A stretch of DNA of 64,000 nucleotides from Patescibacteria group bacterium (GTDB taxonomy: Bacteria > Patescibacteriota > Patescibacteriia > UBA10025): positions 3,801 through 67,800 of the forward strand of contig JBAZCI010000002.1 in assembly GCA_041671025.1 (NCBI GenBank). The letters run 5' to 3'. Below are positions 1-64,000 of this stretch, piece after piece. The notes under the pieces are model-generated. The model had not been told where the DNA came from. It worked only from the letters and a program-made list of their open reading frames with translations, and made no database searches. The number at the start of each line of letters is the position of its first letter. Position 1 is the stretch's first letter. Both the position numbers and the translations under genes were made by a program.

Positions 1-733
1 CGTTAACGTTAATTACCACGACGCCGTCTCCGAGATCAAGCGCAGATTCCAAAGAATCATGCAGACGCTGGGCATCCATATTTTTTTCTATCGTCAAGCG
101 GTCGACGACAACCTGAATCGTATGCTTCTTTTGTTTGTCGACAGCCAGGTCTTCAGCTTCTTCAATCGTGTACAGCACATCATCAAAACGGAGACGCACA
201 TACCCCGCTTTACGCACCTTTTCTATGACAGACTTATGCTCTCCTTTTTTATCCTTAATAATTGGAGCAAGTATAATTATTTTTGACCCCTGGGACAATG
301 ATGTGATTTGATCCTTGATCTGATCAACAGTCTGCCGGGATATTTCATCTCCACAATTAGGACAGTGCGGCCGACCGACGTGTGCATACAGCAAACGAAG
401 GTAGTCATAAATTTCCGTTACGGTACCGACCGTGGAACGTGGATTGTGGGATGTCGATTTTTGATCAATTGAAATTGCCGGAGACAGTCCGTCAATCTGA
501 TCAACGTCCGGCTTATCCATCAGTCCGAGAAATTGCCTGGCATATGCAGACAACGATTCAACATACCGGCGTTGGCCTTCCGCGTATATCGTGTCAAAAG
601 CCAAAGACGACTTACCGGATCCGGACAGGCCGGTAAAGACCACGAGCTTGTTCCTGGGTATATCAAGATTGACCCCTTTCAGATTGTGGACCCGGGCTCC
701 TCTGATGCGTATTTTTGGTTCGTTGTTTTGCAT
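1..733 (-). CDS. uvrA: Excinuclease ABC subunit A, N-terminal part; the gene continues beyond the left edge of the window
   Basis: Absent from the ORF track because there is no stop inside the window. The reverse complement from ATG (733-731) reads [68 protein letters not shown]...[12 protein letters not shown]. It has the Walker [10 protein letters not shown] and the UvrA zinc-finger context. Confidence 0.9.
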
Positions 734-850
734 GAGATAAAAAAAATGAGAACTGGGGACATCTAAAAATGCGATAGCCAGTATATACTTTTTACGCAAA
801 GAGGTCAAGGGATGCGCCACAACAAGAGTATCTAGTATTGTAATTCTAAT

Positions 851-877
851 AAAAAAGGTAGTTCTGATTGAACTACC
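851..877 (-). terminator. Rho-independent terminator of the 873..2105 gene
   Basis: Stem GGTAGTTC (857-864) / GAACTACC (870-877) with a 5-nt loop overlaps the stop codon. On the minus strand it is followed by T6 (856-851). Confidence 0.6.
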
Positions 878-2105
878 TAGATAACTTGTATGTTATGAGA
901 TGACCATTTGCAACATCGAGTGCGCGCTCAAGATGATAAATCATCTTTTTTGGACGCGGTCGATGCGACTCGCGTTCTTGGCGATAATCCGCCATAGCCT
1001 GATCAAATACTATCAGGGACGAACAAGGAATAGATGACCTGCTGCAAGACTCTACCCTGCGGACCAACGTTGGCAGATAATCAGGCGGAGGAGCCGTCAA
1101 TTTCTCCCACATGCGCTTGGCGCTGGAAAGCGCCTCCCTTCTGACCGGAAGTTTCTGATTGACATCATCCGCGATATCCAACTGACGCCGGATCTCCGTG
1201 AGATCATGTAACTCTGTGCTCACTTCTACCATGCTCCGAAACTCTGTCATGTCCTTTCCGAACCGCTCGAGCTCCTGTTCAGCGTAGTGGCGCCGTAGCG
1301 CTGCCTGCCGATCCTGTTCCTGCTGATGAATAAATTCATCAACGGCACTGCGAACCTGGCCACCATAAGCCGATGTATACGCAACTGGACCGGACGCGAT
1401 GAATAATCGAGCAATACTCCGCCGCGGACAGACCATTCCCTTGCATGCATATGTACGACGAACGGATGCAGCTGCGGAGAACATCGCACACAACATCCAT
1501 CCATACCATATCAAACTGCCGAGCATGATCGTGCACCCTACGGCAACAAGCAAAAGCGCGTGAGTCGACTCGGACAAATTGTTGAGGTGGTACTCTATGC
1601 GTCGTCGAGATTCAGCCATGAGGATTTTGACTGACACGGTGTCAGCGTTACCCCGGTATTGCGGCAACATGTATGCGAAGAATGCATTGAGTTGATGATA
1701 ATTCGCATCTCGGTTCTGGAAAAAGGTATAGAAGAACGGATCCGGATTAATCTCGGCTCTGTCCCGCATAATCAGCTCGCCGTCCACCAAAACCGTTTCG
1801 GCAACTGCGGCTGCATCAGAAATTTTGATCCGATGCTCACCTGCATATGGCGAAAACCAAAATGTTCTGTCATCCGAAAACTCCTTAAATGAGAACTGAT
1901 CGAGATAGGCGCTCAATACCCTCCTTCCGGTTTCAAAGACATATGTGCCATTGTCCGAATCACGGTTGCACACCATCTCATGCACCGACGGCACGCCTCC
2001 CAAAACGATAATTGATGCGCCGATCAACCCGAAGACAACCAGCTTGACGCCCGGGTACCGCGTACTCGTCACTACTGAACGGATAATGCGAAACACTGAT
2101 ATCAT
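873..2105 (-). CDS. Hypothetical two-TM membrane protein with sensor-like topology and no recognisable output domain
   Basis: 410-aa ORF with an N-terminal TM ([18 protein letters not shown]), an external segment of about 160 aa, a second TM ([23 protein letters not shown]) and a charged helical C-terminal half. No family recognised. Confidence 0.6.
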
Positions 2106-2294
2106 AACTCCTCCCTCACCTATGAGTAATGAAAATAACAGTTTTTTTGCTTTTTATCTCGGGAAATTATCATGCGAGCGTCATTGTGTCAACATATAAA
2201 AAAAGGATTGTTTGGCGAACGTGCCCCCGAAAAAGTCGCTGAAATCGCTTCACCTCCTCGTAGCCTCGGGTTCGCAATGAAATACTTTTTTTCT

Positions 2295-2341
2295 TGTCAT
2301 TGCGAGTGAGGTCGCCTTTGGCGACCGACCGAAGCAATCTC
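2295..2341. repeat. Short palindromic element, GAGAT...ATGACA family (copy 1, long form)
   Basis: TGTCATTGCGAG-tgag-GTCGCC-ttt-GGCGAC-cgac-CGAAGCAATCTC. The outer arms ATTGC/GCAAT enclose an inner GTCGCC/GGCGAC hairpin. It shares termini with the copies at 21649, 21715 and 42072. Confidence 0.7.
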
Positions 2342-2379
2342 GATGTCATATATCTGCCGGTATGCCCGTGAATGATGTA

Positions 2380-2408
2380 TTGACATGTACTAAAGTAACT
2401 GTTACATT
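2380..2408 (+). promoter_or_regulatory. Sigma-70-like promoter for the 2467..3306 gene
   Basis: TTGACA (2380-2385), 17-nt spacer, TACATT (2403-2408). Confidence 0.5.
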
Positions 2409-2466
2409 CCCCTATCAAAAAGTTGTCAAAAAAATAACCAAACCCTTAATGACATGGAGGTATGTC

Positions 2467-3306
2467 ATGAACCGCTCATTAACATGGATTTTCATCGCGC
2501 TTATCATTTCCATTCTTCCCATCAACTGTTCTTTCGCATCTGACACCGTGCTTCCGGACTTCATCTGGCAGTGTCACATCGATCATGCCGAGAAATACGG
2601 CACGGCGCATGCGTCAGCAAAGCCGATTGCGTGGGGAACAGGCCTGTACGTTGCAAATAACAGCGAAACGTTATTTTATTTTTTTGCCTCTACCGACGAA
2701 CATGCCTACCTGCAACTTAAAATTTCGGCATTTTTTACATTCGCCCAATGGAAACAAACGAAAGTAAAAGTTGAATGGGCCGACGATATTTGGGGCATCA
2801 ATCCATTTGATCCGTTCACAAGAGTGACGACAACTATCCAGATGCTCAATCTACAAGATACCGGCTATGTCCTGGCAATTGACCGGGCTGTCACGGATCT
2901 GAACGACTTGCCCTTCTTCAAAGATATCACGGTGACTGAATATGACATTCTCACCACACCCTGGTGTTCATGGGAAGCCGACCGATGGGGAGATGTTATC
3001 GTGGACGACAAACAGTGTACGATAAATTTCGACTTTACAAGCCTCGATAATGATCTCCGCTGTCGTATTCACTTCCAGGAGAAGAGTATGTACTCAGCGT
3101 TTGATTGTATCGAATGTCAACAGATCGTTGAAGAACTTCAGCCGATATTTAGCTACCGGCCATACCGTATGAAGTCCGAATATTTTTTTGACTTTGTAAA
3201 CTTCGAGAAGTTTGAAGGCGATTCAACATCGTTCATTCGCACCATCGACAGCATCATGAAAGGCGTCGTTGATCAAGGAAGAATCACTGACGTCGTCTCT
3301 CGATAA
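2467..3306 (+). CDS. Hypothetical secreted protein
   Basis: Start chosen at the ATG 6 nt after GGAGG (2456-2460). Signal-peptide-like N-terminus MNRSLTWIFIALIISILPINCSFASD. 279 aa, Cys/Trp/Asp-rich, no family recognised. Confidence 0.65.
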   Translation: MNRSLTWIFIALIISILPINCSFASDTVLPDFIWQCHIDHAEKYGTAHASAKPIAWGTGLYVANNSETLFYFFASTDEHAYLQLKISAFFTFAQWKQTKVKVEWADDIWGINPFDPFTRVTTTIQMLNLQDTGYVLAIDRAVTDLNDLPFFKDITVTEYDILTTPWCSWEADRWGDVIVDDKQCTINFDFTSLDNDLRCRIHFQEKSMYSAFDCIECQQIVEELQPIFSYRPYRMKSEYFFDFVNFEKFEGDSTSFIRTIDSIMKGVVDQGRITDVVSR

Positions 3307-3383
3307 TACTGGCGCGCTGTTCGCCAATGAGCTGTACTCCGTACGGCTTTTTTTTATTTTTCTTATTCCGCTATACTGCTTAT

Positions 3384-5144
3384 ATGAATACCGTCCAGGA
3401 ACAACTTAAGCGCATCGGAGTCCAGCCGGGCATTTATCAATTTTTTGATCAGACCGGACGGCTTTTGTACATTGGCAAAGCCAAAAATCTCAAAAACCGC
3501 GTGAGATCTTATTTTCACAAACGTGCAGAATTGTCACCCGCTAAACAAATCATGATTGAAAAGATACGCCGGATTGAAACCATTCTCACACATTCCGAAA
3601 CAGAGGCACTGCTCCTGGAATCGACACTCATCAAACAACATCAGCCGCCGTTTAATATTGACCTCAAAGACGACAAAAACTTTCTCTACATCAAGGTCAC
3701 CGTCCAGGAAGAATACCCGAGAGTGTTTGCAACGCGCATCCTCGCCCGGGACAAGGCAAAATATTTCGGACCATTCACGTCAGCCGAAGCGGTACGAGAC
3801 ACGCTTCGTGTATTAAAGAAAATATTCCCCCATCGGAATTTCCAAAAAATGCCGACAAAAACTCACGTCCAGTACCTGACCCGCCGGTATCCGCAATTAT
3901 TCGGTCCCGCACAAAAAACAGAATACCTTGAGCACATCAGGCATATCCTTCTTTTTTTACAGGGACGCTACCGTGAAGTTACCGCACAAGTAACGGAACG
4001 CATGCGGAAAGCCGCGGCAGCAAAGCAATTTGAAAAAGCAGCGCAATACCGGGACTCGCTGCGACTGTTAGATCGTATGCAGGAGCGCCAGCGGGTGATC
4101 TCCACATCACTCAAGACTTTTGACGTTATCGGCATCGCTCAGGAAGAGCAAAAAGTTGCGCTCTCCCTCTGCTTTATCCGTGAAGGCAAACTGCTCGGCA
4201 AAAATGATTTCCTCATGACCAACACAACTGAAGAACCCGTGAAGGAGCTTGTCCGTATTTTTATCGAGCGGTATTACCCTTCATCGCCGGAACATGTCAA
4301 AACAGTCGTTGTCCCCGCGCTTCCGGATACGACAACTGAAATATCCCACGTTTTGGGTATCACACTGGTGCGAGCACAGCGCGGTGAGAAAAAAGCGCTC
4401 GTCGACCTCGCAGAACTCAACGCACGCGACCATCTCATCCGCATATCAACTCGTCAGCCGCTCCAAACGGGGAAAATAAAACAAGCGCTGGTCGAACTTG
4501 CCAAAGAAACGGGGCTGTCCCAACCGCCGCGGAGGATTGAGTGTTTTGATATTTCAAATATTCAGGGCGCGCATCCGGTCGGATCAATGGTAGTTTTTCA
4601 CGACGGTCTTCCTGCTAAGCAAGAATACCGGAAATTTAAAATCAAAACCGTGAAAGGCGCAAACGACCCCGCGATGATGGCTGAAGTATTGAAACGGCGT
4701 TTTGGTCCGTCACATCAAGAGACCTGGAAACGACCCGAATTAATTATTCTTGATGGCGGCAAGGGGCAGCTCTCTATTGTCCATGAAGCCATATCTTCCA
4801 ACCTCAACGGCATTACCCTCCTTGCACTCGCGAAGCGTGAAGAGATCCTCCACCGCCTTGAACACCCGCAGGAAATCATTCTTCCCCCCGGACCCGCATA
4901 TTATCTGATTCAGCGTATCCGAGACGAAGCACACCGGTTTGCAATCGGTTATTACCGCAAGCGCCACCGAAAAAGCTCGATCACGTCAATACTGGATGAA
5001 ATTCCCGGTTTTGGCACCGTCCGCAAACGTGCACTTCTACGTGCGTTTGGATCAATCGATGCCCTGCGTCAGGCTCCCCCAAAAGAGCTTGAACGGCTAG
5101 TCGGTCCTAAAATAGCTCAATCAATTCTAGAAAAACTCTTATGA
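3384..5144 (+). CDS. uvrC: Excinuclease ABC subunit C
   Basis: GIY-YIG motif (GIYQFFDQTGRLLYIGKAKNLKNRVRSYF), a UvrBC-interaction region and a C-terminal (HhH)2-like tail. Start moved to MNTVQEQL because TATACT lies 6 nt upstream. Confidence 0.93.
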   Translation: MNTVQEQLKRIGVQPGIYQFFDQTGRLLYIGKAKNLKNRVRSYFHKRAELSPAKQIMIEKIRRIETILTHSETEALLLESTLIKQHQPPFNIDLKDDKNFLYIKVTVQEEYPRVFATRILARDKAKYFGPFTSAEAVRDTLRVLKKIFPHRNFQKMPTKTHVQYLTRRYPQLFGPAQKTEYLEHIRHILLFLQGRYREVTAQVTERMRKAAAAKQFEKAAQYRDSLRLLDRMQERQRVISTSLKTFDVIGIAQEEQKVALSLCFIREGKLLGKNDFLMTNTTEEPVKELVRIFIERYYPSSPEHVKTVVVPALPDTTTEISHVLGITLVRAQRGEKKALVDLAELNARDHLIRISTRQPLQTGKIKQALVELAKETGLSQPPRRIECFDISNIQGAHPVGSMVVFHDGLPAKQEYRKFKIKTVKGANDPAMMAEVLKRRFGPSHQETWKRPELIILDGGKGQLSIVHEAISSNLNGITLLALAKREEILHRLEHPQEIILPPGPAYYLIQRIRDEAHRFAIGYYRKRHRKSSITSILDEIPGFGTVRKRALLRAFGSIDALRQAPPKELERLVGPKIAQSILEKLL

Positions 5145-5378
5145 CCGTCAAAATACCTTCACCTGCGGATGAAGAGCGCATTGACCGAATATACCGCCTG
5201 CGTGACCACCGCAAAAAACAGCGTATGAAAATTTCGGGCAAAAGCGTTTTCGGCATCCAGCGCATCATTACCGGACGGGCAAAGCGGAAACCCGGCACAT
5301 CCCCCAGAAACAGCCGTCATTGACAACCGAGATGTTATCTGGTATCGTATATCTACACTTTTTTCAGAATTTTTTGTT

Positions 5379-5609
5379 ATGAAAAACATACTCATCATCG
5401 CTCAAATCTGCATTTCCGCTATTCTGGTCGTTGCAATACTGCTTCAGAACAAGGGCGCCGACGCTGGATCAATCTTTGGCGGCGGAGGCGGGGGCGACGG
5501 TAATGTCTATACGACTAAAAGGGGAATTGAAAAAATTCTCTTTATCTCTACCATCGTCATTGCAATCCTTTTTATTGGCATTTCTTTGGCCAACATTGTT
5601 ATCAGCTAA
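5379..5609 (+). CDS. secG: Preprotein translocase subunit SecG
   Basis: 76 aa, two TM segments, with the characteristic LLQNKGADAGSIFGGGG loop. Confidence 0.8.
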   Translation: MKNILIIAQICISAILVVAILLQNKGADAGSIFGGGGGGDGNVYTTKRGIEKILFISTIVIAILFIGISLANIVIS

Positions 5610-5642
5610 AACGCACCGCGTGAAGCGCATAATTTTTTCTGT

Positions 5643-7445
5643 GTGAAACCGACCGTCTTCGATCGCGTCAAAAACATCTTCCATAGGCAGGCGGCGCCGG
5701 AAGCCGCAGCTCAACACGCTGAATGGGATAAAAAGCTGGTTTTTTCCTTGGCGAAATCGCGATTTCCTTCGGTAAGACAGCTCGCCTATTTGCCGCGTTA
5801 TTTATCCCTCCGGGAACGCGTTATTGTGCGTACCGCGATATTTTTGACGGTAGCCGCGATCGTTTTTTTAAGCGCACGATTTTACCAGCGGCATATCGAG
5901 ATCCTCCCGCGTGAAGGTGGCGAATATGTCGAGGCACTCATCGGCCAGCCTCAGCACATTAATCCCGCACTCGCTGGAACTAATGATACAGACATGGATC
6001 TTGCGCGTCTGATGTATTCCAGCCTACTGCGATTTGACGAGAAACAACAGCTCGTGACCGACCTTGCTGAACGCTACGAGATCAGTGAAGACAAAAAAAC
6101 ATACACAGTTATCCTGAAGCAGAACATTCGCTGGCACGACGGCGAACCGCTCACTGCGGACGACGTACTCTTCACCGTAGATACGATACAAAATCCGGTC
6201 ATTAACAGCCCTCTGCTCTCCAGCCTCAAAGGCGTCACCGTGGAAAAGATTGATGACCAAACGGTAAAGTTCACAATCACCGAACCGTTCGCACCGTTCC
6301 TTTCATCGCTCACCTTCGGCATTTTACCTGTGCATATTTGGGGAGACGTACTTCCCGAAAGCATAGGGCTGGCAGAGTTCAATATCCGCCCTGTCGGCTC
6401 CGGCCCGTACCAATTTGCCTCGCTTCAAAAAAATAGGAATGGCGACATCAAGTCATATACCCTCAAATCCTACCGCGGATACCACGGACAGGTACCGTAC
6501 ATCTCTACAATCATGGTCAAGTTTTATCCCGATTTTGACAGCGCGCTTGAAGCGGCAAAAAATAAAAACGTTGACGGTGTCAGCTTTGTTCCCCGGAGTA
6601 AGCAGTCCATGCTCGCGCGCAACGATGATATCCTCATCCGCAGATTTGAATTGCCTCAATACACCGCAATCTTTTTCAACCAAAAAAACGGCCTCATGAA
6701 AGACAAAAGTATCCGCCAAGCCTTTGCCATGGCTGTTGATCGCCAGGCGCTCGTGACACAAGTACTGGGAGCTGACGGGACGCTTGTGAATGGACCAATT
6801 CCGGAGGGGTTCATCGGATACTCTCCTGATATCAGCATTCCCGCATTTGACCCCGTTGCAGCCCGTAAAATACTGGATGACAATAAGTGGGCATTTCTCG
6901 AGGGAGAAACCGTTCGAAAAAAAGGATCCGCCGAGCTGCGATTTACACTCACGACCGTCGATCAGCCCGACTACGTACGGACCGCTGAATTGCTGAAAGC
7001 CGCGTGGGAATCTATTAATGTGGGCGTCACCATCAACATCGTTCCGCCCACCCGTTTCCAGCAGGATATCCTGCGAACGAAAAACTACGAAGCCCTCCTC
7101 TATGGCGAACTTATCGGCTCAGATCCCGACCCATTCCCTTTCTGGCATTCATCTCAAAGTCTCGGCGAAGGACTGAACTTATCCAACTACTTTAACAAGA
7201 ACGCGGACAAACTTCTCCAGGATGCTCGACAGACAACTTCCCTCGAGGAACGGGAAAAGATGTACATCGAATTCCAGAAAATTCTCGCAGACGACCTTCC
7301 CGCTCTTTTCCTCTTTTCTCCTTCATACTTATACGCCGTCCATAAAGATGTTCGCGGCATAGATACCGAGCGCGTCATCCTGCCTACCGACCGTCTTAAC
7401 GGTATTGCAGGATGGTATATCAAAACGCGCCGCGGATGGAAATAA
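5643..7445 (+). CDS. ABC transporter solute-binding protein, family 5 (peptide/nickel type), membrane-anchored
   Basis: GTG start, N-terminal TM (VIVRTAIFLTVAAIVFLSA) and an SBP_bac_5-like body (RWHDGEPLTADDVLFT, VGSGPYQF). No permease or ATPase genes are adjacent. Confidence 0.85.
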   Translation: MKPTVFDRVKNIFHRQAAPEAAAQHAEWDKKLVFSLAKSRFPSVRQLAYLPRYLSLRERVIVRTAIFLTVAAIVFLSARFYQRHIEILPREGGEYVEALIGQPQHINPALAGTNDTDMDLARLMYSSLLRFDEKQQLVTDLAERYEISEDKKTYTVILKQNIRWHDGEPLTADDVLFTVDTIQNPVINSPLLSSLKGVTVEKIDDQTVKFTITEPFAPFLSSLTFGILPVHIWGDVLPESIGLAEFNIRPVGSGPYQFASLQKNRNGDIKSYTLKSYRGYHGQVPYISTIMVKFYPDFDSALEAAKNKNVDGVSFVPRSKQSMLARNDDILIRRFELPQYTAIFFNQKNGLMKDKSIRQAFAMAVDRQALVTQVLGADGTLVNGPIPEGFIGYSPDISIPAFDPVAARKILDDNKWAFLEGETVRKKGSAELRFTLTTVDQPDYVRTAELLKAAWESINVGVTINIVPPTRFQQDILRTKNYEALLYGELIGSDPDPFPFWHSSQSLGEGLNLSNYFNKNADKLLQDARQTTSLEEREKMYIEFQKILADDLPALFLFSPSYLYAVHKDVRGIDTERVILPTDRLNGIAGWYIKTRRGWK

Positions 7446-7591
7446 GACCGTCGCAATAGCGATACATATCCTTTTTTCCCGGCAGCCCGGGATCCTTCAC
7501 ATGATGCCCTGGTGGTGGAATTGTCCTGAACTACGTTGAGTTCACGACATCATGTACCCTCTGTGGCACATCATGGTAGACAACTATTTTA

Positions 7592-7675
7592 GCCGGAGTG
7601 GCGGAACTGGTAGACGCGCACGGTTCAGAGCCGTGTGGGGGTAACCCCGTAGGAGTTCGAGTCTCCTCCCCGGCA
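7592..7675 (+). tRNA. tRNA-Leu (anticodon CAG), long variable arm, no encoded CCA
   Basis: GCCGGAGTGGCGGAACTGGTAGACGCGCACGGTTCAGAGCCGTGTGGGGGTAACCCCGTAGGAGTTCGAGTCTCCTCCCCGGCA. The anticodon stem-loop is CACGG-TTCAGAG-CCGTG, with a T-arm AGGAG-TTCGAGT-CTCCT and one A.C mismatch in the acceptor stem. Confidence 0.85.
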
Positions 7676-7744
7676 TATCTCAACATTAGACTTAAGCAAG
7701 ATTCTCCCATTCTCGATGGGCAGATACAGTAATTATTTCAATCA

Positions 7745-9460
7745 ATGAAAAAAGAACAACCAAATAGACTCAGACAAAAAGTACAGGAAAAAACAACTAA
7801 CGCATTGCGCATTATTCCGCTCGGCGGACAGGAGGAAGTCGGCCGCAATATGACCCTCTTTGAATACGGTAAAGATATCGTTATTCTCGACATGGGCCTG
7901 CAATTCCCCGAAGAAGACATGCTCGGCGTAGACTACATTATTCCGAATATTACCTATTTACGCGGAAAGGAAAAAAATATCCGCGGTGTTATCTTTAGTC
8001 ACGGACATCTCGATCATATCGGCGCTGCGCCCTTATTGCTCGAACGGCTTGGAAATCCGCTCGTCATCGGTCGTCCGCTTACCCTCGCCCTGTTGAAGAA
8101 CAGACAGGAAGACTACAAAAAAGGTTCGGTCAAGCGGCTAAAGACTCTCACCATTAAATCCATTTCAGATACCCTCCGACTTGGAAACTTTACCGTAAAA
8201 TTCTTCCCTGTCGACCACTCGATTATGGATGCCGTCGGCGTCATCCTTGAGACTCCGCACGGCTCTGCAGTCCATCTCGGCGACTGGACGTATGAAAAAG
8301 ATCCGGTCGGACGCCGGGGAGTAGAGTACACGCACCTTTCGCGCCTGCGCAAGCCGACGATTGTTATGCTTGAAAGTTTGGGCTCGACCAATACACGGGA
8401 GCGGGTATCCGAGCAGATGATGTTTACAAATATTGAGAAACTCATTCAGGGCGCACCGGGACGGGTGATCATCGGAACATTCTCCTCGCAAATCGAGCGC
8501 ATCAAGCACATTCTTGAATATGCCCAGCGCATCGGTAAGAAAGTTGCCCTCGACGGATACAGTATGAAAGTAAACATCGAGACGGCAAAAAAGCTCGGCT
8601 ACATCAAGGTTGCCCAGCATGTGCTCATCACACCCGAACAAGTTGATAAATATCCCGATGAAAAGGTAGTGATTATCTGCACGGGTGCCCAGGGAGAGAG
8701 TAACGCAGTTCTCTCGCGCATCGTGACCGGAAATCACCGGTCCATCCGCATCAAAAAGACCGACACTATCATCTTCTCCTCTTCGGTCATTCCGGGCAAT
8801 GAACGTACGATCCAACGGCTCAAAGACAGCCTGTATCGCCTCTGCGACAATGTAGTGCACAGCGATATCATGGACATTCATTCAAGCGGCCACAGCACCG
8901 CACGAGACATGCTGACCGTACTCAAACAGATCAGGCCGAGTTATTTCGTCCCCGTTTATGCAAATCACTATTTCCTTAAGGAAGCCGAGAAGCTCGCGGT
9001 ACGCCACGGATTTCCTAAAGAACATGTGTTCGTTCTCGATAACGGGTCAGTTCTCGAATTTAACAACGGCAAAGCTCAGATTCTGCCCAAAAAAGTTCCG
9101 ACGGATTATGTATTCGTCGACGGACTAGGAGTCGGCGACATTTCACACGTCGTTCTGCGGGACCGACAAACACTCGCCGGCGACGGCATGGTGGTAATCA
9201 TTGTTACCGTCGACGCTAAAACGGGAAAACTGGTCGGCAACCCCGACATCATTTCCCGCGGCTTCGTGCACATGAAAACAAGCACGCGCCTTATTGACGA
9301 GACAAAGAAGAAAATTCAGACTATGTTCCAACAACGTGATCCGCAATCAAAAGCAAACGATGCATATATTGCCAACAAACTGCGGGATGACATTGGTCAG
9401 TTCCTCTTCTCCCGCACGAACCGGCGACCGATGATACTGCCCGTTGTTATTGATGTGTAA
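7745..9460 (+). CDS. rnj: Ribonuclease J
   Basis: Metallo-beta-lactamase motif SHGHLDHIG, a beta-CASP body and an RNase J C-terminal domain. 571 aa. Confidence 0.92.
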   Translation: MKKEQPNRLRQKVQEKTTNALRIIPLGGQEEVGRNMTLFEYGKDIVILDMGLQFPEEDMLGVDYIIPNITYLRGKEKNIRGVIFSHGHLDHIGAAPLLLERLGNPLVIGRPLTLALLKNRQEDYKKGSVKRLKTLTIKSISDTLRLGNFTVKFFPVDHSIMDAVGVILETPHGSAVHLGDWTYEKDPVGRRGVEYTHLSRLRKPTIVMLESLGSTNTRERVSEQMMFTNIEKLIQGAPGRVIIGTFSSQIERIKHILEYAQRIGKKVALDGYSMKVNIETAKKLGYIKVAQHVLITPEQVDKYPDEKVVIICTGAQGESNAVLSRIVTGNHRSIRIKKTDTIIFSSSVIPGNERTIQRLKDSLYRLCDNVVHSDIMDIHSSGHSTARDMLTVLKQIRPSYFVPVYANHYFLKEAEKLAVRHGFPKEHVFVLDNGSVLEFNNGKAQILPKKVPTDYVFVDGLGVGDISHVVLRDRQTLAGDGMVVIIVTVDAKTGKLVGNPDIISRGFVHMKTSTRLIDETKKKIQTMFQQRDPQSKANDAYIANKLRDDIGQFLFSRTNRRPMILPVVIDV

Positions 9461-9529
9461 GCATGGCATCATTTACCGATCTGCATCGTTAACCAATCTA
9501 TGAACAACGGTAAAAATTATCCAACATGT

Positions 9530-9551
9530 GCGCACCCTGACTAGGGTGCGC
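9530..9551. repeat. GC-rich hairpin, GCGCACCC...GGGTGCGC family
   Basis: GCGCACCCT-gact-AGGGTGCGC followed by TTGG. The same stem sequence recurs at 18149, 21589 and 25069. It lies between rnj and the next gene. Confidence 0.7.
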
Positions 9552-9557
9552 TTGGCT

Positions 9558-10193
9558 ATGGAAACAATTCTCGGTATCCATCTGAATATTCCCGAACCAT
9601 TTGCACGTCGTATTCTAGAAGCAATTCGCAAAACTCAAATTGTGTATCCGCGAAATTACACATACACACCGCACATGACGCTCTATCTGTGTCGTTTTTC
9701 TGCACGACGTTTTCCGGTCCTCATACACTCGCTGGAAGCACTTCAACTTAAACCAGTTCGTATTACACCCATCGGCGTACGTGCCCACCGGCATAAAAAC
9801 CATGCATTTCTTTCACTTGATCTGGTCCGCACGTCTACAATACTACAGCTTCACGCTCAAATACTCCGTATCGCTAATCCGATGCGCGGAAATCTCCTGC
9901 GATCTCGAGATAAAAGCCGCCTTGCCCAAAATATATTCTCTGCAAAAGAACGGCGACTGTTGTCACAATATGGATACCACCGAGTGGCCGGTGCATATCG
10001 ACCGCATATCACATTAGGCGAAATAGCATGGAAACAAGGTCATTCGAGAGTAACTCAGCTCACGAAAACATTACGCACGCTTAACGGAATAAAAATAACC
10101 CTATCTCATCTTGTCATAGGTATGTACCGCTACGATCAAGCGACCGAAACATACACAGAACCTTCTGTTGAAAGATTGCTTCGCCTTACATGA
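9558..10193 (+). CDS. 2H phosphoesterase family protein (RNA 2',3'-cyclic phosphodiesterase / LigT-like)
   Basis: Two H-x-T/S-x motifs (TPHMTLYL and RPHITLGE) at the expected spacing. Start placed at METILG so that the upstream hairpin stays non-coding; the start itself is uncertain. Confidence 0.7.
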   Translation: METILGIHLNIPEPFARRILEAIRKTQIVYPRNYTYTPHMTLYLCRFSARRFPVLIHSLEALQLKPVRITPIGVRAHRHKNHAFLSLDLVRTSTILQLHAQILRIANPMRGNLLRSRDKSRLAQNIFSAKERRLLSQYGYHRVAGAYRPHITLGEIAWKQGHSRVTQLTKTLRTLNGIKITLSHLVIGMYRYDQATETYTEPSVERLLRLT

Positions 10194-10230
10194 TATAGTC
10201 AGTACAGAGTAAATCCGCTACAATACATCC

Positions 10231-11217
10231 ATGAAACATATCGTGTTATCAGGAATTAAGCCTTCGGGTAAGCTCCACATCGGCAACTACCTCGGCGCTA
10301 TTAAGTCGTGGCTTGAATTGCAGGACGAGCATGAATGCATCTTTGGTATCATGGATTTGCATGCGCTGACTCAGGGTCCCAAGCCGGAAGATCTCCGTCA
10401 AGCGGTGTTCGATATCGCGGTTGATTACCTGGCCGCCGGTCTCGACCCGGAGAAATCAATCTTCATGGTTCAGTCATTCGTCCCCGAACACGCCGAGCTG
10501 GCCTGGATTTTTGACACGATCACGCCTATTTCATGGCTGGAACGCGTGCCGACATATAAGGACAAATCCAAACAGTACGCCGGAAGTCAGAATATCGGAC
10601 TACTCAATTATCCGGTGCTCATGGCGGCGGATATTCTCCTGTATAAATCAAACCTGGTGCCCGTCGGCGAAGACCAACTGCCTCATATCGAACTGACACG
10701 TGAAATTGCACGCACATTCAACGCTAAGTACGGACAATTCTTTCCCGAACCCGCGCATAAGCTGAGCCGGTCGGGAGCACGAATTATGAGCCTGACGCAT
10801 CCGGAAAAAAAGATGGAGAAGTCATTGGGTGAAAAAAATTATATCGCCCTTTCCGATACTCCGGAGATTATTGCAAAAAAACTTGCATCAGCCGTTACGG
10901 ACAGCGGCACAACGGGGGGCAAGGGAAAAGTACCCGGCGTCGCAAACCTCTTCGCCCTTGTGCATATTTTTTCGTCACCGGAGACCGCCGAAACATTTGA
11001 AGCCGCGTACCGGGCAAAAACAATCAAATATTCCGAGGTGAAGGCGAAACTCGCCGAAGACATCGCAGAATACTTTGAACCGTTTCGAAAACGGCGCGAT
11101 GAATTGCGCAAAAATCCGAAGCATGTGTGGGACGTACTGCGTGAAGGCAGTCTGCGGGCAAAAAAGATTGCTGAAAAAAATCTCAACCAGATCAAGAAGC
11201 TGGTCGGATTGCAATAA
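10231..11217 (+). CDS. trpS: Tryptophan--tRNA ligase
   Basis: HIGH-type motif GKLHIGNYLG, a KMSKS-type motif KKMEKS and class Ic TrpRS length (328 aa). Confidence 0.93.
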   Translation: MKHIVLSGIKPSGKLHIGNYLGAIKSWLELQDEHECIFGIMDLHALTQGPKPEDLRQAVFDIAVDYLAAGLDPEKSIFMVQSFVPEHAELAWIFDTITPISWLERVPTYKDKSKQYAGSQNIGLLNYPVLMAADILLYKSNLVPVGEDQLPHIELTREIARTFNAKYGQFFPEPAHKLSRSGARIMSLTHPEKKMEKSLGEKNYIALSDTPEIIAKKLASAVTDSGTTGGKGKVPGVANLFALVHIFSSPETAETFEAAYRAKTIKYSEVKAKLAEDIAEYFEPFRKRRDELRKNPKHVWDVLREGSLRAKKIAEKNLNQIKKLVGLQ

Positions 11218-11282
11218 CAGGCTCGGATCCCGTATCAGCGGGGTGTTTTGTTGTAAAAAAAAGACCGTCGAATCACCAACGG

Positions 11283-11804
11283 TCAGACAATGCTTGCGTA
11301 AAGTTTTGAGGTGCGCAGCTGTCCCTGTAACGTTACAAACGACGGTCGGGGCTGGATAAACCACCACGCTCGCGCATTAACGCCGGAGAGTGCGCGAACA
11401 GAGTCGTACAATGGGCCATATCGTTGTATGCCACCGATAAAAACGATATTCCCGGGTTTAATCGGCTCTGTAGGACGGGGTACGATAATAATTCGGACAT
11501 CGTGTAAAAATACATCATTATAGATGTACGAACACGAATGCAGCGGGTCCGGAAAAAATGCCTTTTCCGTCACCCAGAACAACATTTGCATATTACTGCC
11601 GGCCGTATCCACGTACGGCAAGGTGTCGACGATGACGCCTCCTCCATACGCTCTTTCAAGCAGATCTTCCTCTTCCATGCGCGCACTGTCGCGCATCCGA
11701 TCCGACAAATCGACTATAAAGGTGCTGGTGGATGACTGCAGTCCCCATGCAATCGCAAAGACAACGAGCACGACAACAGTCAACCTGAAACATTTGGTGT
11801 TCAT
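11283..11804 (-). CDS. Hypothetical secreted or membrane-anchored protein
   Basis: 173 aa with an N-terminal hydrophobic segment FRLTVVVLVVFAIAWGL. SD GGGAGG lies 7 nt upstream, a TTGACA-17-TAAGGT promoter lies upstream, and a hairpin plus T-run lies downstream (about 11255-11282). Confidence 0.55.
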   Translation of the reverse strand: MNTKCFRLTVVVLVVFAIAWGLQSSTSTFIVDLSDRMRDSARMEEEDLLERAYGGGVIVDTLPYVDTAGSNMQMLFWVTEKAFFPDPLHSCSYIYNDVFLHDVRIIIVPRPTEPIKPGNIVFIGGIQRYGPLYDSVRALSGVNARAWWFIQPRPSFVTLQGQLRTSKLYASIV

Positions 11805-11949
11805 GGCTTGTTCCTCCCGAAAAAGTGAAAATTAAGGTGCAGATATTGAAAGACCTTATCATCGCACGCCCAACCTGTCAACCGGCTGTGTACACAAAAA
11901 CCGGGCTTTCTTGAGCTCGTCCCGAAGCTTCCGTGATGTTCCCTCACTG

Positions 11950-12510
11950 CTACGCCCGCTCGACGTATTCTCCGGTATCCGTATTTATTCTGATTTTGTC
12001 CCCTGTTTTCACAAACAGCGGGACTTGGAGCGTGGCGCCGGTTTCAACCTTTGCAATCTTCATTACGCCCCCCTGAGCCGTATCTCCACGAACCGCAGGT
12101 TCGGTTTCTTTCACTTCTAAAACCACCTTCTTTGGCAGATCGATATTGACCGGATTCCCATTAAAAAGAAGAACATCAACTTCTAAATTTTCCTGAAGAA
12201 ATTTCACTTTGTCCCCGAGAGCGCTTTGCGGGACAAAAAACTGGTCATACGTGGCTGCATCCATGAAATGGCTGTTTTCACCTTCATGGTAAAGAAAGTT
12301 CGCCTTGCTCCGGGAAATATCCGCCAGTTCAATCGATTCGCCGCCTTTGAAGGTAAGCTTCAGTACGTTCGCGTTAATCAAATTACGCAGGGTCGTCCGC
12401 ATGATTCCCTTGCTTTGAGCCATTTTAATAAAATCGGTTTTGATAACGATATACGGCTCGTTCTGGTGAACGATATATCTGCCGACTGCGAGATCGCTAA
12501 TATTTGCCAT
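11950..12510 (-). CDS. efp: Elongation factor P
   Basis: 186 aa. N-terminus MANISDLAVGRYIVHQNEPYIVIKTDFIKMAQSKG and an OB-fold repeat organisation typical of EF-P. Confidence 0.93.
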   Translation of the reverse strand: MANISDLAVGRYIVHQNEPYIVIKTDFIKMAQSKGIMRTTLRNLINANVLKLTFKGGESIELADISRSKANFLYHEGENSHFMDAATYDQFFVPQSALGDKVKFLQENLEVDVLLFNGNPVNIDLPKKVVLEVKETEPAVRGDTAQGGVMKIAKVETGATLQVPLFVKTGDKIRINTDTGEYVERA

Positions 12511-12569
12511 AGAGGTAATATTAAATATAGTCCTCTACCTGCGTACAGGACTCAATGCCCCTCAAACCG

Positions 12570-12806
12570 TTAACGAGTCGTGAACGGAATAAGCGCCATC
12601 ATGCGCGCCCGTTTGACGGCTGTCGCAAGCTTGCGCTGATGCTTGGCGCATACAGCGGTTTTCTTGCGGGGAAGAATCTTTGCGTACGACGAAAGAAATT
12701 TCTTCAAAAGCCGTGCATCCTTATAATCGATTTCCGAAGCGGCGCTGATGCAAAAATAGCATGCGTCAGGGACTGGATTCTGTTTTGGCTGGCGATTGTT
12801 TATCAT
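12570..12806 (-). CDS. rpsR: 30S ribosomal protein S18
   Basis: CYFC...[50 protein letters not shown]. Confidence 0.9.
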
Positions 12807-12809
12807 AGG

Positions 12810-13244
12810 TTAAAAAGGAATATCCTCAACATTGATTTCCGCTTCTCCTGCTGCAGGCGGTTGTGCGCCTTCAGCCGGTTCTACCGGAGCGCTTGCCGCG
12901 GCGCTATCTGATCGCTTATCAAGCATAATGACATTATCAGCGACAATCTCAGTCCGGTATCTTTTGGTTCCGCTTTGATCATCCCATGATCGGGTCTGCA
13001 GACGTCCCTCAACATAGATACGAGATCCTTTTTTGACATACTGACCGACAATTTCTGAGAGTTTCCTCCATGCCACAACATTGTGGAATTCCGCACGCTG
13101 CTGCTTGGCGCCTTGCTGGTCTTTCCATACCAAATTGGTGGCCACTCCGAAGGTCGCGACTGAAATACCGGAAGGCGTTGCGCGTACTTCGGGGTCCCGC
13201 GTCACGTTACCGATAATCATGACTTTATTGAGATCAATGGACAT
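12810..13244 (-). CDS. ssb: Single-stranded DNA-binding protein
   Basis: OB-fold N-terminus (KVMIIGNVTRDPEVR...FHNVVAWRKLSEIVGQYVKKGSRIYVEGRLQTRSW), a disordered tail and an acidic tip ending DIPF. Confidence 0.92.
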   Translation of the reverse strand: MSIDLNKVMIIGNVTRDPEVRATPSGISVATFGVATNLVWKDQQGAKQQRAEFHNVVAWRKLSEIVGQYVKKGSRIYVEGRLQTRSWDDQSGTKRYRTEIVADNVIMLDKRSDSAAASAPVEPAEGAQPPAAGEAEINVEDIPF

Positions 13245-13249
13245 AGAAG

Positions 13250-13753
13250 TTATCCTTTAAGTAACGGGTCATCGAGAAGCTCTTCAAGCTTCTTATCAAG
13301 CTCTTCGATATCTATTTTTTCCTGCTTCTTGGCCTCGGGCTTCTCTGCCGCCTTTTCCTTCGCAACCTTGGCAACCTCTTCCTGTTTTACTTTTTCAGAT
13401 TTAGCGATCCGTTTCGAGGCAATCTTTTCTTTAAGCATCCGCTCACTTTCGATCTGTTCAGCGGTCTTCACCTTCTTTTTCAATATCTGATGCCGTAAAA
13501 GAATCGGAAGGTGTCGGAGTTCTGTTTCCGCTTTGATCAGATCAGTCGGCTCCATATCAAATTCAGTCAAAATGTATACACCTTGGGTTTCCTTCTTGAT
13601 CGGATAGGCAAGTTTCTGCTGGGCAAATATTTCCTTTTTGGTCATTGCACCGCCTGCTTTTTCGACAATACCAACTACTTCCTGAATATGACCATCAAGC
13701 TCTTCTTGGGTAGCGCGTGCCGGCAGAACAAATAGCATCTCGTAGTGTTGCAT
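13250..13753 (-). CDS. rpsF: 30S ribosomal protein S6 with a long Lys/Glu-rich C-terminal extension
   Basis: MQHYEMLFVLP... S6 core. Conserved rpsF-ssb-rpsR gene order. About 70 aa of K/E-rich tail. Confidence 0.85.
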   Translation of the reverse strand: MQHYEMLFVLPARATQEELDGHIQEVVGIVEKAGGAMTKKEIFAQQKLAYPIKKETQGVYILTEFDMEPTDLIKAETELRHLPILLRHQILKKKVKTAEQIESERMLKEKIASKRIAKSEKVKQEEVAKVAKEKAAEKPEAKKQEKIDIEELDKKLEELLDDPLLKG

Positions 13754-13916
13754 GAATTTTAGCTAATATTAAACAAAAAAGATAAAAAAGAGATCGATCC
13801 GCAGGCAAGGTTGCGCTGACTGGATCGACTCTCACCCTATCATATATGCCGGGAGAGTGCAAGGCTTTACACCGATAAATGCTGGCGAATATGCGAAAGA
13901 TGGTATACTGCTGTAT

Positions 13917-15149
13917 ATGCATTCCACTCTTTTCATCTTCGGTGCACACCCTGCCCTGTCTTGCGCGGAACTGCGCAAGGTTATTCCTGAACCCTTGCGG
14001 CTTTTGAGCGTCGAAACCGCATTAGTGCAATCACAGAACCCGCCTGATGCTGTTGCACTGCAAACGCGCCTCGGAGGAACGATCAAAATTGCCCACATCA
14101 TCGAATCATTCCCTGCCGCTGAGCTCGAAAAAAAACTGACGACATCAAACATGCTCGCCAAATATTTCGCGCAAAGTACCGAAAAAATAATTTTCGGATT
14201 CAGTTGCTACGGGAAAATGCCGAGCACGGTCATAAACCGCGTTCGCAAAATTGGGTTTACAATCAAAAAGGGACTACAGCAGGATGAATTTTCAGCCAGG
14301 TTCCTTTTTGATCCGTCCGGGCATCTGCCGACAGCCACAGTGGCTAAAAGCAATATGATGCAAAGGGGCGCCGAAATCATCATCGTAGGCACGGAGGATG
14401 GCACGGTATACACCGCAACCACTGAAACCGTACAGGACTTCGAATCCTACAGCCACCGAGACTACGGACGCCCTGTTCGTGACACAAAAAGCGGGACACT
14501 CCCCCCAAAGCTCGCACAGATCATGATTAATTTTGCACAGGCTCCTACACATGCCGTTCTGTTGGATCCGTTTTGCGGATCAGGAACCGTCCTGCAGGAA
14601 GCGATCCAGCTCGGATACGCAAACGTAGTCGGTTCTGATATCAGCTCTAAAGCAATTGCGGATTCACGGACAAATCTGGAGTGGTACCTGAAAGCGTACG
14701 AGAATTCTCCCGCCCGAGAACTCCCCCGGCTGATTCAGCAGGACATCCGATCCCTGCCCGCCATACTCGAAGAACTGTCAGTGGATACGATTGTCACCGA
14801 ATCGTACCTGGGTCCGTCTCGTTCACGTTTTACATCCGCAGCTGTCCTGCAAAAAACAGTCGAGGAACTTACCAAATTATACCGGGATACATTTTCTGCG
14901 TTCGCTAAAATCCTCCGACCGAAGGGAACTATCGTTATCGCACTTCCTTTTTTCCTCCACGGCGGCCACAAAACACGGTTTGATATCATGACACTCGTGA
15001 GTATAAAAGTTTTTACACTCGAACAACTTCTCGATGCATCCGATGCGAACAAGTTGCTCGGTGTAGACCGACCGCAATACTCGCTTGAATACGCCCGATC
15101 CGACCAGCGCGTCGGACGGCAAATATTCATACTCAAGAAAAAAGGCTGA
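13917..15149 (+). CDS. SAM-dependent RNA/DNA methylase, UPF0020/Trm11-RlmL-like
   Basis: Motif I LDPFCGSGTVLQEA and the downstream TESYLGP motif. Start placed at MHSTLFIFGAHPALS, with TATACT 7 nt upstream and no SD. Confidence 0.75.
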   Translation: MHSTLFIFGAHPALSCAELRKVIPEPLRLLSVETALVQSQNPPDAVALQTRLGGTIKIAHIIESFPAAELEKKLTTSNMLAKYFAQSTEKIIFGFSCYGKMPSTVINRVRKIGFTIKKGLQQDEFSARFLFDPSGHLPTATVAKSNMMQRGAEIIIVGTEDGTVYTATTETVQDFESYSHRDYGRPVRDTKSGTLPPKLAQIMINFAQAPTHAVLLDPFCGSGTVLQEAIQLGYANVVGSDISSKAIADSRTNLEWYLKAYENSPARELPRLIQQDIRSLPAILEELSVDTIVTESYLGPSRSRFTSAAVLQKTVEELTKLYRDTFSAFAKILRPKGTIVIALPFFLHGGHKTRFDIMTLVSIKVFTLEQLLDASDANKLLGVDRPQYSLEYARSDQRVGRQIFILKKKG

Positions 15150-15165
15150 AGACAAAGCTTCAGCC
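15138..15165 (-). terminator. Rho-independent terminator read on the minus strand; its stem overlaps the stop of the convergent methylase gene
   Basis: GGCTGAAG (15144-15151) / CTTCAGCC (15158-15165). On the minus strand the hairpin is followed by T6 (15143-15138). Confidence 0.6.
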
Positions 15166-15472
15166 ACTAGTTGTAGTTTTCATGTTCCGAACCTCCTTCT
15201 GCGCACTTGATAGCAAACACGCAGTTTCATAATGGTGAAGAACCAGCATCTGCGCAGCAGATGATTGCACCGAGGATCAGATTTACTCAAAAACATCCCC
15301 TCCTCTCTCGGAACAGGACCGTGTGTAAGTCAACGTTCGTTTTTACCTGTACTCAGTATACCCTCTTTCGTGTACCGTCGTACATATCTGTGTCAAGATC
15401 GAGCAAAATCAACAAACACTAGATATCGGCCTGTATTCATAGGTTGGACAGTTGTTGATTTTAGAATCTATA

Positions 15473-15838
15473 TTACTGCTCAAATAGTTCTACCGGAAAT
15501 CCAGCAGGATCTTTGATAACGGCAAATTGCTTTACTGACATTCCCTTTGTTGGCGGTATGATAATCTTAATTTTATCTTTTTTAAGTTCCTGCAAGGTGT
15601 TTTCTAAATTTTTTACTTTGACGCCGAAATGATGTACTTCTACTATTTCAGGAAATAAAATTGTTTTGTTATTTGGGTGTAAAACAAGTTCTATACGGGA
15701 TCCTGTATCATCTTCCATCCAGACGCCAACGAGGTTTTGCTCGGGCTTTTCCCATTTATCAACTTTTCGGAACCCAAGTTTTTCGTAAAAGTTGCATGAC
15801 TGTTCAATATGAACGGCTGGAATTGCAAGATGATACAT
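15473..15838 (-). CDS. VOC / glyoxalase-bleomycin resistance family protein
   Basis: 121 aa. MYHLAIPAVHIEQSCNFYEKLGF...HHFGVKVKNLE...IKDPAGFPVELFE is a typical paired beta-alpha-beta-beta-beta module. Confidence 0.8.
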   Translation of the reverse strand: MYHLAIPAVHIEQSCNFYEKLGFRKVDKWEKPEQNLVGVWMEDDTGSRIELVLHPNNKTILFPEIVEVHHFGVKVKNLENTLQELKKDKIKIIIPPTKGMSVKQFAVIKDPAGFPVELFEQ

Positions 15839-15901
15839 ATGTATCTCATTTTACCCTTATAAGAGAAAACTAATCGCATCTTTTGGGATACGAGATGCGT
15901 G

Positions 15902-16948
15902 CTACCCCCCAATTCTAAAATAAATGACGTCTCCGTCCTGAACGATATACGTCTTGCCCTCAATGCGGGTCTTACCCTTCTCACGCGCACCCTGTTCGCC
16001 TCCGCACGCAAGCAAATCTTTCCAGTTGGTCACCTCGGCGCGGATAAACCTTTGTTCAAAGTCGCTGTGGATCTTGCCTCCCGCCTGAGGCGCCGTAGAG
16101 CCCCGGGTAACCGTCCACGCGCGCGTTTCATCCGGCCCCGCAGTCAAAAAAGTAACGAGGTCTAATAATTGATACGAGGAGACGATGAGCCGCTCCAAGC
16201 CGGTTTTTTGTAATCCTAAGCTTTGGAGAAATTCATGCGCATCCGCCTCGTTCATTTGAGCAAGCTCCGATTCGATCTTTGCGCTGATGACCAGATACCC
16301 CGGTCGTTCCTGGGTCACCGAGTCTTCGTCAACATTCATGACATAGAGCATCGGCTTCATAGTCAATAAATGCAGATCGGCAATATCTCGCTTCTCTTCG
16401 GGAGTTAACCCCGCCTCAGACAGCACTGCGCCCCCATCAAGTAATTTTTTAACTTTCTCATACACACTCACGAGACGCGTGCTTTCCTTGTCTCCCGATT
16501 TTGCCTTTGGCCTGGTATCGGACAATCGGCGTTCTACCGTCGCCAGATCGGCAAATATGAGCTCAAGAGTGATCGTTTGTTTATCCGCATCGGGATCCAC
16601 CTTTCCGTTGACATGAATGACATTCGTATCTGAAAATCCCCGAACTACCTGGCAGATCGCGTCTACGGAACGGATGTGAGACAAAAATTTATTTCCCAAA
16701 CCCTCGCCTTTGTGCGCCCCGGCGACCAGTCCCGCAATATCAACAAACTCGATGACGACCGGGACCGTCTTTTTTGAATCGTACAGCGCGGTTAATTTCT
16801 GCAGTCGGTCGTCCGGAACGGCAACCGTACCGACATTAGGATCAATCGTACAAAAAGGGAAATTTGACGCGTCAACCTGAAGCTTGGTGAGCGCATTAAA
16901 AAGCGTTGATTTTCCGACATTAGGTAAACCGACAATGCCAATTTGCAT
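15902..16948 (-). CDS. ychF: Ribosome-binding ATPase YchF
   Basis: MQIGIVGLPNVGKSTLFNALT (G1), DIAGLVAGAHKGEGLGNKFL and a C-terminal TGS-like domain. Confidence 0.93.
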   Translation of the reverse strand: MQIGIVGLPNVGKSTLFNALTKLQVDASNFPFCTIDPNVGTVAVPDDRLQKLTALYDSKKTVPVVIEFVDIAGLVAGAHKGEGLGNKFLSHIRSVDAICQVVRGFSDTNVIHVNGKVDPDADKQTITLELIFADLATVERRLSDTRPKAKSGDKESTRLVSVYEKVKKLLDGGAVLSEAGLTPEEKRDIADLHLLTMKPMLYVMNVDEDSVTQERPGYLVISAKIESELAQMNEADAHEFLQSLGLQKTGLERLIVSSYQLLDLVTFLTAGPDETRAWTVTRGSTAPQAGGKIHSDFEQRFIRAEVTNWKDLLACGGEQGAREKGKTRIEGKTYIVQDGDVIYFRIGG

Positions 16949-17108
16949 ATGGGTTGATTATACCATGCATCACACGATATCAAAGAGAACAACAGCATAT
17001 CACAATGCCCGTACAGTTTCCAATGCTCTCGTGAACGCGCGTTTCTTGCACTTTTCATGAAGGTTTCTTTGGTGTATACTATATGCGTATATTTTTATTA
17101 AAAAAAAT

Positions 17109-18086
17109 ATGTTTGAAAACGTACAACCGCGACAACCACAGGCACCTTCTGCTCCACGCACACAACCGCCAATCCGTCCCGCACAGCAGCCTATTGATCC
17201 GTTAGACCAGGTATCTCCGGTACCTTCCGCCACTCCACAAGCACGCAAAGATTGGGGCCCATGGAAACCAAAAGAGCCGGGAACATCTGCAGACCAGGAA
17301 GAGATCATGAAAACGCTCGGACAGTCGGGAACCCCCGTTCTGCCCCCGATTGGAGCACAGCCGCCATCCTCCGGTAAAAAGAAATTTATCATCATGGGAA
17401 TCATCATCATCTTGGTGGTGGGTGGTCTTGTCGCAGTCGCTGCGGTCGTATTGAAAAATATGAACGCGGAGAACACCAATACGACAAACACAACAAATAC
17501 CGTCAATACAAATACCGCGGCCAATGTGCCAACAAACATTCTGGGCAATGTACTCAACAATCAGGCGGCAAATACGAATACGCTGTTTGGCAACACGAAC
17601 TCCACGATAAACAATGCCATCCTGAATTCGCTCAATAATTCAAATACTAATTCCACAACGAACACCACGACAAATACCGAGGTAAACACAAACACGACCA
17701 ATACGAACACCGCAAACGTTAATGTCGCCGCAGACAGCGATAACGACGGTCTCACGGACCAGGAAGAAGCGATTTACGGGACGGATCGACTTAACCCCGA
17801 CACTGACGGTGACGGATATCTCGACGGCATCGAAGTTCAGGGCGGATTCAATCCTAATGGCACCGGCACGCTGTCAACAACGAACTCAAATGCAAACAGC
17901 AATACGAACACCGGGACAAATGTAAATTCAAATGCAGCGCTTGATAGCGATGGCGACGGACTGACAGACGAACAGGAAGCGCTCTACGGCACGGATAAGA
18001 ATAAAGCCGATACGGACGGTGACGGATATTCAGACGGTGACGAAATCCAGAACGGATTCAATCCAAACGGCGGCGGAAGATATTAA
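17109..18086 (+). CDS. Membrane-anchored low-complexity surface protein with two thrombospondin-type-3-like Ca-binding repeats
   Basis: Pro-rich N-terminus, one TM (FIIMGIIIILVVGGLVAVAAVVL) and an Asn/Thr-rich spacer. DSDxDGLTDxEEAxYGTDxxxxDTDGDGYxDGxExQxGFNPNG occurs twice (nt 17733-17861 and 17943-18071). Confidence 0.7.
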   Translation: MFENVQPRQPQAPSAPRTQPPIRPAQQPIDPLDQVSPVPSATPQARKDWGPWKPKEPGTSADQEEIMKTLGQSGTPVLPPIGAQPPSSGKKKFIIMGIIIILVVGGLVAVAAVVLKNMNAENTNTTNTTNTVNTNTAANVPTNILGNVLNNQAANTNTLFGNTNSTINNAILNSLNNSNTNSTTNTTTNTEVNTNTTNTNTANVNVAADSDNDGLTDQEEAIYGTDRLNPDTDGDGYLDGIEVQGGFNPNGTGTLSTTNSNANSNTNTGTNVNSNAALDSDGDGLTDEQEALYGTDKNKADTDGDGYSDGDEIQNGFNPNGGGRY

Positions 18087-18103
18087 TTGTTTCACCTTTT
18101 GAT

Positions 18104-18133
18104 AAACGTCTGCCTACGGCAGACGTTTTTGTT
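18104..18133 (+). terminator. Rho-independent terminator
   Basis: AAACGTCTGCC-tac-GGCAGACGTTT followed by TTTTTGTT. Confidence 0.8.
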
Positions 18134-18146
18134 ATTAGGAATATTC

Positions 18147-18166
18147 CCGCACCCTAGAAAGGGTGC
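18147..18166. repeat. GC-rich hairpin, GCACCCT...AGGGTGC family
   Basis: GCACCCT-agaa-AGGGTGC (18149-18166). In addition, CCGCACCCTAGA (18147-18158) is the inverted repeat of TCTAGGGTGCGG (18312-18323). Confidence 0.65.
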
Positions 18167-18184
18167 TCTCATAATACAGCACAG

Positions 18185-18200
18185 GCGCAGCGGCCTGCGC
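18185..18200. repeat. GC-rich hairpin, GCGCAG...CTGCGC family
   Basis: GCGCAG-cggc-CTGCGC. It is related to GCGCAGGC-ttccac-GCCTGCGC at 21549-21570, and both are preceded by ...AAT(A)CAG/CACAG. Confidence 0.6.
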
Positions 18201-18272
18201 TAGGTGGATGTTAATGATATAGAGTAGCCCGCTGAGGCTGCGGTGTTATTACATTCAACTAAGAGCACCATT

Positions 18273-18311
18273 CCCGCCTGCCTCGCCCGGAGCGAAGCAA
18301 TGGCGGGCGGG
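18273..18311. repeat. GC-rich hairpin CCCGCCTGCC...GGCGGGCGGG
   Basis: The 10-nt arms have one T/G position, which is a wobble if read as RNA. The loop contains CGAAGCAAT, which is also found in the 2295 element. Confidence 0.55.
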
Positions 18312-18332
18312 TCTAGGGTGCGGACCACGATA

Positions 18333-18866
18333 TTACGCAAACTTCACCGTCCCCCATGCCCGCAGTGCCTTGCGGATATGCTGAAAGGCGATGCGCGTCG
18401 GCGGACGATGCAAAGGAAACCACTTTGCCGCTGTAATATCATCAGCGGGCTTGAAGCGTCCTTTTTTGAGCTCAACTAAATAATAGACATTAAACACCTT
18501 TGCCGTAGGACCGATGTTTGAGTAGTAGATGTCAGGAAAAATGCCCAGCAATTTTTGTCGAGCAACGCCCACTCCCAATTCTTCGCGAAGTTCCCTTTTC
18601 ATACCAGATTCCGGATCTTCGTCCTCCTCCACAAACCCGCCGGGCACATCCCACCATCCTTTTTGTGGATCTACGGCCCGCTTCACAAGCAACACCTTCC
18701 CTTCACGTATAATAAGCGCTGAAGCCGCTGGCTTTGCATTTTGATAAAAAACGAAGCCGCATGCGGTGCACCATAGCCGGGCACGGCCTCCGATTTTTTT
18801 CGTCGTAAACCGGCTGCCGCATAACGGGCAGAAGGTAAATTGTGTTAAGCGTTTTGAATTTGGCAT
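18333..18866 (-). CDS. NUDIX hydrolase with an N-terminal zinc ribbon
   Basis: CPLCGSRF...WCTACGF zinc ribbon. Nudix box GGFVEEDEDPESGMKRELREELGV. Confidence 0.8.
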   Translation of the reverse strand: MPNSKRLTQFTFCPLCGSRFTTKKIGGRARLWCTACGFVFYQNAKPAASALIIREGKVLLVKRAVDPQKGWWDVPGGFVEEDEDPESGMKRELREELGVGVARQKLLGIFPDIYYSNIGPTAKVFNVYYLVELKKGRFKPADDITAAKWFPLHRPPTRIAFQHIRKALRAWGTVKFA

Positions 18867-19681
18867 GCGCGTACTGTGTTATCGAGTAACATGGCGACGG
18901 TCATGGGACCGACTCCTCCAGGCACGGGCGTCACCCATCCCGAACGGGCCGCTACCGATGCCGCATCGACATCTCCGTGGACACGTCCATCATCTCCACG
19001 GGTAAATCCCACGTCGATAAGAACGACTCCGTCTTTTAGCTCATTTCCTGTGATAAATCCCGGTTTGCCTACCGCAACGATAACCAAATCAGCGACGGCG
19101 AGAATGCGTACCTTGTCTGTAAACGGCGGCAGGGAAAAATCAACGGTCATTCCCCGCTGGTGTAAAACAGCGGCAAGCGGCTGAACAAATGTTTTACTGT
19201 TCACGATGAGAGCGGCTTTTTTACCTGCGAATTCGAACCGGCTCGATTCAACTAAATGCATAATACTGCGAATCAAACTGGGCATCAACTGCGCACGACC
19301 TTCCTCGACCAGACGAACATTATCCGGATGAAAACCGTCCACGTCCTTTTCAGGGGCAATCGATGCGATAATATCATCAGTAGGTAAACCAGCAGGAAGC
19401 GGAAGCTGGACGACAATGCCGTGAATATCTTCCCGTTCATTCAGCGAATGAATATGCTCGATTACTTCACGGGCAGAAACGTTCGCCGGGAATATTTTCT
19501 TTTCAAAATGGATGCCGACTTCACCGGCGGTCTGCTCTTTTAAACGAACATACGTATGCGACGCAGGATCATCGCCCGCCAGGACAATAGCTAATCCGGG
19601 AATACGAAACATGTTCGAAACCTTTTCTTTCATTCCGACCATAAGCTCGCGAGCGAGCGTTTTGCCATTGAGCGCATTCAT
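18845..19681 (-). CDS. folD: Bifunctional methylenetetrahydrofolate dehydrogenase / methenyl-THF cyclohydrolase
   Basis: 278 aa with YVRLKEQTAGEVGI, GIVVQLPLP and PVPGGVGPMTVAMLL motifs. Confidence 0.92.
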   Translation of the reverse strand: MNALNGKTLARELMVGMKEKVSNMFRIPGLAIVLAGDDPASHTYVRLKEQTAGEVGIHFEKKIFPANVSAREVIEHIHSLNEREDIHGIVVQLPLPAGLPTDDIIASIAPEKDVDGFHPDNVRLVEEGRAQLMPSLIRSIMHLVESSRFEFAGKKAALIVNSKTFVQPLAAVLHQRGMTVDFSLPPFTDKVRILAVADLVIVAVGKPGFITGNELKDGVVLIDVGFTRGDDGRVHGDVDAASVAARSGWVTPVPGGVGPMTVAMLLDNTVRACQIQNA

Positions 19682-20967
19682 AGCTCCGGATAGAGCGGGT
19701 GCGCCTGGGTCAATTCACGGATCTTCTCCCGAACTTCCCGGTGAAAGTCGGCGTTATCCGGTGATTTCAACGTGTCGGCAATCAGCTTCCCTATCACTCG
19801 CATTTCGGCCGGAGTAAACCCGCGGGTGGTCAATGCCGGCGTCCCCAGTCGGATACCCGACGGATCAAGCGGCTTACGTGAATCAAACGGGATCAAATTT
19901 TTATTTACGGTTATCCCTACGCTGTCGAGCAGGGCTTCAGCCTGCTTGCCGACAATGTTGAGATCGGTCAAATCGGCAAGCACCAAATGATTATCCGTGC
20001 CGTTCGTGATGAGCTTGATGCCATGCTCCATCATCGATTCCGCAAGCGCAGCCGCATTCGTCTGAATAGCTTTACCGTATTCGATGAACGCGGGTTGTGC
20101 GGCCTCCCCGAGACTTACCGCAATGGCGGCGGTCTGATGGTTGTGCGGCCCGCCCTGGAGCCCGGGAATAATCGCGCTGTCGATGCGGTCTCCGAGGTCT
20201 TTTTTGGATTCAGGGTGCTGTACGTCCTTGAGTCGATCTGCCCGTTTGGGGGCCAAAATCATGGCTCCACGAGGCCCCCGGAGCGTTTTGTGTGTCGTTG
20301 TCATGATGACATCTGCATGCGGCACAGGTGACGGATGCACGCCCGCGATGACCAACCCAGTAATATGCGACATGTCTACAAGGAGATACGCCCCAACTTC
20401 GTCTGCAATGTCCCGAAATTTTTTGAAATCAATCAGCCGCGGATATGCCGTCGCTCCTGCGATAATCATCTTGGGCTTTTCAGTCAGCGCAATTGCGCGG
20501 ATGGCATCATAATCGAGACGATGCGTCTGCATGTCGACGCCATACGATACGGCGCGAAAAAAAATCCCGGAAAAATTTAATTTATACCCGTGTGTCAAAT
20601 GCCCGCCCTGGGCGAGATCCATGCCGAGCACCGTATCACCGGGCTTCAACAACGCAAAATAAACGGCTTGATTTGCCGGCGAACCTGAATAGGGCTGGAC
20701 ATTGGCGAATTCCACATCGAATAATTTCTTTGCCCGATCGCGGGCAAGATTTTCGATATCATCAATATGCTCGTTGCCGCCGTAGTATCGACGTCCGGGG
20801 TAGCCTTCCGAATATTTATTCGTCAGCACGGACCCCATCGCTTCCATCACGGCAAGGCTCGTAAAGTTCTCCGACGGAATCATTTCAAGAACATTCCGCT
20901 GGCGTTCAAGTTCGCTACGGACCATCTTAAACAATTCAGGATCCTGGCGTTCGATAGTGTGTGTCAT
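19678..20967 (-). CDS. glyA: Serine hydroxymethyltransferase
   Basis: VLTNKYSEGYPGRRYYGG and the PLP-lysine context TTTHKTLRGPRG. Its stop overlaps the folD start (ATGA). Confidence 0.95.
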   Translation of the reverse strand: MTHTIERQDPELFKMVRSELERQRNVLEMIPSENFTSLAVMEAMGSVLTNKYSEGYPGRRYYGGNEHIDDIENLARDRAKKLFDVEFANVQPYSGSPANQAVYFALLKPGDTVLGMDLAQGGHLTHGYKLNFSGIFFRAVSYGVDMQTHRLDYDAIRAIALTEKPKMIIAGATAYPRLIDFKKFRDIADEVGAYLLVDMSHITGLVIAGVHPSPVPHADVIMTTTHKTLRGPRGAMILAPKRADRLKDVQHPESKKDLGDRIDSAIIPGLQGGPHNHQTAAIAVSLGEAAQPAFIEYGKAIQTNAAALAESMMEHGIKLITNGTDNHLVLADLTDLNIVGKQAEALLDSVGITVNKNLIPFDSRKPLDPSGIRLGTPALTTRGFTPAEMRVIGKLIADTLKSPDNADFHREVREKIRELTQAHPLYPEL

Positions 20968-21072
20968 AGGTGTATTGTAGGATAAAAAGTGAGGTTACGC
21001 AAAAATAAAAACAAACGCAACATCGCGATACTCGCGTGATGCCGTATACAAATTGTGTTCAGTTACACCATG

Positions 21073-21456
21073 TTATATTCCTTCAGCAAGACACTCGTCA
21101 ATAATCGGCTTGATGTTCGGCGCAATGTCAGCCGGGAGATGGTGGATATCAAGCCATGCCCACTCGCGAATATCGGCGGCCGGCTTCACCTCGCCGATAC
21201 GTTTTGCCAGGAAATGGATCAGCACGACAACATCGTCGCCCTTCTTGGTCAGCAGAGTGCTCAACGGTTTGATAATTTCAATATCGATATTCATTTCTTC
21301 CTTCGCTTCCCGTTTCGCATGTGCGCGCACATCCAGCTCAGCAAAATCATCGACCTTACCGCCCGGGAATTTCCAAAAATCCGTATCCCCGTGTTTATTC
21401 ACGAGCACCTTGTTATCTTCAATAATAACCGGCCCTGCGGCAATAATGATATTCAT
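21073..21456 (-). CDS. NUDIX hydrolase (MutT-like, small)
   Basis: 127 aa. Nudix box GGKVDDFAELDVRAHAKREAKEEMNI. Confidence 0.8.
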   Translation of the reverse strand: MNIIIAAGPVIIEDNKVLVNKHGDTDFWKFPGGKVDDFAELDVRAHAKREAKEEMNIDIEIIKPLSTLLTKKGDDVVVLIHFLAKRIGEVKPAADIREWAWLDIHHLPADIAPNIKPIIDECLAEGI

Positions 21457-21548
21457 AGTATGTACTGTATCGTAGCGAAATGGCGGGGAGTGTCAAATAC
21501 AATGTGTTTTCGCGGCATGGGAAAGGTGTATTTTCCGTAATAATCACA

Positions 21549-21570
21549 GCGCAGGCTTCCACGCCTGCGC
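21549..21570. repeat. GC-rich hairpin, GCGCAGGC...GCCTGCGC
   Basis: GCGCAGGC-ttccac-GCCTGCGC. Related to 18185-18200. Confidence 0.6.
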
Positions 21571-21588
21571 TCGCTGATATTATGTCAC

Positions 21589-21610
21589 GCGCACCCACGG
21601 CGGGGTGCGC
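21589..21610. repeat. GC-rich hairpin, GCGCACCC...GGGTGCGC family
   Basis: GCGCACCC-acggcg-GGGTGCGC followed by TTGG, the same tail as the copy at 9530. Confidence 0.7.
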
Positions 21611-21648
21611 TTGGAGGTATTAATTTGACCTATCCTTTCATTTTTTCT

Positions 21649-21676
21649 TGTCACCCTGAATTCATTTCAGGGTCTC
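21649..21676. repeat. Short palindromic element, GAGA(T/C)...(A/G)TGACA family (copy 2)
   Basis: TGTCACCCTGAA-ttcat-TTCAGGGTCTC. It is preceded by TTTTTTCT, as is copy 1. Confidence 0.7.
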
Positions 21677-21714
21677 ATTACCTATTTTTTGCTCATACTC
21701 CCATAACGGATAAT

Positions 21715-21742
21715 GAGATTCCGAAACAAGTTCGGAATGACA
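21715..21742. repeat. Short palindromic element, GAGAT...ATGACA family (copy 3, opposite orientation)
   Basis: GAGATTCCGAA-acaag-TTCGGAATGACA. Confidence 0.7.
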
Positions 21743-21761
21743 CATGTGTAAGCGTACCCCA

Positions 21762-21789
21762 TTGACACCCAGGTAAAAACTGCTAAGAT
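21762..21789 (+). promoter_or_regulatory. Sigma-70-like promoter for the 21886 gene
   Basis: TTGACA, 16-nt spacer, TAAGAT. The architecture is identical to the promoter at 22605. The leader contains the hairpin CTGCTAAC-acggta-GTTAGCAG. Confidence 0.55.
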
Positions 21790-21885
21790 ACGGGAAACTT
21801 CATTTCTCTGAAATTGTACATAATAACCCTGCTAACACGGTAGTTAGCAGATATACACAAACCACTTATTAAAGGAGTACAGATC

Positions 21886-22518
21886 ATGCTGAAGATCAAA
21901 GTTATTCGCGTTGAAATGGGAAAAATGGTTAGTCCCGCCGTCATGGTCGAGGTTGAAGAAAAAAAGTCGTACACCGACGTGATGGAAACTGCCGGCATCG
22001 TATTTGATGCAAACACCATGTCCCTCCTATTTGCCCACCCGGATGACAGCGAGTTGAATTTTGTCGGAGCAGACTGTGAAGCCGAGGATGGTGAAACAAT
22101 TTGTATATACGACAAAGCTCTTTTCACCCCCGCCGCTCCGGCCGACGAGAAAGTCGAAGCTGCTCCGACCGATGTTGGCGCTGGCACGGTGGCAGAAGCT
22201 GCTCCGGCAGATGCCGCAGTAGTCGCCGCCGACCAGGACGAAGCCTCTGTTGCTGAAGATGCCGGTGCAGTCACGGACCCCCCGACCGACGAAGTTGTCG
22301 CCAAAGCCGACGAGGCAGTAGCCGATGACACTGCCGCAGCTGCCACTCTGGCAAACGACAACGCTGTCGCTACTCCGACCGACGAAGTTGCCGCCAAAGC
22401 CGATGACACAAGCGAAGCTGCTACACCGTCCAACGAAGTTGCTGGCGATGGCAACAGACCGACCGGGGACGCGACTGAGGAACAGTCGGATATCTCAGTA
22501 GGACACGAGAAGGTCTAA
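21886..22518 (+). CDS. Hypothetical protein: an 80-aa N-terminal globular domain plus an acidic Ala/Asp/Glu/Thr/Val-rich repetitive tail
   Basis: SD AAGGAG lies 8 nt upstream. The tail contains the repeats PTDEVVAKADEAVADD and PTDEVAAKADDTSEA. A strong terminator follows. Confidence 0.65.
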   Translation: MLKIKVIRVEMGKMVSPAVMVEVEEKKSYTDVMETAGIVFDANTMSLLFAHPDDSELNFVGADCEAEDGETICIYDKALFTPAAPADEKVEAAPTDVGAGTVAEAAPADAAVVAADQDEASVAEDAGAVTDPPTDEVVAKADEAVADDTAAAATLANDNAVATPTDEVAAKADDTSEAATPSNEVAGDGNRPTGDATEEQSDISVGHEKV

Positions 22519-22546
22519 CTCCCGCCCCCGTTTACCCGGCGCTCAT

Positions 22547-22579
22547 GGTGCATGAATTCGTTCATGCACCGTTTTTTTT
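22547..22579 (+). terminator. Rho-independent terminator
   Basis: GGTGCATGAA-ttcg-TTCATGCACC, then G and T8. Confidence 0.85.
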
Positions 22580-22604
22580 GAATTGGCAAAAAGTGCCCCC
22601 GACG

Positions 22605-22632
22605 TTGACAATCCAAAAAAGTATGTTAAGAT
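22605..22632 (+). promoter_or_regulatory. Sigma-70-like promoter for the 22695 gene
   Basis: TTGACA, 16-nt spacer, TAAGAT. Confidence 0.6.
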
Positions 22633-22694
22633 GACGGACCGTTTCAAAAATCGAACTACTTAAAAACAGTAACATACATGTAAGGAGGCTGTTC

Positions 22695-23174
22695 ATGCCT
22701 AAACGTTTTTATGACCGTGGTCATTACTTCGAGGAAACGATTGATAAGATCATGGCAAGCGTTTTTATTTGCCTGTGCATCATCACCGGCTGGATGTACC
22801 TTTCCACCACCTACACCCTGACGTGGTACGAAGGATTACTACCCGAGCTTGGACTCCTGACGGTGTTAACACTCAAGGGCATGGTGATCATTCTCCAGTG
22901 GCTTGAACAACGCCTTGTTCCGAACTTCATCAGAGAGAGATTTTCCTGGAGAATTCGAACAAGCGCGCGCTTCGACAAATCTGGAAAGGTTGTTTCCTCA
23001 ACATCCTATGTTCTCGACACACCTGCCTGGTGGACCCCGGTATTGAGCGACCTGACATATGCTCTCGTTCCTTTTAAAACGATTCTTGGAAGAAAGACGA
23101 CCAGCCGTCATCTCATCGGATACTGGAAGTCAGGTTACCAGCCGGGACCTCTCGAACGGTTGTTCAAATTATAA
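22695..23174 (+). CDS. Hypothetical membrane protein (two TM)
   Basis: SD AAGGAGG lies 7 nt upstream. TM segments IMASVFICLCIITGWMYL and LGLLTVLTLKGMVIILQWL. Confidence 0.6.
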   Translation: MPKRFYDRGHYFEETIDKIMASVFICLCIITGWMYLSTTYTLTWYEGLLPELGLLTVLTLKGMVIILQWLEQRLVPNFIRERFSWRIRTSARFDKSGKVVSSTSYVLDTPAWWTPVLSDLTYALVPFKTILGRKTTSRHLIGYWKSGYQPGPLERLFKL

Positions 23175-23182
23175 TATTCATG

Positions 23183-23213
23183 AGGTTGTTAGCGGGAACA
23201 ACCTCTTTTTTTG
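23183..23213 (+). terminator. Rho-independent terminator
   Basis: GAGGTTGTT-agcggg-AACAACCTC followed by T7. Confidence 0.85.
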
Positions 23214-23239
23214 TATAAAAAAAGGATCTCCATAGATCC

Positions 23240-23677
23240 TTATTTACTGCCTAACAATTCATACCCTGCAGGTATAATGTATGCATCAGTAGGAGGCGGA
23301 GCATCATTAATTTCAAGAATCTCCTCCCTCCCGACGAGTCCCGTATTCGCCATACGCATAATAATCAACACCGGCAACCCCAGCTCAAGCAATGGAGCAA
23401 CCTCATCCTCCTCCCAGAACTGCATTGCCCGTGAGCGTATGAGCAACTCATCAGCTTCAATCCCGTCTGCAATCCACACTTCATATTCCAGCGGCTTGTT
23501 CTCGCTTACCCGCTTCCAGCGATATTCACGACAGAAAAATCCATTGACCACACTGTCACGACCACTCCACCCGGCTTCAACAGGGGAAGAGTTTTCAATG
23601 ATCGCGAGACCTGCGCTCAGATCAAGAGAATTTTCTTCTTTATCTGCTCCAGAAGCGAGAGATGGATTCGCAAACAT
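23240..23677 (-). CDS. Hypothetical protein, in the same frame as the upstream 84-aa ORF and separated from it by a single TAA
   Basis: 145-aa ORF. The 23 codons upstream of its ATG are open and run directly into the TAA at 23749-23747. Weak SD. The antisense 163-aa ORF is Ser-rich and was rejected. Confidence 0.5.
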   Translation of the reverse strand: MFANPSLASGADKEENSLDLSAGLAIIENSSPVEAGWSGRDSVVNGFFCREYRWKRVSENKPLEYEVWIADGIEADELLIRSRAMQFWEEDEVAPLLELGLPVLIIMRMANTGLVGREEILEINDAPPPTDAYIIPAGYELLGSK

Positions 23678-23746
23678 GCTCTGCTCAGGATCATACTTCT
23701 GATATGTCCAGAAATCTGGAAACTTCTTGTACCAGAGGGACGAATC

Positions 23747-24001
23747 TTAAAAGTAAACCGTAGCCTCATTCAGCCCGTCAATCTGTACACGGCAGAGAGT
23801 CCTGTCGATCCAGATTTCCGATTCTTGCGAAGCTATATTGCTGGCAAGCTGTATGAGCGGCTTCAGGCTGTCCGGAAGCTGTGCCAACATGCTGTCGGAC
23901 ACAACGATTCCCATATGAAATCGTGCGCGTACCAGTGTGTCTGCCTGGGCACATCCGCACCAAGCCATCACCGCGACCAATAAAAGAGTTTTGAGGTACA
24001 T
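23747..24001 (-). CDS. Hypothetical small secreted protein or lipoprotein
   Basis: Signal-like N-terminus MYLKTLLLVAVMAWCGCAQAD. 84 aa. Confidence 0.5.
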   Translation of the reverse strand: MYLKTLLLVAVMAWCGCAQADTLVRARFHMGIVVSDSMLAQLPDSLKPLIQLASNIASQESEIWIDRTLCRVQIDGLNEATVYF

Positions 24002-24166
24002 TATTTCCTCCTACACCTCATGTTTGTTTTGGAACGTTTTGAACTACCGATAGTATTTTGCCCAATAGTAGCAATTCAGAAACCAAAAGTCAAAAGAATA
24101 TAGTTAAAAGTAATAAAAAAGAGGGCTGTGAATTACAGTCCTCGAATTGTCGAACCTCAAATAGCA

Positions 24167-24931
24167 TTATACTGCGAAGCGGGGTTTTGGACCGCGCCCG
24201 GGGCGATACTCACCGGTACGCAGGTTGAAATAAGCGCCCGGATACACAAGAATCATTACCTGCTCTTGATCAGTGCTGGACTCCAGTCCACGAGCTTCGT
24301 CAGGCGTAATTTTTTGAGGCTCCCGCCCGCCTCCCCGATACAGCTCCAGACCATGCCGTTGCGCCAGATCAATCGCGATCTGATAACTCACATACTCTAT
24401 CAGGCCTTTACCTTTTTGAATCGTAAATTCCTCGGGAGGAATATCAACGCCGATATAGCGTAATGTAGCCAATGCAGTCGGCGGGAACGTGAGAACACGA
24501 CATAATCCTTTCACAAAAACGTTATGCGGATTAACGAACTTGGAGCTAAACACCGACGCAATCAATTCATTCTCAAAATATCCATGACGTGATCTAAATT
24601 GTGCGTCCAATGCACTAACACCCCCTTCCAATGAGCCGTACAAAAATACAACGCTGTCGATACATTCATCTTTGAGAACGTGTTCTTGCCGCAAATAAAA
24701 AACGATATCACTCGACAAATGCGGTAAGGTACTCCGTAAAAATTCGTCGATAGAATCGACCGGCATCGACACGAGCTGATCAAGCATCGGATACGAATAC
24801 TCCATCATCGTTGACAGAGGCGCCACGTCATCGACGACATTAACAGCCTCTACTTCATCTTTGCTGCTACATGACAGTGCCAGCAAAAAAATAGTCAACA
24901 CCAACCCAATGAACAAAACGCGCTTTTTCAT
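24167..24931 (-). CDS. Hypothetical lipoprotein
   Basis: Lipobox-type N-terminus MKKRVLFIGLVLTIFLLALSCSSK. 254 aa, no family recognised. Confidence 0.65.
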   Translation of the reverse strand: MKKRVLFIGLVLTIFLLALSCSSKDEVEAVNVVDDVAPLSTMMEYSYPMLDQLVSMPVDSIDEFLRSTLPHLSSDIVFYLRQEHVLKDECIDSVVFLYGSLEGGVSALDAQFRSRHGYFENELIASVFSSKFVNPHNVFVKGLCRVLTFPPTALATLRYIGVDIPPEEFTIQKGKGLIEYVSYQIAIDLAQRHGLELYRGGGREPQKITPDEARGLESSTDQEQVMILVYPGAYFNLRTGEYRPGRGPKPRFAV

Positions 24932-25068
24932 GCGCTACTCCTTTGTGTTATGAAAGAACGATTTCGCGATACAACCGTACTTTCTGTGAACACATTTCTT
25001 TCCTTATCGCGATAGGGATTTTTAACACACATATATACCCGATGTCAATGACAGGGTATGAAAAACTC

Positions 25069-25086
25069 CGCACCCTAAAGGGTGCG
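25069..25086. repeat. GC-rich hairpin, GCACCCT...AGGGTGC family
   Basis: CGCACCCT-aa-AGGGTGCG. Confidence 0.65.
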
Positions 25087-25157
25087 CTTTCATACTATTT
25101 ACCGTCCCAATACCTACTACTCTCTTCTTCCTACCTACCTACTTCCTACACACTACG

Positions 25158-25205
25158 GGATCCCTCACCTTCGGTCGTCAAAGGGGCCTCGGGTTCGGGA
25201 TGGTG
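25158..25205. repeat. Conserved imperfect hairpin motif, copy A
   Basis: GGATCCCTCACC-(22 nt)-GGTTCGGGATGGTG. The flanks match copy B at 40332-40387. ATCCC/GGGAT and ACC/GGT pair around a UC/UC internal loop, and the apical stem differs between copies (GGTC/GGCC here). Confidence 0.6.
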
Positions 25206-25302
25206 CTTCTGCGCCACCTTCACCATATATGTATTCTCCTGCCGACAGCCAAGTTGTAACTACCGCCATCGGAAATTATCTATACCAATAAAAATTTTTA
25301 AC

Positions 25303-25338
25303 AAAAAAACCGTCAAAAAACATATTGACTTCTGACGG
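25303..25338 (-). terminator. Rho-independent terminator of the nucleotidyltransferase gene
   Basis: CCGTCA (25310-25315) / TGACGG (25333-25338). On the minus strand the hairpin is followed by T7 (25309-25303). Confidence 0.7.
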
Positions 25339-25361
25339 TCAAAAACGGTGCGAAACCGCAG

Positions 25362-25940
25362 CTACCTTAAATCGGTAAGATCTGTGTTGTATTTCCGCTC
25401 AAGCTCTTCAATGGTAACTCGTACAAATGATCGAGACGCTTGATCAAACCTCATTATTACGGAAAAACAATTCTTAAAGAATTGTGGATCCTTATGCCGA
25501 GACCCCATCGCAAAGCGAAAATCTTTGTCCAGCAACACACTAAGCGGTAAAACGTGAAGGTCGACATGGAAATTGCACAATTTCCGTCCTTCCTGCTCCT
25601 GATATCCGAGTCGACTCAAAAGTGCTGCGAGATTACCGGACAAATGCTCATACCACGATTCAAAACCGCGAGGCGGTTCAAAGTGTCGTGAGTAGTACGT
25701 ATTGTCTATGACCATGAGATCAACGTCATGGACATCTCGAACATTCGTATCTGCCGTAGAACCGAAAAGGAATATTTCATATATCTCCGGCGCGACCCCC
25801 GAATTCGGACCGGTATGTAAATCCGATTCTGCCGACATATGTTCCGCCCCCTTGATAATACGATCTGCAAAGTACTCCGCCAGGCCCAATGCGTCTTGTC
25901 TTTTGAGGGCCAATGCGGTACTTGGTAATTCTTTTTGCAT
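25362..25940 (-). CDS. Pol-beta-superfamily nucleotidyltransferase domain protein (stand-alone)
   Basis: Minimal NTase signature IFLFGSTADTNVRDVHDVDLMVID (G-S ... D-x-D). 192 aa. It has its own TTGACG-16-TAAACT promoter and its own terminator. Confidence 0.7.
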   Translation of the reverse strand: MQKELPSTALALKRQDALGLAEYFADRIIKGAEHMSAESDLHTGPNSGVAPEIYEIFLFGSTADTNVRDVHDVDLMVIDNTYYSRHFEPPRGFESWYEHLSGNLAALLSRLGYQEQEGRKLCNFHVDLHVLPLSVLLDKDFRFAMGSRHKDPQFFKNCFSVIMRFDQASRSFVRVTIEELERKYNTDLTDLR

Positions 25941-26236
25941 TAACTACCTCGCTAACCTTAACCGCGTACATGCGCGGTGTTATGTGAAAGAGCGATTACT
26001 CCTATTCTCTCTTCATGTATTGGATTTTTAGTTTACATCAAAAATACCACACGTCAAGAAAAAGAAGGACCAAAAATCCTCGTACCGTATCGTTCGATGC
26101 CCTGACCATTCGGCACTGAAACTACCCTCGGCCTGTCTTCGATCCTGAGGTCTCAGACCGAAGGGAACTCGGGACAAAGGCATGACAGGAGGATGCGCGT
26201 GCTTATTACATGCTTTCGCCGGCGCAGAGTCCTGCT

Positions 26237-27772
26237 CTAATTATCCAATTCTTTCACCATATACGTATTCTCCTGACGATACCCCATCTTACGGTAATAC
26301 TCACGTACACCGACGCCCGAAATGACCGACAGCTTTGCCCGTCCGTTTTCTGAAGCGATACGTTCGGCTTCTTTCATCAATTGTTTGCCAAACCCGATAT
26401 GCTGGACGGCCGAATCGTCCGAACCGACAGGTATCATCTGACCGTACGTGTGCAATTCCCTGACAAACGCCGTAGTTTCATCCGGCGGCAGATGGAGTCG
26501 GACAAACGCAAATATCGTTGATTCGTCTTCTGTTTCCATGCTGATAAAATATTCGGTGCCGCCAGAAGACGGATATGAACGCACTTTTATAACCGCCGTG
26601 GCGGCATCTACATCCTTGCTCCTTGACTCTCTGCACCGTATGCACCGACATGATATGCCCTGCTCCTGAAGCATCTGACGAAGGTTTGTTACGAGATTGC
26701 CGTCGATAATGTCATTACCCGGAATATCGCGGATAAGCCGGTTGATACGCACATACGGCGGAATGCGGCGTTTAATTTCAATCAGCAGGTTGCGCAAAGT
26801 TTCATCGTCATACGGCACATACTTCCCGGCCTTCCACCAATGATAAAGGATGGAGCTTTGAACAACGACAGTCGGATAGATTTTTAACATGTCCGGCTGA
26901 AACCGTTCATCGGTAAAGAGGGCGTCAAATGTTTCCAGATCGCTTGCGGGCGTAGCACCCGGCAGACCGGGCATAATATGAAACGTAAATTTGAATCCGA
27001 ACTTTTTTAACAGCCGGGTCGCATGCATCATACTCTCAACGGTGTCATCGCGCTTGATCAGATCGAGCACCGCCTGATCGAGCGTCTGGACGCCGATTTG
27101 CACGTGGGTACACCCGAGCAGGCGCATCCGCCATAATTCTTCTTCGGTGACATAATCGGGACGGGTTTCAAGCGTCACACCGATAATCCGCCGTTCTGCT
27201 GTTTCATTCATTTTATGCGCTTCTCCGAGCGTCGCGCTGTCGACACCGTTTGCCGCATCAAAGCACCGTTTAATAAACCATTCTTGATATGCTTTTTCAT
27301 AAAATGACCATGTCCCTCCCAAGACAATCAGTTCGATCTTGTCGGCAGTGTGCCCATTGCCTTCCAAAGTTTCGATCCGGCTTTTTGTCTGCTTATACGG
27401 ATCAAACGCGTTACCGAGCGCTCGTGCAGCGGCCGGCTCGGAGGCAATATAGCTTTTTGGCATGTTGCGTTCGGTCGGACAGTACACGCATCTGCCCGGA
27501 CACGGATACGGTTTTGTAAGCACGGTAATAGGTGCAACACCGGAGAGCGTACGAATGGACCGCTTACGTAAAAGCCGCACCAGCTTCTCATCCCCGGTTG
27601 TCCCGGTGTCTTTGAGGAATTGCCGATACTCACCCAACAGGGTAGTATGGGAGCTGATCGGCCTGCCGTATTTCTTTGCTAACACGCGCTGAAGCCGATG
27701 GAGTTCATCCATCGTTTGCGGCCGCGCCTCATGCAAATCGCGCGCTAATTCCAGAGTGTTTACTTGATCCAT
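26237..27772 (-). CDS. elp3: Elp3-family radical SAM / GNAT acetyltransferase (tRNA wobble uridine cm5U-type modification enzyme)
   Basis: Radical-SAM cluster region YPCPGRCVYCPTERNMPKSYI, an Elp3-type central domain and a C-terminal GNAT (VQHIGFGKQLMKEAERIA...YYRKMGYRQENTYMVKEL). Start placed at MDQVNTLELARDL (511 aa), because the longer track ORF adds a non-conserved 65-aa extension. Confidence 0.85.
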   Translation of the reverse strand: MDQVNTLELARDLHEARPQTMDELHRLQRVLAKKYGRPISSHTTLLGEYRQFLKDTGTTGDEKLVRLLRKRSIRTLSGVAPITVLTKPYPCPGRCVYCPTERNMPKSYIASEPAAARALGNAFDPYKQTKSRIETLEGNGHTADKIELIVLGGTWSFYEKAYQEWFIKRCFDAANGVDSATLGEAHKMNETAERRIIGVTLETRPDYVTEEELWRMRLLGCTHVQIGVQTLDQAVLDLIKRDDTVESMMHATRLLKKFGFKFTFHIMPGLPGATPASDLETFDALFTDERFQPDMLKIYPTVVVQSSILYHWWKAGKYVPYDDETLRNLLIEIKRRIPPYVRINRLIRDIPGNDIIDGNLVTNLRQMLQEQGISCRCIRCRESRSKDVDAATAVIKVRSYPSSGGTEYFISMETEDESTIFAFVRLHLPPDETTAFVRELHTYGQMIPVGSDDSAVQHIGFGKQLMKEAERIASENGRAKLSVISGVGVREYYRKMGYRQENTYMVKELDN

Positions 27773-28511
27773 GGATACACAATACGCTGATAAAATATTG
27801 AACGAGGTTGCCCGCGGATACGATGCCCTCGCAGGTTCATTTGATGAGAGCCGTACCGCCCTGTGGGAAGAGCAGAAATTTTTCCTGCCGTATGTCTCCG
27901 AACACGCCAATATCCTGGATGTCGGTTGCGGAAACGGCCGATTGCTGAAGCTTTTTGAAGGCCGCACGCTCTCCTATACGGGTACAGATAATAATGCCAA
28001 GCTTGTCCAAAAGGCACAAGAGTACGCAAAGCAGTACCCCGCAATCACGACTCAATTTGTTATTGCCGATATGCGGTCGCTCCCCTTGTCGGATCGCACA
28101 TTTGACCGGGTATTTTGCATCGCGGCTCTTCATCATATCCCATCGCACACATACCAACTCGCCGCACTCAAGGAAATGCACCGCGTCCTCCAGCCCGGAG
28201 GGATATTGTGTATGACCAACTGGAATCTCCACATGCAGGAGCGCTACGTGAAAAAGCGGCAAAAGCTTGCCGTACAGCATCCCGACTGGTTTGACGGACT
28301 TTCAGACCGGGATTTCCTCATTTCCTGGAAATGGCACATCGGAAATCAGACTGTGTACCGATACTACTACTCATTTGCTGAAGATGAACTTGCCCAGTTG
28401 CTCGCTGAGGCAGGATTTAAAACTATTCGCCAGGAATTTTCAGAAGGCGGAGTGAGCTGGAGTAAAGAACGTACTAAGCGAAACGTTGTTACAGTCGCGC
28501 AAAAGAATTAG
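27771..28511 (+). CDS. Trm9/ALKBH8-type class I SAM-dependent methyltransferase
   Basis: ILDVGCGNGRLL (motif I), FDRVFCIAALHHIPS...LQPGGILCMTNW, DFLISWKW, VYRYYYSFAEDELAQLL and a C-terminal VVTVAQK. As far as I recall the yeast Trm9 sequence, these blocks are collinear with it. Confidence 0.75.
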   Translation: MDTQYADKILNEVARGYDALAGSFDESRTALWEEQKFFLPYVSEHANILDVGCGNGRLLKLFEGRTLSYTGTDNNAKLVQKAQEYAKQYPAITTQFVIADMRSLPLSDRTFDRVFCIAALHHIPSHTYQLAALKEMHRVLQPGGILCMTNWNLHMQERYVKKRQKLAVQHPDWFDGLSDRDFLISWKWHIGNQTVYRYYYSFAEDELAQLLAEAGFKTIRQEFSEGGVSWSKERTKRNVVTVAQKN

Positions 28512-28530
28512 TCCAAACCGCACCTGTATC

Positions 28531-29517
28531 TCAGACTGAGAGTATTTCAGATTTTTTTTCCGTACCATACAGCTCCGGGAAAAAAGTCATCAACCCGGAG
28601 GGAATAACCAGAAACGCAAGCGGGAGCAAGATGCGCGTTTCATACGGCCATCCCATGATAAAATTTAGCACGGTATACAGAACAATATACGGTGCGGCCC
28701 TCCGTAAAAAGAGAGGTTTTTGGCGTAGTTGTATAAACGGTACAATCCAAAAAACGCCGAAAAGCGGAATAAAATATATAAAGAAATTTGTCACCGGATT
28801 AAAACTCAATACGTTTTTCAATGTAGATATGTTGTACGTGAGCTGCCAGAGAGATGAATTGGTTCCGTCAAAAAACATATGCCGGGACAGGTAAAAAGCG
28901 CCCGCCCACACCGCGACAAGCACGCAAGTTTCTAACACTGTTCTTACCACTCGCTGTTTACTCCATTGATACAGCGCATACATTGGAATAATGAAGGCGA
29001 TCGTCTCTTTGGCAAACGTACCTGCAAATAGGACGGGAAGCGTCCACCATACTTTTTTTTCCCGTATCAGCCACACCCCGGCAAGAAAAAAAGGGTACAG
29101 TACGACATCCGATTCCTGCAGATACGGCAAAAAAGTGATAGGCGTAAAAGCCGCCAACAGGACGACACCGAATGCAGCACCGGCATATCTGAACCATTTC
29201 AATAAAAAGAGGTGGAACATGCAGAACAGGATAAATGTAAATACAAAGCGTACCATGAGATACGCGACATATATCGGCTGATTAAACGGTCCGTCAAACG
29301 CTTCCGCGAGCCACGGGGCGAGCAAGCGAAATTGATTCGAAGTATCCGATTGTCCCGCCATAATCTGCGCGTGCCAATCCTCCCATCTTTCAGGGATTTG
29401 TTCCGCATGCGTAAAGAAATAGACTCCTGTAACCGACCAGGCCAGGAAAAAATATAACAGTACGATGAGGATAATTTTTTTGGTTTCACCCATATATTCC
29501 TGATACCAGTGTAGCAT
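28531..29517 (-). CDS. Hypothetical polytopic membrane protein (about 9 TM)
   Basis: 328 aa, hydrophobic throughout. It resembles large membrane glycosyltransferase or O-antigen-polymerase-like proteins only in topology. Start uncertain (alternative MGETKK at 29493). Confidence 0.6.
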   Translation of the reverse strand: MLHWYQEYMGETKKIILIVLLYFFLAWSVTGVYFFTHAEQIPERWEDWHAQIMAGQSDTSNQFRLLAPWLAEAFDGPFNQPIYVAYLMVRFVFTFILFCMFHLFLLKWFRYAGAAFGVVLLAAFTPITFLPYLQESDVVLYPFFLAGVWLIREKKVWWTLPVLFAGTFAKETIAFIIPMYALYQWSKQRVVRTVLETCVLVAVWAGAFYLSRHMFFDGTNSSLWQLTYNISTLKNVLSFNPVTNFFIYFIPLFGVFWIVPFIQLRQKPLFLRRAAPYIVLYTVLNFIMGWPYETRILLPLAFLVIPSGLMTFFPELYGTEKKSEILSV

Positions 29518-29601
29518 ACCGTGCAGATTTTTTTGTCCAAAACATCAGTTGAAAACCGCCTATAGATATGGTAGAATATACTCATATTAATCATATATTT
29601 T

Positions 29602-30732
29602 ATGAAAAAACTTCTCGCTATTTTTTTATCCATCGGTCTCTTTTTGCCGGGGCTTGCCTTCGCTGCAGAAACGGCACAAAAGAACGTTATCATCACGGCC
29701 GACGACATAGTTGATCATAATTACTACAACGCGGCAAACAGTATCGCGATCGATGGGACAGTTAATGGCGACGTCATCGTGGTTGCAGAAACCATTATTG
29801 TGAATGGCGACGTAGCCGGAGATGTCATCGCCGCAGGGAAAACAATTAAAATCGCGGGTACGGTCGCAGGAAATGTCCGTGCAGCCGGCTCCTCTATTGA
29901 TATCACGGGTGCAGTGGGAAAGAACGCCAACCTGTTTGCAAGCGACATCACCATCGACTCCGATGCAACCATCGGCTGGAGCTTGATGACCGGAGCCGCA
30001 ACGACTGATATTGGCGGAACTGTTTCCGGAAACATTGATGCATATGGCGGAGACGTCACTCTCTCAGGCACCGCAAAAAATGATATTACTGTTTCGCTTG
30101 ACGATATGAGCATACTGACAGTCGGTGCAGATGCGCGTGTTGCCGGAGATTTGAAATATACCGGTAAAACAACCGCGACAATTCACTCCGATGCGGTAGT
30201 TGTAGGAGCAACCACCCATACGCTTCCCTCGCAAACTACTACAAAAGCAAAGGACCTGCTTCATACCTGGTGGCTCTACTGGCAGCTGATCAGTCTCCTC
30301 GGCCTGCTCTTTGTCGGCATCATTGCTATCTCCCTCTTCCCTGCTCTGCTTCATAAGCTTAACCGCACTATCCGGGAACGCACTGCCGGGGTTGCGGTGT
30401 CAGGCATGCTCGCATTCTTACTCACGCCGCTTGCTGTCATCATTCTGTTCATGACAATTATCGGCATCCCGTTGGCGCTCATACTTGGAACACTCTACGT
30501 TCTCGCCCTGTACATATCAAAAATTGTCATCGGTATCTACATCGGAACCTTCCTGGTGAATAAGATGCGAAAAACGGCATCACCGTCGCTGTTTTGGCCC
30601 CTGATGCTTGGCACAACAATTGTGTTCGTTCTCACCAGCATCCCGGTCGTCGGCTGGCTTCTGGGAATTGTAGCCGCAGTCTGGGGTATGGGCGCGATTA
30701 TCGATACGATGCGTCCGCACACTGCTCAATAA
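29602..30732 (+). CDS. Secreted beta-helix-repeat (bactofilin/polymer-forming-like) protein with a C-terminal 4-TM anchor
   Basis: Signal peptide MKKLLAIFLSIGLFLPGLAFA. Repeated G-x-V-x-G-D/N-V/I units (TVNGDVIVVAETIIVNGDVAGDVIAAGKTIKIAGTVAGNVRAAG...) and a hydrophobic C-terminal third. Confidence 0.6.
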   Translation: MKKLLAIFLSIGLFLPGLAFAAETAQKNVIITADDIVDHNYYNAANSIAIDGTVNGDVIVVAETIIVNGDVAGDVIAAGKTIKIAGTVAGNVRAAGSSIDITGAVGKNANLFASDITIDSDATIGWSLMTGAATTDIGGTVSGNIDAYGGDVTLSGTAKNDITVSLDDMSILTVGADARVAGDLKYTGKTTATIHSDAVVVGATTHTLPSQTTTKAKDLLHTWWLYWQLISLLGLLFVGIIAISLFPALLHKLNRTIRERTAGVAVSGMLAFLLTPLAVIILFMTIIGIPLALILGTLYVLALYISKIVIGIYIGTFLVNKMRKTASPSLFWPLMLGTTIVFVLTSIPVVGWLLGIVAAVWGMGAIIDTMRPHTAQ

Positions 30733-30749
30733 TTTCTTCATTACACACT

Positions 30750-32954
30750 ATGCCAATGACCTTCTCAACATCCGAAGAACGAAACAACCACATTGAATCG
30801 TTAAAAAAAGAATACTTCGCCTCAATTGAACATATTACTCCGGAAACAGTAAAAAAGGGGGGCTTCTTCAACCTGGATGAACCGGGAGAAATATCGATCA
30901 CCCTCACAAAAGAAATGGTTGAAACGTATGAGCTGGAGAAATGGCTTGCCAACTATAAAAAAGAGGCTCAGCATTCGACCGGCGGTATCCGCGGACCCCA
31001 AAACGTCCTCTACTACTGGGACCATAGGTTCCCCATCAATCAACTAGGTGTCGCGCTCGCAACTCTGGGCAAGAGCCTGGTTCTCAAAGATACCATCACC
31101 GATCGGGAAATTCATAAGGCGGTGTCGGGCGAGGTTCGATACAATACAAAAAAATATATTGAACTCATTTCCCGCATCCACGCGGCACAGGGTATTTACA
31201 CGCATCAAACCCCCGAAAATCAGACAACGGCCATTTGGCTCGTTTCATTCCTTATCTTCATGAATGACTACGACGGGGGAGAATTTGTCACCTCAAGCCA
31301 CGCAATCAGCAGTAAGACGGCGACAAAGGACCTGGAAAGCCAGGGAAGCCAATTTTTACCCGAAATGTCCCTGGCATTTATTGCAAAGATTGAGGACATT
31401 ATCCGCCAGGCAAAAGAGTCACCCGAGGGATACACCATCAAGCTCGCTCCCCGAAAAAATGCATTCACCGTATCCGATCTCGGCGCCATCGAAGGCTACG
31501 CCGACTACCTGCGAAACGGCATCGCAACGGAACAAAATATTAAACTTATCCAGGACGCGACAGCCCAAGGGATGCGGCTCATGTACGAAACAGTGGGCGG
31601 ATGCATGCACCGGACCATGGTGCCGCTCCTAAAAAACTTCGGCATTCTCGAAGCGTTCGAATGGAATAACCCCGACGAAGATCCTTTTTTTCACGGAGTG
31701 GGCAAAACACATAAGCTCAATCCTAAAACAGGCAAGGAAGAATTCTTTGACCTCTCCTGCGACGCATGTCTCCCTGAAGTGGTTGAGACTATGGGGTACC
31801 CGCTATCACTCATAGACAAGCCGCTTGGATATGTCATTCTGATTACTGACCCTGACGGCGACCGTCTCGTCGTGGGACAGGTCGACACCGCTGACCACAT
31901 CCCGTTGATGGAGGAACTCGGCATCGGGTACATCAGACTTTCTGAAGATAAGATCGTAGCCGTCTATCACCCTACATTCTCTTTCCTGATGATCATGGAT
32001 TTTTACATGAAACAGCTTCGCGCTGCCGGAAAATGGGATTCGCATCCCCGCTTTATGATTAATACAACCCCTTCCTCTCGCGCGTGGGATGAATGGGCTA
32101 AAACGCACGGCGTGCACATTCTCAGCGTACCGGTAGGGTTCAAAGAGATTGCCACAATACTGAAAAAGGTGGAAAAGAAACTTTTTGCCCACCCCGATCA
32201 ACCGGTCGTTGTCAATGACATATGGAGAAATGACATCAATATCGGCGTTGACCCGCGATTGATTTTTGCCGGCGAAGAAAGCGGCGGCATGATCATCGGC
32301 CCCGAAGATCCCATTACCACGCGCGGCGGACGCCGGGCACTCGCCATGCGGGAAAAGAGCGCAGGAGAAGCGTCTATTATCGCCTCCGCGCTTGCTGCAC
32401 ACCTCCACCTCAATAAGAAATCCCTCGCAGAGTACCTGCAGGAAATATTCACCGAATGCAAAACGCGGTTTACCTTTTACGAACGCGCCGATATCACCTA
32501 CTACAATGAGAGCGAACCGGATCCCGCAAAGCTTCTCGCGGAGAAATCTGCAGGAGAAACGTTGCGCGACACCATTGACCTCTACTACTTGGGGCTCGCG
32601 TTGGGTCTGAAGGAAGGTCTGGTGAATATCGGAGATATCCGGCAAATTCTCAGCGAAGCGATGCCAACGCTTGATTTTTCCACACTGACAGATGTCCGTT
32701 TCACCGGAGACGCAACCTACATCGAATTTGACGGCATGTTTGTGCAAATCAGAAAATCCGGTACCGACGCCAAGCTTCGCGGGTATAGCAACGGTGAGGA
32801 TAAGAAGAAATGTCTCACGTACCTCGATACGATGGTGCATTACAACGGTGCTCATACTAAAACCTACACGGAAAAAATCCCGACGCAGTTTGTGTCGACC
32901 ATCTACGATAAAACAAAACTCCTGTACGACGCCTACCTCTACACAGGGCTGTAA
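30750..32954 (+). CDS. Phosphoglucomutase/phosphomannomutase-superfamily protein, large divergent form
   Basis: Metal-binding loop ITDPDGDRLVVG, sugar-binding GEESGGMIIG and a phosphoserine-loop-like VTSSHAIS (canonical form is T-A-S-H-N-P). Start at MPMTFSTSEE (735 aa). Confidence 0.8.
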   Translation: MPMTFSTSEERNNHIESLKKEYFASIEHITPETVKKGGFFNLDEPGEISITLTKEMVETYELEKWLANYKKEAQHSTGGIRGPQNVLYYWDHRFPINQLGVALATLGKSLVLKDTITDREIHKAVSGEVRYNTKKYIELISRIHAAQGIYTHQTPENQTTAIWLVSFLIFMNDYDGGEFVTSSHAISSKTATKDLESQGSQFLPEMSLAFIAKIEDIIRQAKESPEGYTIKLAPRKNAFTVSDLGAIEGYADYLRNGIATEQNIKLIQDATAQGMRLMYETVGGCMHRTMVPLLKNFGILEAFEWNNPDEDPFFHGVGKTHKLNPKTGKEEFFDLSCDACLPEVVETMGYPLSLIDKPLGYVILITDPDGDRLVVGQVDTADHIPLMEELGIGYIRLSEDKIVAVYHPTFSFLMIMDFYMKQLRAAGKWDSHPRFMINTTPSSRAWDEWAKTHGVHILSVPVGFKEIATILKKVEKKLFAHPDQPVVVNDIWRNDINIGVDPRLIFAGEESGGMIIGPEDPITTRGGRRALAMREKSAGEASIIASALAAHLHLNKKSLAEYLQEIFTECKTRFTFYERADITYYNESEPDPAKLLAEKSAGETLRDTIDLYYLGLALGLKEGLVNIGDIRQILSEAMPTLDFSTLTDVRFTGDATYIEFDGMFVQIRKSGTDAKLRGYSNGEDKKKCLTYLDTMVHYNGAHTKTYTEKIPTQFVSTIYDKTKLLYDAYLYTGL

Positions 32955-32956
32955 CC

Positions 32957-33619
32957 ATGGAAAAGTCCGGTGTAATCATCTTCGACCTGGACGGAGTACT
33001 GGTCAATTCAGAACCGTTGTGGGAAAAAGCGGGCATGCTGTACTTGCGCCGTCATGGCGTTCGCACGACATCAAAAGCATATCGAACAATGACCAACCGC
33101 TACTTCCGCGGCGCCGGCGTTTTAGCGATTAATCGATTTATTAAAAAAACATTTAAAATCGCTCAATCCGGACCTGAGATGTATGCAGAAAAAATACGCA
33201 TCACCATGGACGTCCTCAACAAAGAACTACGCCCGATGCCTTTTGCTTTGCAAACCATCAAGCGACTTGCAAAAATACATAGACTTGCCCTCGTGTCCTC
33301 CGGTCCCTTGGCGACCATGAACATCGCGCTTAAAAAGCTCCCGGTGAGAAAATACTTTTCTCTAATTATGACCGGAGAGGATGTCAAAACCGCAAAACCA
33401 AATCCGACCATCTTTCTCAAAGCGGCCAAGCGCCTCCGCGTGCGACCGGCATCGTGCGTCGTGATTGAAGACTCTGTCGCGGGAGTAACAGCGGCAAAGC
33501 GTGCAGGCATGCTTTGCATCGTGCTCAAAACCAAGTATACTCTTCCTGTCCAGCTACAACATGCTGACGACAGTATTACGCGCTTATCCGAACTTCCTCA
33601 CTTATTACACACATTATGA
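32957..33619 (+). CDS. HAD-superfamily hydrolase, beta-phosphoglucomutase-like subfamily IA
   Basis: Motif I IIFDLDGVLVNSE, motif II LVSSGP and motif IV VVIEDSVAGVTAAKRAGM. Confidence 0.85.
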   Translation: MEKSGVIIFDLDGVLVNSEPLWEKAGMLYLRRHGVRTTSKAYRTMTNRYFRGAGVLAINRFIKKTFKIAQSGPEMYAEKIRITMDVLNKELRPMPFALQTIKRLAKIHRLALVSSGPLATMNIALKKLPVRKYFSLIMTGEDVKTAKPNPTIFLKAAKRLRVRPASCVVIEDSVAGVTAAKRAGMLCIVLKTKYTLPVQLQHADDSITRLSELPHLLHTL

Positions 33620-34407
33620 TCGGCATTTTTGATTCAGGAGTCGGAGGACTCACCGTCGTCAAAGAGGTTCTCCGTCAAATACCCCAATACCAGACCGTCT
33701 ATTTTGGCGACACCGCACGGGCGCCTTACGGCAACAAAAGCCCCGAGCTTATCACCGCATACGCCATCCAAAATGTGGAGTTTTTGATTTCAAAAGGCGC
33801 CAATCTGATTATCATGGGCTGTAACACTGCGTCTGCCGTTGCCACCGACGCAGTGAAAAAGCGATTTCCCCATGTTCCGATTTTTGACGTTATTACGCCA
33901 GCAATCAAAAAAGCGCTGGCAACCACGGTAACGAAGCGTGTCGGGATCATTGGAACAAACGCCACGATTACCAGCAATGTTTACCCCTCGCTTATTCATG
34001 AGCAGGAGAAGCATGTTGAAGTGCTCCAACAGGCGTGTCCCCTGCTCGTACCGCTCGTCGAAGAAAACTGGGTATCAAAGCCCGAAACCACCATGATTGT
34101 ACGACGATATCTGACAGGTCTTAAAGCGCGGTCGCTCGATACGCTGATCCTCGGATGCACGCACTACCCCCTCCTGCGTCAGATCATTCAGAGAAAAGTG
34201 GGTAAAAAAGTCCGCATCGTCGACCCGGCCGATGAAACAGTCAAAGGCGTCAAGCATTTTATTGAGACTCATCCTGAAATTGATCAGACATTAACCAAGG
34301 ACAGCCGGCACGTTTTTTACTTTAGCGACCTGACCCCAAAGGTCCGCGACATTTCGTACCGCTGGCTCGGTCAGCATATTGAGATGAAAAAGGAACAGTC
34401 TGGATAA
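33616..34407 (+). CDS. murI: Glutamate racemase
   Basis: IGIFDSGVGGLTV, IIMGCNTAS and LILGCTHYP (the two catalytic Cys motifs). Confidence 0.92.
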   Translation: MIGIFDSGVGGLTVVKEVLRQIPQYQTVYFGDTARAPYGNKSPELITAYAIQNVEFLISKGANLIIMGCNTASAVATDAVKKRFPHVPIFDVITPAIKKALATTVTKRVGIIGTNATITSNVYPSLIHEQEKHVEVLQQACPLLVPLVEENWVSKPETTMIVRRYLTGLKARSLDTLILGCTHYPLLRQIIQRKVGKKVRIVDPADETVKGVKHFIETHPEIDQTLTKDSRHVFYFSDLTPKVRDISYRWLGQHIEMKKEQSG

Positions 34408-34410
34408 CGT

Positions 34411-35622
34411 ATGAACCGCAAAATCCTTTCTTTGCGCGCCCAATCAACGCCGCCTTCCCCCATACGGAAGCTGACTTCGACTGCCCAGAAAACGTTACGC
34501 CGGGGAATTAAGATCTACGGATTAAACATCGGCCAGCCCGACGGTCCCGCACCGCGCGCATTCAGCGATCAAATTAATACCATGTCCCACGAAAACATAC
34601 CGTATGCCCCATCGGCCGGATACGAGGACGTGCGTAAAGCCTGGTCGCGATATTACCGATCTCATCATATGCCTTTCAATGCCGAAGATATCCTCGTCAC
34701 AAACGGCGGAAGCGAGGCTATTACATTTGCATTTACCGCAATCTGTGATCCCGGTGATGAAATTATTGTTTTTGAACCCCTGTACCCAAACTATATTTCT
34801 TTTGCCGCCCAGCTGAACATCAAGCTCATTCCTATATCAACTACCCTTTCCTCAGGATTTCACCTTCCCGCTGAAAAAGATATTGTAAAAAAAATAAGTT
34901 CCCGCACGCGCGCAATTATTGTGTGCAATCCGAATAATCCTACGGGCACCGTCTACACCCGTACAGAACTCGCCCGAGTAGCACGTATCGCACGGCGTTA
35001 TTCGCTTTTTGTTATCGCCGACGAAACATACCGAGAGTTTGTATTTACAAAAGCATCGCATGTCAGCATGGCGTCTTTTCCTGCTATCCGCCAACGACTC
35101 ATCGTTGTCGATAGTGTATCAAAACGATTTAATTTATGCGGCGCCCGCGTAGGATGTCTGGCGACAAAAAACAAGAGCATACTTAACGCGACACTCACGT
35201 TCGCCCAGGCGCGTCTCTCCGCGACTACACTTGAACAGCGGGCAATCATTCCTTTGCTTGTGAAACCTACTGCCTATGTACGCCACGCGCGGTACCACTA
35301 CAAAAAAAGGCGGGACGCCCTCATCAAGGCCCTTGCCCATATCCCCGGATGTACCTACTACATCCCGGAAGGAGCATTTTATATTCAGGTTGCACTTCCG
35401 GTCGACAGTACCGAGCGGTTCTGCCAATGGATGATCGAACGTTTTCACGTGAATCGAACTACGGTACTACTCGCACCGGGATCCGGTTTTTACGCGACTC
35501 CCGGTAAAGGGACCCGTGAAGTGCGTATCGCTTTTGTTCTTCCGGCAGAGGAGCTCGCCCATGCGGTAACCATTTTAAAAAAAGGCATCGAAGTATACAA
35601 TCGTATACCCCGTCCATCCTGA
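34411..35622 (+). CDS. Pyridoxal-phosphate-dependent aminotransferase, class I (aspartate-aminotransferase-like)
   Basis: VCNPNNPTGTVYT and the PLP-lysine motif SVSKRFNLCGARVG. Confidence 0.88.
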   Translation: MNRKILSLRAQSTPPSPIRKLTSTAQKTLRRGIKIYGLNIGQPDGPAPRAFSDQINTMSHENIPYAPSAGYEDVRKAWSRYYRSHHMPFNAEDILVTNGGSEAITFAFTAICDPGDEIIVFEPLYPNYISFAAQLNIKLIPISTTLSSGFHLPAEKDIVKKISSRTRAIIVCNPNNPTGTVYTRTELARVARIARRYSLFVIADETYREFVFTKASHVSMASFPAIRQRLIVVDSVSKRFNLCGARVGCLATKNKSILNATLTFAQARLSATTLEQRAIIPLLVKPTAYVRHARYHYKKRRDALIKALAHIPGCTYYIPEGAFYIQVALPVDSTERFCQWMIERFHVNRTTVLLAPGSGFYATPGKGTREVRIAFVLPAEELAHAVTILKKGIEVYNRIPRPS

Positions 35623-35691
35623 TCTCATGTTCATCCATATACTTAATACGCCCTTCAGATGAAGGGCGTATTTTTTAACAACGACTACTTT

Positions 35692-36735
35692 CTATTTTAC
35701 CGCGTCGGTATCACTTTGCACCTTATCAATAATTGACTTGCGCATCGCCGCCTGTAATTTGAGATCCTCGCGCACGGTCTTACGTGCAGTCTCATGTCCC
35801 ACACCAAGCTTGCGGTCTCCGTATGAATATGAATTGCCTGATTTTGTCACCACGCCTTTGATGACACCCAAATCAATGAGGTCTCCTGAAACAGAGATAC
35901 CTTCGTTGTACATAATATCAAATTCAGTCGTTTTGAACGGCGGAGCAACTTTGTTCTTTACAATCTTTGCTTTCACACGATTACCGATCACCTCGTCCCC
36001 GATCTTGATATTAGCCGAACGACGGACTTCAATACGGACGGATGAGTAGAATTTCAGGGCAGTACCTCCTGTTGTCGTTTCCGGGTTACCAAAAAATACC
36101 CCGATTTTCATGCGAATTTGGTTGATGAAGATAACGATGGTCTTTGTTTTGCTGACCATGCCGGTGAGCTTGCGCAGCGCCTGACTCATCAGCCGGGCCT
36201 GAAGCGCCATATGATGTTCTCCCATTTCGCCCTCAATTTCTGCTTTTGGCGTCAGGGCCGCGACGGAATCGATAACGACGACATCGACGGCTCCGGAACG
36301 AACCAGCGTCTCCACAATTTCCAGCGCCTGTTCTCCTGTATCGGGCTGGGAAATAAGCAGATCGTCCACGTTAACACCGATTTTTCGAGCGTATTCCGGA
36401 TCCAATGCATGCTCTGCATCGACAAAAGCGGCCGTGCCTCCCTGTCTTTGGACATTCGCGACAATATGCTGAGCAAGCGTTGTTTTACCCGACGCCTCCG
36501 GGCCGTAAATTTCGATAACACGTCCCCGAGGTACGCCAAGCACTCCGAGAGCCAAATCGAGTGAAAGACATCCGGTCGGGACCGCGTCCACATCCATGCG
36601 TTTAATATCACCGAGCCGCATTATTGCGCCGTCGCCGAACCGTTCTTTAATCTGGTCTACCGCGTCTTTTGCGGCTTTTATTTTCCCCGCCCCGTGCTGC
36701 TGAGATGATGCATCTGCTTTTGATGATTGAGCCAT
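35692..36735 (-). CDS. recA: Recombinase A
   Basis: [19 protein letters not shown] (Walker A), the L1/L2 loops and [22 protein letters not shown]. Confidence 0.96.
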
Positions 36736-36786
36736 AAAAATTGAAATAGATGATAAAAGGATCCCTCTGTACTACACACTATATCA

Positions 36787-37473
36787 TTATGAAGGCCTGG
36801 GTTCAACTAGAATACTACGGGTGATTTTCTGCTCCGCCCCGCGCGGTTTGCGGGAAATAATGACAATAGTATTCAACCCTTCGGTCAGTTCAAGTGTTTC
36901 CGAAAAATTGCCGGAGCTGTCAGGGACAACCTCTTCGTCATTTATAAAGATTGTGGCCTCAGGCTCCGTCGTGCCCTCGACCAATATTGACGGTTCTGTG
37001 ATCCGTATGTTTTCCGCCGGTGACCTCAGAATAAGTTCGGGCGGGGCGGTAATACGTCGCGCTTCTACGCCCAGATATACTACGATTGCCAGCACGACTA
37101 GAATTATGCCAGTTCGTTTTATTGTCTGCGGTGTGATAATTGCACGGGGAATTCGTTTTTCATTCTCCAGGGAAGCCCGCGCCCGCTTATCATGCTGAGA
37201 TTGAAACACTTTGCGCTCCTGATCATATGCATAGATAACGGTCTCTGCATTGACGTCAAGATACACGGCCAACTGTCGCAGAAAATTGCGCACATACACG
37301 TCGCTCGGCAAATCCAAATACCGGCTCTCTTCGATTGCCTTGAGATGCTTTAATTGAACGTGTATCGAGTCGGCTACGGTTTCCAATTCTACGCCCCGTT
37401 CTATACGCACTTTCTGGAGCCGTTCGCCGAGCGTCCCGCGTATGCGAAGACCACGGGCGGTAAAATCACTCAT
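36787..37473 (-). CDS. Helix-turn-helix (Cro/C1-type) membrane protein, RodZ-like
   Basis: N-terminal HTH LGERLQKVRIERGVELETVADSIHVQLKHLKAIE, one TM (IILVVLAIVVYLGV) and an extracytoplasmic C-terminal domain. Start at MSDFTARG overlaps the ftsK stop by 8 nt. Confidence 0.7.
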   Translation of the reverse strand: MSDFTARGLRIRGTLGERLQKVRIERGVELETVADSIHVQLKHLKAIEESRYLDLPSDVYVRNFLRQLAVYLDVNAETVIYAYDQERKVFQSQHDKRARASLENEKRIPRAIITPQTIKRTGIILVVLAIVVYLGVEARRITAPPELILRSPAENIRITEPSILVEGTTEPEATIFINDEEVVPDSSGNFSETLELTEGLNTIVIISRKPRGAEQKITRSILVEPRPS

Positions 37474-39711
37474 ATTTTTGCTCGGACGTATCTTCTGTCT
37501 CGTCCCCCTCTTCTTCAGGAGCATCCGCGACGGCCTCATCGGTATCTACGGGAACATCCAAACCGGACGGAGTTGACCGTACAAGAATTTCTCTGGGCTT
37601 GGCTCCGTCACCGGGACCGATGACCCCCTGTTCTTCCAGCAAATCAAGCAGGCGTGCCGCACGAGCATACCCCACGCGCAACCGCCGTTGTAAAAGCGAC
37701 GCCGAGGCCTTGCCCGCCTTGATAACAAGATCCTTTGCCTGACTTAACAATTCGTCGTCCCCAAGGTCTTCAAAATTGCCGCTCAACGTTTCATCCACGA
37801 TAAGTTTCTCAACCACCTCAGGATGGTAATCCGGTTTGCCTTGCTCGCGCAAAAAGTTGGTGACGCGTTCAATCTCATCATTGCTCACAAACACGCCCTG
37901 CAGACGGCGGGGCTTGGATAGCTGAGCGGTAACGAACAGCATGTCGCCCTTGCCGAGCAATTTTTCTGCGCCGCTCGTATCAAGAATCGTGCGGGAATCA
38001 ACGACAGAAGCGACGCTGAATGCAATCCGTGAAGTAATATTTGCCTTGATCAGTCCGGTAATAACGTCAACGGAGGGACGTTGGGTTGCAACAACCAGAT
38101 GAATCCCCACCGCGCGGGCCATTTGCGCAAGCCGGATAATAGCTGACTCTACCTCATGCATTGCGACGGCCATCAGGTCGGCAAGCTCATCAATGACGAC
38201 AACAATATACGGAAGCTGATCGCCGATCGGCGCATGATTATAATCGGCAATATTCCGCTGACCATGCTTCGAAAGCAGGTCAAAACGCCGATCCATTTCA
38301 GCGACCACCCAGCGCAGAGCATTAATCGTTTTGTTGACATTGGTGACCACCGGGGTAATCAAATGAGGAATATCATTGTAAACAGGCATTTCTACCCGTT
38401 TTGGATCGACGAGTATCAGCTTTAACTGATCGGGAGAATTTTGATACAAAAGACTCAACAGAATGGAATTGATGCAAACAGACTTTCCCGATCCGGTAGC
38501 GCCGGCGATAAGCAAATGCGGCATCGAATCGAGATCTGCGAGCCACGGTACCCCGGAAACAGATTCGTTTTTCGTTTTTTGAATTCACTGCTTTCAAGCA
38601 TCTGCCGTAAGCGGACGGTCGCGATAGATTTGTTTGGAACTTCGATACCGACAAGCGACTTGCCGGGAATGGGCGCCTCAATACGGATTGGGTGTGCGGC
38701 AAGTGCAAGCGCGAGATCATTGGACAACGTCGTGAGTTGGGCAAGCTTCACTCCTTCTGCGGGTTTCAACGTATACTGTGTTACCGTCGGCCCGACATTT
38801 ACTTCGCTCATCTCTACCGGTATGCCAAAGTTGGCGAGCGTTTTGTGTATCCGCTCCTTATTCGCCTCTATATCACCGCTTATCGGCTTCGTATTATTTT
38901 GATCCAATAAATCGGTCGGGACAGGAATTTTCTTCTTCACACGCTTAACTTCCGGAAACATCTCCTGCTGAGCGCTGCCCGATGCTGCTTGTTGAGAGGT
39001 TGCTCCCACGGTCAATGGCGCAATCTGCGACTTCGTGGATTCTTCCAGCGGCTGTCGGCTGAATGAAGAATCACCCGAGTCTTCCTCATATCCTTTACGT
39101 GTATCAAGGTTTGTTCTTATTTTCCCAAAGAAATCCCTTACCCGTCCGCCCAATCGTTGCACAATAGTACCGTGCTGCATAAGCGACGTAAGCGACATAT
39201 CAAATGAGAGAAGGAGAGAAATAATCAGCAAGCCAAAAAGGACAATCCCGGTTGCCAATCCGCCCATGATTTTTTGCAACGGATACGAAAGCGAGAGACC
39301 GAGATACCCCCCGCCGCGCGATTCTCCGATGACATCCGTCGCCTGATCAAGAGGAACAAAAAGATGGAAGAAACCCGTTAATGCAATGATAAAGAGGAGC
39401 ATTCCCAAGTAATGTGAAAATCGGAGTTTATATTTTTCCGGCTTCATTAAGACATACCCCAGGAAAATCATTACTGCGGGAGCGATAAGAATCGGGATGC
39501 CAAATAATGTATGCAATCCTGAATTAATGTTCTGACCGACTCCACCCGCCAAATCGAACATGCTCAAGAGCGCAAGTGCGGCCAACATGAATAACACGAC
39601 TACGACGATCCCGTGCTTTGTTTCTGTACGAAGACGTTGCGGCTCCTTTTGGGGAACCTGTTCTCCTCTTTCAGGTCTGCGATGCGTTCTTGGTGTTTGG
39701 ATAACAGCCAT
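37466..39711 (-). pseudogene. ftsK: DNA translocase FtsK/SpoIIIE, interrupted by an apparent frameshift into two overlapping ORFs (39711..38455 and 38524..37466)
   Basis: The N-terminal ORF has 4-5 TM segments, a linker and the alpha domain (NVGPTVTQYTLKPAEGVK). The C-terminal ORF starts MPHLLIAGATGSGKSV (Walker A) and has the DELADLM motif and a gamma winged helix (LLQRRLRVGYARAARLLDLLEE). The frames differ by one nucleotide. Confidence 0.8.
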
Positions 39712-39743
39712 ATTTTCTTTTGTAATGTACTATGCATCCTACC

Positions 39744-39781
39744 ACAAAAAGCCCCTAAAATCAATAGAAATGTCGATTATT
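39744..39781 (+). repeat. 38-bp direct repeat, left copy (R1)
   Basis: ACAAAAAGCCCCTAAAATCAATAGAAATGTCGATTATT, 36/38 identical to 42020-42057. Its reverse complement contains TTGATT, placed as a -35 for ftsK (17 nt to TAGGAT). Confidence 0.85.
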
Positions 39782-39878
39782 GCGTCGGGATATACAAGGA
39801 ATATTTTTTTAATACAAAAAAGGTCCGAACAATTGTATGTCCAGACCACATCTTCCGCGTATAGTGGAAAATTCACGG

Positions 39879-40115
39879 TTACAAAGCTTCCAAGATCATC
39901 TGGATATAAGCCGCTCCCCGACAACCGGAATCTTTGATCAGCATTTGCGCCTCTTCCACTGAAACCGCTTCGGCCTGCAATGCTTCCGCCAAATCCGGCT
40001 TCATGATACTTAAGTTGAATGTGCCCTCACTTTCACACCACTTAAATATCCCGACCTTCCCATCAAGAAGGTCCTTAGCCTTTTTCCGGGCATGTTCAGT
40101 GACTTTTTTTGCCAC
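39879..40115 (-). CDS. Hypothetical small protein (79 aa)
   Basis: GTG start 5 nt after GGAGGA (40122-40127 on the plus strand). VAKKVTEHARKKAKDLLDGKVGIFKW...EEAQMLIKDSGCRGAAYIQMILEAL. The longer track ORF adds a hydrophobic, SD-less extension. Confidence 0.5.
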   Translation of the reverse strand: MAKKVTEHARKKAKDLLDGKVGIFKWCESEGTFNLSIMKPDLAEALQAEAVSVEEAQMLIKDSGCRGAAYIQMILEAL

Positions 40116-40159
40116 AACTATCCTCCACGTGTTACAAAAGATCAAGAAATATTCAACGT

Positions 40160-40188
40160 AGATTAGCATTGAATATCCCCTTTGTCAA
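40160..40188 (-). promoter_or_regulatory. Sigma-70 consensus-like promoter (leftward) for the 79-aa ORF
   Basis: On the minus strand: TTGACA (40188-40183), 17-nt spacer, TAATCT (40165-40160). Confidence 0.55.
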
Positions 40189-40240
40189 TATCACTACTAC
40201 TAGAAAACAATGTTAATCTGTGTAATTCTGATACAGACGC

Positions 40241-40269
40241 TTGACAAAACTAACCCCCTATGATAGTAT
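40241..40269 (+). promoter_or_regulatory. Sigma-70 consensus-like promoter (rightward) with an extended -10
   Basis: TTGACA (40241-40246), 17-nt spacer ending TGa, TAGTAT (40264-40269). Confidence 0.7.
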
Positions 40270-40331
40270 GCTTTGTTTTGTACGTTGAAAAAAACTTCGT
40301 AGGCAGGCCGCTAAAAATGAACAGTACAGCC

Positions 40332-40387
40332 GGATCCCTCACCCTTCATGGCTCCCATTCGTTTGCCATTCAAGGTTCGGGATGGTG
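40332..40387. repeat. Conserved imperfect hairpin motif, copy B (inside the 5' leader of the 40516 operon)
   Basis: GGATCCCTCACC-(30 nt)-GGTTCGGGATGGTG. The apical stem is ATGGC/GCCAT. The motif is enclosed by an outer 9-bp stem, 40298-40306 / 40402-40410. Confidence 0.6.
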
Positions 40388-40515
40388 TTGCTTTTAGAGG
40401 ACTGCCTGTGTAAGTCATAGACAGTCATGTTCACTCAAACCCGATCAACTCTACAACGGTGTAGGGAAGGTGCAGGGTAAGGGTATCGAGCATGAAACGT
40501 ATGGAGGAAAACCAT

Positions 40516-41196
40516 ATGTCAAAATTCACTGCCTCTTTTGAGGTACTGGACCGACGGAACGGGGAATTTAACCCCTTCTACGGACCTACCCCTGTTATCG
40601 CATCCGGCGATGCATTTCAAGGAGTTAAGTGCGTCACCATAAGTGTGGACGATACCGGCCATCACTTTCATTTCGATGACTATCAGGTCTTTAAGACATT
40701 GTTAGATGGTCCTACTTTTTTTCCGTTTCACGCACGGGTCAATGTCCCGTGGGACAGCGAAGACTCCACGATGTGGTGGCAACAGTGGAAAACTGTTGTT
40801 GCTGGCATTCCGCGCGAAAAGGTTAAACCGGTTAAAATCCTGGATTTACGCGATGGACAGTTTTCATCGCTAGATCTAGGCATCTGGCTACACGGATGTC
40901 GCATATATGCGATTTTTCCGTTAACTGAAGACGACTTGTTCGAAGTCGCCCAGAAAGTGACTGAGGCGATGAAGAATCAAAACGTTTTTCAAATTGCCGT
41001 GCAGATGCTTCTGTACTACGCCTCCCAACCTGAGCCCCAAAAAGCCGAGTCGCTTTTTACAAGCGACGATGCCAACTTGTTGGCGGAAATTCAGACCCTT
41101 TTCCACGGGCACAAGAAATTCCGTGAAACAATCGGGGAATCGCGGCTTGCGAACTTTGCTCGCCGCGTTCATGAAGCGATTAACGCGGGTCTCTGA
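40516..41196 (+). CDS. Hypothetical soluble protein (226 aa)
   Basis: ATG 7 nt after GGAGGA. His/Trp-rich segments (GHHFHFDDY, MWWQQWK). No family recognised. Confidence 0.65.
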   Translation: MSKFTASFEVLDRRNGEFNPFYGPTPVIASGDAFQGVKCVTISVDDTGHHFHFDDYQVFKTLLDGPTFFPFHARVNVPWDSEDSTMWWQQWKTVVAGIPREKVKPVKILDLRDGQFSSLDLGIWLHGCRIYAIFPLTEDDLFEVAQKVTEAMKNQNVFQIAVQMLLYYASQPEPQKAESLFTSDDANLLAEIQTLFHGHKKFRETIGESRLANFARRVHEAINAGL

Positions 41197-41277
41197 TCCG
41201 CACAACCATTAACTCAACTCCGGTCAACCGTGAACCATACAAGGTTCACGGAAGGCGCAGGAGAAGGGAGAAGCTCA

Positions 41278-41910
41278 ATGAATTGGCAACAATACAAAAA
41301 GGCTGAGATGATTGCTCGGACACACCCCGTGGCTCACATCATCAAAGGTCACCAAAGGCATATTGGGATGATTTCTATAATGGCAATATCCATCTTTTGC
41401 CTAGAAATCATAGCCGCGTTACGCATTGAAAATGCGATAACGCCGCATTATTGGTTAAGAACTCCGTTTCCCCAGACTGCAAATTGGGTAGGCGCCTCTT
41501 ATTATCTTCTTTTCATCTGCTTTTGCGTAATGGTGAATAAAGTTTGGACTATGTTCAGTTCACCGACAATTAAGAGAAGAAAGATTGATGGTCAGGATCG
41601 CATCTTAGCACAATTTCGTTCTGTGGAATGGATCGACATCACGAACTCATTTCTTGACACTTCATTCATTCCGCTGGAAAAAGTGTTTGTTACTGTTGAA
41701 GTTGATGACGTCAGAACTGGAGATGCTATTACCTTGCCAGTGGGTACGACACAGATCGAACCTTTTCCCTACATAACACCCGACAATGGGTACTTCGTAA
41801 AACTCAAAAGCGATATCAGAATGTACTTTTCAGTAGCAGTTGGGTTTTGGCTTACATGTCTCATTCCCCCTACTGTGTGGCTATTTATCACTTTTAGTTT
41901 GACGAAATAA
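41278..41910 (+). CDS. Hypothetical membrane protein (210 aa, about 3 TM)
   Basis: ATG after GGAGAAGGGAG. TM segments IGMISIMAISIFCLEIIAAL, GASYYLLFICFCVMV and FSVAVGFWLTCLIPPTVWLFITF. Confidence 0.65.
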   Translation: MNWQQYKKAEMIARTHPVAHIIKGHQRHIGMISIMAISIFCLEIIAALRIENAITPHYWLRTPFPQTANWVGASYYLLFICFCVMVNKVWTMFSSPTIKRRKIDGQDRILAQFRSVEWIDITNSFLDTSFIPLEKVFVTVEVDDVRTGDAITLPVGTTQIEPFPYITPDNGYFVKLKSDIRMYFSVAVGFWLTCLIPPTVWLFITFSLTK

Positions 41911-41933
41911 TTTGTTCGTTTCATTTTAGACCC

Positions 41934-41971
41934 CCCCTACCTGGTTATCAACTAGGTAGGGGTATTTTTTT
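41934..41971 (+). terminator. Rho-independent terminator
   Basis: CCCCTACCTGG-ttatcaa-CTAGGTAGGGG followed by TATTTTTTT. Confidence 0.85.
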
Positions 41972-42019
41972 ACTCATTAAATCCATACGCGACTAAAGTC
42001 GCTAGGAAAAATAAAGAAT

Positions 42020-42057
42020 ACAAAAAGTCCCTAAAATCAATAGAAATATCGATTATT
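42020..42057 (+). repeat. 38-bp direct repeat, right copy (R2)
   Basis: ACAAAAAGTCCCTAAAATCAATAGAAATATCGATTATT. Confidence 0.85.
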
Positions 42058-42071
42058 ATTTACCCGGCCAC

Positions 42072-42100
42072 GAGATTGCTTCGTAGAACTCGCAATGACA
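42072..42100. repeat. Short palindromic element, GAGAT...ATGACA family (copy 4, short form)
   Basis: GAGATTGCTTCG-tagaa-CTCGCAATGACA. The arms match the reverse complement of copy 1 (2295-2341), but it lacks the inner hairpin. Confidence 0.7.
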
Positions 42101-42160
42101 TGATTTGTTATCCCAAAAAGCCCCCGGCAGGAACGCCGAGGGCTTTTTTATTAGACAGGG

Positions 42161-45100
42161 TTACTTGGCTTCAACAGGCCGATATCCCGTACCTGCGGGA
42201 ATCAGCTTGCCGATGATCACGTTCTCTTTCAACCCGCGAAGGTTATCTACCTTACCGGTTACCGCCGCATCGATCAGGACGCGAGCAGTCTCTTGGAATG
42301 ACGCCGCGGAGAGGAAACTGTCGATCGACAGCGACGCCTTGGTAATACCGAGCAGGAGAACTTCGCCCTCTGCAGGTTTGGTCTTCTCTTTCTTGGCCTT
42401 TTGATTTGCGGCAACGAACTGCCCGCGCTCAATAACTTCGCCTGAGAAAAAGTGAGTATCGCCCGCATCCGTGATGTACACGCGAGAGAACATTTGGTGA
42501 ACGATAATTTCGATATGCTTGTCGTTCAACTTTTGTCCCTGAGATGAATAGATATATTGGATATCCTTCATGACATACTTCTGAACGGCTTCCTGGCCCT
42601 TGAGGTAGTACAGCTGATGAAGATCAAGACTGCCTTCGGTAAGCGACTGACCCTTTACAACGAGGTCGCCGTTTTTGACCAGAATAAACCGGTCGCTCGG
42701 CACCAAATATTCTTTCGTTTTTTCAGCTTCACTGTTGATCTCAATACTCTCGTCCGTAACGCGCACTTTACCGGCGGTCTTGGATACGATCGTCTGATCA
42801 CCGTTGATGAACAGTGTCGCCCCGGCTTTTACCGTCTGTTTGTCCTTTACCTGTATTTCCAGTTTCTTCTTATTTCCCGGGAATTCATACTTCTCTGCGT
42901 TAAGATGGGTATAGGTAAGGGTAACCAGACGCTGATTATTTTCCGCCTCGGTAATCTGTACTGTTCCGTCAGCTTCCGAAATAATTGCCGGACGCTTTAC
43001 CGGACGCGCTTCAAATAATTCTTCAACGCGCGGCAACCCCTGAGTGATGTCTTTTCCCGCGACACCGCCGGTATGGAAGGTTCTCATCGTCAGCTGGGTA
43101 CCCGGTTCGCCGATACTTTGCGCTGCGATGACTCCGACTGCAGTTCCCAGTTTCACAAGCTTGTTAAACCCGAGGTCGTACCCGTAACAACTTTGACACA
43201 GACCGTAGGTAGACTTGCACGACAGCACGGAACGGACAACAACGGCTTCGAGCGGAGCTTTTTCAATCGCCTCGCGATGATCTTCGGTAACCACATCTCC
43301 GGCTTTAAGAATCACTTTATGCGTCTTGGGGTGCACAATGTCTTTTGCCAGTACGCGACCAACAATGCGATTGATAATAGATTCATCCATTTCCGCACTT
43401 TCAGCGGCAGTGATCGTAAATCCATCGGTATCTTTGCAATCTTCATCCGTAACCACCATATCCTGTGCAACATCAACCAAACGGCGGGTCAGATACCCGG
43501 CATTTGCGGTACGCAGAGCAGTGTCAGAAAGTCCTTTTCGGGCACCGTGAGTGGATATGAAATATTCAAGAACATCAAATCCTTCTTTGAAACTTCCCAT
43601 AACCGGCAGTTCAATCGTGTCTCCGGCCGGGTTGGTTACCAGACCCTTCATACCCATCATTTGGGTAATCTGCGCCCATGATCCGCGGGAGCCTGATTCG
43701 ATCATTGCATAGACTGATCCTTTTTTATTCAATGCGTCCTTGCTGAACTTCTGGACCTGATCTTTCACCTGCGCCCATACTTCAATGACCTTGCTATGGC
43801 GTTCCTGATCAGTCAATAATCCCGCTTCAAAGTGGGCGGTAATTTCATCCACTTTTTTCTGGGCACCTTCAATGGCGACTTTCTTTTCTTTCGGAAGAGT
43901 TAAGTCATCCATACCCCAGCTGATTCCCGAACGGGTGAGAAATTGAAAACTGGTATCTTTGATGCGATCAACAAGTTGGACGGTCGGTTCGGGACCGAAC
44001 TGGCTCAATGACCGGCTTACCAAGTCTGACAATTTCTTTTTATCCATCGTTTCGTTCACGAACCGCAGTTCGGGAGGAAGTATATCGTTGAAAATGAGTC
44101 TTCCGACGGATGTCTCAACAACCGCATTGCCCATTTTAACCTTAACCAGCTGTTGAATATGCACGAAGTTCTGATGGAACGAGCTCATGGCTTCATCGAC
44201 GGAAGAAAATCCCTTCATGCTTGCCTTTTCATCCCGCGTTGCAAGAGAAGTCAAATAATAACAGCCGAGCACGATATCCTGCGAGGGAGAAACAACCGGT
44301 TTTCCGGTGGCAGGTTTCAGCAAATTTTTCGAGGAAAGCATGATTTCCTTTGCTTCCCATTTTGCTTTTTCGGTAAGCGGGACATGAACGGCCATTTGGT
44401 CACCGTCAAAGTCCGCGTTGAACGCGGGACAGACGAGCGGGTGTATCTGAATAGCCTTACCTTCAATCAATACGGGAGTAAACGCCTGGATACCCAGCCG
44501 GTGAAGCGTCGGTGCGCGATTCAGCAATACATGCGAACCGAGCGTCACTTCTTCCAAGATATCCCATACTTCCGGGCGTTCGCTTTCGATGAATCGCGAT
44601 GCACTGCGAACATTATGGACCAATTCCCGTTGAATAAGTTTCGAGATAATAAACGGCTTGAACAATTCAAGGGCCATCGTCTTCGGCAATCCGCATTCAT
44701 TTAACTTCAGGTGCGGACCGACAACAATGACGGAACGACCGGAATAATCAACGCGTTTTCCAAGCAAGTTTTGGCGGAATCGCCCCTGTTTGCCTTTGAG
44801 AATGTCCGCGATGGATTTCAGCATGCGTTTCTGTCCGGTCGATGCGGTAACCGTCTTGCCGTGACGCGCATTGTTGTCAATCAAGGCATCAACAGCTTCC
44901 TGGAGCATACGACGTTCATTGCGACAGATAACTTCAGGCGCATTGAGTTCGAGCAGGCGTTTCAAACGGTTGTTTCGGTTGATCACGCGGCGGTACAAAT
45001 CATTCAAATCAGACGCGGCAAATCGACCGCCATCCAATTGGACCATCGGACGAAGATCCGGAGGAATGACGGGGATCATGGTGAGAATCATGTGTTCCGG

Positions 45101-46030
45101 ACGAATACCGTTCGCGTCAAAATTGCGCAGCAACTTAAGCAGACGGACAATCCGGCGTTTCCGGTTTTCCGCGGCGGTGACGACCTCTTCTTCCAATTCC
45201 TTAACGCGTTTCTTGAGGTCAATCTCTGCCAACAGCTGGTGGAGAGCATCCGCGCCGATACCCGCTTCGAATACATGGCCGTACTTCAGGGAAAGATCCT
45301 GATAAATCTGCTCTGAGATAATGCGCATGGGCTTCAAGTCTTCCAATTCCTTCTTTGCCAGATCGACCGCATCTTTCAGTGTTTTCAATTTTTCATCGCG
45401 AAAAGCAGAATTTGCCGCGAGCTCATCGCGCATTTCAGTTTCGAGCTTCTTTTTATCAGCATCTCCCGCCTTTTGGATCTCTGCCATTTTGCGGAGCTTG
45501 ATTTCATTTACTTCCTTATTAAATTCAGCTTCGATCGATTTCTTTTTACCCGTGTATTCAACTTCAAGCTGTTGCAGTGTTTCCTGGCGAAGTGCGTCAT
45601 CAACTTTTGTGATAACAAAGCTTGCAAAATAGTTCACTTTTTCTAAATCCTGGATTGAAAGATCCAGCACCATGCCAATCTTTGACGGAACGCCGCGCAA
45701 GAACCAGATGTGGGATACGGGCGACGCCAGTTTAATGTGACCCATCCGTTCGCGCCGAACAATACTGCGGGTTACTTCAACGCCGCACTTGTCGCACACA
45801 ATGCCTTTGTAACGAATTTTCTTGTATTTTCCACAGTAGCATTCCCAGTCTTTGGTCGGCCCAAAAATGCGCTCGCAGAAGAGGCCGTCTTTTTCCGGTT
45901 TTTGCGTGCGGTAATTGACGGTTTCAGGCTTCAAGACCTCGCCGTGAGACCAGTCAAGAATAGTGTGCGGCGATGCTAAGCGAAGACGGAGCGCGGTGAA
46001 ATCGATTTGTGGTGTGATGTCGGGTGTCAT
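42161..46030 (-). CDS. rpoC: DNA-directed RNA polymerase subunit beta'
   Basis: Zinc-binding [23 protein letters not shown], the catalytic NADFDGD and trigger loop/bridge helix regions. Start placed at [11 protein letters not shown], 13 nt after the rpoB stop. Confidence 0.97.
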
Positions 46031-46043
46031 AGGAGTGAACGGG

Positions 46044-49000
46044 TTAGGATACGGTTGAAACCTTCGGCGGCTTTTCGGGCCGGACTTCGACCGGTTCTTC
46101 GGGAACAACCGGCGCTCCGATCAGCTCGACATCGAGACACAGACCTTTAAGCTCTCGAACGAGAACATTAAATGCCTCGGGAATATTTATCTTTTGAATA
46201 GACTCGCCTTTTATGATCGCTTCATATGCTTTTGACCGTCCGGGAACATCATCTGATTTGATCGTAAGCATTTCCTGCAGGGTATGCGCAGCACCGTACG
46301 CTTCCAGGGCCCATACTTCCATTTCTCCGAAACGTTGTCCGCCGAATTGGGCTTTGCCTCCGAGCGGCTGTTGAGTGACTAACGAGTACGGCCCGATTGA
46401 GCGCATGTGGATCTTGTCTTCGACAAGGTGATTGAGTTTCAACATGTAGATATACCCGACGGTAACGGTGTTATCAAACGGCATACCTGTACGACCGTCG
46501 ATGAGGCTCAGTTTGCCATCGCGCGGGAATCCTGCGCGTTCCAGTTCATCCTTAATCGTCTGTTCAGACACGCCATCCAAACCCGGACTTGCCACCCGGT
46601 AGCCGAGTGTTTTTGCCGCGAGACCGAGATGAGTTTCTAAAATTTGTCCCAAGTTCATACGGGACGCAACACCGAGCGGATTCAAAATAATATCAACGGG
46701 AGTGCCGTCTGCCATGTACGGCATGTCTTCAATCGCAACGATGCGGGAGATAACGCCTTTATTTCCATGACGGCCGGCCATCTTGTCTCCGACCTGAATC
46801 TTGCGAAGCTGTGCGACGGATACCTGAATAGATTTTGAAACGCCTGAAGGAAGCTTATCCCCGTTTTCTCTCGAGAAAATTCTGATGTTCACAACTTTGC
46901 CGTGTTCCCCGTGTTCCAGATAAAGGGAGCTGTCTTTGACGTCTTTGGCCTTTTCTCCAAAAATGGCGCGAAGCAATTTTTCCTCTGCAGAAAGTTCAGT
47001 CTCGCCTTTTGGCGTGATCTTACCGACGAGGATGTCGCCGCTCTTCACTTCGGAGCCGATCATGACAACGCCTTCTTCGTCCAAATTCTTCAGTTTTTCT
47101 TCGCCGATATTCGGAATATCGCGGGTAACGACTTCCGGCCCGAGCTTGGTATCACGGACATCAACGACGTAGTCTTCAATATGAATGGAGGTGTAGCGGT
47201 CGTCTTCGACAAGCCGCGAAGAGATTAAAATAGCGTCTTCGTAGTTGCCGCCTTCCCAGGGCATAAATGCGACAAGGATATTCTGGCCTAACGCCAATTC
47301 TCCCTGATCGCATGCCGCACCGTCGGCGAGTACATCGCCTTTCTTTACTTTTTGGCCTTTTACGACAATCGGCCGCTGATTCATACAGGTAGATGCATTT
47401 GAGCGAACAAATTTGCCGAGCGGGTAGGCACGGACTTTGCCGTTGTCTTCAAGAATTTCAATGCGGTCAGACTGAAGCAATTGAATAACGCCGTCAGCCT
47501 GAGCGAGAATAACGTGACCGGAATCTTGGGCCGAACGGGCTTCAACGCCGGTGCCGACGATCGGCGACTGAGGGGTAACGCAGGACACCGCCTGCCGTTG
47601 CATATTCGTACCCATCAATGCGCGGACCGCATCATCATGTTCAAGGAAAGGGATGAGGGATGTCGTCACGCTGACAATCTGTTTCGGAGAGACATCCATG
47701 TAATCAATTTTTGAAACGTGTTCAACCGTCGGTTCTCCGTGCTCGCGAACTTCGGCTTTTTCGCTGATGAAATAGCCGTCATCATCGATCGGAGTGGTTG
47801 CCGCGGTCGTAATACTTTGCTCCTCGACAAATGCGTCAAGAAATACAACTTCTTTCGTCGCGCGGGGCTTGATGGGGATTGTCTTCAGTGATTCAATTTT
47901 TTCAAGTTTTTCAGCAAGGTGTTTTGTAATTTCTTCTCCCGCTTTTGCAACTACTGTTTCTCCGTCTTTGACATCTTCGCGTAAAATTTCTCCGGTTGTT
48001 TTTTTGGCAGAATTATCAAGATCATGGAGAACCTTTCGATACGGAGTTTCAATAAATCCAAAATCATTTACCCGCGCATACGACGCCAAGTGGCCGACCA
48101 ATCCGATGTTCGGACCTTCGGGAGTGGCTATAGGACAGATGCGTCCATAGTGTGTGCGATGCACGTCGCGAACATCAAAACCGGCCCGTTCGCGGGATAA
48201 GCCTCCCGGACCCATGGCGGATAAACGGCGCTTGTGCTCGAGCTCTGCAAGCGGATTCGTCTGGTCCATGAATTGAGAGAGCTGGGATGACATGAAAAAT
48301 TCTTTGACCGATCCGATGACGGGACGGGCATTGATCAGCTGGTTCGGTGTCAACGTGGCGATATCGAGCGTTGACATTCTATCCTTAATAATGCGCTCCA
48401 TGCGGGCAAGACCGACGCGGAATTTATTCTGAACCAATTCGCCGATCGCGCGGACACGGCGGTTACCCAAATGGTCAATATCGTCCGCTTCTTTGTTTGA
48501 ATTATTAAGCCTGATCACTTCCTTCAAAATCTGAACAACATCTTCTTTTTGGAGGACGCGGTATTCTTTGGTATTCGGAAAATCAAAACCAAACCGCTGA
48601 TTGAGCTTGTACCGTCCGACGCGGCCGAAATCGTACCGGTCAAAACTGAAAAACATCTTATGAATAAGCTCGCGGGCGTTATCTACCGTGGCGAGGTCAC
48701 CGGGACGGACGCGCTTGTAGACTTCCTGCAAACCTTCTGCTTCGTTGCGCGAAATATCCTTATTAATCGTGCTCTCCACATATCGGTGATTCAAATCGGT
48801 GTCCACATCGGTAAAGAGCGCCAAAATTTCTTCATTCGTTGCATAGCCAAAAGCGCGGAGTAGCGCAGTCACGGGGACTTTGCGTTTCCGGTCAACTTTG
48901 ACGGACATCACATCATTAAAGTCAGTTTCAATTTCGAGCCAGGCGCCGCGGTTCGGAATGATCTTTGCGCCGCACATCCTGCGTCCGCGGATGATATCGG

Positions 49001-49427
49001 ACGTAAAAAAGACGCCGGCAGAACGGATCAGCTGGCTGACGACGACGCGTTCAATGCCGTTAATAATGAACGTGCCGCGATCAGTCATGAGCGGAAAGTC
49101 GCCGAGATAGATTTCCTGCTCCTTAATTTCTCCGGTTTTTTTGTTGACGAGTTTCGTCTCAACGCGCAACGGCGATTCGTACGTTACATTTTTTTGCCGT
49201 GCGGTCTGCTCGTCGAAGCGAGGCTCATCAAGATAATAATCAAGAAAATATAACTCAAGATCCCGGCCGATAAAATCTTTGGTCGGGGAAATTTCTTCAA
49301 AAAGCTCTCTTAATCCTTCACGGAAAAACCAGTCGTAGGAGTGACGCTGAACCTCGATCAGGTTTGGCAGCGGGACCGCCTCATGCAGTGTAGTAAAATA
49401 TTTACGTGGCGTAATATTCTGTGGCAT
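46044..49427 (-). CDS. rpoB: DNA-directed RNA polymerase subunit beta
   Basis: 1127 aa with [37 protein letters not shown] and [18 protein letters not shown]. Confidence 0.97.
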
Positions 49428-49463
49428 GTAATTTCTCCGGTCTTAAAAAATTAAGCGTAGTAT

Positions 49464-49505
49464 AAAAACCCCCTCTTCCCGCTTACAAATAAAAGGCGGA
49501 AAGAG
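49464..49505 (-). promoter_or_regulatory. Terminator-like hairpin (possible attenuator) in the rpoB 5' leader
   Basis: On the minus strand: CUCUUUCCGC-(13 nt)-GCGGGAAGAG, then GGGGUUUUUAUAC. One position is a G.U wobble on the minus strand but a C.A mismatch on the plus strand. Confidence 0.5.
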
Positions 49506-49640
49506 TATACCCCGTTGTAGATTATTTATGAATTGTCGTCAAACCCCATGTATTATTTGAGGGCTTCCGTTTCAACCATATGGAATTATTCACATTAAAT
49601 TTGTGAAATCCATATGTTTGAGGAACTTTTTCGTAGGTGG

Positions 49641-49670
49641 AGCATAGCAAAATCTAATGATTCTTGTCAA
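49641..49670 (-). promoter_or_regulatory. Sigma-70-like promoter upstream of rpoB
   Basis: On the minus strand: TTGACA (49670-49665), 18-nt spacer, TATGCT (49646-49641). Confidence 0.5.
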
Positions 49671-49784
49671 GTCCCCACCCCCAGGCAGGTAAAAAAATTG
49701 ATTTTTTAGCTAATACTGGCAAAATAAATAGCCCATCCTTCATCACGGAAGGATTAATCATCCCCACTTATTCACAGGTTATCC

Positions 49785-51122
49785 CTATAGTCGTTCTTTG
49801 ACGACCTGAACATCGTCCCAGGGGAGCAATGTCCCTCCCGCTACCGCCATTGATTTTTCCCCGCCCTTTCCCGAAATCATCACAACATCGCCTGCCTGGG
49901 CTTTGCCGATCGCCCGTCGTATAGCTTCGCCGCGATCCGGAACGAGAAAAAGATTTTCACCCTCGGTAACTGCTTTGCCGACATATGAACGAACTCCCTG
50001 CGCAACCTCGCTGATAATCTGCTGAGGATCTTCATCGTACGGATCTTCGTTTGTTATAAAAATGACATCGGCATATTCTGCTGCAACAGCGCCAAGCTTT
50101 GGACGCTTCGCGACATCCCGACCTCCTCCTTGCGAACCGAGCACAACAATTAACCGTTTCGGTTTTAACAAGTGAAGTGCTTCATACGCAGAGCGAAGAC
50201 TTGCCGGCTCATGCGCATAGTCAACAAATACCCGAAATCCTTTTTTGGTCGGGATTTCCTGCAGACGACCGGCCGGTGCCGCGCTCCGCTTCAACGCCGA
50301 AGCGATATCGGGAAGCGATATACCCAGGAGCAAACATGCGGCAGTTGCGGCAAGCGCGTTGTAGACGTTATGGGTTCCAAGAAGAGAAATAGAGAATGGG
50401 GTTGATTTGATCGTAAATGTGGACCCTGTTTCCCCTGAAACTACCTGCTGTGCGGTGAGTCCGCCTTCCTGGAAGTTTCGATCATCATGCGTCGAATACC
50501 AGGTGGTGCGGTCTGCAAAAAAATGTGAAAAAAAATCATACGTGGAATCATCCCGGTTCAATACGGAATACGTGGGTATGTTTTTATCATTGAGATGTTT
50601 CAGCGGCCTCCTGATGAGCGAAGAAAACAATCTGCCCTTTGCTTCGCGGTACTTTTCAAACGATCCGTGCGATTCGATATGCTCCGGACTCATGTTCGTT
50701 AACACGGCCATATCATACTCAATGCCGTAATGCCGGTATTGCCTGATGCCCTCGGATGTCGTTTCAATAATTGCATATTCGCACCCGTCATCACGCATGC
50801 GGGCGAGCAGTTTTTGCAACTTGAGCCGTCCGGGCATCGTCATCTTGAGCATGTTCGGCCATTCTGTGTCCCCGACTCGGAACGAAACGCCGGTAGTAAA
50901 CCCGACACGCTTCCCCATAGCCATAAGAACCTGTGCAATGAGATGCACAGTGGTTGTCTTTCCTTTGGTTCCCGTCACGCCGATCACAATCATCTTGCGC
51001 GACGGATGACCGTAGCGCCATGCGGCAAGTGATGCGAGGAACCTATGGTACCCCAGCAACATATTCTCCGGGAGAAGAAACTTAATGAATTTCTTGAGTG
51101 CGTAGATTGCGGCGTTTAACAT
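49785..51122 (-). CDS. Mur ligase family protein, MurE-like (UDP-MurNAc-tripeptide synthetase type)
   Basis: ATP-binding GVTGTKGKTTTVHLIAQVL, a central Mur ligase domain and a C-terminal NEDPYDEDP in place of the DAP-type DNPR motif. Start uncertain (alternative at 51062). Confidence 0.85.
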   Translation of the reverse strand: MLNAAIYALKKFIKFLLPENMLLGYHRFLASLAAWRYGHPSRKMIVIGVTGTKGKTTTVHLIAQVLMAMGKRVGFTTGVSFRVGDTEWPNMLKMTMPGRLKLQKLLARMRDDGCEYAIIETTSEGIRQYRHYGIEYDMAVLTNMSPEHIESHGSFEKYREAKGRLFSSLIRRPLKHLNDKNIPTYSVLNRDDSTYDFFSHFFADRTTWYSTHDDRNFQEGGLTAQQVVSGETGSTFTIKSTPFSISLLGTHNVYNALAATAACLLLGISLPDIASALKRSAAPAGRLQEIPTKKGFRVFVDYAHEPASLRSAYEALHLLKPKRLIVVLGSQGGGRDVAKRPKLGAVAAEYADVIFITNEDPYDEDPQQIISEVAQGVRSYVGKAVTEGENLFLVPDRGEAIRRAIGKAQAGDVVMISGKGGEKSMAVAGGTLLPWDDVQVVKERL

Positions 51123-51690
51123 ACCAAGATGCGATGAGAATGATTAACACGGCTCCTATCAGATTACACATCAGATCATTGGCGGTATCTACACCCGATC
51201 CCAGTCGATTGCCGCCGGTAAACATGTCCTCGATATACTCCTCAAGCTCGTACAGGACGCCGAGGAGCATGCCGCACGATACGGCAAAAAATGCGTGCCA
51301 TTGTATCTTCATCGAGAGTTTTCCTGACGCGATCAATCTCCAGATAATCGCAAAAAATACGAATCCTATTGATGCTCCACCCGCTGTATGTGCAGCCTGA
51401 TCATACCATTCATATCTGCCGTAAAAATGGGCGATGTCTCCTAATGCGTCCCAGCTTACCCCTACCAGTGAAAGCAGGAAAACCATACCGGGAAGGGACT
51501 TTCCAGTCGACTTCAGCAATGCGCTCGATATCCATTCTAAGCCGATCCAGATAAATAGCAGCGTAAACATCAGGCCAAACCAGGTAAAATCGAGCGTGTA
51601 ATGAAGCACGTCGATCCAGTTCAAAAATTCGAACACTAACCAACCGGTAAAACCAGCGCGGGCGATCCAATGAAGAAGTTTGTCGATCAT
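51082..51690 (-). CDS. Hypothetical polytopic membrane protein
   Basis: About 6 TM segments. Start placed at MIDKLLHWIARAGF. No family recognised. Confidence 0.55.
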   Translation of the reverse strand: MIDKLLHWIARAGFTGWLVFEFLNWIDVLHYTLDFTWFGLMFTLLFIWIGLEWISSALLKSTGKSLPGMVFLLSLVGVSWDALGDIAHFYGRYEWYDQAAHTAGGASIGFVFFAIIWRLIASGKLSMKIQWHAFFAVSCGMLLGVLYELEEYIEDMFTGGNRLGSGVDTANDLMCNLIGAVLIILIASWYVKRRNLRTQEIH

Positions 51691-51780
51691 ACTCAAGTAT
51701 TTTGATTTAATATACCCTTGAAATGAAGCAGGAGAGGGTTCTCTCCTGCACAAAACGGTTTAGCGCAACGCGGGTTGTGT

Positions 51781-52002
51781 TTATGAATCGAGAGTACTCA
51801 ATTCTTCTTCGGCGCCCAAAGCACCAATAACAATCGCACTACCCAATACGAGACAGGTGCCCGCAGCAGGTGAGAGCGAATGCATGATGCCGCTAATCCA
51901 GTTGCGATATGAATCAAAGAACAAGAGCGGATTCAAATCTGCAAAGCTGAAGATAACACCTACAGCGCACAACCCAACCACATACGTAATCACGTTTTTC
52001 AT
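51781..52002 (-). CDS. Hypothetical small membrane protein (73 aa, 2 TM)
   Basis: SD GGAGGG lies 6 nt upstream of the ATG. Confidence 0.55.
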   Translation of the reverse strand: MKNVITYVVGLCAVGVIFSFADLNPLLFFDSYRNWISGIMHSLSPAAGTCLVLGSAIVIGALGAEEELSTLDS

Positions 52003-52114
52003 GAATACCCTCCAGAAAAAAGTTGCTATTTATTCGGCTTCATTTCAAAAATGTATTGTAACGAACACTTAAAATACTACCACATCCTCAGATGGTCTCA
52101 TATACTGACGTCAT

Positions 52115-52537
52115 CTATTGCGACCGTATCACATTCCCCATCGGATCAAGCTCAACGAAGTGTTGAGCCTGACCGGTGACAAATGCTGAGCATTGATTTT
52201 GCGGCTGGTCATCTGCCGATACCCGCGGACTATGCGCGATGTCGCCTACCCATCCCGGTATCAAGTCATTTGAAAGACACGGGCCCTGTGATAAATCTTC
52301 CCCTTCCAGGTAGCGAGCACGCCATAATTCTTTTGCCCTATCCGCGGCAAGTTTTTTGTCCTGTTCTAGTTTCACCTCTACAGTACCGATGCCCGTAAGT
52401 GCGTCAACAGTGTCAGTAATATCATCCGCGGCCGTTCGTGTATTCGTGTTCGTCGCTGTTTTTGTGCACGCTGAAAGCGCTGTAACAAGAACGAAGAATA
52501 AAAAAATGCTTACAACAATTTTAGTGCGACGCATCAT
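52115..52537 (-). CDS. Hypothetical lipoprotein
   Basis: Start placed at MMRRTKIVVSIFLFFVLVTALSAC (lipobox). 140 aa. The upstream part of the track ORF is unlikely to be coding. Confidence 0.55.
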   Translation of the reverse strand: MMRRTKIVVSIFLFFVLVTALSACTKTATNTNTRTAADDITDTVDALTGIGTVEVKLEQDKKLAADRAKELWRARYLEGEDLSQGPCLSNDLIPGWVGDIAHSPRVSADDQPQNQCSAFVTGQAQHFVELDPMGNVIRSQ

Positions 52538-52753
52538 ACAGGTTTTTTGCCTTGAGTATATTTTCCTGCCGACGATTTTATTTTTTGAGTCGCCAAAAGA
52601 TTCTTGCGGTGAAACGCGGTTGCAGTGGCATATCGGGGATGTGCAGATGCGCGACGGGAGTATTTCATACAGGAAGTATACATTTTGAAAGAGTAAAAAA
52701 CAAATGAACACCAGGCCGCCCCCATCCATGATCAGGAGCGTAATACAAGCCAA

Positions 52754-52783
52754 CACAGCCCGGGTCTCCCGACCCGGGCTGTG
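52754..52783. terminator. GC-rich 13-bp hairpin downstream of metK
   Basis: CACAGCCCGGGTC-tccc-GACCCGGGCTGTG. The T-run (TGTATTTTT) lies on the plus-strand side, and the hairpin is 25 nt past the metK stop. Confidence 0.65.
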
Positions 52784-52807
52784 TGTATTTTTGTACTCGT
52801 CGACTTA

Positions 52808-53962
52808 TTACCCCTTCTTCAACACGTCCACCTTGTCCAGCTTCTCCCAGGGGAACTCGACGTCGGTCCGGCCGAAGTGACCGTAGGCCGCTGTCTTTTC
52901 ATAGATCGGCTGTTTGAGATTCAACTGTGAAATAATATCAGCCGGCTTGATCGGAAAATGCTTACGGACCAAGTCTTCAATGTCACCGTTTTCAAGTGTA
53001 CCGGTACCAAATGTATTAACCATGATAGATACCGGTTCTGCTACGCCGATCGCATACGCCAATTGAACCTCGCATCGTTTTGCCAAACCTGCGGCAACGA
53101 TGTTCTTGGCAATATACCGCGCGGCATATGACGCGCTTCGATCAACCTTCGTCACGTCTTTACCGGAGAAGCACCCGCCGCCGTGTGCGCCGACACCGCC
53201 GTATGTATCAACAATAATTTTGCGTCCGGTAAGCCCCGTGTCGCCGGGCGGCCCGCCAATGACGAAGCGTCCCGTTGCATTGATGAAAAATTTAATCCGG
53301 TCCGTATACCAATCACCAAGCACGGGTTTGATCACATGTTCTTTTATGTCCGCGCGGAGCTTTTCCATTTCAACATTTTCCGAATGGTGAGCGGCAATCA
53401 CCACTGTCTCTACGCTATGCGGCTTGTCATCTACATATTCAACGGTTACCTGTGATTTGCCGTCCGGTCGCAGATACGGAAGGGTGCCGTTTTTTCGGAC
53501 CTCTGCCAGTTTGTGCGTCAATCGATGCGCGAGTGATATGGTCAGCGGCATGTATTCCGGCGTTTCATCGCACGCATACCCGAACATCAACCCCTGATCG
53601 CCTGCGCCCTGCTCCTTGCGTTCACCGGTGCCGTCCACGCCCTGGGCGATATCCGGCGACTGCTCATGAATCGCGCTGATCACTCCGACGTCTGAATAAC
53701 AAAAGCCGTATTCGGGCTTGTCGTATCCGATTTTTTGGATGGTCCGACGCACGATTGCCTGAATATCGACGTACCCGGTTGTTTTCACCTCACCGCCGAT
53801 AACCACAAGACCGGTAGTAACGAATGTCTCAACCGCTGAATGGCAGTCTTTGTCTTGCTTAAGCAATTCATCATACACCGCGTCAGAAATCTGATCGCAT
53901 ACTTTATCCGGATGCCCTTCGGTCACGGATTCTGATGTGAATAGTCGTTTGCGCTGTGGCAT
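52808..53962 (-). CDS. metK: S-adenosylmethionine synthase
   Basis: [32 protein letters not shown] and [17 protein letters not shown]. Confidence 0.96.
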
Positions 53963-53984
53963 ATTTTTTCCTTATTACTTAAAA

Positions 53985-54136
53985 AAACTTCTTACTGGTG
54001 ATAAGAGGGCGCGAACACATTTCCTTCTTATCTTTTCCCCGCCATAAGCGGGAATGGATGTGGCACCACTCGCATTTCTGCGCGGTTGCCGGGAGGTCAT
54101 AGGGCCAGTTCCCTCGCTCCGCTCACGATAAGATAT
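53985..54136 (-). promoter_or_regulatory. SAM-I (S-box) riboswitch in the metK leader
   Basis: The minus strand reads AUCUUAUCGUGAGCGGAGCGAGGGAACUGGCCCUAUGACCUCCCGGCAACC...GGUGCCACAUCC...AAAGAUAAGAAG. P1 is CUUAUC/GAUAAG, and the conserved GAGGGA, CUGGCCC, AUGA, CCGGCAACC and GGUGCCA blocks appear in canonical order. Downstream, CCCUCUUAUC can pair alternatively with the 3' half of P1, followed by a U7 tract. Confidence 0.9.
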
Positions 54137-54248
54137 TAAGTTGTTAATATCAGGATAGCAAAATAAGCGCGGAAGTCAACTACATGCTTTTGTGAGAAAC
54201 CGAATTTTACGGTTTCCAGTTTTTCGTAGATAGCAGCTTACTCTTATT

Positions 54249-54974
54249 TTATTTAAGTACAATTGTCCCCTCACCTTCAAAAGCAATGGATATTTCTTCA
54301 ATTACTCCAAAGCGATTTGAGGAGACAAAACCGCCAATAAAAGAATCGCCAACAATATTAAGTCTAGTAAGCCAGTTATCAGAATAACTTTTATTACTAT
54401 CATTGTAGGGAATCGAGGTAAAGCTAACATTGCTTAAATCGAATAAATATTGCGTATAACCTTCTTCTGATGGTGTGCTAATAAGTGAGTTTGGCCTGAA
54501 TAAATGCCCGCCTTTATTCCCCAAATAAATATAAACAGATTCATTTTGTGCAATTGTCCCTATTTCACTTGATGTACCCGCGGCCGTCTTAATATACAAA
54601 TAGCCGTTAGAAATTTTACCTGTCGAGGCTAAAACAAATGAGTTATTTTGGAGGAATTCTAGGGCAATTCGATTATTTTCTTCTTGATCGTTAACTGTAA
54701 ACTGTGGTGAAATTATTCGTTTTTCATTGACTGTTATAAATTTCCCTTCCCTTTTTAACTGGGTAAATTTATCGAAGGCCGTGGGTTGCGTAATAAGATT
54801 AATGTTATTTAGATCAATAGCATTAATATTAATCGGGACACCGGAATTTATATTTGAATTTGCAGCATCAGGCTTTGTATTATTTACAAGGAATACAGCT
54901 AAAAATGTACTCACCACCGCAACAACAACTAAGATAGCGTAGCCAATCAATGATAATTTATTTTGTTCGTTCAT
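54249..54974 (-). CDS. Hypothetical membrane-anchored extracytoplasmic protein (AT-rich island gene 3)
   Basis: Start placed at MNEQNKLSLIGYAILVVVAVVSTFLAVFLV. Asn/Ile/Ser-rich. No family recognised. Confidence 0.6.
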   Translation of the reverse strand: MNEQNKLSLIGYAILVVVAVVSTFLAVFLVNNTKPDAANSNINSGVPININAIDLNNINLITQPTAFDKFTQLKREGKFITVNEKRIISPQFTVNDQEENNRIALEFLQNNSFVLASTGKISNGYLYIKTAAGTSSEIGTIAQNESVYIYLGNKGGHLFRPNSLISTPSEEGYTQYLFDLSNVSFTSIPYNDSNKSYSDNWLTRLNIVGDSFIGGFVSSNRFGVIEEISIAFEGEGTIVLK

Positions 54975-55290
54975 ATTCTTTTTCAAATTCTGGTAAGAAG
55001 ACTTTATAAAATAGTAAGCCAAATAAAGTTCCAATAATGAGCACCAGTAGATAATGAAAATGTTTTGGAAATTTTTGCCATATTTTGAAGTACTTTTTAA
55101 AGCCTCCAGATAATTCAATTAGAAGCAGCGAACTCGGTATGAAAAAAACGTTAAAAAGTACAGCAATAATAAATACTAAAAAACTTGTTTTAACGGTAAC
55201 AAACAGAAAAACAGTGAATATTACGAATCCATACAGTAATACGAAGCTTAAGATGGCAATTTTACTATTTTGTTTTAAAAAGTCAAACAC
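54958..55290 (-). CDS. Hypothetical small membrane protein, 3 TM (AT-rich island gene 2)
   Basis: 110 aa. Overlaps the next gene's start by 17 nt. Confidence 0.55.
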   Translation of the reverse strand: MFDFLKQNSKIAILSFVLLYGFVIFTVFLFVTVKTSFLVFIIAVLFNVFFIPSSLLLIELSGGFKKYFKIWQKFPKHFHYLLVLIIGTLFGLLFYKVFLPEFEKEYERTK

Positions 55291-55307
55291 CTTGGCGGTT
55301 TGTTACT

Positions 55308-56075
55308 TTATTGTTTCGACCAAGTACCACATCCATGAGAAGTAAAACCTCTATCGGATGACGCAATTGTTATGATTGCGGGGTCACTTGTGTTTTCGTT
55401 CGTAATGATTTCATCGATTGAACCGCCAAAACCTGACAGCCGTGCATAATAGCAGGAGTCACCGCCAGAGCTTTTATAAGTTCCGCCCTGAATATCGGTG
55501 CCTAATATGTATGTTCCATCACTAAATGTCGCCTGGCTATCCAAAATTGTTGAAAGATCCTGAGTCCAGATTCCACAATTGCGCGACTGAAAGCCCTTAT
55601 CATTTACATCAACTGTTACTATAGCTGGGGCACCGGCATTCTCATTCATAATTATTTCGTCGATTGTCCCGCCAAACCCGCTTAAACGAGCAAAATAACA
55701 CCCCGGTGATGATACGCGTTGTCTATAAGTTCCAGGCTGGATATCAGCTCCAACTACATGGCTCCCATCACTAAAGTGGGGCATCGAGGGGTCGCCAGTC
55801 CGCATTCTTTCTTGAGCATCTTGCTGCGTCTTTTGTTCTGCATTCAATTCAGAATTAGTTGCTTGATTACTCGATACGTAATTTGTATTTGAAGGTGACT
55901 TATTAACTGCACTACTAATTATTCCAGCCAGAAAAAGAAAGATAATTATTGTCCAAATCGGATGACGAATAAACCAATTTCGAAGGTCACTATGACAATT
56001 TGGGCATTTAGACGCTTTTGGATCAATTTGTGTTTTGCATCGTGGACAAGGTTTCGCTTTAGTTGTGTCGCTCAT
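55308..56075 (-). CDS. Zinc-ribbon / TM / tandem-duplicated extracellular domain protein (AT-rich island gene 1)
   Basis: Start at MSDTTKAKPCPRCKTQIDPKASKCPNCHS (CxxC...CxxC), then one TM. A module of about 75 aa occurs twice: FSDG(S/T)xxxGxDIQxGTY...C(Y)(F/Y)ARLSGFGG(T/S)IDEIIxNEN...PAI(V/I)T...D(K/R)GFxSxxCGxW. Confidence 0.65.
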   Translation of the reverse strand: MSDTTKAKPCPRCKTQIDPKASKCPNCHSDLRNWFIRHPIWTIIIFLFLAGIISSAVNKSPSNTNYVSSNQATNSELNAEQKTQQDAQERMRTGDPSMPHFSDGSHVVGADIQPGTYRQRVSSPGCYFARLSGFGGTIDEIIMNENAGAPAIVTVDVNDKGFQSRNCGIWTQDLSTILDSQATFSDGTYILGTDIQGGTYKSSGGDSCYYARLSGFGGSIDEIITNENTSDPAIITIASSDRGFTSHGCGTWSKQ

Positions 56076-56296
56076 AAAAATTAGTTTACTAAAATAAATA
56101 TATAGCTTGTTATAAATCTTCACAATCCTTTTTCTGCACTATATACATCCTCTTCTGTAGTTCACCAAAAAAGTAGATACCCTCCAGTGAATAATTGCTA
56201 TGTGCCTCCAGAGACCCCGCTGCGGGTTACTTTTACATTATAGAACGAAATTAGTAAAAAGGTACTTATACCTATCTAACCTGGGTGTATATATAG

Positions 56297-56368
56297 TGCC
56301 CTCGACAGGAGTTGAACCTGTGTCCCAGGCTTCGGAGGCCTGTACACTATCCACTGTGCTACGAGGGC
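56297..56368 (-). tRNA. tRNA-Arg (anticodon CCG)
   Basis: The minus strand reads GCCCTCGTAGCACAGTGGATAGTGTACAGGCCTCCGAAGCCTGGGACACAGGTTCAACTCCTGTCGAGGGCA. The acceptor stem is a perfect 7 bp, the anticodon loop is CTCCGAA, and the T-arm is ACAGG-TTCAACT-CCTGT. Confidence 0.9.
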
Positions 56369-56373
56369 ATGGA

Positions 56374-57096
56374 TTACTTCACTTCCTGGTTTTGTAAAAT
56401 TGCTTTCATGTTCTCAATATCTTCCGGTCGGCCAAAATCCATCCAGCGGTCAGAAAGCTCCACGACTTTCACCTCGTTCCGTTTGGCTAAATAAGAGACG
56501 GCGTCAGTTATTTCATATTCTCCCCGCGGAGACTTTCCGACATGATTCAATGCTTCATATACCCGGGGAGTAAACGTATATAGACTCGTGTTAATAAGAT
56601 TGCCGAGGTCTTCCGTCGGTTTCTCCACAATCCGTTCAAGAGACATGTCAGCCTTTGCCACGAGAACGCCCATGCGTTCGGGATGCTCATGCCGAATGCC
56701 CGCGACATAGGTAAACGCATCATGCTTTTCCCGCATGATCCTCAGATCCCTTGTAGAATAATAATTATCACCGGCAATTGATACAAATGACTTGCCTGCC
56801 AGATATGATTCAGCGGACATAATAGGAACGGCGGTCCCATATTTTTCAGGTAACACAGAAAACTGGTCAATAAACGTAATAGGATACGTATGTAATTTTG
56901 CAAACTCTTCGATGCGCTCTTTCTTGTACCCCACGACCAGATAGATGTGCAAAAAACCCGCTTCCATAACATTATCAAGCACATATCGTAAAAAGGGCCT
57001 GCCTTCCACCTCAATCAGGTGTTTTGGCTTATGTTCGCTGAGTTCTTTCATCCGCGTCCCCTTGCCACCGGCAGAAATAAGAATATCGGTAATCAT
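56374..57096 (-). CDS. Sugar-phosphate nucleotidyltransferase (NTP_transferase family)
   Basis: N-terminal ILISAGGKGTRMKELSEHKPKHLIEVEGRPFL signature. 240 aa. Confidence 0.85.
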   Translation of the reverse strand: MITDILISAGGKGTRMKELSEHKPKHLIEVEGRPFLRYVLDNVMEAGFLHIYLVVGYKKERIEEFAKLHTYPITFIDQFSVLPEKYGTAVPIMSAESYLAGKSFVSIAGDNYYSTRDLRIMREKHDAFTYVAGIRHEHPERMGVLVAKADMSLERIVEKPTEDLGNLINTSLYTFTPRVYEALNHVGKSPRGEYEITDAVSYLAKRNEVKVVELSDRWMDFGRPEDIENMKAILQNQEVK

Positions 57097-57144
57097 AGTA
57101 TGGGCATATTCTAGGTAAAATTTGCGCTTCTGTACATACGCAAT

Positions 57145-58182
57145 TTACCGCAGTGAGCGGACCAGAGTGTACAGACGATAGGCAAACGGCTTCACCGGAA
57201 TATCGAATGTACCGACGAATGAAACAAGCTCGCCTCCGAACCCCTGTTTGAATCGGGTAATGCCGGCCCACGGATGTTGACGAGCCGATGCATCGCCGAC
57301 TCCCGTACCGTCAGTATGCGATCGATGCACCAGTTGGCTTGGCGCTATCCCCCAGAAATCGTACCATGCGGATCCGCGCTTTTTTGCATCCTGAATCTGT
57401 CGCCATTGTAGGAGATGCGGCGCCATGACATTGCGCGCCGTATTTGATGATGCGCCATGCATATATGTTGTCGTGTCACCGAACGTCGACACGATATTCG
57501 CCGCGATGACCTGTCCTTCGTATTCTGCAAGATACAACATGAGCGTGTCAGCAGGCAACGCCTCAAACATGTTTTGATAATACTCCTGCCCGTGAGATCG
57601 AAAACCGTCTCGTGCAGTCGTTTCTTCATTCAATTTCCAAAAATCCGGAACACCTTCAACGCCGGCCGTCCGTATGTGCACACCTTTGCGCTCCGCTAAA
57701 CGAATATTGTATCTCGTCTTTTCATGCATCGCCTGCAACAATTCTTCTTCAGTGGGTTGAAGCGAAAGATACTGGGTATCAGCCGGCTGAATAGCGCGAG
57801 ATTGGATTGCCCCGAGTTTCTCTAACGGAGAGCCAGCCGATGCTGAAATGGGCGGCTCCACCCGAACAAAAAGCGTGTTCGCATTCTTCGCTTCGGCGCA
57901 TATTCCCTGCACACATTCGCGCATGGCATTGCGTTCATTCGCGTTTTCGATGACCGGCCCTCGAGGGACAAACCAATATGTCTGTCCGAACGGGAGCGGC
58001 ATTTCGATAACGAGCGCAACTCCGTTGAGCTCGGAACCGTTAAAAAAACCGTAACGAAATATCTGTCGTCCGTTCTTGTGTTGAAATTCCCCCCACGCCC
58101 ACGACTGCAAAAACTGGCTTCGTTCCCGTGAAGCGACAAACGCATCCCATGCATGCTGATCCTGTATCTGGCGGATGTCCAT
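57145..58182 (-). CDS. FemAB-family peptidoglycan interpeptide-bridge aminoacyltransferase
   Basis: FLQSWAWGEF, YLAEYEGQVIAANIV and PHLLQWRQIQDAKKRGSAWYDFWG. Start placed at MDIRQIQ, immediately after the ruvA stop. Confidence 0.85.
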   Translation of the reverse strand: MDIRQIQDQHAWDAFVASRERSQFLQSWAWGEFQHKNGRQIFRYGFFNGSELNGVALVIEMPLPFGQTYWFVPRGPVIENANERNAMRECVQGICAEAKNANTLFVRVEPPISASAGSPLEKLGAIQSRAIQPADTQYLSLQPTEEELLQAMHEKTRYNIRLAERKGVHIRTAGVEGVPDFWKLNEETTARDGFRSHGQEYYQNMFEALPADTLMLYLAEYEGQVIAANIVSTFGDTTTYMHGASSNTARNVMAPHLLQWRQIQDAKKRGSAWYDFWGIAPSQLVHRSHTDGTGVGDASARQHPWAGITRFKQGFGGELVSFVGTFDIPVKPFAYRLYTLVRSLR

Positions 58183-58183
58183 A

Positions 58184-58768
58184 TTATTCGCCGCGTACCG
58201 CCTGTCCTCCAAGTATTTTTAACGCAGCACGAACACGCTGATCTACATCTTTAACCGTACCGCCAACTTCCGTAAGCGCGGATCGCGCCTGTTGAATCGT
58301 GTAGCCGAGCGCCACCAGGGCATTCACATCTTCTGCGGTAGGCTGTGCTTTCTTTTTGCCTCGTTCTTTTTTTTCAAAAGCGGCCTTAAGCTCAATCACC
58401 AGCCGCTCGGCCGTTTTCTTGCCGATCCCCGGAACCTCTTCGAGCGCCCCTGCGTCTCCCGCGGTGATTAATTCAATTAATTTTTCTACTGAACTTTTAC
58501 TTAATATACTCATCGCCGTCTTAGGACCGACAGTAGTGACATGTAATAACTTTTTGAATATTTCCAGCTCCTCAACGGTCAAAAATCCAAAAAGCTCCAT
58601 AAGATCCTCACGGACATTGAGATGCGTAAAAATATCGAGCCTGTCACCAACGGCATACTCTTCAATAAGAGACGGCAGGACGCACACCTGATAACCGACT
58701 CCCTGTGTATCAAGAATGATCCGTTTATCGGAAATATGGCGAATAACGCCGGAAAGATGAGCAATCAT
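58184..58768 (-). CDS. ruvA: Holliday junction branch migration complex subunit RuvA
   Basis: MIAHLSGVI...GVGYQV OB domain, two HhH motifs (VGPKTAMSIL, IPGIGKKTAERLV) and C-terminal domain III. Confidence 0.93.
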   Translation of the reverse strand: MIAHLSGVIRHISDKRIILDTQGVGYQVCVLPSLIEEYAVGDRLDIFTHLNVREDLMELFGFLTVEELEIFKKLLHVTTVGPKTAMSILSKSSVEKLIELITAGDAGALEEVPGIGKKTAERLVIELKAAFEKKERGKKKAQPTAEDVNALVALGYTIQQARSALTEVGGTVKDVDQRVRAALKILGGQAVRGE

Positions 58769-58851
58769 ACTGTCAGTATATACAAAAAAGTAAAAAAAAT
58801 CGATGAACCGATTAACGATCCGGATTGCACAATTGTCGCAGTCGTTGCTAT

Positions 58852-59253
58852 CTATTCAGAAGAAGCCGGCACTTGTGGGGTAACTGTTTTGCGCAACTGC
58901 TGAAAAACCATGATGTACAGCGCGCATATGAGCACATCGATAATAGTCCCCAAATTCATCTGCGTCGAGAATATCGCTGAAGCAATTGAAAGAAGTGCGA
59001 CACCGATGGTGATCCACTGTGCCCAGCCGTATATCCGCCATACCGCAAACAGGGTAACCAGCAATACGATGATTTGTAAGAACAGGACGAGCAAAAATCC
59101 GGCTTTTGAGCTTATAGTGATTTCCCCCGAAACAACGACGACAAAAAAAGTAAAAACCAAAAGAATGACGCTGAGCGCGTACCATGCGACAGCGATAATC
59201 CATGATATAAACTGCCACCGAGTCCTCTTAATTTCGTCGATATGGAAGCGCAT
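58852..59253 (-). CDS. Hypothetical membrane protein (4 TM)
   Basis: 133 aa, hydrophobic throughout. Divergent from the AAA+ regulator gene. Confidence 0.55.
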   Translation of the reverse strand: MRFHIDEIKRTRWQFISWIIAVAWYALSVILLVFTFFVVVVSGEITISSKAGFLLVLFLQIIVLLVTLFAVWRIYGWAQWITIGVALLSIASAIFSTQMNLGTIIDVLICALYIMVFQQLRKTVTPQVPASSE

Positions 59254-59415
59254 AGGTTATGTGAAATGCCCCTTTAGCATATCATGAAATATGCATATTG
59301 ACCATGAATACTGACTCATTCTTGACGTATGCACCTATAGGATAGTAGGATGACTTGAAAACTTCGCTTTTTTGAAAACGAAATACTACTCACTGTCCAA
59401 TAAAAAGGAGATCTC

Positions 59416-60354
59416 ATGAAAACTGAACTACCCCCTTTGCAGCGTATTGCAGAAGTGTTTCCCTACTTAGCCGAGCAATACACATCGCTGACGCACATCA
59501 CCAATACGCACGCTCCCGTGGTCCTGCGTGGAGAATCAGGAACAGGCAAAAGCCTGCTCGCCCAATGTATCCATGATGATAGTGCTCGTGCAACCTTTCG
59601 GTGCACCAAAAGAAACCTGTCACAAATTCCAAATGACCTGCTTCCGAGTGAGCTGTTCGGTCATATGCACGGTTCATTTAGCGGTTCTCGCAGGAATCGT
59701 ATTGGTCTGATCGAACATTGCAATCAAGGCACTCTCATCATCGAGGACTTCACGGAAATGTCGCCGCTAGCCCAGGCAATGCTTCTGCAATTTCTAGATG
59801 ATCGCACCATTTACCGAGTCGGGGAAAACGAACCACGCTCAATTGACGTACGCATTATTGTCACTACAAACAAAGATGTCCATGAAGCGATTGAAACCCG
59901 GCATCTCCGCGAAGACTTGTGGTTTCGTCTTTCTGTCGGTCATGAATTCACCCTCCCGCCCTTATGCGATATTCCGGGATGTCATCTAAAAAGTGTTCTT
60001 GCTCAAATGGTAAAAAACGTACGCGAAAGCGAACCACAATTTGGATGCAACGGTCACTTTGAGATTGATGACGCCGTTCTGGAATACGCGGCGCTTCATG
60101 TGCGAGGCAATTTCCGGGGGCTCCTGAAGCTGGCACACCACATTGCGCTTATAGATGCCGAGCACATAGGTTTTCATCAGTTACCGGATTGGCTGCGTTC
60201 AACAGGTGATATCCCTGCTCATGTGTGGAAACAGATGAAAAGAGATGAGAGAAAAAAATGCGCGCCACAAATTCTCGCTTCTCATAACGGCAATATTTCT
60301 CAAGCTGCTCTTTCTCTGGGCATTTCCAGATCGACCTTTCAACATTATCTGTGA
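59416..60354 (+). CDS. Sigma-54-interaction-domain AAA+ transcriptional activator-like protein with no N-terminal sensory domain (PspF-like architecture)
   Basis: SD AAGGAG. Walker A VLRGESGTGKSLLAQCIH, Walker B LIIEDF, RIIVTTN, REDLWFRLSV and a C-terminal Fis-type HTH NISQAALSLGISRSTFQHYL. The GAFTGA loop reads GSFSGS. Confidence 0.85.
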   Translation: MKTELPPLQRIAEVFPYLAEQYTSLTHITNTHAPVVLRGESGTGKSLLAQCIHDDSARATFRCTKRNLSQIPNDLLPSELFGHMHGSFSGSRRNRIGLIEHCNQGTLIIEDFTEMSPLAQAMLLQFLDDRTIYRVGENEPRSIDVRIIVTTNKDVHEAIETRHLREDLWFRLSVGHEFTLPPLCDIPGCHLKSVLAQMVKNVRESEPQFGCNGHFEIDDAVLEYAALHVRGNFRGLLKLAHHIALIDAEHIGFHQLPDWLRSTGDIPAHVWKQMKRDERKKCAPQILASHNGNISQAALSLGISRSTFQHYL

Positions 60355-60366
60355 AAAACTCGACAC

Positions 60367-60393
60367 ACATCTCACAACGTGAGGTGTTTTTTT
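60367..60393 (+). terminator. Rho-independent terminator
   Basis: ACATCTCAC-aac-GTGAGGTGT (one G.U pair), running into T7. Confidence 0.85.
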
Positions 60394-60429
60394 ATACCAA
60401 AACAATCATACGAAATTCTAGAAATTTTT

Positions 60430-60876
60430 CTACTGAGCAACTGAATTACATTCTGCCCCGACTCCCGCTCCTCCACCGACAATGACCGTACCGCATCCCT
60501 TCCCGACTCCTGATGCTTTGAAACTGTACTCGAGACTAGCTGGAAATTTGATCTGTTTCTCTGATGTTTCACTACCAGCATACAAATCACCGCTGAACAC
60601 AGCGTATGACTTCATTTTTTTATTTACCGTGTAATACCCGGTGATAGTACCGGTAATTAAAACGCCGGTATTGTTTTTAAATTTTACATAGCTTCCAATT
60701 TCCACACTTTTCGGTTTCACATAAATAATAACGTCTTCAGCCTTAATACTGACAGTTACATGATCTGAGGTTGGTGGGTTAGCCACCCAACCATCCGGTC
60801 CAGCGCAACCAGCCAAAAGAACGCTGGAAATCAGTATTATTCCCACGAGTAGGACTTTTTTGAATGGAGATTGCAT
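60430..60876 (-). CDS. Hypothetical lipoprotein
   Basis: Lipobox VLLAGCAG. 148 aa with a Gly-rich C-terminus. Confidence 0.65.
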   Translation of the reverse strand: MQSPFKKVLLVGIILISSVLLAGCAGPDGWVANPPTSDHVTVSIKAEDVIIYVKPKSVEIGSYVKFKNNTGVLITGTITGYYTVNKKMKSYAVFSGDLYAGSETSEKQIKFPASLEYSFKASGVGKGCGTVIVGGGAGVGAECNSVAQ

Positions 60877-61022
60877 ATACTCACCTCCTTTCTGAATACT
60901 TTGAATTTACTACTCTCGATTGTACAAGTCAATTGGCACAAATCACTTTTTTCATTGACGACAGCCGCGCCTTCCCTCCAATCCTTTTTTCGACTATACT
61001 GTATACTCAAAAAAGTGAAACT

Positions 61023-63026
61023 ATGAAATTCGAAATTCATTCTCCCTTCAAACCGACTGGTGACCAGCCGCGCGCTATCAAAGAACTCGTCTCCGGACTA
61101 AATTCCGGTGCCCAGGATCAGACGCTCCTAGGCGTTACCGGGTCGGGGAAAACATTTACCATGGCAAATGTCATTGCACAAACGCAACGGCCGACGCTTA
61201 TCATTTCCCACAACAAAACGCTTGCCGCACAGCTCGCCACGGAATTTCAGGAATTTTTCCCGAATAACGCCGTCCATTATTTCGTATCCTACTACGATTA
61301 CTACCAACCCGAAGCGTATATTCCCCGCACGGATACGTTTATCGAAAAAGAGACGAGTATCAATGAAGAAATTGACCGACTTCGACATGCATCGACTCAG
61401 GCGATACTTTCACGCCGGGACGTGATTATCGTCGCATCCGTCTCATGCATATACGGACTCGGTTCACCGGCAGAATATAAAGGGCTCGCACTTTCGCTCA
61501 AGAAAGGCGCAGACTACGTACGAAACGACCTCCTACAGCAACTGGTTAAAATGCGCTACGACCGCAACCAGCTTGATCTGTGGCGCGGAACGTTTCGCGT
61601 AACCGGAGAAGTTGTAGAAATTTTCCCCGCGTTCTCGGAGGATTCTTTCTACCGGCTTCATTTCTTTGGAGATACGCTGGATAAAATTGAGGAACTTGAA
61701 TCACTCACACTTAACAAGAAAAATGAATTAACAGAGGTGGACATATACCCTGCAACCCACTACGTCACGCCAACCGATAATACCAATGCGGTTATCGCAA
61801 CCATCCGAAAGGATTTGGACGCTCAGGTCAAAAAATTCCTTGCCGAAGGAAAGCATCTCGAGGCGGAACGACTCAACCAACGGGTAAATTTTGATCTCGA
61901 TATGATAAAGCAGACAGGCTACTGCAACGGCATTGAAAATTACTCCAGATATTTTGACGGCCGGGCGCCAGGCACACCGCCGTATACGCTGATCGATTTC
62001 TTTCCAAAAGACTTCCTCCTGTTTATTGACGAGTCACACATGACGCTCCCTCAAATTCGCGGCATGTATGAAGGCGACAAGGCACGAAAAACATCGCTCG
62101 TGGAGTATGGTTTTCGCCTACCCGCCGCCCGCGACAATCGGCCGCTGAATTTCGATGAGTTCACTCAACGCATCGGACAAACGACCTACGTGTCCGCCAC
62201 ACCTGAACAATATGAGCTTACCCGCTCAACGCAGATCGTTGAACAACTCATACGACCCACCGGTCTGCTCGATCCCAAAATTGACATCCGCCCGACAACT
62301 CACCAGATCGATAACCTCCTCGCTGAAATCCAGGCAAACGTTAAAAAAGGCGAACGAGTCATTGTGACGACGCTCACCAAGCGCATGGCTGAAGACCTTG
62401 CCGATTATCTCCAGGACCTCAACATTAAAATACAATATCTCCATTCGGAAATCGATACATTTGAACGACTGGAAATCCTCCGCGATCTGCGCCTGGGCAA
62501 ATACGATGTTATCGTGGGGATCAACCTCCTTCGCGAAGGACTGGACCTCCCGGAAGTTTCCCTGGTGGCGATTCTCGACGCGGACAAGGAGGGATACCTG
62601 CGCTCATACACAGCCTTGATGCAGGTCATGGGACGCGCGGCACGGCACTTGAACGGCCGTATCATCATGTATGCCGACCGAATTACCGGCTCGATGCGTA
62701 AAGCAATTAATGAAACGAACCGGCGCCGGGCGACACAGGAAGAATACAACACCGAACACGGCATCACACCGACATCAATCAAAAAAATGATCAAAGAATC
62801 TCGTCTTGCCGGCAAGAAATCTGACGAACCGCGCGCCCTGCCCGATTTCAACAAAATTCCGCCAGAAGAGTTTCCTCATATCATCAAAGACTTGGAAAAT
62901 CAGATGGACATTGCATCTCAGAATTTGGAATTTGAAAAAGCTGCCAGCCTCCGCGATGAAATCACGGCAATGAGAGAGAACATGGGACAGCCTAAAAAGC
63001 GAAGTAGGAAATTCCAAAAAAAATAA
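61023..63026 (+). CDS. uvrB: Excinuclease ABC subunit B
   Basis: Start at MKFEIHSPFKPTGDQPRAI. GVTGSGKTFTMA (Walker A), DESH, a beta-hairpin region and a C-terminal UVR domain (LEFEKAASLRDEI). Confidence 0.96.
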   Translation: MKFEIHSPFKPTGDQPRAIKELVSGLNSGAQDQTLLGVTGSGKTFTMANVIAQTQRPTLIISHNKTLAAQLATEFQEFFPNNAVHYFVSYYDYYQPEAYIPRTDTFIEKETSINEEIDRLRHASTQAILSRRDVIIVASVSCIYGLGSPAEYKGLALSLKKGADYVRNDLLQQLVKMRYDRNQLDLWRGTFRVTGEVVEIFPAFSEDSFYRLHFFGDTLDKIEELESLTLNKKNELTEVDIYPATHYVTPTDNTNAVIATIRKDLDAQVKKFLAEGKHLEAERLNQRVNFDLDMIKQTGYCNGIENYSRYFDGRAPGTPPYTLIDFFPKDFLLFIDESHMTLPQIRGMYEGDKARKTSLVEYGFRLPAARDNRPLNFDEFTQRIGQTTYVSATPEQYELTRSTQIVEQLIRPTGLLDPKIDIRPTTHQIDNLLAEIQANVKKGERVIVTTLTKRMAEDLADYLQDLNIKIQYLHSEIDTFERLEILRDLRLGKYDVIVGINLLREGLDLPEVSLVAILDADKEGYLRSYTALMQVMGRAARHLNGRIIMYADRITGSMRKAINETNRRRATQEEYNTEHGITPTSIKKMIKESRLAGKKSDEPRALPDFNKIPPEEFPHIIKDLENQMDIASQNLEFEKAASLRDEITAMRENMGQPKKRSRKFQKK

Positions 63027-63036
63027 CTGCCGTTTC

Positions 63037-63069
63037 CATGTACTGCCTACCTGTACATGCGCGTGTTTT
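63037..63069 (+). terminator. Possible weak terminator after uvrB
   Basis: CATGTAC-(9 nt)-GTACATG, followed by CGCGTGTTTT. Confidence 0.4.
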
Positions 63070-63087
63070 CAGGTATACTGGAGATAA

Positions 63088-63313
63088 TACGTTGTACATC
63101 TTCCGTTTAGCCAGTTGCTCTTCGGCGGCTTCGATTGAGGATGCAGCCTGAGTGAGCAGTTCCCGACTCACTCACCCCTACTCCATGACAGTTTGTTTAT
63201 CGGCCCCCAGCCATCATACGGCGTAAAGTACCACTTTGTAACGGGGAGAAGCCACTGACCTGCGTCAATGGATACCGCAATGAATGAACTCTCAATGAGT
63301 AGGGATTTTTTTA
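63088..63313 (+). ncRNA. Candidate small RNA: promoter-like element, long imperfect hairpin, U-tract
   Basis: TGTACA-16-TATACT at 63054-63081. CCCTACTC (63176-63183) pairs with GAGTAGGG (63298-63305), and the helix extends for more than 25 bp in total, followed by AT7. No ORF longer than 15 codons. The RNA family is not recognised and the boundaries are approximate. Confidence 0.3.
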
Positions 63314-63331
63314 TTCCTTCATACATACCCT

Positions 63332-63361
63332 AAAAAAGAGGGCAACCACGAAGGTTACCCT
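63332..63361 (-). terminator. Rho-independent terminator of the FHA gene
   Basis: On the minus strand: AGGGTAACC-ttcgt-GGTTGCCCT, followed by CTTTTTT. Confidence 0.8.
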
Positions 63362-63386
63362 GAAAACTTGGTGAACGGAAAAAAAG

Positions 63387-63734
63387 CTAAAAGTGCGAAA
63401 TACATTGAACAGTATACTGTTCTAACTCCAATTTTTCATCTCTGCCCATTATGTCCGAATCTTCAAGCGGACGTCCGTTCACTGAAGCAATGCCTGGCCC
63501 GAGTCTCTGAACGATGTGACAACCGTCTGTACTGTGAGTAATCTTCAGAGAAGGGGCGTGCGGTATTGCTACATGGGAATTGCCATTACTGCCGATAAGA
63601 ATCGACCGTCGCTTAAACCTGTGCATCGGGATCATGCCCGGCGCTCCGCTCCGATGCTCGATTTCGACGACGAACTCCGGGCTCATTTTCGTAGCCGTTG
63701 TTTTTGCACTGCCTTCCGTTGCCTTCTCCGCCAT
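63387..63734 (-). CDS. FHA-domain-like protein
   Basis: 115 aa. RSILIGSNGNSHVAIPH...LKITHSTDGCHIVQRLGPGIASVNGRPLE...LELEQYTV follows the FHA pattern (G-R/S ... S-x-x-H ... N-G). Confidence 0.65.
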   Translation of the reverse strand: MAEKATEGSAKTTATKMSPEFVVEIEHRSGAPGMIPMHRFKRRSILIGSNGNSHVAIPHAPSLKITHSTDGCHIVQRLGPGIASVNGRPLEDSDIMGRDEKLELEQYTVQCISHF

Positions 63735-63894
63735 TTTACTCTCCCGCGTAAAATCGTGAGGTACGATGTTGTGTTGTGTGAGCCATTATCATAGCACGCC
63801 TGCACAAGACGACAAGATGGGTTCCAGTGGATAATTCACAGATCAACGAGATAAACGGTTTACAAGTTTCTGCTATACTGTATCTACTCTACTT

Positions 63895-64000
63895 ATGAAA
63901 AAAGTACTCGTTACGGGAACATTTGACCTCATCCATCCGGGTCATATATGGTTTTTAAAACACGCCAAAAAATACGGCGATCACCTCACGGTTATCATTG
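63895..64000 (+). CDS. Cytidylyltransferase-like (nucleotidyltransferase HxGH superfamily) protein, N-terminal fragment; continues past the right edge
   Basis: [35 protein letters not shown]. GTFDxxHxGH is the class signature shared with glycerol-3-phosphate cytidylyltransferase and RfaE domain II. Confidence 0.75.

Follow-up and report, generated by a model that had tools for sequence, protein, structure and literature searches.

A stretch of 64 kb (the window, that is, the whole of the DNA analyzed here) carries an Elp3 gene beside the gene of a Trm9-type methyltransferase. These two enzymes, by which eukaryotes and certain archaea make mcm5U, quite likely constitute a two-step module acting on the wobble uridine (U34) of tRNA, in which Elp3 would produce cm5U34 and the methyltransferase would convert it to mcm5U34, probably without Trm112. 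The two genes lie at 26237-27772 on the reverse strand and 27771-28511 on the forward strand, adjacent and divergent, confirming what an earlier note had proposed from the letters alone. Judged by sequence comparison, the similarity of both proteins to their respective families is far beyond chance. Moreover, the three peptide blocks which that note had quoted as typical of Trm9 are found in the methyltransferase, beginning at residues 181 (DFLISWKW), 196 (YRYYYSFAEDELA) and 239 (VVTVAQK).

The Elp3 gene (26237..27772, reverse strand) codes for a protein of 511 aa comprising an N-terminal extension of ~69 aa, radical-SAM and Radical_SAM_C domains, and a C-terminal GNAT/KAT domain. Its stop is at 26237, and in the list of open reading frames it reaches 27967, a GTG (576 aa); homology starts at the ATG at 27772, giving a product of 511 aa, equal in length to the called gene of a 76%-identical relative (L001). 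The HMM search advocated by the earlier note bore out the assignment: NCBIfam TIGR01211 matched with 540.9 bits (cutoff 350, E 2.8e-162) and over its full length, residues 20-509 covering model positions 13-522 of 522. Pfam recognized Radical_SAM, Radical_SAM_C and GNAT, the last at residues 407-500, and matches in the PDB included archaeal MinElp3 (6iaz, E 5.6e-122) and bacterial DmcElp3 (5l7j, E 1.6e-119).

The radical-SAM cysteines and the KAT residues, whose loss had been singled out beforehand as the refuting test, are intact on alignment in all 69 Elp3 relatives. The [4Fe-4S] motif CPGRCVYC (27479..27502, reverse strand) supplies C91, C95 and C98, which are invariant in 69/69 relatives together with their CX3CX2C spacing, and a SAM-binding motif of the GGT type is present as LGGTW. 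In the KAT domain, the acetyl-CoA binding motif QHIGFG (26387..26404, reverse strand) aligns with QHMGYG of MinElp3 and fits the Q/R-x-x-G-x-G/A pattern; its Q, its H and both G are likewise invariant in 69/69. A cysteine cluster in the inter-domain linker, CRCIRC (C375, C377 and C380; 26633..26650, reverse strand), is kept in 65 of the 69. The positions of these three motifs were checked by translation. Stand-alone archaeal Elp3 forms cm5U in vitro (PMC7663514), and tRNA prompts acetyl-CoA hydrolysis by bacterial DmcElp3 (PMC6367351). By analogy with such characterized archaeal, bacterial and eukaryotic homologues, the Elp3 of the window would be a cm5U34 synthase.

The methyltransferase gene (27771..28511, forward strand) codes for a Trm9-like SAM-dependent enzyme of 246 aa plus stop, an identification based on profile searches, hhalign and essential residues. 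Scans against Pfam and NCBIfam returned generic class I or below-cutoff matches only; since these libraries gave no Trm9-specific match at all, the lack of one does not count against Trm9. Searched against 177,635 PDB sequences, the family profile ranked Yarrowia Trm9 (YlTrm9, 5cm2_Z) first with 97.3 bits (E 7.4e-27), ~26 bits above the next match (70.7 bits); a search with the single sequence placed PH0226 ahead of Trm9, an order that the family profile reversed. Alignment of the family with fungal Trm9 by hhalign was full length (203 columns, probability 99.96, E 3.9e-39). Under an HMM built from fungal Trm9, the score was 74 bits for the window protein and, in the median, ~90 for its relatives (family range 74-118), as opposed to 12-24 bits for UbiE-like and other class I methyltransferases. 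With an AlphaFold model (pLDDT 90.6) as query, Foldseek returned Trm9 5cm2_Z at rank 2 (E 1.3e-15) with the top target-normalized TM-score, 0.81, many class I methyltransferases being comparable, so that the search did not set apart the Trm9 fold (a class I Rossmann core with a C-terminal beta-hairpin lid); rank 1 was 3sm3, an uncharacterized methyltransferase of Methanosarcina.

Records of this methyltransferase are mostly annotated "class I SAM-dependent methyltransferase" or "UbiE." Filing under UbiE/MenG was rejected, as TIGR01934 gave 64.5 bits against a cutoff of 158 and the UbiE equivalogs 36-60 bits against 216-378, and so was filing under CmoB (TIGR00452, 32.5 bits against 275). The matches to UbiE and CmoB models span the Rossmann half only, and the comparison is one with UbiE/CmoB types, the NCBIfam output holding no CmoA or CmoM (SmtA) model. 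The earlier reading of the protein as Trm9 rather than a generic UbiE-type enzyme has held: the rank in the PDB profile search, the fungal Trm9 HMM and the essential residues all group it with Trm9, and these family-level sequence tests support a Trm9-type assignment.

The residues on which yeast Trm9 depends were located in joint alignments with the fungal proteins. The SAM-binding motif I, DVGCGNG (residues 50-56, 27918..27938, forward strand), and the acidic residue D73 (27987-27989, forward strand), which corresponds to D72 of ScTrm9, were checked by translation and are invariant in 85/85 relatives as well as in fungal Trm9; the D72A mutation abolishes SAM binding in the yeast enzyme (PMC4678810). 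H121-H122 (28131..28136, forward strand) align with H115/H116 of ScTrm9 and H126/H127 of YlTrm9, and H122 is kept in 81 of the 85 relatives; yeast Trm9 H116A is inactive (PMC4678810). Further equivalents, all on the forward strand, are Y17 (27819-27821; ScTrm9 Y18), R28 (27852-27854; R29), W151 (28221-28223; W145) and N238 (28482-28484; N271), together with the Trm9-specific C-terminal blocks DFLISW and RYY (28311..28367), which contribute W186 (W168), R197 (R241) and Y199 (Y243). Yeast Trm9 mutants R29A, W145A, W168A, R241A, Y243A and N271A are inactive or strongly impaired (PMC4678810). All eight essential residues of the yeast enzyme are thus present in the window protein (R28, D73, H122, W151, W186, R197, Y199 and N238). 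Seven of these positions are kept in at least 89% of the 85 relatives, and the eighth, that of Y199, is variable, with Y in 52/85 (61%).

The hydrophobic surface around strand beta3 by which Trm9 binds its activator Trm112 has changed. The interface-core positions V59 and F78 of YlTrm9 are hydrophobic in 100% and 96%, respectively, of 119 fungal Trm9 proteins, versus 9% and 1% of the bacterial family, in which K/R and D/E mostly occupy them; the window protein has N47 and S68 there. At the V102 position, hydrophobic residues are found in 93% of fungal Trm9 and 53% of the bacterial family. As the earlier note had remarked, no Trm112-like partner adjoins the pair, and the remark extends to the flanks of ~85 loci, although the search was a weak one: tblastn over the window and ~1.19 Mb of loci, for which yeast Trm112 and E. 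coli YcaR served as short queries, gave nothing better than E 0.7, a scan of the window and the same ~1.19 Mb of flanks for zinc-ribbon/GIP motifs found no Trm112-like ORF, and Pfam recognized nothing among small ORFs beside Elp3 in two loci (L003 and L005). The missing Trm112 is probably no gap, since the Trm112-binding surface itself is lost. With the hydrophobic patch replaced by charged residues and no linked Trm112, the methyltransferase is probably a stand-alone enzyme, working without the activator that characterized yeast, human and Haloferax Trm9 need. On these grounds we assign it to a Trm9-like subfamily of its own, bacterial and distinct from the canonical Trm9-Trm112 holoenzyme.

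The host of the pair is bacterial, as the window also codes for RpoB, RpoC, RecA, FtsK, UvrB, UvrC, RuvA, EF-P, ribosomal protein S6, a Mur ligase and FemAB, and the named relatives of the methyltransferase belong to Peregrinibacteria or other Patescibacteria. [quoted passage not shown]

The pair is a conserved unit of CPR genomes, found over many classes. Among 75 informative loci from distinct species of Patescibacteria, 64 have a divergent Elp3 adjacent to the methyltransferase, even though the methyltransferases are only 30-39% identical. In distant lineages, the pair is also found with homologues of 23-26% identity in unrelated surroundings (ClpB, DNA ligase and SpoU in one case, a nuclease and RecQ in the second). 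When ORFs of at least 45 aa were clustered in 85 loci, over a span reaching ~5 kb upstream and 4.5 kb downstream from the start of the methyltransferase, Elp3 was the sole widely conserved neighbor family (72/85 loci; runner-up family, 24), and no third conserved partner emerged from these ORF clusters. The recurrent small families, namely a ~88-aa beta-barrel protein, a LOG-like protein and a NUDIX protein, each occur in at most 24 loci. The functional link first drawn from mere adjacency gains from this persistence over dozens of species and in differing genomic contexts. Conversely, the notion that bacterial Elp3 is rare and patchy fails for Patescibacteria, in which the pair is common, with at least 475 relatives counted across species-representative genomes and with 2773 sequence clusters.

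The two genes are joined without any intergenic DNA. Their ATG codons overlap by 2 nt in a CATG at 27770-27773, within a 10-bp palindrome (ATCCATGGAT, 27767..27776). The same overlap of starts recurs in 15 other loci and abutting starts (CATATG) in seven, the median start-to-start spacing being 4 bp over 63 loci. A promoter and terminator scan at the junction revealed no sigma-70 consensus near 27770, and its total counts were not above those of shuffled controls. So tight a packing implies that the transcription and translation signals of each gene must sit within the other, and the pair would accordingly be expressed from signals carried by the opposite gene.

That the two proteins belong to these families, that their catalytic residues are intact and that the linkage of their genes is conserved is directly observed, and from this we infer the chemistry and the tRNA substrates of the following pathway. 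Elp3 would act alone, in the archaeal manner: its radical-SAM domain would split SAM to give a 5'-deoxyadenosyl radical, its KAT domain would draw an acetyl/acetate unit from acetyl-CoA, and C5 of U34 would receive a carboxymethyl group (cm5U). The Trm9-like enzyme would then use SAM to methyl-esterify the carboxyl of cm5U, yielding mcm5U34, which a separate thiolase might convert to mcm5s2U. We know of no report of mcm5U from bacteria. Even for Dehalococcoides, direct evidence of xcm5U34 derivatives was described as lacking in a 2020 review (PMC7663514). Among the window ORFs of at least 150 aa (64 kb), none codes for MnmE, MnmG, MnmA, Cmo enzymes or Ncs6.

Both enzymes could act on U34 and yet yield something other than mcm5U, either because the end product is ncm5U or another derivative or because a different carboxylated U34 side chain is esterified. 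We consider this unlikely, given that the methyltransferase is nearly always paired with Elp3, to our knowledge the only cm5U synthase. A precedent of a kind exists in Haloferax volcanii, in which deletion of trm9 or trm112 abolishes mcm5U without build-up of cm5U and an isobaric unidentified species is seen (PMC6144793), indicating that branches or end products of the pathway can differ between organisms; the variable Y243 equivalent in the bacterial family points the same way. Nevertheless, the equivalents of R29, H115/H116, R241, N271 and W145, which are the modeled contacts to the cm5U carboxylate or the uracil (PMC4678810), are kept.

A methyltransferase working on a non-tRNA substrate such as the carboxyl of a cell-envelope glycan, with adjacency reflecting genome compaction or a shared dependence on SAM, is highly improbable. 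Such a role is suggested by one clade, in which the methyltransferase is fused to a WecG/TagA/CpsF glycosyltransferase domain (four independent cluster representatives) or has a WecG-like ORF directly downstream (9 of ~85 loci, under the names Gracilibacteria, Peribacteria and Peregrinibacteria or as unclassified Patescibacteria), neither arrangement having an obvious connection with tRNA; the purely generic matches in curated libraries would also suit it. However, the WecG link is confined to those nine loci and absent from the window, Elp3 still lies upstream in seven of the nine, the pairing with Elp3 is much broader and independent of context, and the family keeps the residues by which Trm9 is proposed to recognize uracil. 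That Elp3 itself is a lysine acetyltransferase or a radical-SAM enzyme unrelated to tRNA, paired by coincidence, is barely credible. Its appeal comes from the historical annotation as a histone acetyltransferase, a name that persists in PDB entries, but acetyl-CoA hydrolysis by bacterial, archaeal and eukaryotic Elp3 is triggered by tRNA only, histone and tubulin peptides having no such effect (PMC6367351), and coincidence would hardly place a Trm9-type enzyme head to head with it in 64 of 75 loci. The conversion of U34 to mcm5U34 by the two enzymes in succession is the reading that we retain.

Both enzyme families and the pathway itself are already known; the novelty lies in the host lineage being bacterial, in how widely the genes are linked and in a methyltransferase apparently independent of Trm112. 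The literature searched holds no description of the pair in CPR bacteria and no co-occurrence of Elp3 with "Candidate Phyla Radiation," and the best-ranked matches for CPR lineage names lack Elp3. The 2020 review, from a laboratory working on Elp3 structure, placed bacterial Elp3 in one clade, Dehalococcoides (PMC7663514), and a 2026 paper merely says that "numerous bacteria" keep Elp3. More tentatively, and with rather less confidence than in the module itself, one may propose that the CPR as a group employs the Elp3 route to xcm5U34, known otherwise from archaea and eukaryotes, and completes it with a Trm9 independent of Trm112, possibly replacing the canonical MnmE/MnmG system, that mcm5U is a genuine and widespread bacterial modification, and that the pair forms a bidirectional unit with overlapping starts, perhaps giving leaderless or mutually antisense transcripts. 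Such a unit, if real, would suggest an unusual mode of co-regulation.

With the pair spread over many classes of this very large radiation of bacteria, and Elp3 at full length, the existence of mcm5U in Bacteria becomes a testable matter. Equally testable is whether Trm9 functions without Trm112; if it does, it would serve as a soluble, single-chain model for this enzyme, the human orthologue of which (ALKBH8) is linked to disease. One can also ask whether bacteria with small genomes read split codon boxes as archaea and eukaryotes do, and whether the Elp3/Trm9 pathway is of ancient origin or has passed between archaea and CPR bacteria. Finally, methyltransferases now labeled generic class I or "UbiE" stand to gain a better annotation.

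Among known systems, those of archaea resemble the pair in combining an Elp3 that lacks Elp1, 2, 4, 5 or 6 partners with a Trm9 orthologue. Trm9 of H. volcanii (HVO_1032) depends on cm5U, makes mcm5U and needs Trm112 in vivo (PMC6144793), and the genes of Elp3 and Trm9 are clustered in Sulfolobus solfataricus (PMC2584109). The long N-terminal region of the window Elp3 is also typical of archaea. Unlike in these archaea, the host is a bacterium, the hydrophobic Trm112 interface is lost with no Trm112 linked, and the genes are joined head to head by overlapping start codons; the Fe-S loop is of the bacterial CX3CX2C type, whereas MinElp3 has CX4CX2C and a 5-residue insert. With the eukaryotic systems, Elongator (Elp1-6) plus Trm9-Trm112 or ALKBH8-TRMT112, the pair shares the two catalytic activities (predicted here), the Trm9 active site and the radical-SAM/KAT motifs of Elp3, but neither Elongator accessory subunits nor Trm112 were seen in the window. 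The methyltransferase is ~24-29% identical to fungal Trm9 and has an extra insertion of ~11 residues after W151, and the Elp3 keeps the CRCIRC cysteine cluster that eukaryotic Elp3 lacks (PMC6367351).

DmcElp3 of Dehalococcoides mccartyi (5l7j, 6ia6) is likewise bacterial, and its Fe-S loop, PCPG[KR]C[IV]YCPT, aligns with that of the window Elp3 without gaps. Residue 2 of DmcElp3 aligns with residue 70 of the window protein, so that the ~69 extra N-terminal residues of the latter are absent from DmcElp3, an enzyme that is weakly active and binds tRNA weakly (PMC7663514) for which no Trm9 partner is mentioned (PMC6367351, PMC7663514). The classical bacterial routes, MnmE/MnmG (cmnm5U) and CmoA/CmoB/CmoM (mcmo5U), aim at the same target, C5 of U34. 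CmoM, too, methyl-esterifies a carboxyl on the wobble uridine. The enzyme families and the chemistry of these routes are nonetheless unrelated to those of the pair described here.

The divergent gene pair analysed here quite probably constitutes a functional Elp3 and Trm9-like module for mcm5U34 formation: both proteins belong to the families in question, their catalytic residues are intact and their linkage is conserved. The elp3 gene occupies the reverse strand (stop at 26237, start ATG at 27772, 511 aa) and the methyltransferase gene the forward strand (27771-28511, 246 aa). An earlier note had described the two as adjacent and divergent, which is confirmed by ORFs at these coordinates whose start codons share two bases (CATG at 27770-27773), and both translations begin with M-D. 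A mechanical ORF list places the upstream limit of the Elp3 ORF at a GTG at 27967; the protein was taken as 511 aa because similarity to relatives begins at ATG 27772, and the called Elp3 gene of L001, the locus of the closest long relative (76% identity), likewise encodes 511 aa.

The remaining gene content of the window is clearly bacterial (RpoB/RpoC, RecA, FtsK, RuvA, UvrB/UvrC, EF-P, S6, YchF, SHMT, FolD, MetK, a Mur ligase and FemAB), and those methyltransferase relatives that bear a name belong to Peregrinibacteria or other Patescibacteria; the host is therefore a bacterium of the Candidate Phyla Radiation (CPR), using the standard genetic code. The metK gene (52808-53962, reverse strand) lies directly behind a SAM riboswitch (RF00162, 74 bits, 54025-54134, reverse strand), an ordinary arrangement, of relevance in that Elp3 and the methyltransferase both consume SAM. 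FtsK is carried by two overlapping reverse-strand ORFs in different frames (37466-38524 and 38455-39711), with the 4TM and alpha domains on one and the motor and gamma domains on the other, which may be a genuine split gene or result from a frameshift or from misassembly. The stretch 54001-56000, with a GC content of 0.376 against about 0.48 elsewhere, covers ORFs 54249-55118 and 55308-56123 (reverse strand), both devoid of Pfam matches, adjoins a tRNA-Arg gene (56296-56368), and may be a small acquired island.

The window Elp3 scores 540.9 bits against NCBIfam TIGR01211 (ELP3; cutoff 350) over nearly the entire model, carries the Pfam domains Radical_SAM, Radical_SAM_C and GNAT, and matches the crystal structures of Elp3 from Methanocaldococcus infernus (E 5.6e-122), Dehalococcoides mccartyi (DmcElp3, 1.6e-119) and eukaryotes (1e-89 to 1e-98). 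An alignment of 69 Elp3 proteins from related loci shows no variation in the Fe-S cysteines (C91, C95, C98) or in the Q, the H and the two G residues of the acetyl-CoA motif QHxGxG, and 65 of these proteins keep the CRCIRC cysteine cluster; the motifs implied by the earlier identification as a radical SAM plus GNAT enzyme are thus intact. The window's Fe-S loop, PCPGRCVYCPTERNMPKSY, gives a gap-free alignment with that of DmcElp3, whereas the archaeal enzyme has a CX4CX2C arrangement and a five-residue insert that the window loop lacks. Unlike DmcElp3, the window protein possesses approximately 69 additional residues at its N-terminus; in archaeal and eukaryotic Elp3 the corresponding region is reported to be important for tRNA binding, and the weak activity of DmcElp3 is thought to be due to its short N-terminal region (PMC6367351, PMC7663514).

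For the methyltransferase, Pfam and NCBIfam returned only generic class I domains, with UbiE-, BioC- and CmoB-like matches far under cutoff and all matches restricted to the Rossmann half, and Yarrowia Trm9 (YlTrm9) came sixth, yet with the longest alignment, when the single sequence was searched against the PDB; a family profile was therefore tested instead of the lone sequence. With a profile built from 17 homologues, YlTrm9 (5cm2_Z) became the top match among all PDB sequences (E 7.4e-27, 97 bits; runner-up 71 bits), the alignment extending across the C-terminal DxxxxW and RYYH blocks, and hhalign matched this profile end to end with an alignment of ten fungal Trm9 proteins (probability 99.96, E 3.9e-39, 203 columns). 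Reciprocally, 84 relatives score a median of 92 bits with the fungal Trm9 HMM. A UbiE-like identity was rejected, given library scores under cutoff and only 12-24 bits with this HMM for seven class I methyltransferases (UbiE-like and others) from the initial search, against 73.6 for the window protein.

In yeast Trm9, substitutions R29A, D72A, H116A, W145A, W168A, R241A, Y243A and N271A confer zymocin resistance and leave the enzyme inactive or strongly impaired, and these residues, together with Y18 and H115, were modelled around the cm5U carboxylate and uracil ring (Letoquart et al., 2015, PMC4678810). The window protein has all ten equivalents (Y17, R28, D73, H121, H122, W151, W186, R197, Y199 and N238), which are 81-100% conserved in 85 bacterial relatives, except for the Y243 position (Y in 52). 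The three peptide blocks that had suggested Trm9 were found at residues 181, 196 and 239. The AlphaFold model (pLDDT 90.6) retrieved Trm9 as second-best PDB fold, with the highest target-normalised TM-score (0.81), in a search that discriminates class I methyltransferases poorly. Profile rank, profile-profile alignment, reciprocal HMM scores and essential residues all bear out the earlier proposal, and by sequence the enzyme is assigned to the Trm9 type, in a comparison that covered UbiE-, BioC- and CmoB-like models. A few family members already bear TRM9 or ALKBH8 labels in JGI automated annotation; the assignment is therefore implicit in databases, though undiscussed.

The methyltransferase family is large, since an exhaustive profile search gave 2773 clusters (50% identity) at E <=1e-30. 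In GTDB, sampled at one genome per species, at least 475 relatives were found, and linkage was counted in the best 80 of these, which are best matches and not a random sample. Their labels are nearly all Patescibacteria classes (Uhr-, Magasanik-, Kuenen-, Kerfeld-, Falkow-, Komeili-, Portnoy- and Buchananbacteria, as well as Gracilibacteria, Peribacteria and Paceibacterota). As placed by tblastn with the window protein, Elp3 is divergent and directly adjoins the methyltransferase in 64 loci, lies within a few kb in a different arrangement in 5, and is absent despite enough upstream flank in 6; the contig is too short to judge in the remaining 5. Identity to the window proteins is 30-39% for the methyltransferases and 41-58% for Elp3. 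When all ORFs between roughly 5 kb before and 4.5 kb after the start of the methyltransferase were clustered across 85 loci, Elp3 was the sole widely conserved neighbour (72 loci; next family, 24). Two far more distant homologues (23-26% identity), one from a MAG labelled Myxococcota, have entirely different neighbours and stand head to head with a 595-618-aa Radical_SAM and Radical_SAM_C protein 36-38% identical to the window Elp3. The CPR-type pair also occurs on short MAG contigs labelled Pacearchaeota, Pirellulales or 'uncultured Gammaproteobacteria', which are probably binning or labelling errors and not true hosts. Between the window methyltransferase and a bactofilin/DUF8173-like gene lies a gene for a 328-aa multi-pass membrane protein devoid of family matches (28531-29517, reverse strand); it looks like a lineage-specific insertion, as the methyltransferase directly adjoins the bactofilin/DUF8173-like gene in L001 and two other loci.

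In the proposed pathway, Elp3 alone would form cm5U34 from SAM and acetyl-CoA, as established for archaeal Elp3 (PMC7663514); tRNA-triggered acetyl-CoA hydrolysis has been demonstrated for DmcElp3 (PMC6367351). The Trm9-like enzyme would then convert cm5U to mcm5U by methyl esterification, as its yeast and Haloferax counterparts do. Genes for MnmE/MnmG, Cmo enzymes or 2-thiolases were not found within the 64-kb window. That the methyltransferase acts instead on a non-tRNA substrate has a low probability. Four cluster representatives of its family are fused to a WecG/TagA/CpsF glycosyltransferase domain (PF03808), which has no evident functional tie to tRNA modification, and a WecG-like ORF lies about 150-250 bp downstream in nine loci, both of which speak for that alternative; however, this association is restricted to one clade, whose loci carry the names Gracilibacteria, Peribacteria and Peregrinibacteria or are unclassified Patescibacteria, Elp3 is still upstream in seven of these nine loci, and the window has no such gene.

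The junction between the two window genes lies within a perfect 10-bp palindrome, ATCCATGGAT (27767-27776). Among 63 loci with complete ORFs, the median start-to-start distance is 4 bp (<=50 bp in 51); the CATG overlap occurs in 15 loci plus the window and an abutting CATATG in 7, together 23 of 63 (among them the loci L003, L011, L012, L014 and L016). With such starts, all expression signals, promoters and Shine-Dalgarno sequences alike, must sit within the partner's coding sequence. A recurrent feature 17-25 nt 5' of the methyltransferase ATG, inside the N-terminal codons of Elp3, is an A/T-rich motif such as TTTAATTAT, and a consensus sigma-70 scan gave no match at the window junction. Embedded bidirectional promoters that would produce leaderless or very short-leader mRNAs are proposed, and transcripts at this junction may be leaderless or mutually antisense.

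To our knowledge, every characterised Trm9 enzyme requires Trm112. In the Yarrowia complex, Trm112 buries a hydrophobic Trm9 surface (V59, F78, V102, A110, P112 and F116), and Trm9 expressed alone is therefore insoluble; in Haloferax volcanii, Trm112 is required in vivo (PMC6144793). Between 119 fungal Trm9 and 85 bacterial proteins, hydrophobicity falls from 100% to 9% at V59 (N47 in the window; mostly K/R in bacteria), from 96% to 1% at F78 (S68; mostly D/E/K) and from 93% to 53% at V102 (V97), while active-site columns stay conserved. As the earlier note had remarked, no Trm112-like ORF is visible beside the pair, nor was one detected by a weak search of the window and about 1.19 Mb of sequence flanking the loci; ORF clustering across 85 loci revealed no small conserved partner next to the pair. 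The simplest reading is that of a stand-alone, Trm112-independent Trm9-like enzyme. Another window gene (13857-15149, forward strand) encodes a protein of 430 aa that contains a Trm11/TrmG10-like methyltransferase domain (TIGR01177 69 bits, under cutoff), whose top PDB match is an archaeal tRNA (G10-N2)-dimethyltransferase (6zxw, E 2.4e-7), and which is by similarity a putative second tRNA methyltransferase of archaeal/eukaryotic kind. The eukaryotic counterpart of this enzyme is also a Trm112 client.

Grosjean et al. (2008, PMC2584109) recorded clustering of Elp3 and Trm9 genes in Sulfolobus, and H. volcanii has been shown to make mcm5U with Trm9-Trm112 (PMC6144793). Bacterial Elp3 has been described as rare, as confined to Dehalococcoides (PMC7663514), or as present in "numerous bacteria" (a 2026 paper). 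The literature examined reports no downstream enzyme or detected product for bacterial Elp3; within the searchable literature, Elp3 and "Candidate Phyla Radiation" do not occur together in any paper, and searches by CPR lineage names did not reveal Elp3 among the matches listed. Both enzymes and the pathway are already known; what is new is the bacterial lineage, the breadth of the conserved linkage, the apparent loss of the Trm112 interface and the architecture with overlapping starts.

Follow-up and report, generated by a model that had tools for sequence, protein, structure and literature searches.

Inserts bounded by att-type repeats, as in att-bounded islets and IMEX, and leader RNAs that sequester the Shine-Dalgarno sequence (SD), among them translational riboswitches, ROSE and fourU thermometers, ribosomal-protein leaders, and phage operators, are the described systems closest to the locus that we report here. 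Riboswitch classes normally accompany many gene families in many taxa. The Patescibacteria (CPR) have tiny genomes in which few mobile elements can be recognised; the regulatory RNAs known from them are also few, and, to our knowledge, little is known of gene gain or gene regulation in this group. In an uncultured groundwater member of the Patescibacteria, we have characterized a cassette of ~2.3 kb, running from promoter to terminator in the ftsK-rpoC spacer, that resembles both kinds of system (Table 1). We consider it probable, if well short of certain, that the segment between two 38-bp direct repeats is horizontally acquired accessory DNA in a normally short rpoC-ftsK spacer and that its operon is under a new cis-acting translational operator RNA. 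The window, in what follows, is the whole 64-kb stretch of DNA that was analysed.

Table 1. Coordinates of the cassette, its RNA elements, and its borders, numbered from the first nucleotide of the window.
Feature	Position	Strand	Remarks
Difference-free tract	39701-42253	.	Compared with strain contigs L001 and L002
Left 38-bp direct repeat	39744-39781	.	Contains putative ftsK -35; imperfect 8-4-8 palindrome
Leftward terminator	39847-39822	-	
78-aa orphan ORF	39879-40115	-	GTG start 40115; GGAGGA 40126-40121; putative gene
Putative leftward promoter	TTGACA 40190-40185 / TAATCT 40167-40162	-	17-nt spacer; read in sequence
Operon promoter	40241-40269	+	TTGACA-17-TG-TAGTAT; strong sigma-70-type, extended TG; predicted
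Structured leader RNA	40277-40515	+	~239 nt; predicted
P1 long hairpin	40294-40415	+	Tip variable; exceeds that of the other two lineages by 66 nt
Invariant linker CAUAGACAG	40416-40424	+	
P2	40425-40432 paired with 40488-40495	+	
Motif copy 1	40434-40483	+	~55-nt irregular hairpin; P3 CUC:GGG, P4, variable P5
P6	40497-40504 paired with 40512-40519	+	ORF2 SD in loop, AUG in stem
ORF2	40516-41196	+	226 aa; ATG 40516; soluble, acidic (pI 5.6), His/Trp-rich
Motif copy 2	41213-41268	+	ORF2-ORF3 spacer; 3' strand AGGAG/GGGAG
ORF3	41278-41910	+	210 aa; TM 29-47, 68-89, 186-204; ~100-aa loop
Operon intrinsic terminator	41934-41972	+	Strong; 13-bp stem 41934-41962, then T-run
Right 38-bp direct repeat	42020-42057	.	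36/38 vs left copy; downstream of the rpoC terminator
rpoC terminator	42115-42148		

The two 38-mers, which the initial annotation had singled out as near-identical and confined to this locus, agree at 36/38 positions and are the only copies in the 64-kb window (shuffled sequence gave matches in 0/100 cases); a search with their 17-mer core, allowing up to 3 mismatches, returned the same two copies and no others, and within the available sequence they are not a common repeat. Their homology has sharp edges, and the sequence outside the two copies is unrelated. The left copy lies, as had been claimed, over the -35 of a putative ftsK promoter on the minus strand (TTGATT at 39764-39759, 17 nt, TAGGAT at 39741-39736), although this promoter, read by eye, is weak, at 8/12. 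An imperfect 8-4-8 palindrome, AATCGACA-TTTC-TATTGATT, overlaps the same putative -35, and an 11-6-11 layout with an arm symmetry of 7/11 can be drawn on the 38-mer. Behind the right copy, where TCTTTA comes next, there is no usable -10, again as described. No terminal inverted repeats join the cassette ends, and scans with Pfam, NCBIfam, and PHROGs revealed no integrase, transposase, or recombinase among the three cassette ORFs, in keeping with the earlier description; the neighbours are ftsK and rpoC. The GC content is 44.5% for the cassette and 48.0% for the window.

The whole bracketed 2.3 kb had been presented as one module, a view that we revise, since only its rightward unit recurs elsewhere. 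Homologues of ORF2 are found in two other Patescibacteria, in one (L003) between aspS and LemA, in the other (L007) with a 412-aa gene on one side and a class II tRNA synthetase on the other; each homologue is followed by the gene of a non-homologous 3-TM protein. What recurs at these sites is the succession of promoter, leader, ORF2, motif, and 3-TM gene, with near-consensus promoters at the equivalent place in both. Because the homologues sit at unrelated sites without repeats, the conserved unit is the rightward operon, not the whole bracketed segment, and because we found no flanking repeats at the L003 and L007 modules, duplication of the 38-mer does not belong to the module as such. Judged from sequence comparison, the module is rare and present at different sites, and its functional core would be a rare portable operon consisting of a near-consensus promoter, a ~240-nt leader, ORF2, and a small 3-TM protein. 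The strong terminator reported for this operon is confirmed, as is the strength of the rightward member of a supposed back-to-back pair of near-consensus promoters; the leftward member (TTGACA-17-TAATCT) is weaker than that and fell below the threshold of the promoter scan. The leftward ORF does start with GTG behind GGAGGA, but it encodes 78 aa, not 79. It had been called regulator-like, which does not fit an orphan with no counterpart at the other module loci; its predicted structure (pLDDT 52) is too poor to use.

The leader itself was underestimated. An untranslated leader of about 240 nt with a conserved hairpin motif had been noted correctly; it is a strongly conserved structured RNA whose hairpin is real by covariation and whose core motif stands 5' of every cistron, with the SD within the purine-rich 3' strand of the motif. 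The 3' 115 nt of the leader are 85-90% identical across lineages, compared with 59-72% for the ORF2 coding sequence, and 90/104 columns are invariant in the stretch from linker to AUG. The MFE folds of the three leaders agree (z-scores of -3.7 to -5.7), and the full-leader consensus, which includes motif copy 1, has 97.5% of cells paired and 3 compensatory pairs. Across seven motif copies, a mixture of paralogues and orthologues, pairing extends to 96.2% of cells (39-51% with partners slid), 7 pairs show a compensatory change, and the covariation score was reached by 0/500 shuffles, a signal that comes from few independent events because only three lineages carry the module. RNAalifold recovered the same motif structure independently. 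The motif core has two CAAC/GAAG 2x2 loops, and its invariant U:G pairs at three positions exist on the sense strand only, being C-A mismatches on the other strand. The locus has, in other words, the conserved sense-strand structure with compensatory changes of a generic structured cis-regulatory RNA, with SD and AUG positions inside helices.

The ORF3 AUG lies 7 nt past the GGGAG of motif copy 2; in L003, the motif also stands 5' of the LemA gene, and no copy of it follows the final gene in any of the operons. Two alternative readings of the leader as coding sequence were rejected: the in-frame upstream ATG at 40492 as the start of ORF2, which in L003 gives MKRM-stop and in L007 is out of frame, and a small ORF in the conserved leader (ATGTTCACT...), whose frame in the window is broken by a 1-nt P5-loop indel and which has no SD. 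A covariance model of the motif retrieved these copies and no others from 237 kb, and pattern scans of genome, metagenome, and viral collections confined it to the three ORF2-bearing lineages, with no match in IMG/VR. Single pattern matches in Solibacteraceae, Bryobacterales, Bacillus cereus, and others scored at most 19 bits, against 67-87 bits for real copies, and were set aside as chance. Rfam 15 at the gathering threshold identified only a SAM riboswitch and tRNA in the whole window, both elsewhere, and a search of 39700-42160 with 4227 Rfam families at E<=10 gave nothing inside 40277-41280 but snoRNA noise in ORF2; the literature on CPR structured RNAs yielded nothing specific.

The leader and its motif are probably a translation switch. 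We propose that a single trans-acting factor, which may be a small ligand, an ion, or a protein, controls translation of the operon by recognizing the invariant CAAC/GAAG internal loops and the bulges; on binding, it would open or stabilize the helix covering each ribosome-binding site (RBS), and all cistrons would switch together because each RBS-hiding helix responds to the same factor. The ORF2 start codon would also be enclosed by the extra helices P1, P2, and P6; for ORF3, occlusion of the SD may be weak because the covering helix P3 has only 3 bp. More tentatively, and with more doubt than belief on our part, the leader and the per-cistron copies might constitute a new regulatory RNA class, serving as a riboswitch or as the operator site for a protein of its own. 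On this view, the RNA and an orphan protein family would travel together among groundwater Patescibacteria as a portable operon that regulates itself, and the operon would enter chromosomes by a route that either needs no recombinase or acts in trans, with duplication of tens of bp of the target.

The same leader could be read as a genuine riboswitch that responds to a metal ion or a small molecule, with ORF2 and the membrane protein handling that ligand. The unpaired and loop nucleotides are extremely conserved, resembling aptamer cores in their invariant columns, helices enclose both SD and AUG, and ORF2 is His/Trp-rich and acidic, thus an unlikely RNA binder, with a membrane protein as its partner. 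Yet this RNA occurs only with ORF2 and in three lineages, unlike the usual riboswitch classes, its short downstream copies, which are without P1 and P2, do not look complex enough to form an aptamer, and it has no likeness to any known class; we regard this reading as unlikely.

As to the proteins of the operon for which we favour a translational operator, the sizes and character given at first to the two rightward ORFs (226 aa, soluble and His/Trp-rich; 210 aa, 3-TM) are upheld, and so is the view that all three cassette proteins are unassignable: Pfam, PADLOC, PHROGs, and NCBIfam scans and PDB sequence searches returned no matches, and profile-HMM and deep homology searches gave no family. 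ORF2 has only two homologues among ~15 billion proteins, which makes a family of three members, and its profile retrieved only the known member from 1.84 billion cluster representatives. Conservation is seen in the C-terminal half (GIWLHGCRIYAIFPLTE), and the members have a pI of 5.6-6.1, 8-10 His, and invariant His50, His52, His199, and Cys128; the structure model from the 3-sequence alignment reached a pLDDT of 42 and is too poor to use. The idea that ORF2 is itself the RNA-binding factor is weakened by this acidic pI. ORF3 has no detectable homologue, and the genes at its position in L007 and L003 have in common with it the 3-TM layout but not the sequence. We infer an accessory, envelope-related role for the proteins.

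A defence-type function had been suggested for the cassette, and it can be spelled out as a defence or toxin module in which ORF2 senses infection or stress, the 3-TM protein is a membrane-disrupting effector, and the leader keeps the toxin off. Such a module would explain a small accessory operon in a variable spot, a membrane partner that is fast-evolving or replaceable beside a conserved ORF2, a monomorphic cassette in a polymorphic population, and a strong promoter combined with a start site hidden in structure. It is nonetheless unsupported and has only a small chance of being right: the three proteins match none of the 5027 PADLOC models (PADLOC-DB 2.0, E<=1) and nothing in Pfam, NCBIfam, or PHROGs, they show no recognisable nuclease, NTPase, protease, or other effector domain, the L003 motif precedes LemA, which is not a known defence gene, and no phage or plasmid relative was found (no DNA match among 50,697 phage and 72,556 plasmid records).

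Gene order in other genomes marks the segment as an insertion between two core genes, as the initial annotation had it. In 2 of the 4 distant relatives checked, rpoC directly adjoins ftsK (L024 and L025 have rpoB-rpoC, then 128 and 275 nt, respectively, then ftsK-HTH25(-recA)), and in L023 a different 4.9-kb insert occupies the same rpoC-ftsK position; taking out the cassette with one repeat would leave a spacer of 173 nt in the window. With the nearest relatives only ~50% identical in FtsK, the case for insertion is built on synteny, not on a true empty site. The proposed comparison with relatives was fruitful as far as this adjacency goes, but not within the same population, where contigs with the neighbouring HTH25 protein gave one cassette-bearing contig and none empty. 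Against the near-identical strain contigs L001 and L002, there are 6-26 SNPs/kb in recA, ftsK, and rpoC and 0 across the whole cassette; the SNP-free span listed in Table 1 is that against L002 and reaches 42397 against L001 (39701-42397), the longest such tract elsewhere is ~1.3 kb, and the span over the cassette could in part be an artefact of assemblers resolving mixed strains. Separately, in the distant relative L026, a second repeat-bracketed two-gene insert adjoins ftsK.

In the sequence of events that we propose, 38 bp with the ftsK -35 region would have ended up at both ends of the insert through short-homology or att-type recombination by an enzyme encoded outside the cassette, and ftsK would retain its promoter because a copy with the -35 region stands at each end. 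Duplication of the target by the insertion, the more specific suggestion, is one of several mechanisms that would account equally for what is seen, and the cassette carries no recombinase. Without any insertion, one would have an ancestral locus in which the 38-mers are regulatory sites that arose by duplication, an operator plus -35 for a palindrome-binding regulator, and were kept alike by selection. The imperfect palindrome over the ftsK -35, the absence of both recombinase and inverted ends, and the two other modules without flanking repeats all suit this reading, which is very unlikely all the same: rpoC adjoins ftsK in L024 and L025, the right 38-mer has no -10 and faces only a terminator, all 38 bp are conserved with sharp edges and not the palindrome alone, the cassette is free of SNPs, and the module sits at unrelated sites in other genomes.

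With comparably low probability, the motif is an RNA processing or stabilizing signal and not an on/off switch, each copy being cut by an endonuclease, or its 5' hairpin and SD-like tract protecting the cistrons. One copy does stand 5' of each cistron with a purine-rich SD-like tract (AGGAG...GGGAG), and the motif occurs only with ORF2, which could be the processing enzyme, but ORF2 has no recognisable nuclease fold or motif, its structure model being too poor to judge, and no Rfam ribozyme family matches. That the motif is a folded, attC-like DNA recombination site behind which genes downstream of ORF2 are swapped is scarcely credible, for although its hairpin combines a stem that varies with unpaired bases that are conserved, and although the genes directly behind it are non-homologous (those of 3-TM proteins of 210, 224, and 123 aa; LemA), its U:G pairs at three positions become C-A mismatches on the opposite strand, its distance to each start codon is fixed with the SD within it, it is missing after the last gene of the operons, where attC would be expected, and no RYYYAAC/GTTRRRY core sites are readable and no integron integrase is nearby.

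Read as an accessory insertion under a translational operator, the locus offers an insertion that is dated, the cassette being monomorphic where the population is polymorphic and the spacer being empty in 2/4 distant relatives; an orphan operon at three unrelated chromosomal sites in three lineages; and a new structured RNA, well supported, that precedes each cistron, which is unusual as a means of co-regulating an operon. If the RNA binds a ligand or protein, it would add a regulatory RNA class to a phylum with very few described and give the first clue to the function of the orphan proteins. Its reach is limited to three lineages, and it touches no long-standing open question directly.

Set beside known systems, the cassette shows the following likenesses and differences:

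(i) Like att-bounded islets and IMEX, it is a discrete insert in the intergenic spacer of conserved core genes with sharp direct repeats; as in the islets, what the insertion interrupts, here the ftsK -35 region, is made good by one of the repeats, and as in IMEX, which lack an integrase and borrow XerCD at dif, a 28-31-bp site with two recombinase-binding arms, the cassette is without a recombinase and the repeat has an imperfect palindrome. Unlike the islets, the same operon occurs elsewhere without repeats. The GC skew stays below zero throughout the 64-kb window, the region around 40 kb included, and because it never changes sign the cassette site is not the terminus dif; the dif/IMEX idea is weakened by this uniform skew, and the arms of the 38-mer are presumably unlike the dif consensus.

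(ii) Integrase islands share the attL/attR-like repeats (36/38, sharp), but no recombinase lies inside or adjacent to the cassette, which differs from tyrosine-recombinase islands in its size of about 2.2-2.3 kb, in having no integrase in the segment, and in having no tRNA target. IS elements and transposons are further removed from it, with neither a transposase nor inverted repeats within a 2-14 bp duplication being found here, where the repeat is 38 bp.

(iii) Integron cassettes and attC sites likewise present short folded elements, of conserved shape and variable stem, between unrelated small genes, and their downstream genes vary among genomes. Here, however, the motif lies 5' of the genes, not 3', and includes the SD, its pairing is strand-specific with G-U, and the operon has its own promoter and terminator, with no core sites, no attI, and no IntI (no integrase in any module locus).

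(iv) Type III toxin-antitoxin systems (ToxIN-like) resemble the module in that copies of a structured RNA recur within a small accessory operon and that neither the RNA nor its one protein family is seen without the other. The copies here are separated by whole genes and are not in tandem, no terminator stands between RNA and gene, and there is no ToxN/AbiE-like protein (PADLOC negative).

(v) From the SD-sequestering leaders, the RNA described here differs in that it matches no Rfam family, is limited to one orphan gene family in three lineages, and places its core element before each cistron, not once at the 5' end. With them it shares a structured 5' leader supported by covariation, an RBS and start codon held in helices, and conserved internal loops that may serve as recognition surfaces.

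From the sequence, the segment between the two 38-mers in the rpoC-ftsK spacer (the cassette) is best read as an acquired accessory operon that would be under translational control, with a putative new cis-acting RNA operator ahead of each cistron. The operon's leader, together with an irregular hairpin motif of ~55 nt that precedes each of its genes, is the main new result of the analysis. All of the elements listed in the initial annotation are present (see the table), although the leftward promoter, while legible in the sequence, is less strong than was stated there.

Features of the cassette and of its leader RNA, in window coordinates
Feature	Position	Strand	Remarks
38-bp direct repeats	39744-39781 and 42020-42057		identity 36/38
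Leftward terminator	39847-39822		separate from the rightward terminator
Small leftward ORF	GTG start 40115		78 aa; GGAGGA ahead of the start
Rightward promoter	40241-40269	+	TTGACA-17-(TG)TAGTAT
Leader P1			long hairpin, variable tip; window version 66 nt longer
Leader linker			invariant; CAUAGACAG
Leader P2			closing helix
Leader P3, P4, P5 (motif)			irregular hairpin
Leader P6			small hairpin, ORF2 SD in loop
ORF2 AUG			in P6 stem
Motif copies	40434-40483 and 41213-41268
ORF2	ATG 40516		226 aa
ORF3			210 aa; three hydrophobic segments
Rightward terminator	41934-41962		13-bp stem

None of the three encoded proteins has a match in Pfam, PADLOC, PHROGs, NCBIfam or PDB sequences, and no homologue whatsoever was found for the 78-aa ORF. 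A defence-type function, as guessed at first, has no positive evidence, the PADLOC search included. ORF2, which is acidic, rich in His and Trp, and most conserved in its C-terminal half, has two homologues (50% and 47% identical) in a set of 5.8 billion cluster representatives. A profile of ORF2 run against 1.84 billion representatives, which stand for ~15 billion proteins, added no further members, and AlphaFold models were of too low a quality for use. The homologues are annotated as other Patescibacteria (CPR) from groundwater metagenomes. One (loci L003-L006) is flanked by aspS and LemA and the other (L007-L009) by a 412-aa gene and a class II tRNA synthetase, at sites unrelated to the rpoC-ftsK site of the window. 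Both loci have a near-consensus promoter, a long leader, ORF2, and then a small 3-TM protein, for which no significant sequence similarity to ORF3 was found. Because the 78-aa ORF is absent from L003 and L007, and flanking direct repeats were not found there, the recurring unit is the rightward operon and not the entire bracketed segment. L007 also has a 27-nt direct repeat (78% identity) whose core is palindromic (GGATTATGAATCC / GGATTCATAATCC): one copy (8325-8351) precedes the 412-aa gene, and the other (9750-9776) immediately precedes the module promoter. The repeat may serve both transcription units as an operator.

The segment had been described as a self-contained insertion of unassignable genes. 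Its insertion is supported by rpoC-ftsK synteny in relatives and a SNP-free cassette, and the lack of family matches supports calling its genes unassignable. The idea of one self-contained, conserved cassette gives way, since only the rightward operon recurs. The 38-mers are as claimed: they are the only two copies in the 64-kb window, shuffled sequences gave zero matches, and the similarity ends sharply on both sides when each copy is aligned with 60 nt of its flank. Read on the ftsK strand, the 38-mer is AATAATCGACATTTCTATTGATTTTAGGGGCTTTTTGT; it contains an imperfect palindrome (8-4-8) as well as TTGATT, the likely -35. Beyond the left copy stands TAGGAT, at a spacing of 17 nt from TTGATT, and nothing usable stands beyond the right one. 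Sequence on the 5' side of the left 38-mer region (TACCACAAAAAGCCCC, 39740-39755) resembles an arm of the rpoC terminator (TATCCCAAAAAGCCCC, 42109-42124) at 14 of 16 positions; the likeness may be accidental or may reflect how the spacer arose.

On the minus strand, the genes run rpoB, rpoC, the cassette, ftsK, an HTH_25 gene, and recA. The nearest FtsK relatives among 5.8 billion proteins are only ~50% identical, so there is no nucleotide-level empty site to compare, and a look-up of contigs with the neighbouring HTH25 protein found no empty-site contig of the same population. In two distant relatives (L024 and L025), ftsK-HTH25(-recA) begins 128 and 275 nt, respectively, beyond rpoB-rpoC; taking the segment and one 38-mer out of the window leaves a 173-nt spacer, inside this range. 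Specific evidence stands against the rival reading of an ancestral locus with a duplicated operator. Two contigs of other assemblies, L001 (99.2% identical to the window) and L002 (98.8%), show 6-26 differences per kb in recA, ftsK, rpoC, and rpoB, and zero differences across 39701-42397 (L001) and 39701-42253 (L002), a tract that spans the cassette and both repeats; the next-longest difference-free tract is ~1.3 kb. The cassette is therefore monomorphic within a polymorphic background, a pattern that would fit DNA that arrived or swept through recently, or that only one haplotype carries. Its GC content is slightly lower than that of the window (44.5% vs 48.0%).

As to the route, searches of Pfam, NCBIfam, and PHROGs found no recombinase or transposase in the cassette, and terminal inverted repeats were not found at its ends. 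Both att-type site-specific integration by a trans-acting enzyme and Campbell-type integration of a circle via ~38 bp of homology would fit, while a dif/IMEX route is unlikely because the GC skew keeps one sign throughout the window.

The rpoC-ftsK spacer seems to receive accessory genes repeatedly. In a further relative (L023), the same place holds a different 4.9-kb insert (3110-8000) with proteins of 245, 931, 66, and 69 aa, of which the 931-aa protein is Peptidase_C25-like and the two smallest, from Cys-rich ORFs, have a repeated 23-nt unit in common. Gene order is rearranged in L026 (FtsK ~47% identical), where a 70-nt direct repeat (6347-6416 and 7791-7860, 84% identity) encloses two genes directly upstream of ftsK, one encoding a protein of 200 aa and the other a Peptidase_S51. 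The clade has here a second insert that adjoins ftsK and is bracketed by repeats. AATCGAC is common to this repeat and the window 38-mer, which may or may not be meaningful. In the window itself, a frameshift breaks ftsK into two ORFs that overlap (38455-39711 and 37466-38524, minus strand): relative to L001 and L002, whose FtsK is intact at 755 aa, 22 nt (ACGCCCAGTCCTAATGCAAGAG) are missing after 38558. Either the assembly is wrong in what is a highly polymorphic stretch, or this strain has a truly disrupted ftsK.

Between lineages, identity is 85-90% over the final 115 nt of the leader, against 59-72% for the ORF2 coding sequence, and 90 of the 104 columns that run from the linker to the ORF2 AUG are invariant. 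The three leaders are predicted to adopt similar folds (z-scores -3.7 to -5.7). Their consensus fold, built on a hand-made alignment of the three lineages and comprising six features, has 97.5% of cells paired and three pairs with both sides changed. An upstream in-frame ATG at 40492 was rejected as the ORF2 start: in L003 its equivalent reads for four codons and then meets a stop, and in L007 it lies out of frame. The P1 tip of the window (40313-40401) measures 89 nt, compared with 22-23 nt for the tips of the other two; the added sequence lengthens the hairpin, includes a stem and T-run like those of a terminator (40364-40387 plus TTGCTTTTAG), and could be an attenuator or a plain inserted expansion.

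The motif recurs before every downstream cistron, giving two copies in the window, three in L003, and two in L007. RNAalifold returns for the seven copies the structure drawn by eye, in which 96.2% of cells pair, against 39-51% with partners slid. Compensatory change occurs at seven pairs, with a covariation score matched by no shuffle; between orthologues there is one such change, G:C to A:U in window copy 1. The invariant elements include two bulges and a pair of identical 2x2 loops in which CAAC faces GAAG. The 3' strand of the motif reads GGAAGGYGYAGGRNAAGGG(AG) and contains the SD, 5-7 nt ahead of each start codon; specific evidence stands against taking the motif for an RNA-processing signal. 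Nor does a DNA-level, attC-like element agree with the three invariant U:G pairs, whose restriction to the sense strand indicates RNA rather than folded DNA. At 11129-11810 of L003, a Hainich groundwater lineage, the third copy precedes a LemA-family gene, which ties LemA to the regulatory unit of ORF2 and the 3-TM protein.

A covariance model recovers only these copies in 237 kb (window plus loci), at 67-87 bits, with the next best at 19 bits. Degenerate pattern scans of one genome per species (185,579 species), JGI metagenomes, and IMG/VR confined the motif to the three ORF2-bearing lineages, a few single matches aside; those, in other phyla, were rejected by the covariance model. The RNA and ORF2 thus occur strictly together. 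Rfam has no family matching the leader or motif; its sole matches at the gathering threshold in the window are a SAM-I riboswitch (54025-54134, minus strand, 74 bits) and a tRNA gene (56297-56368, minus strand).

The strict association of the RNA with ORF2 suggests a dedicated partner, which would recognise the operator, while the acidic pI of ORF2 disfavours a simple RNA-binding role for this protein. Alternatively, a small ligand or ion would be the recogniser. The evidence for the RNA is good and the architecture unusual, with three lineages as the only carriers; what is new is a structured RNA joined, in CPR bacteria, to a portable operon of orphan genes. Each part is a variation on a known kind: the cassette is a small repeat-bounded islet, and the leader with its motif would be an SD-occluding cis-regulatory RNA.
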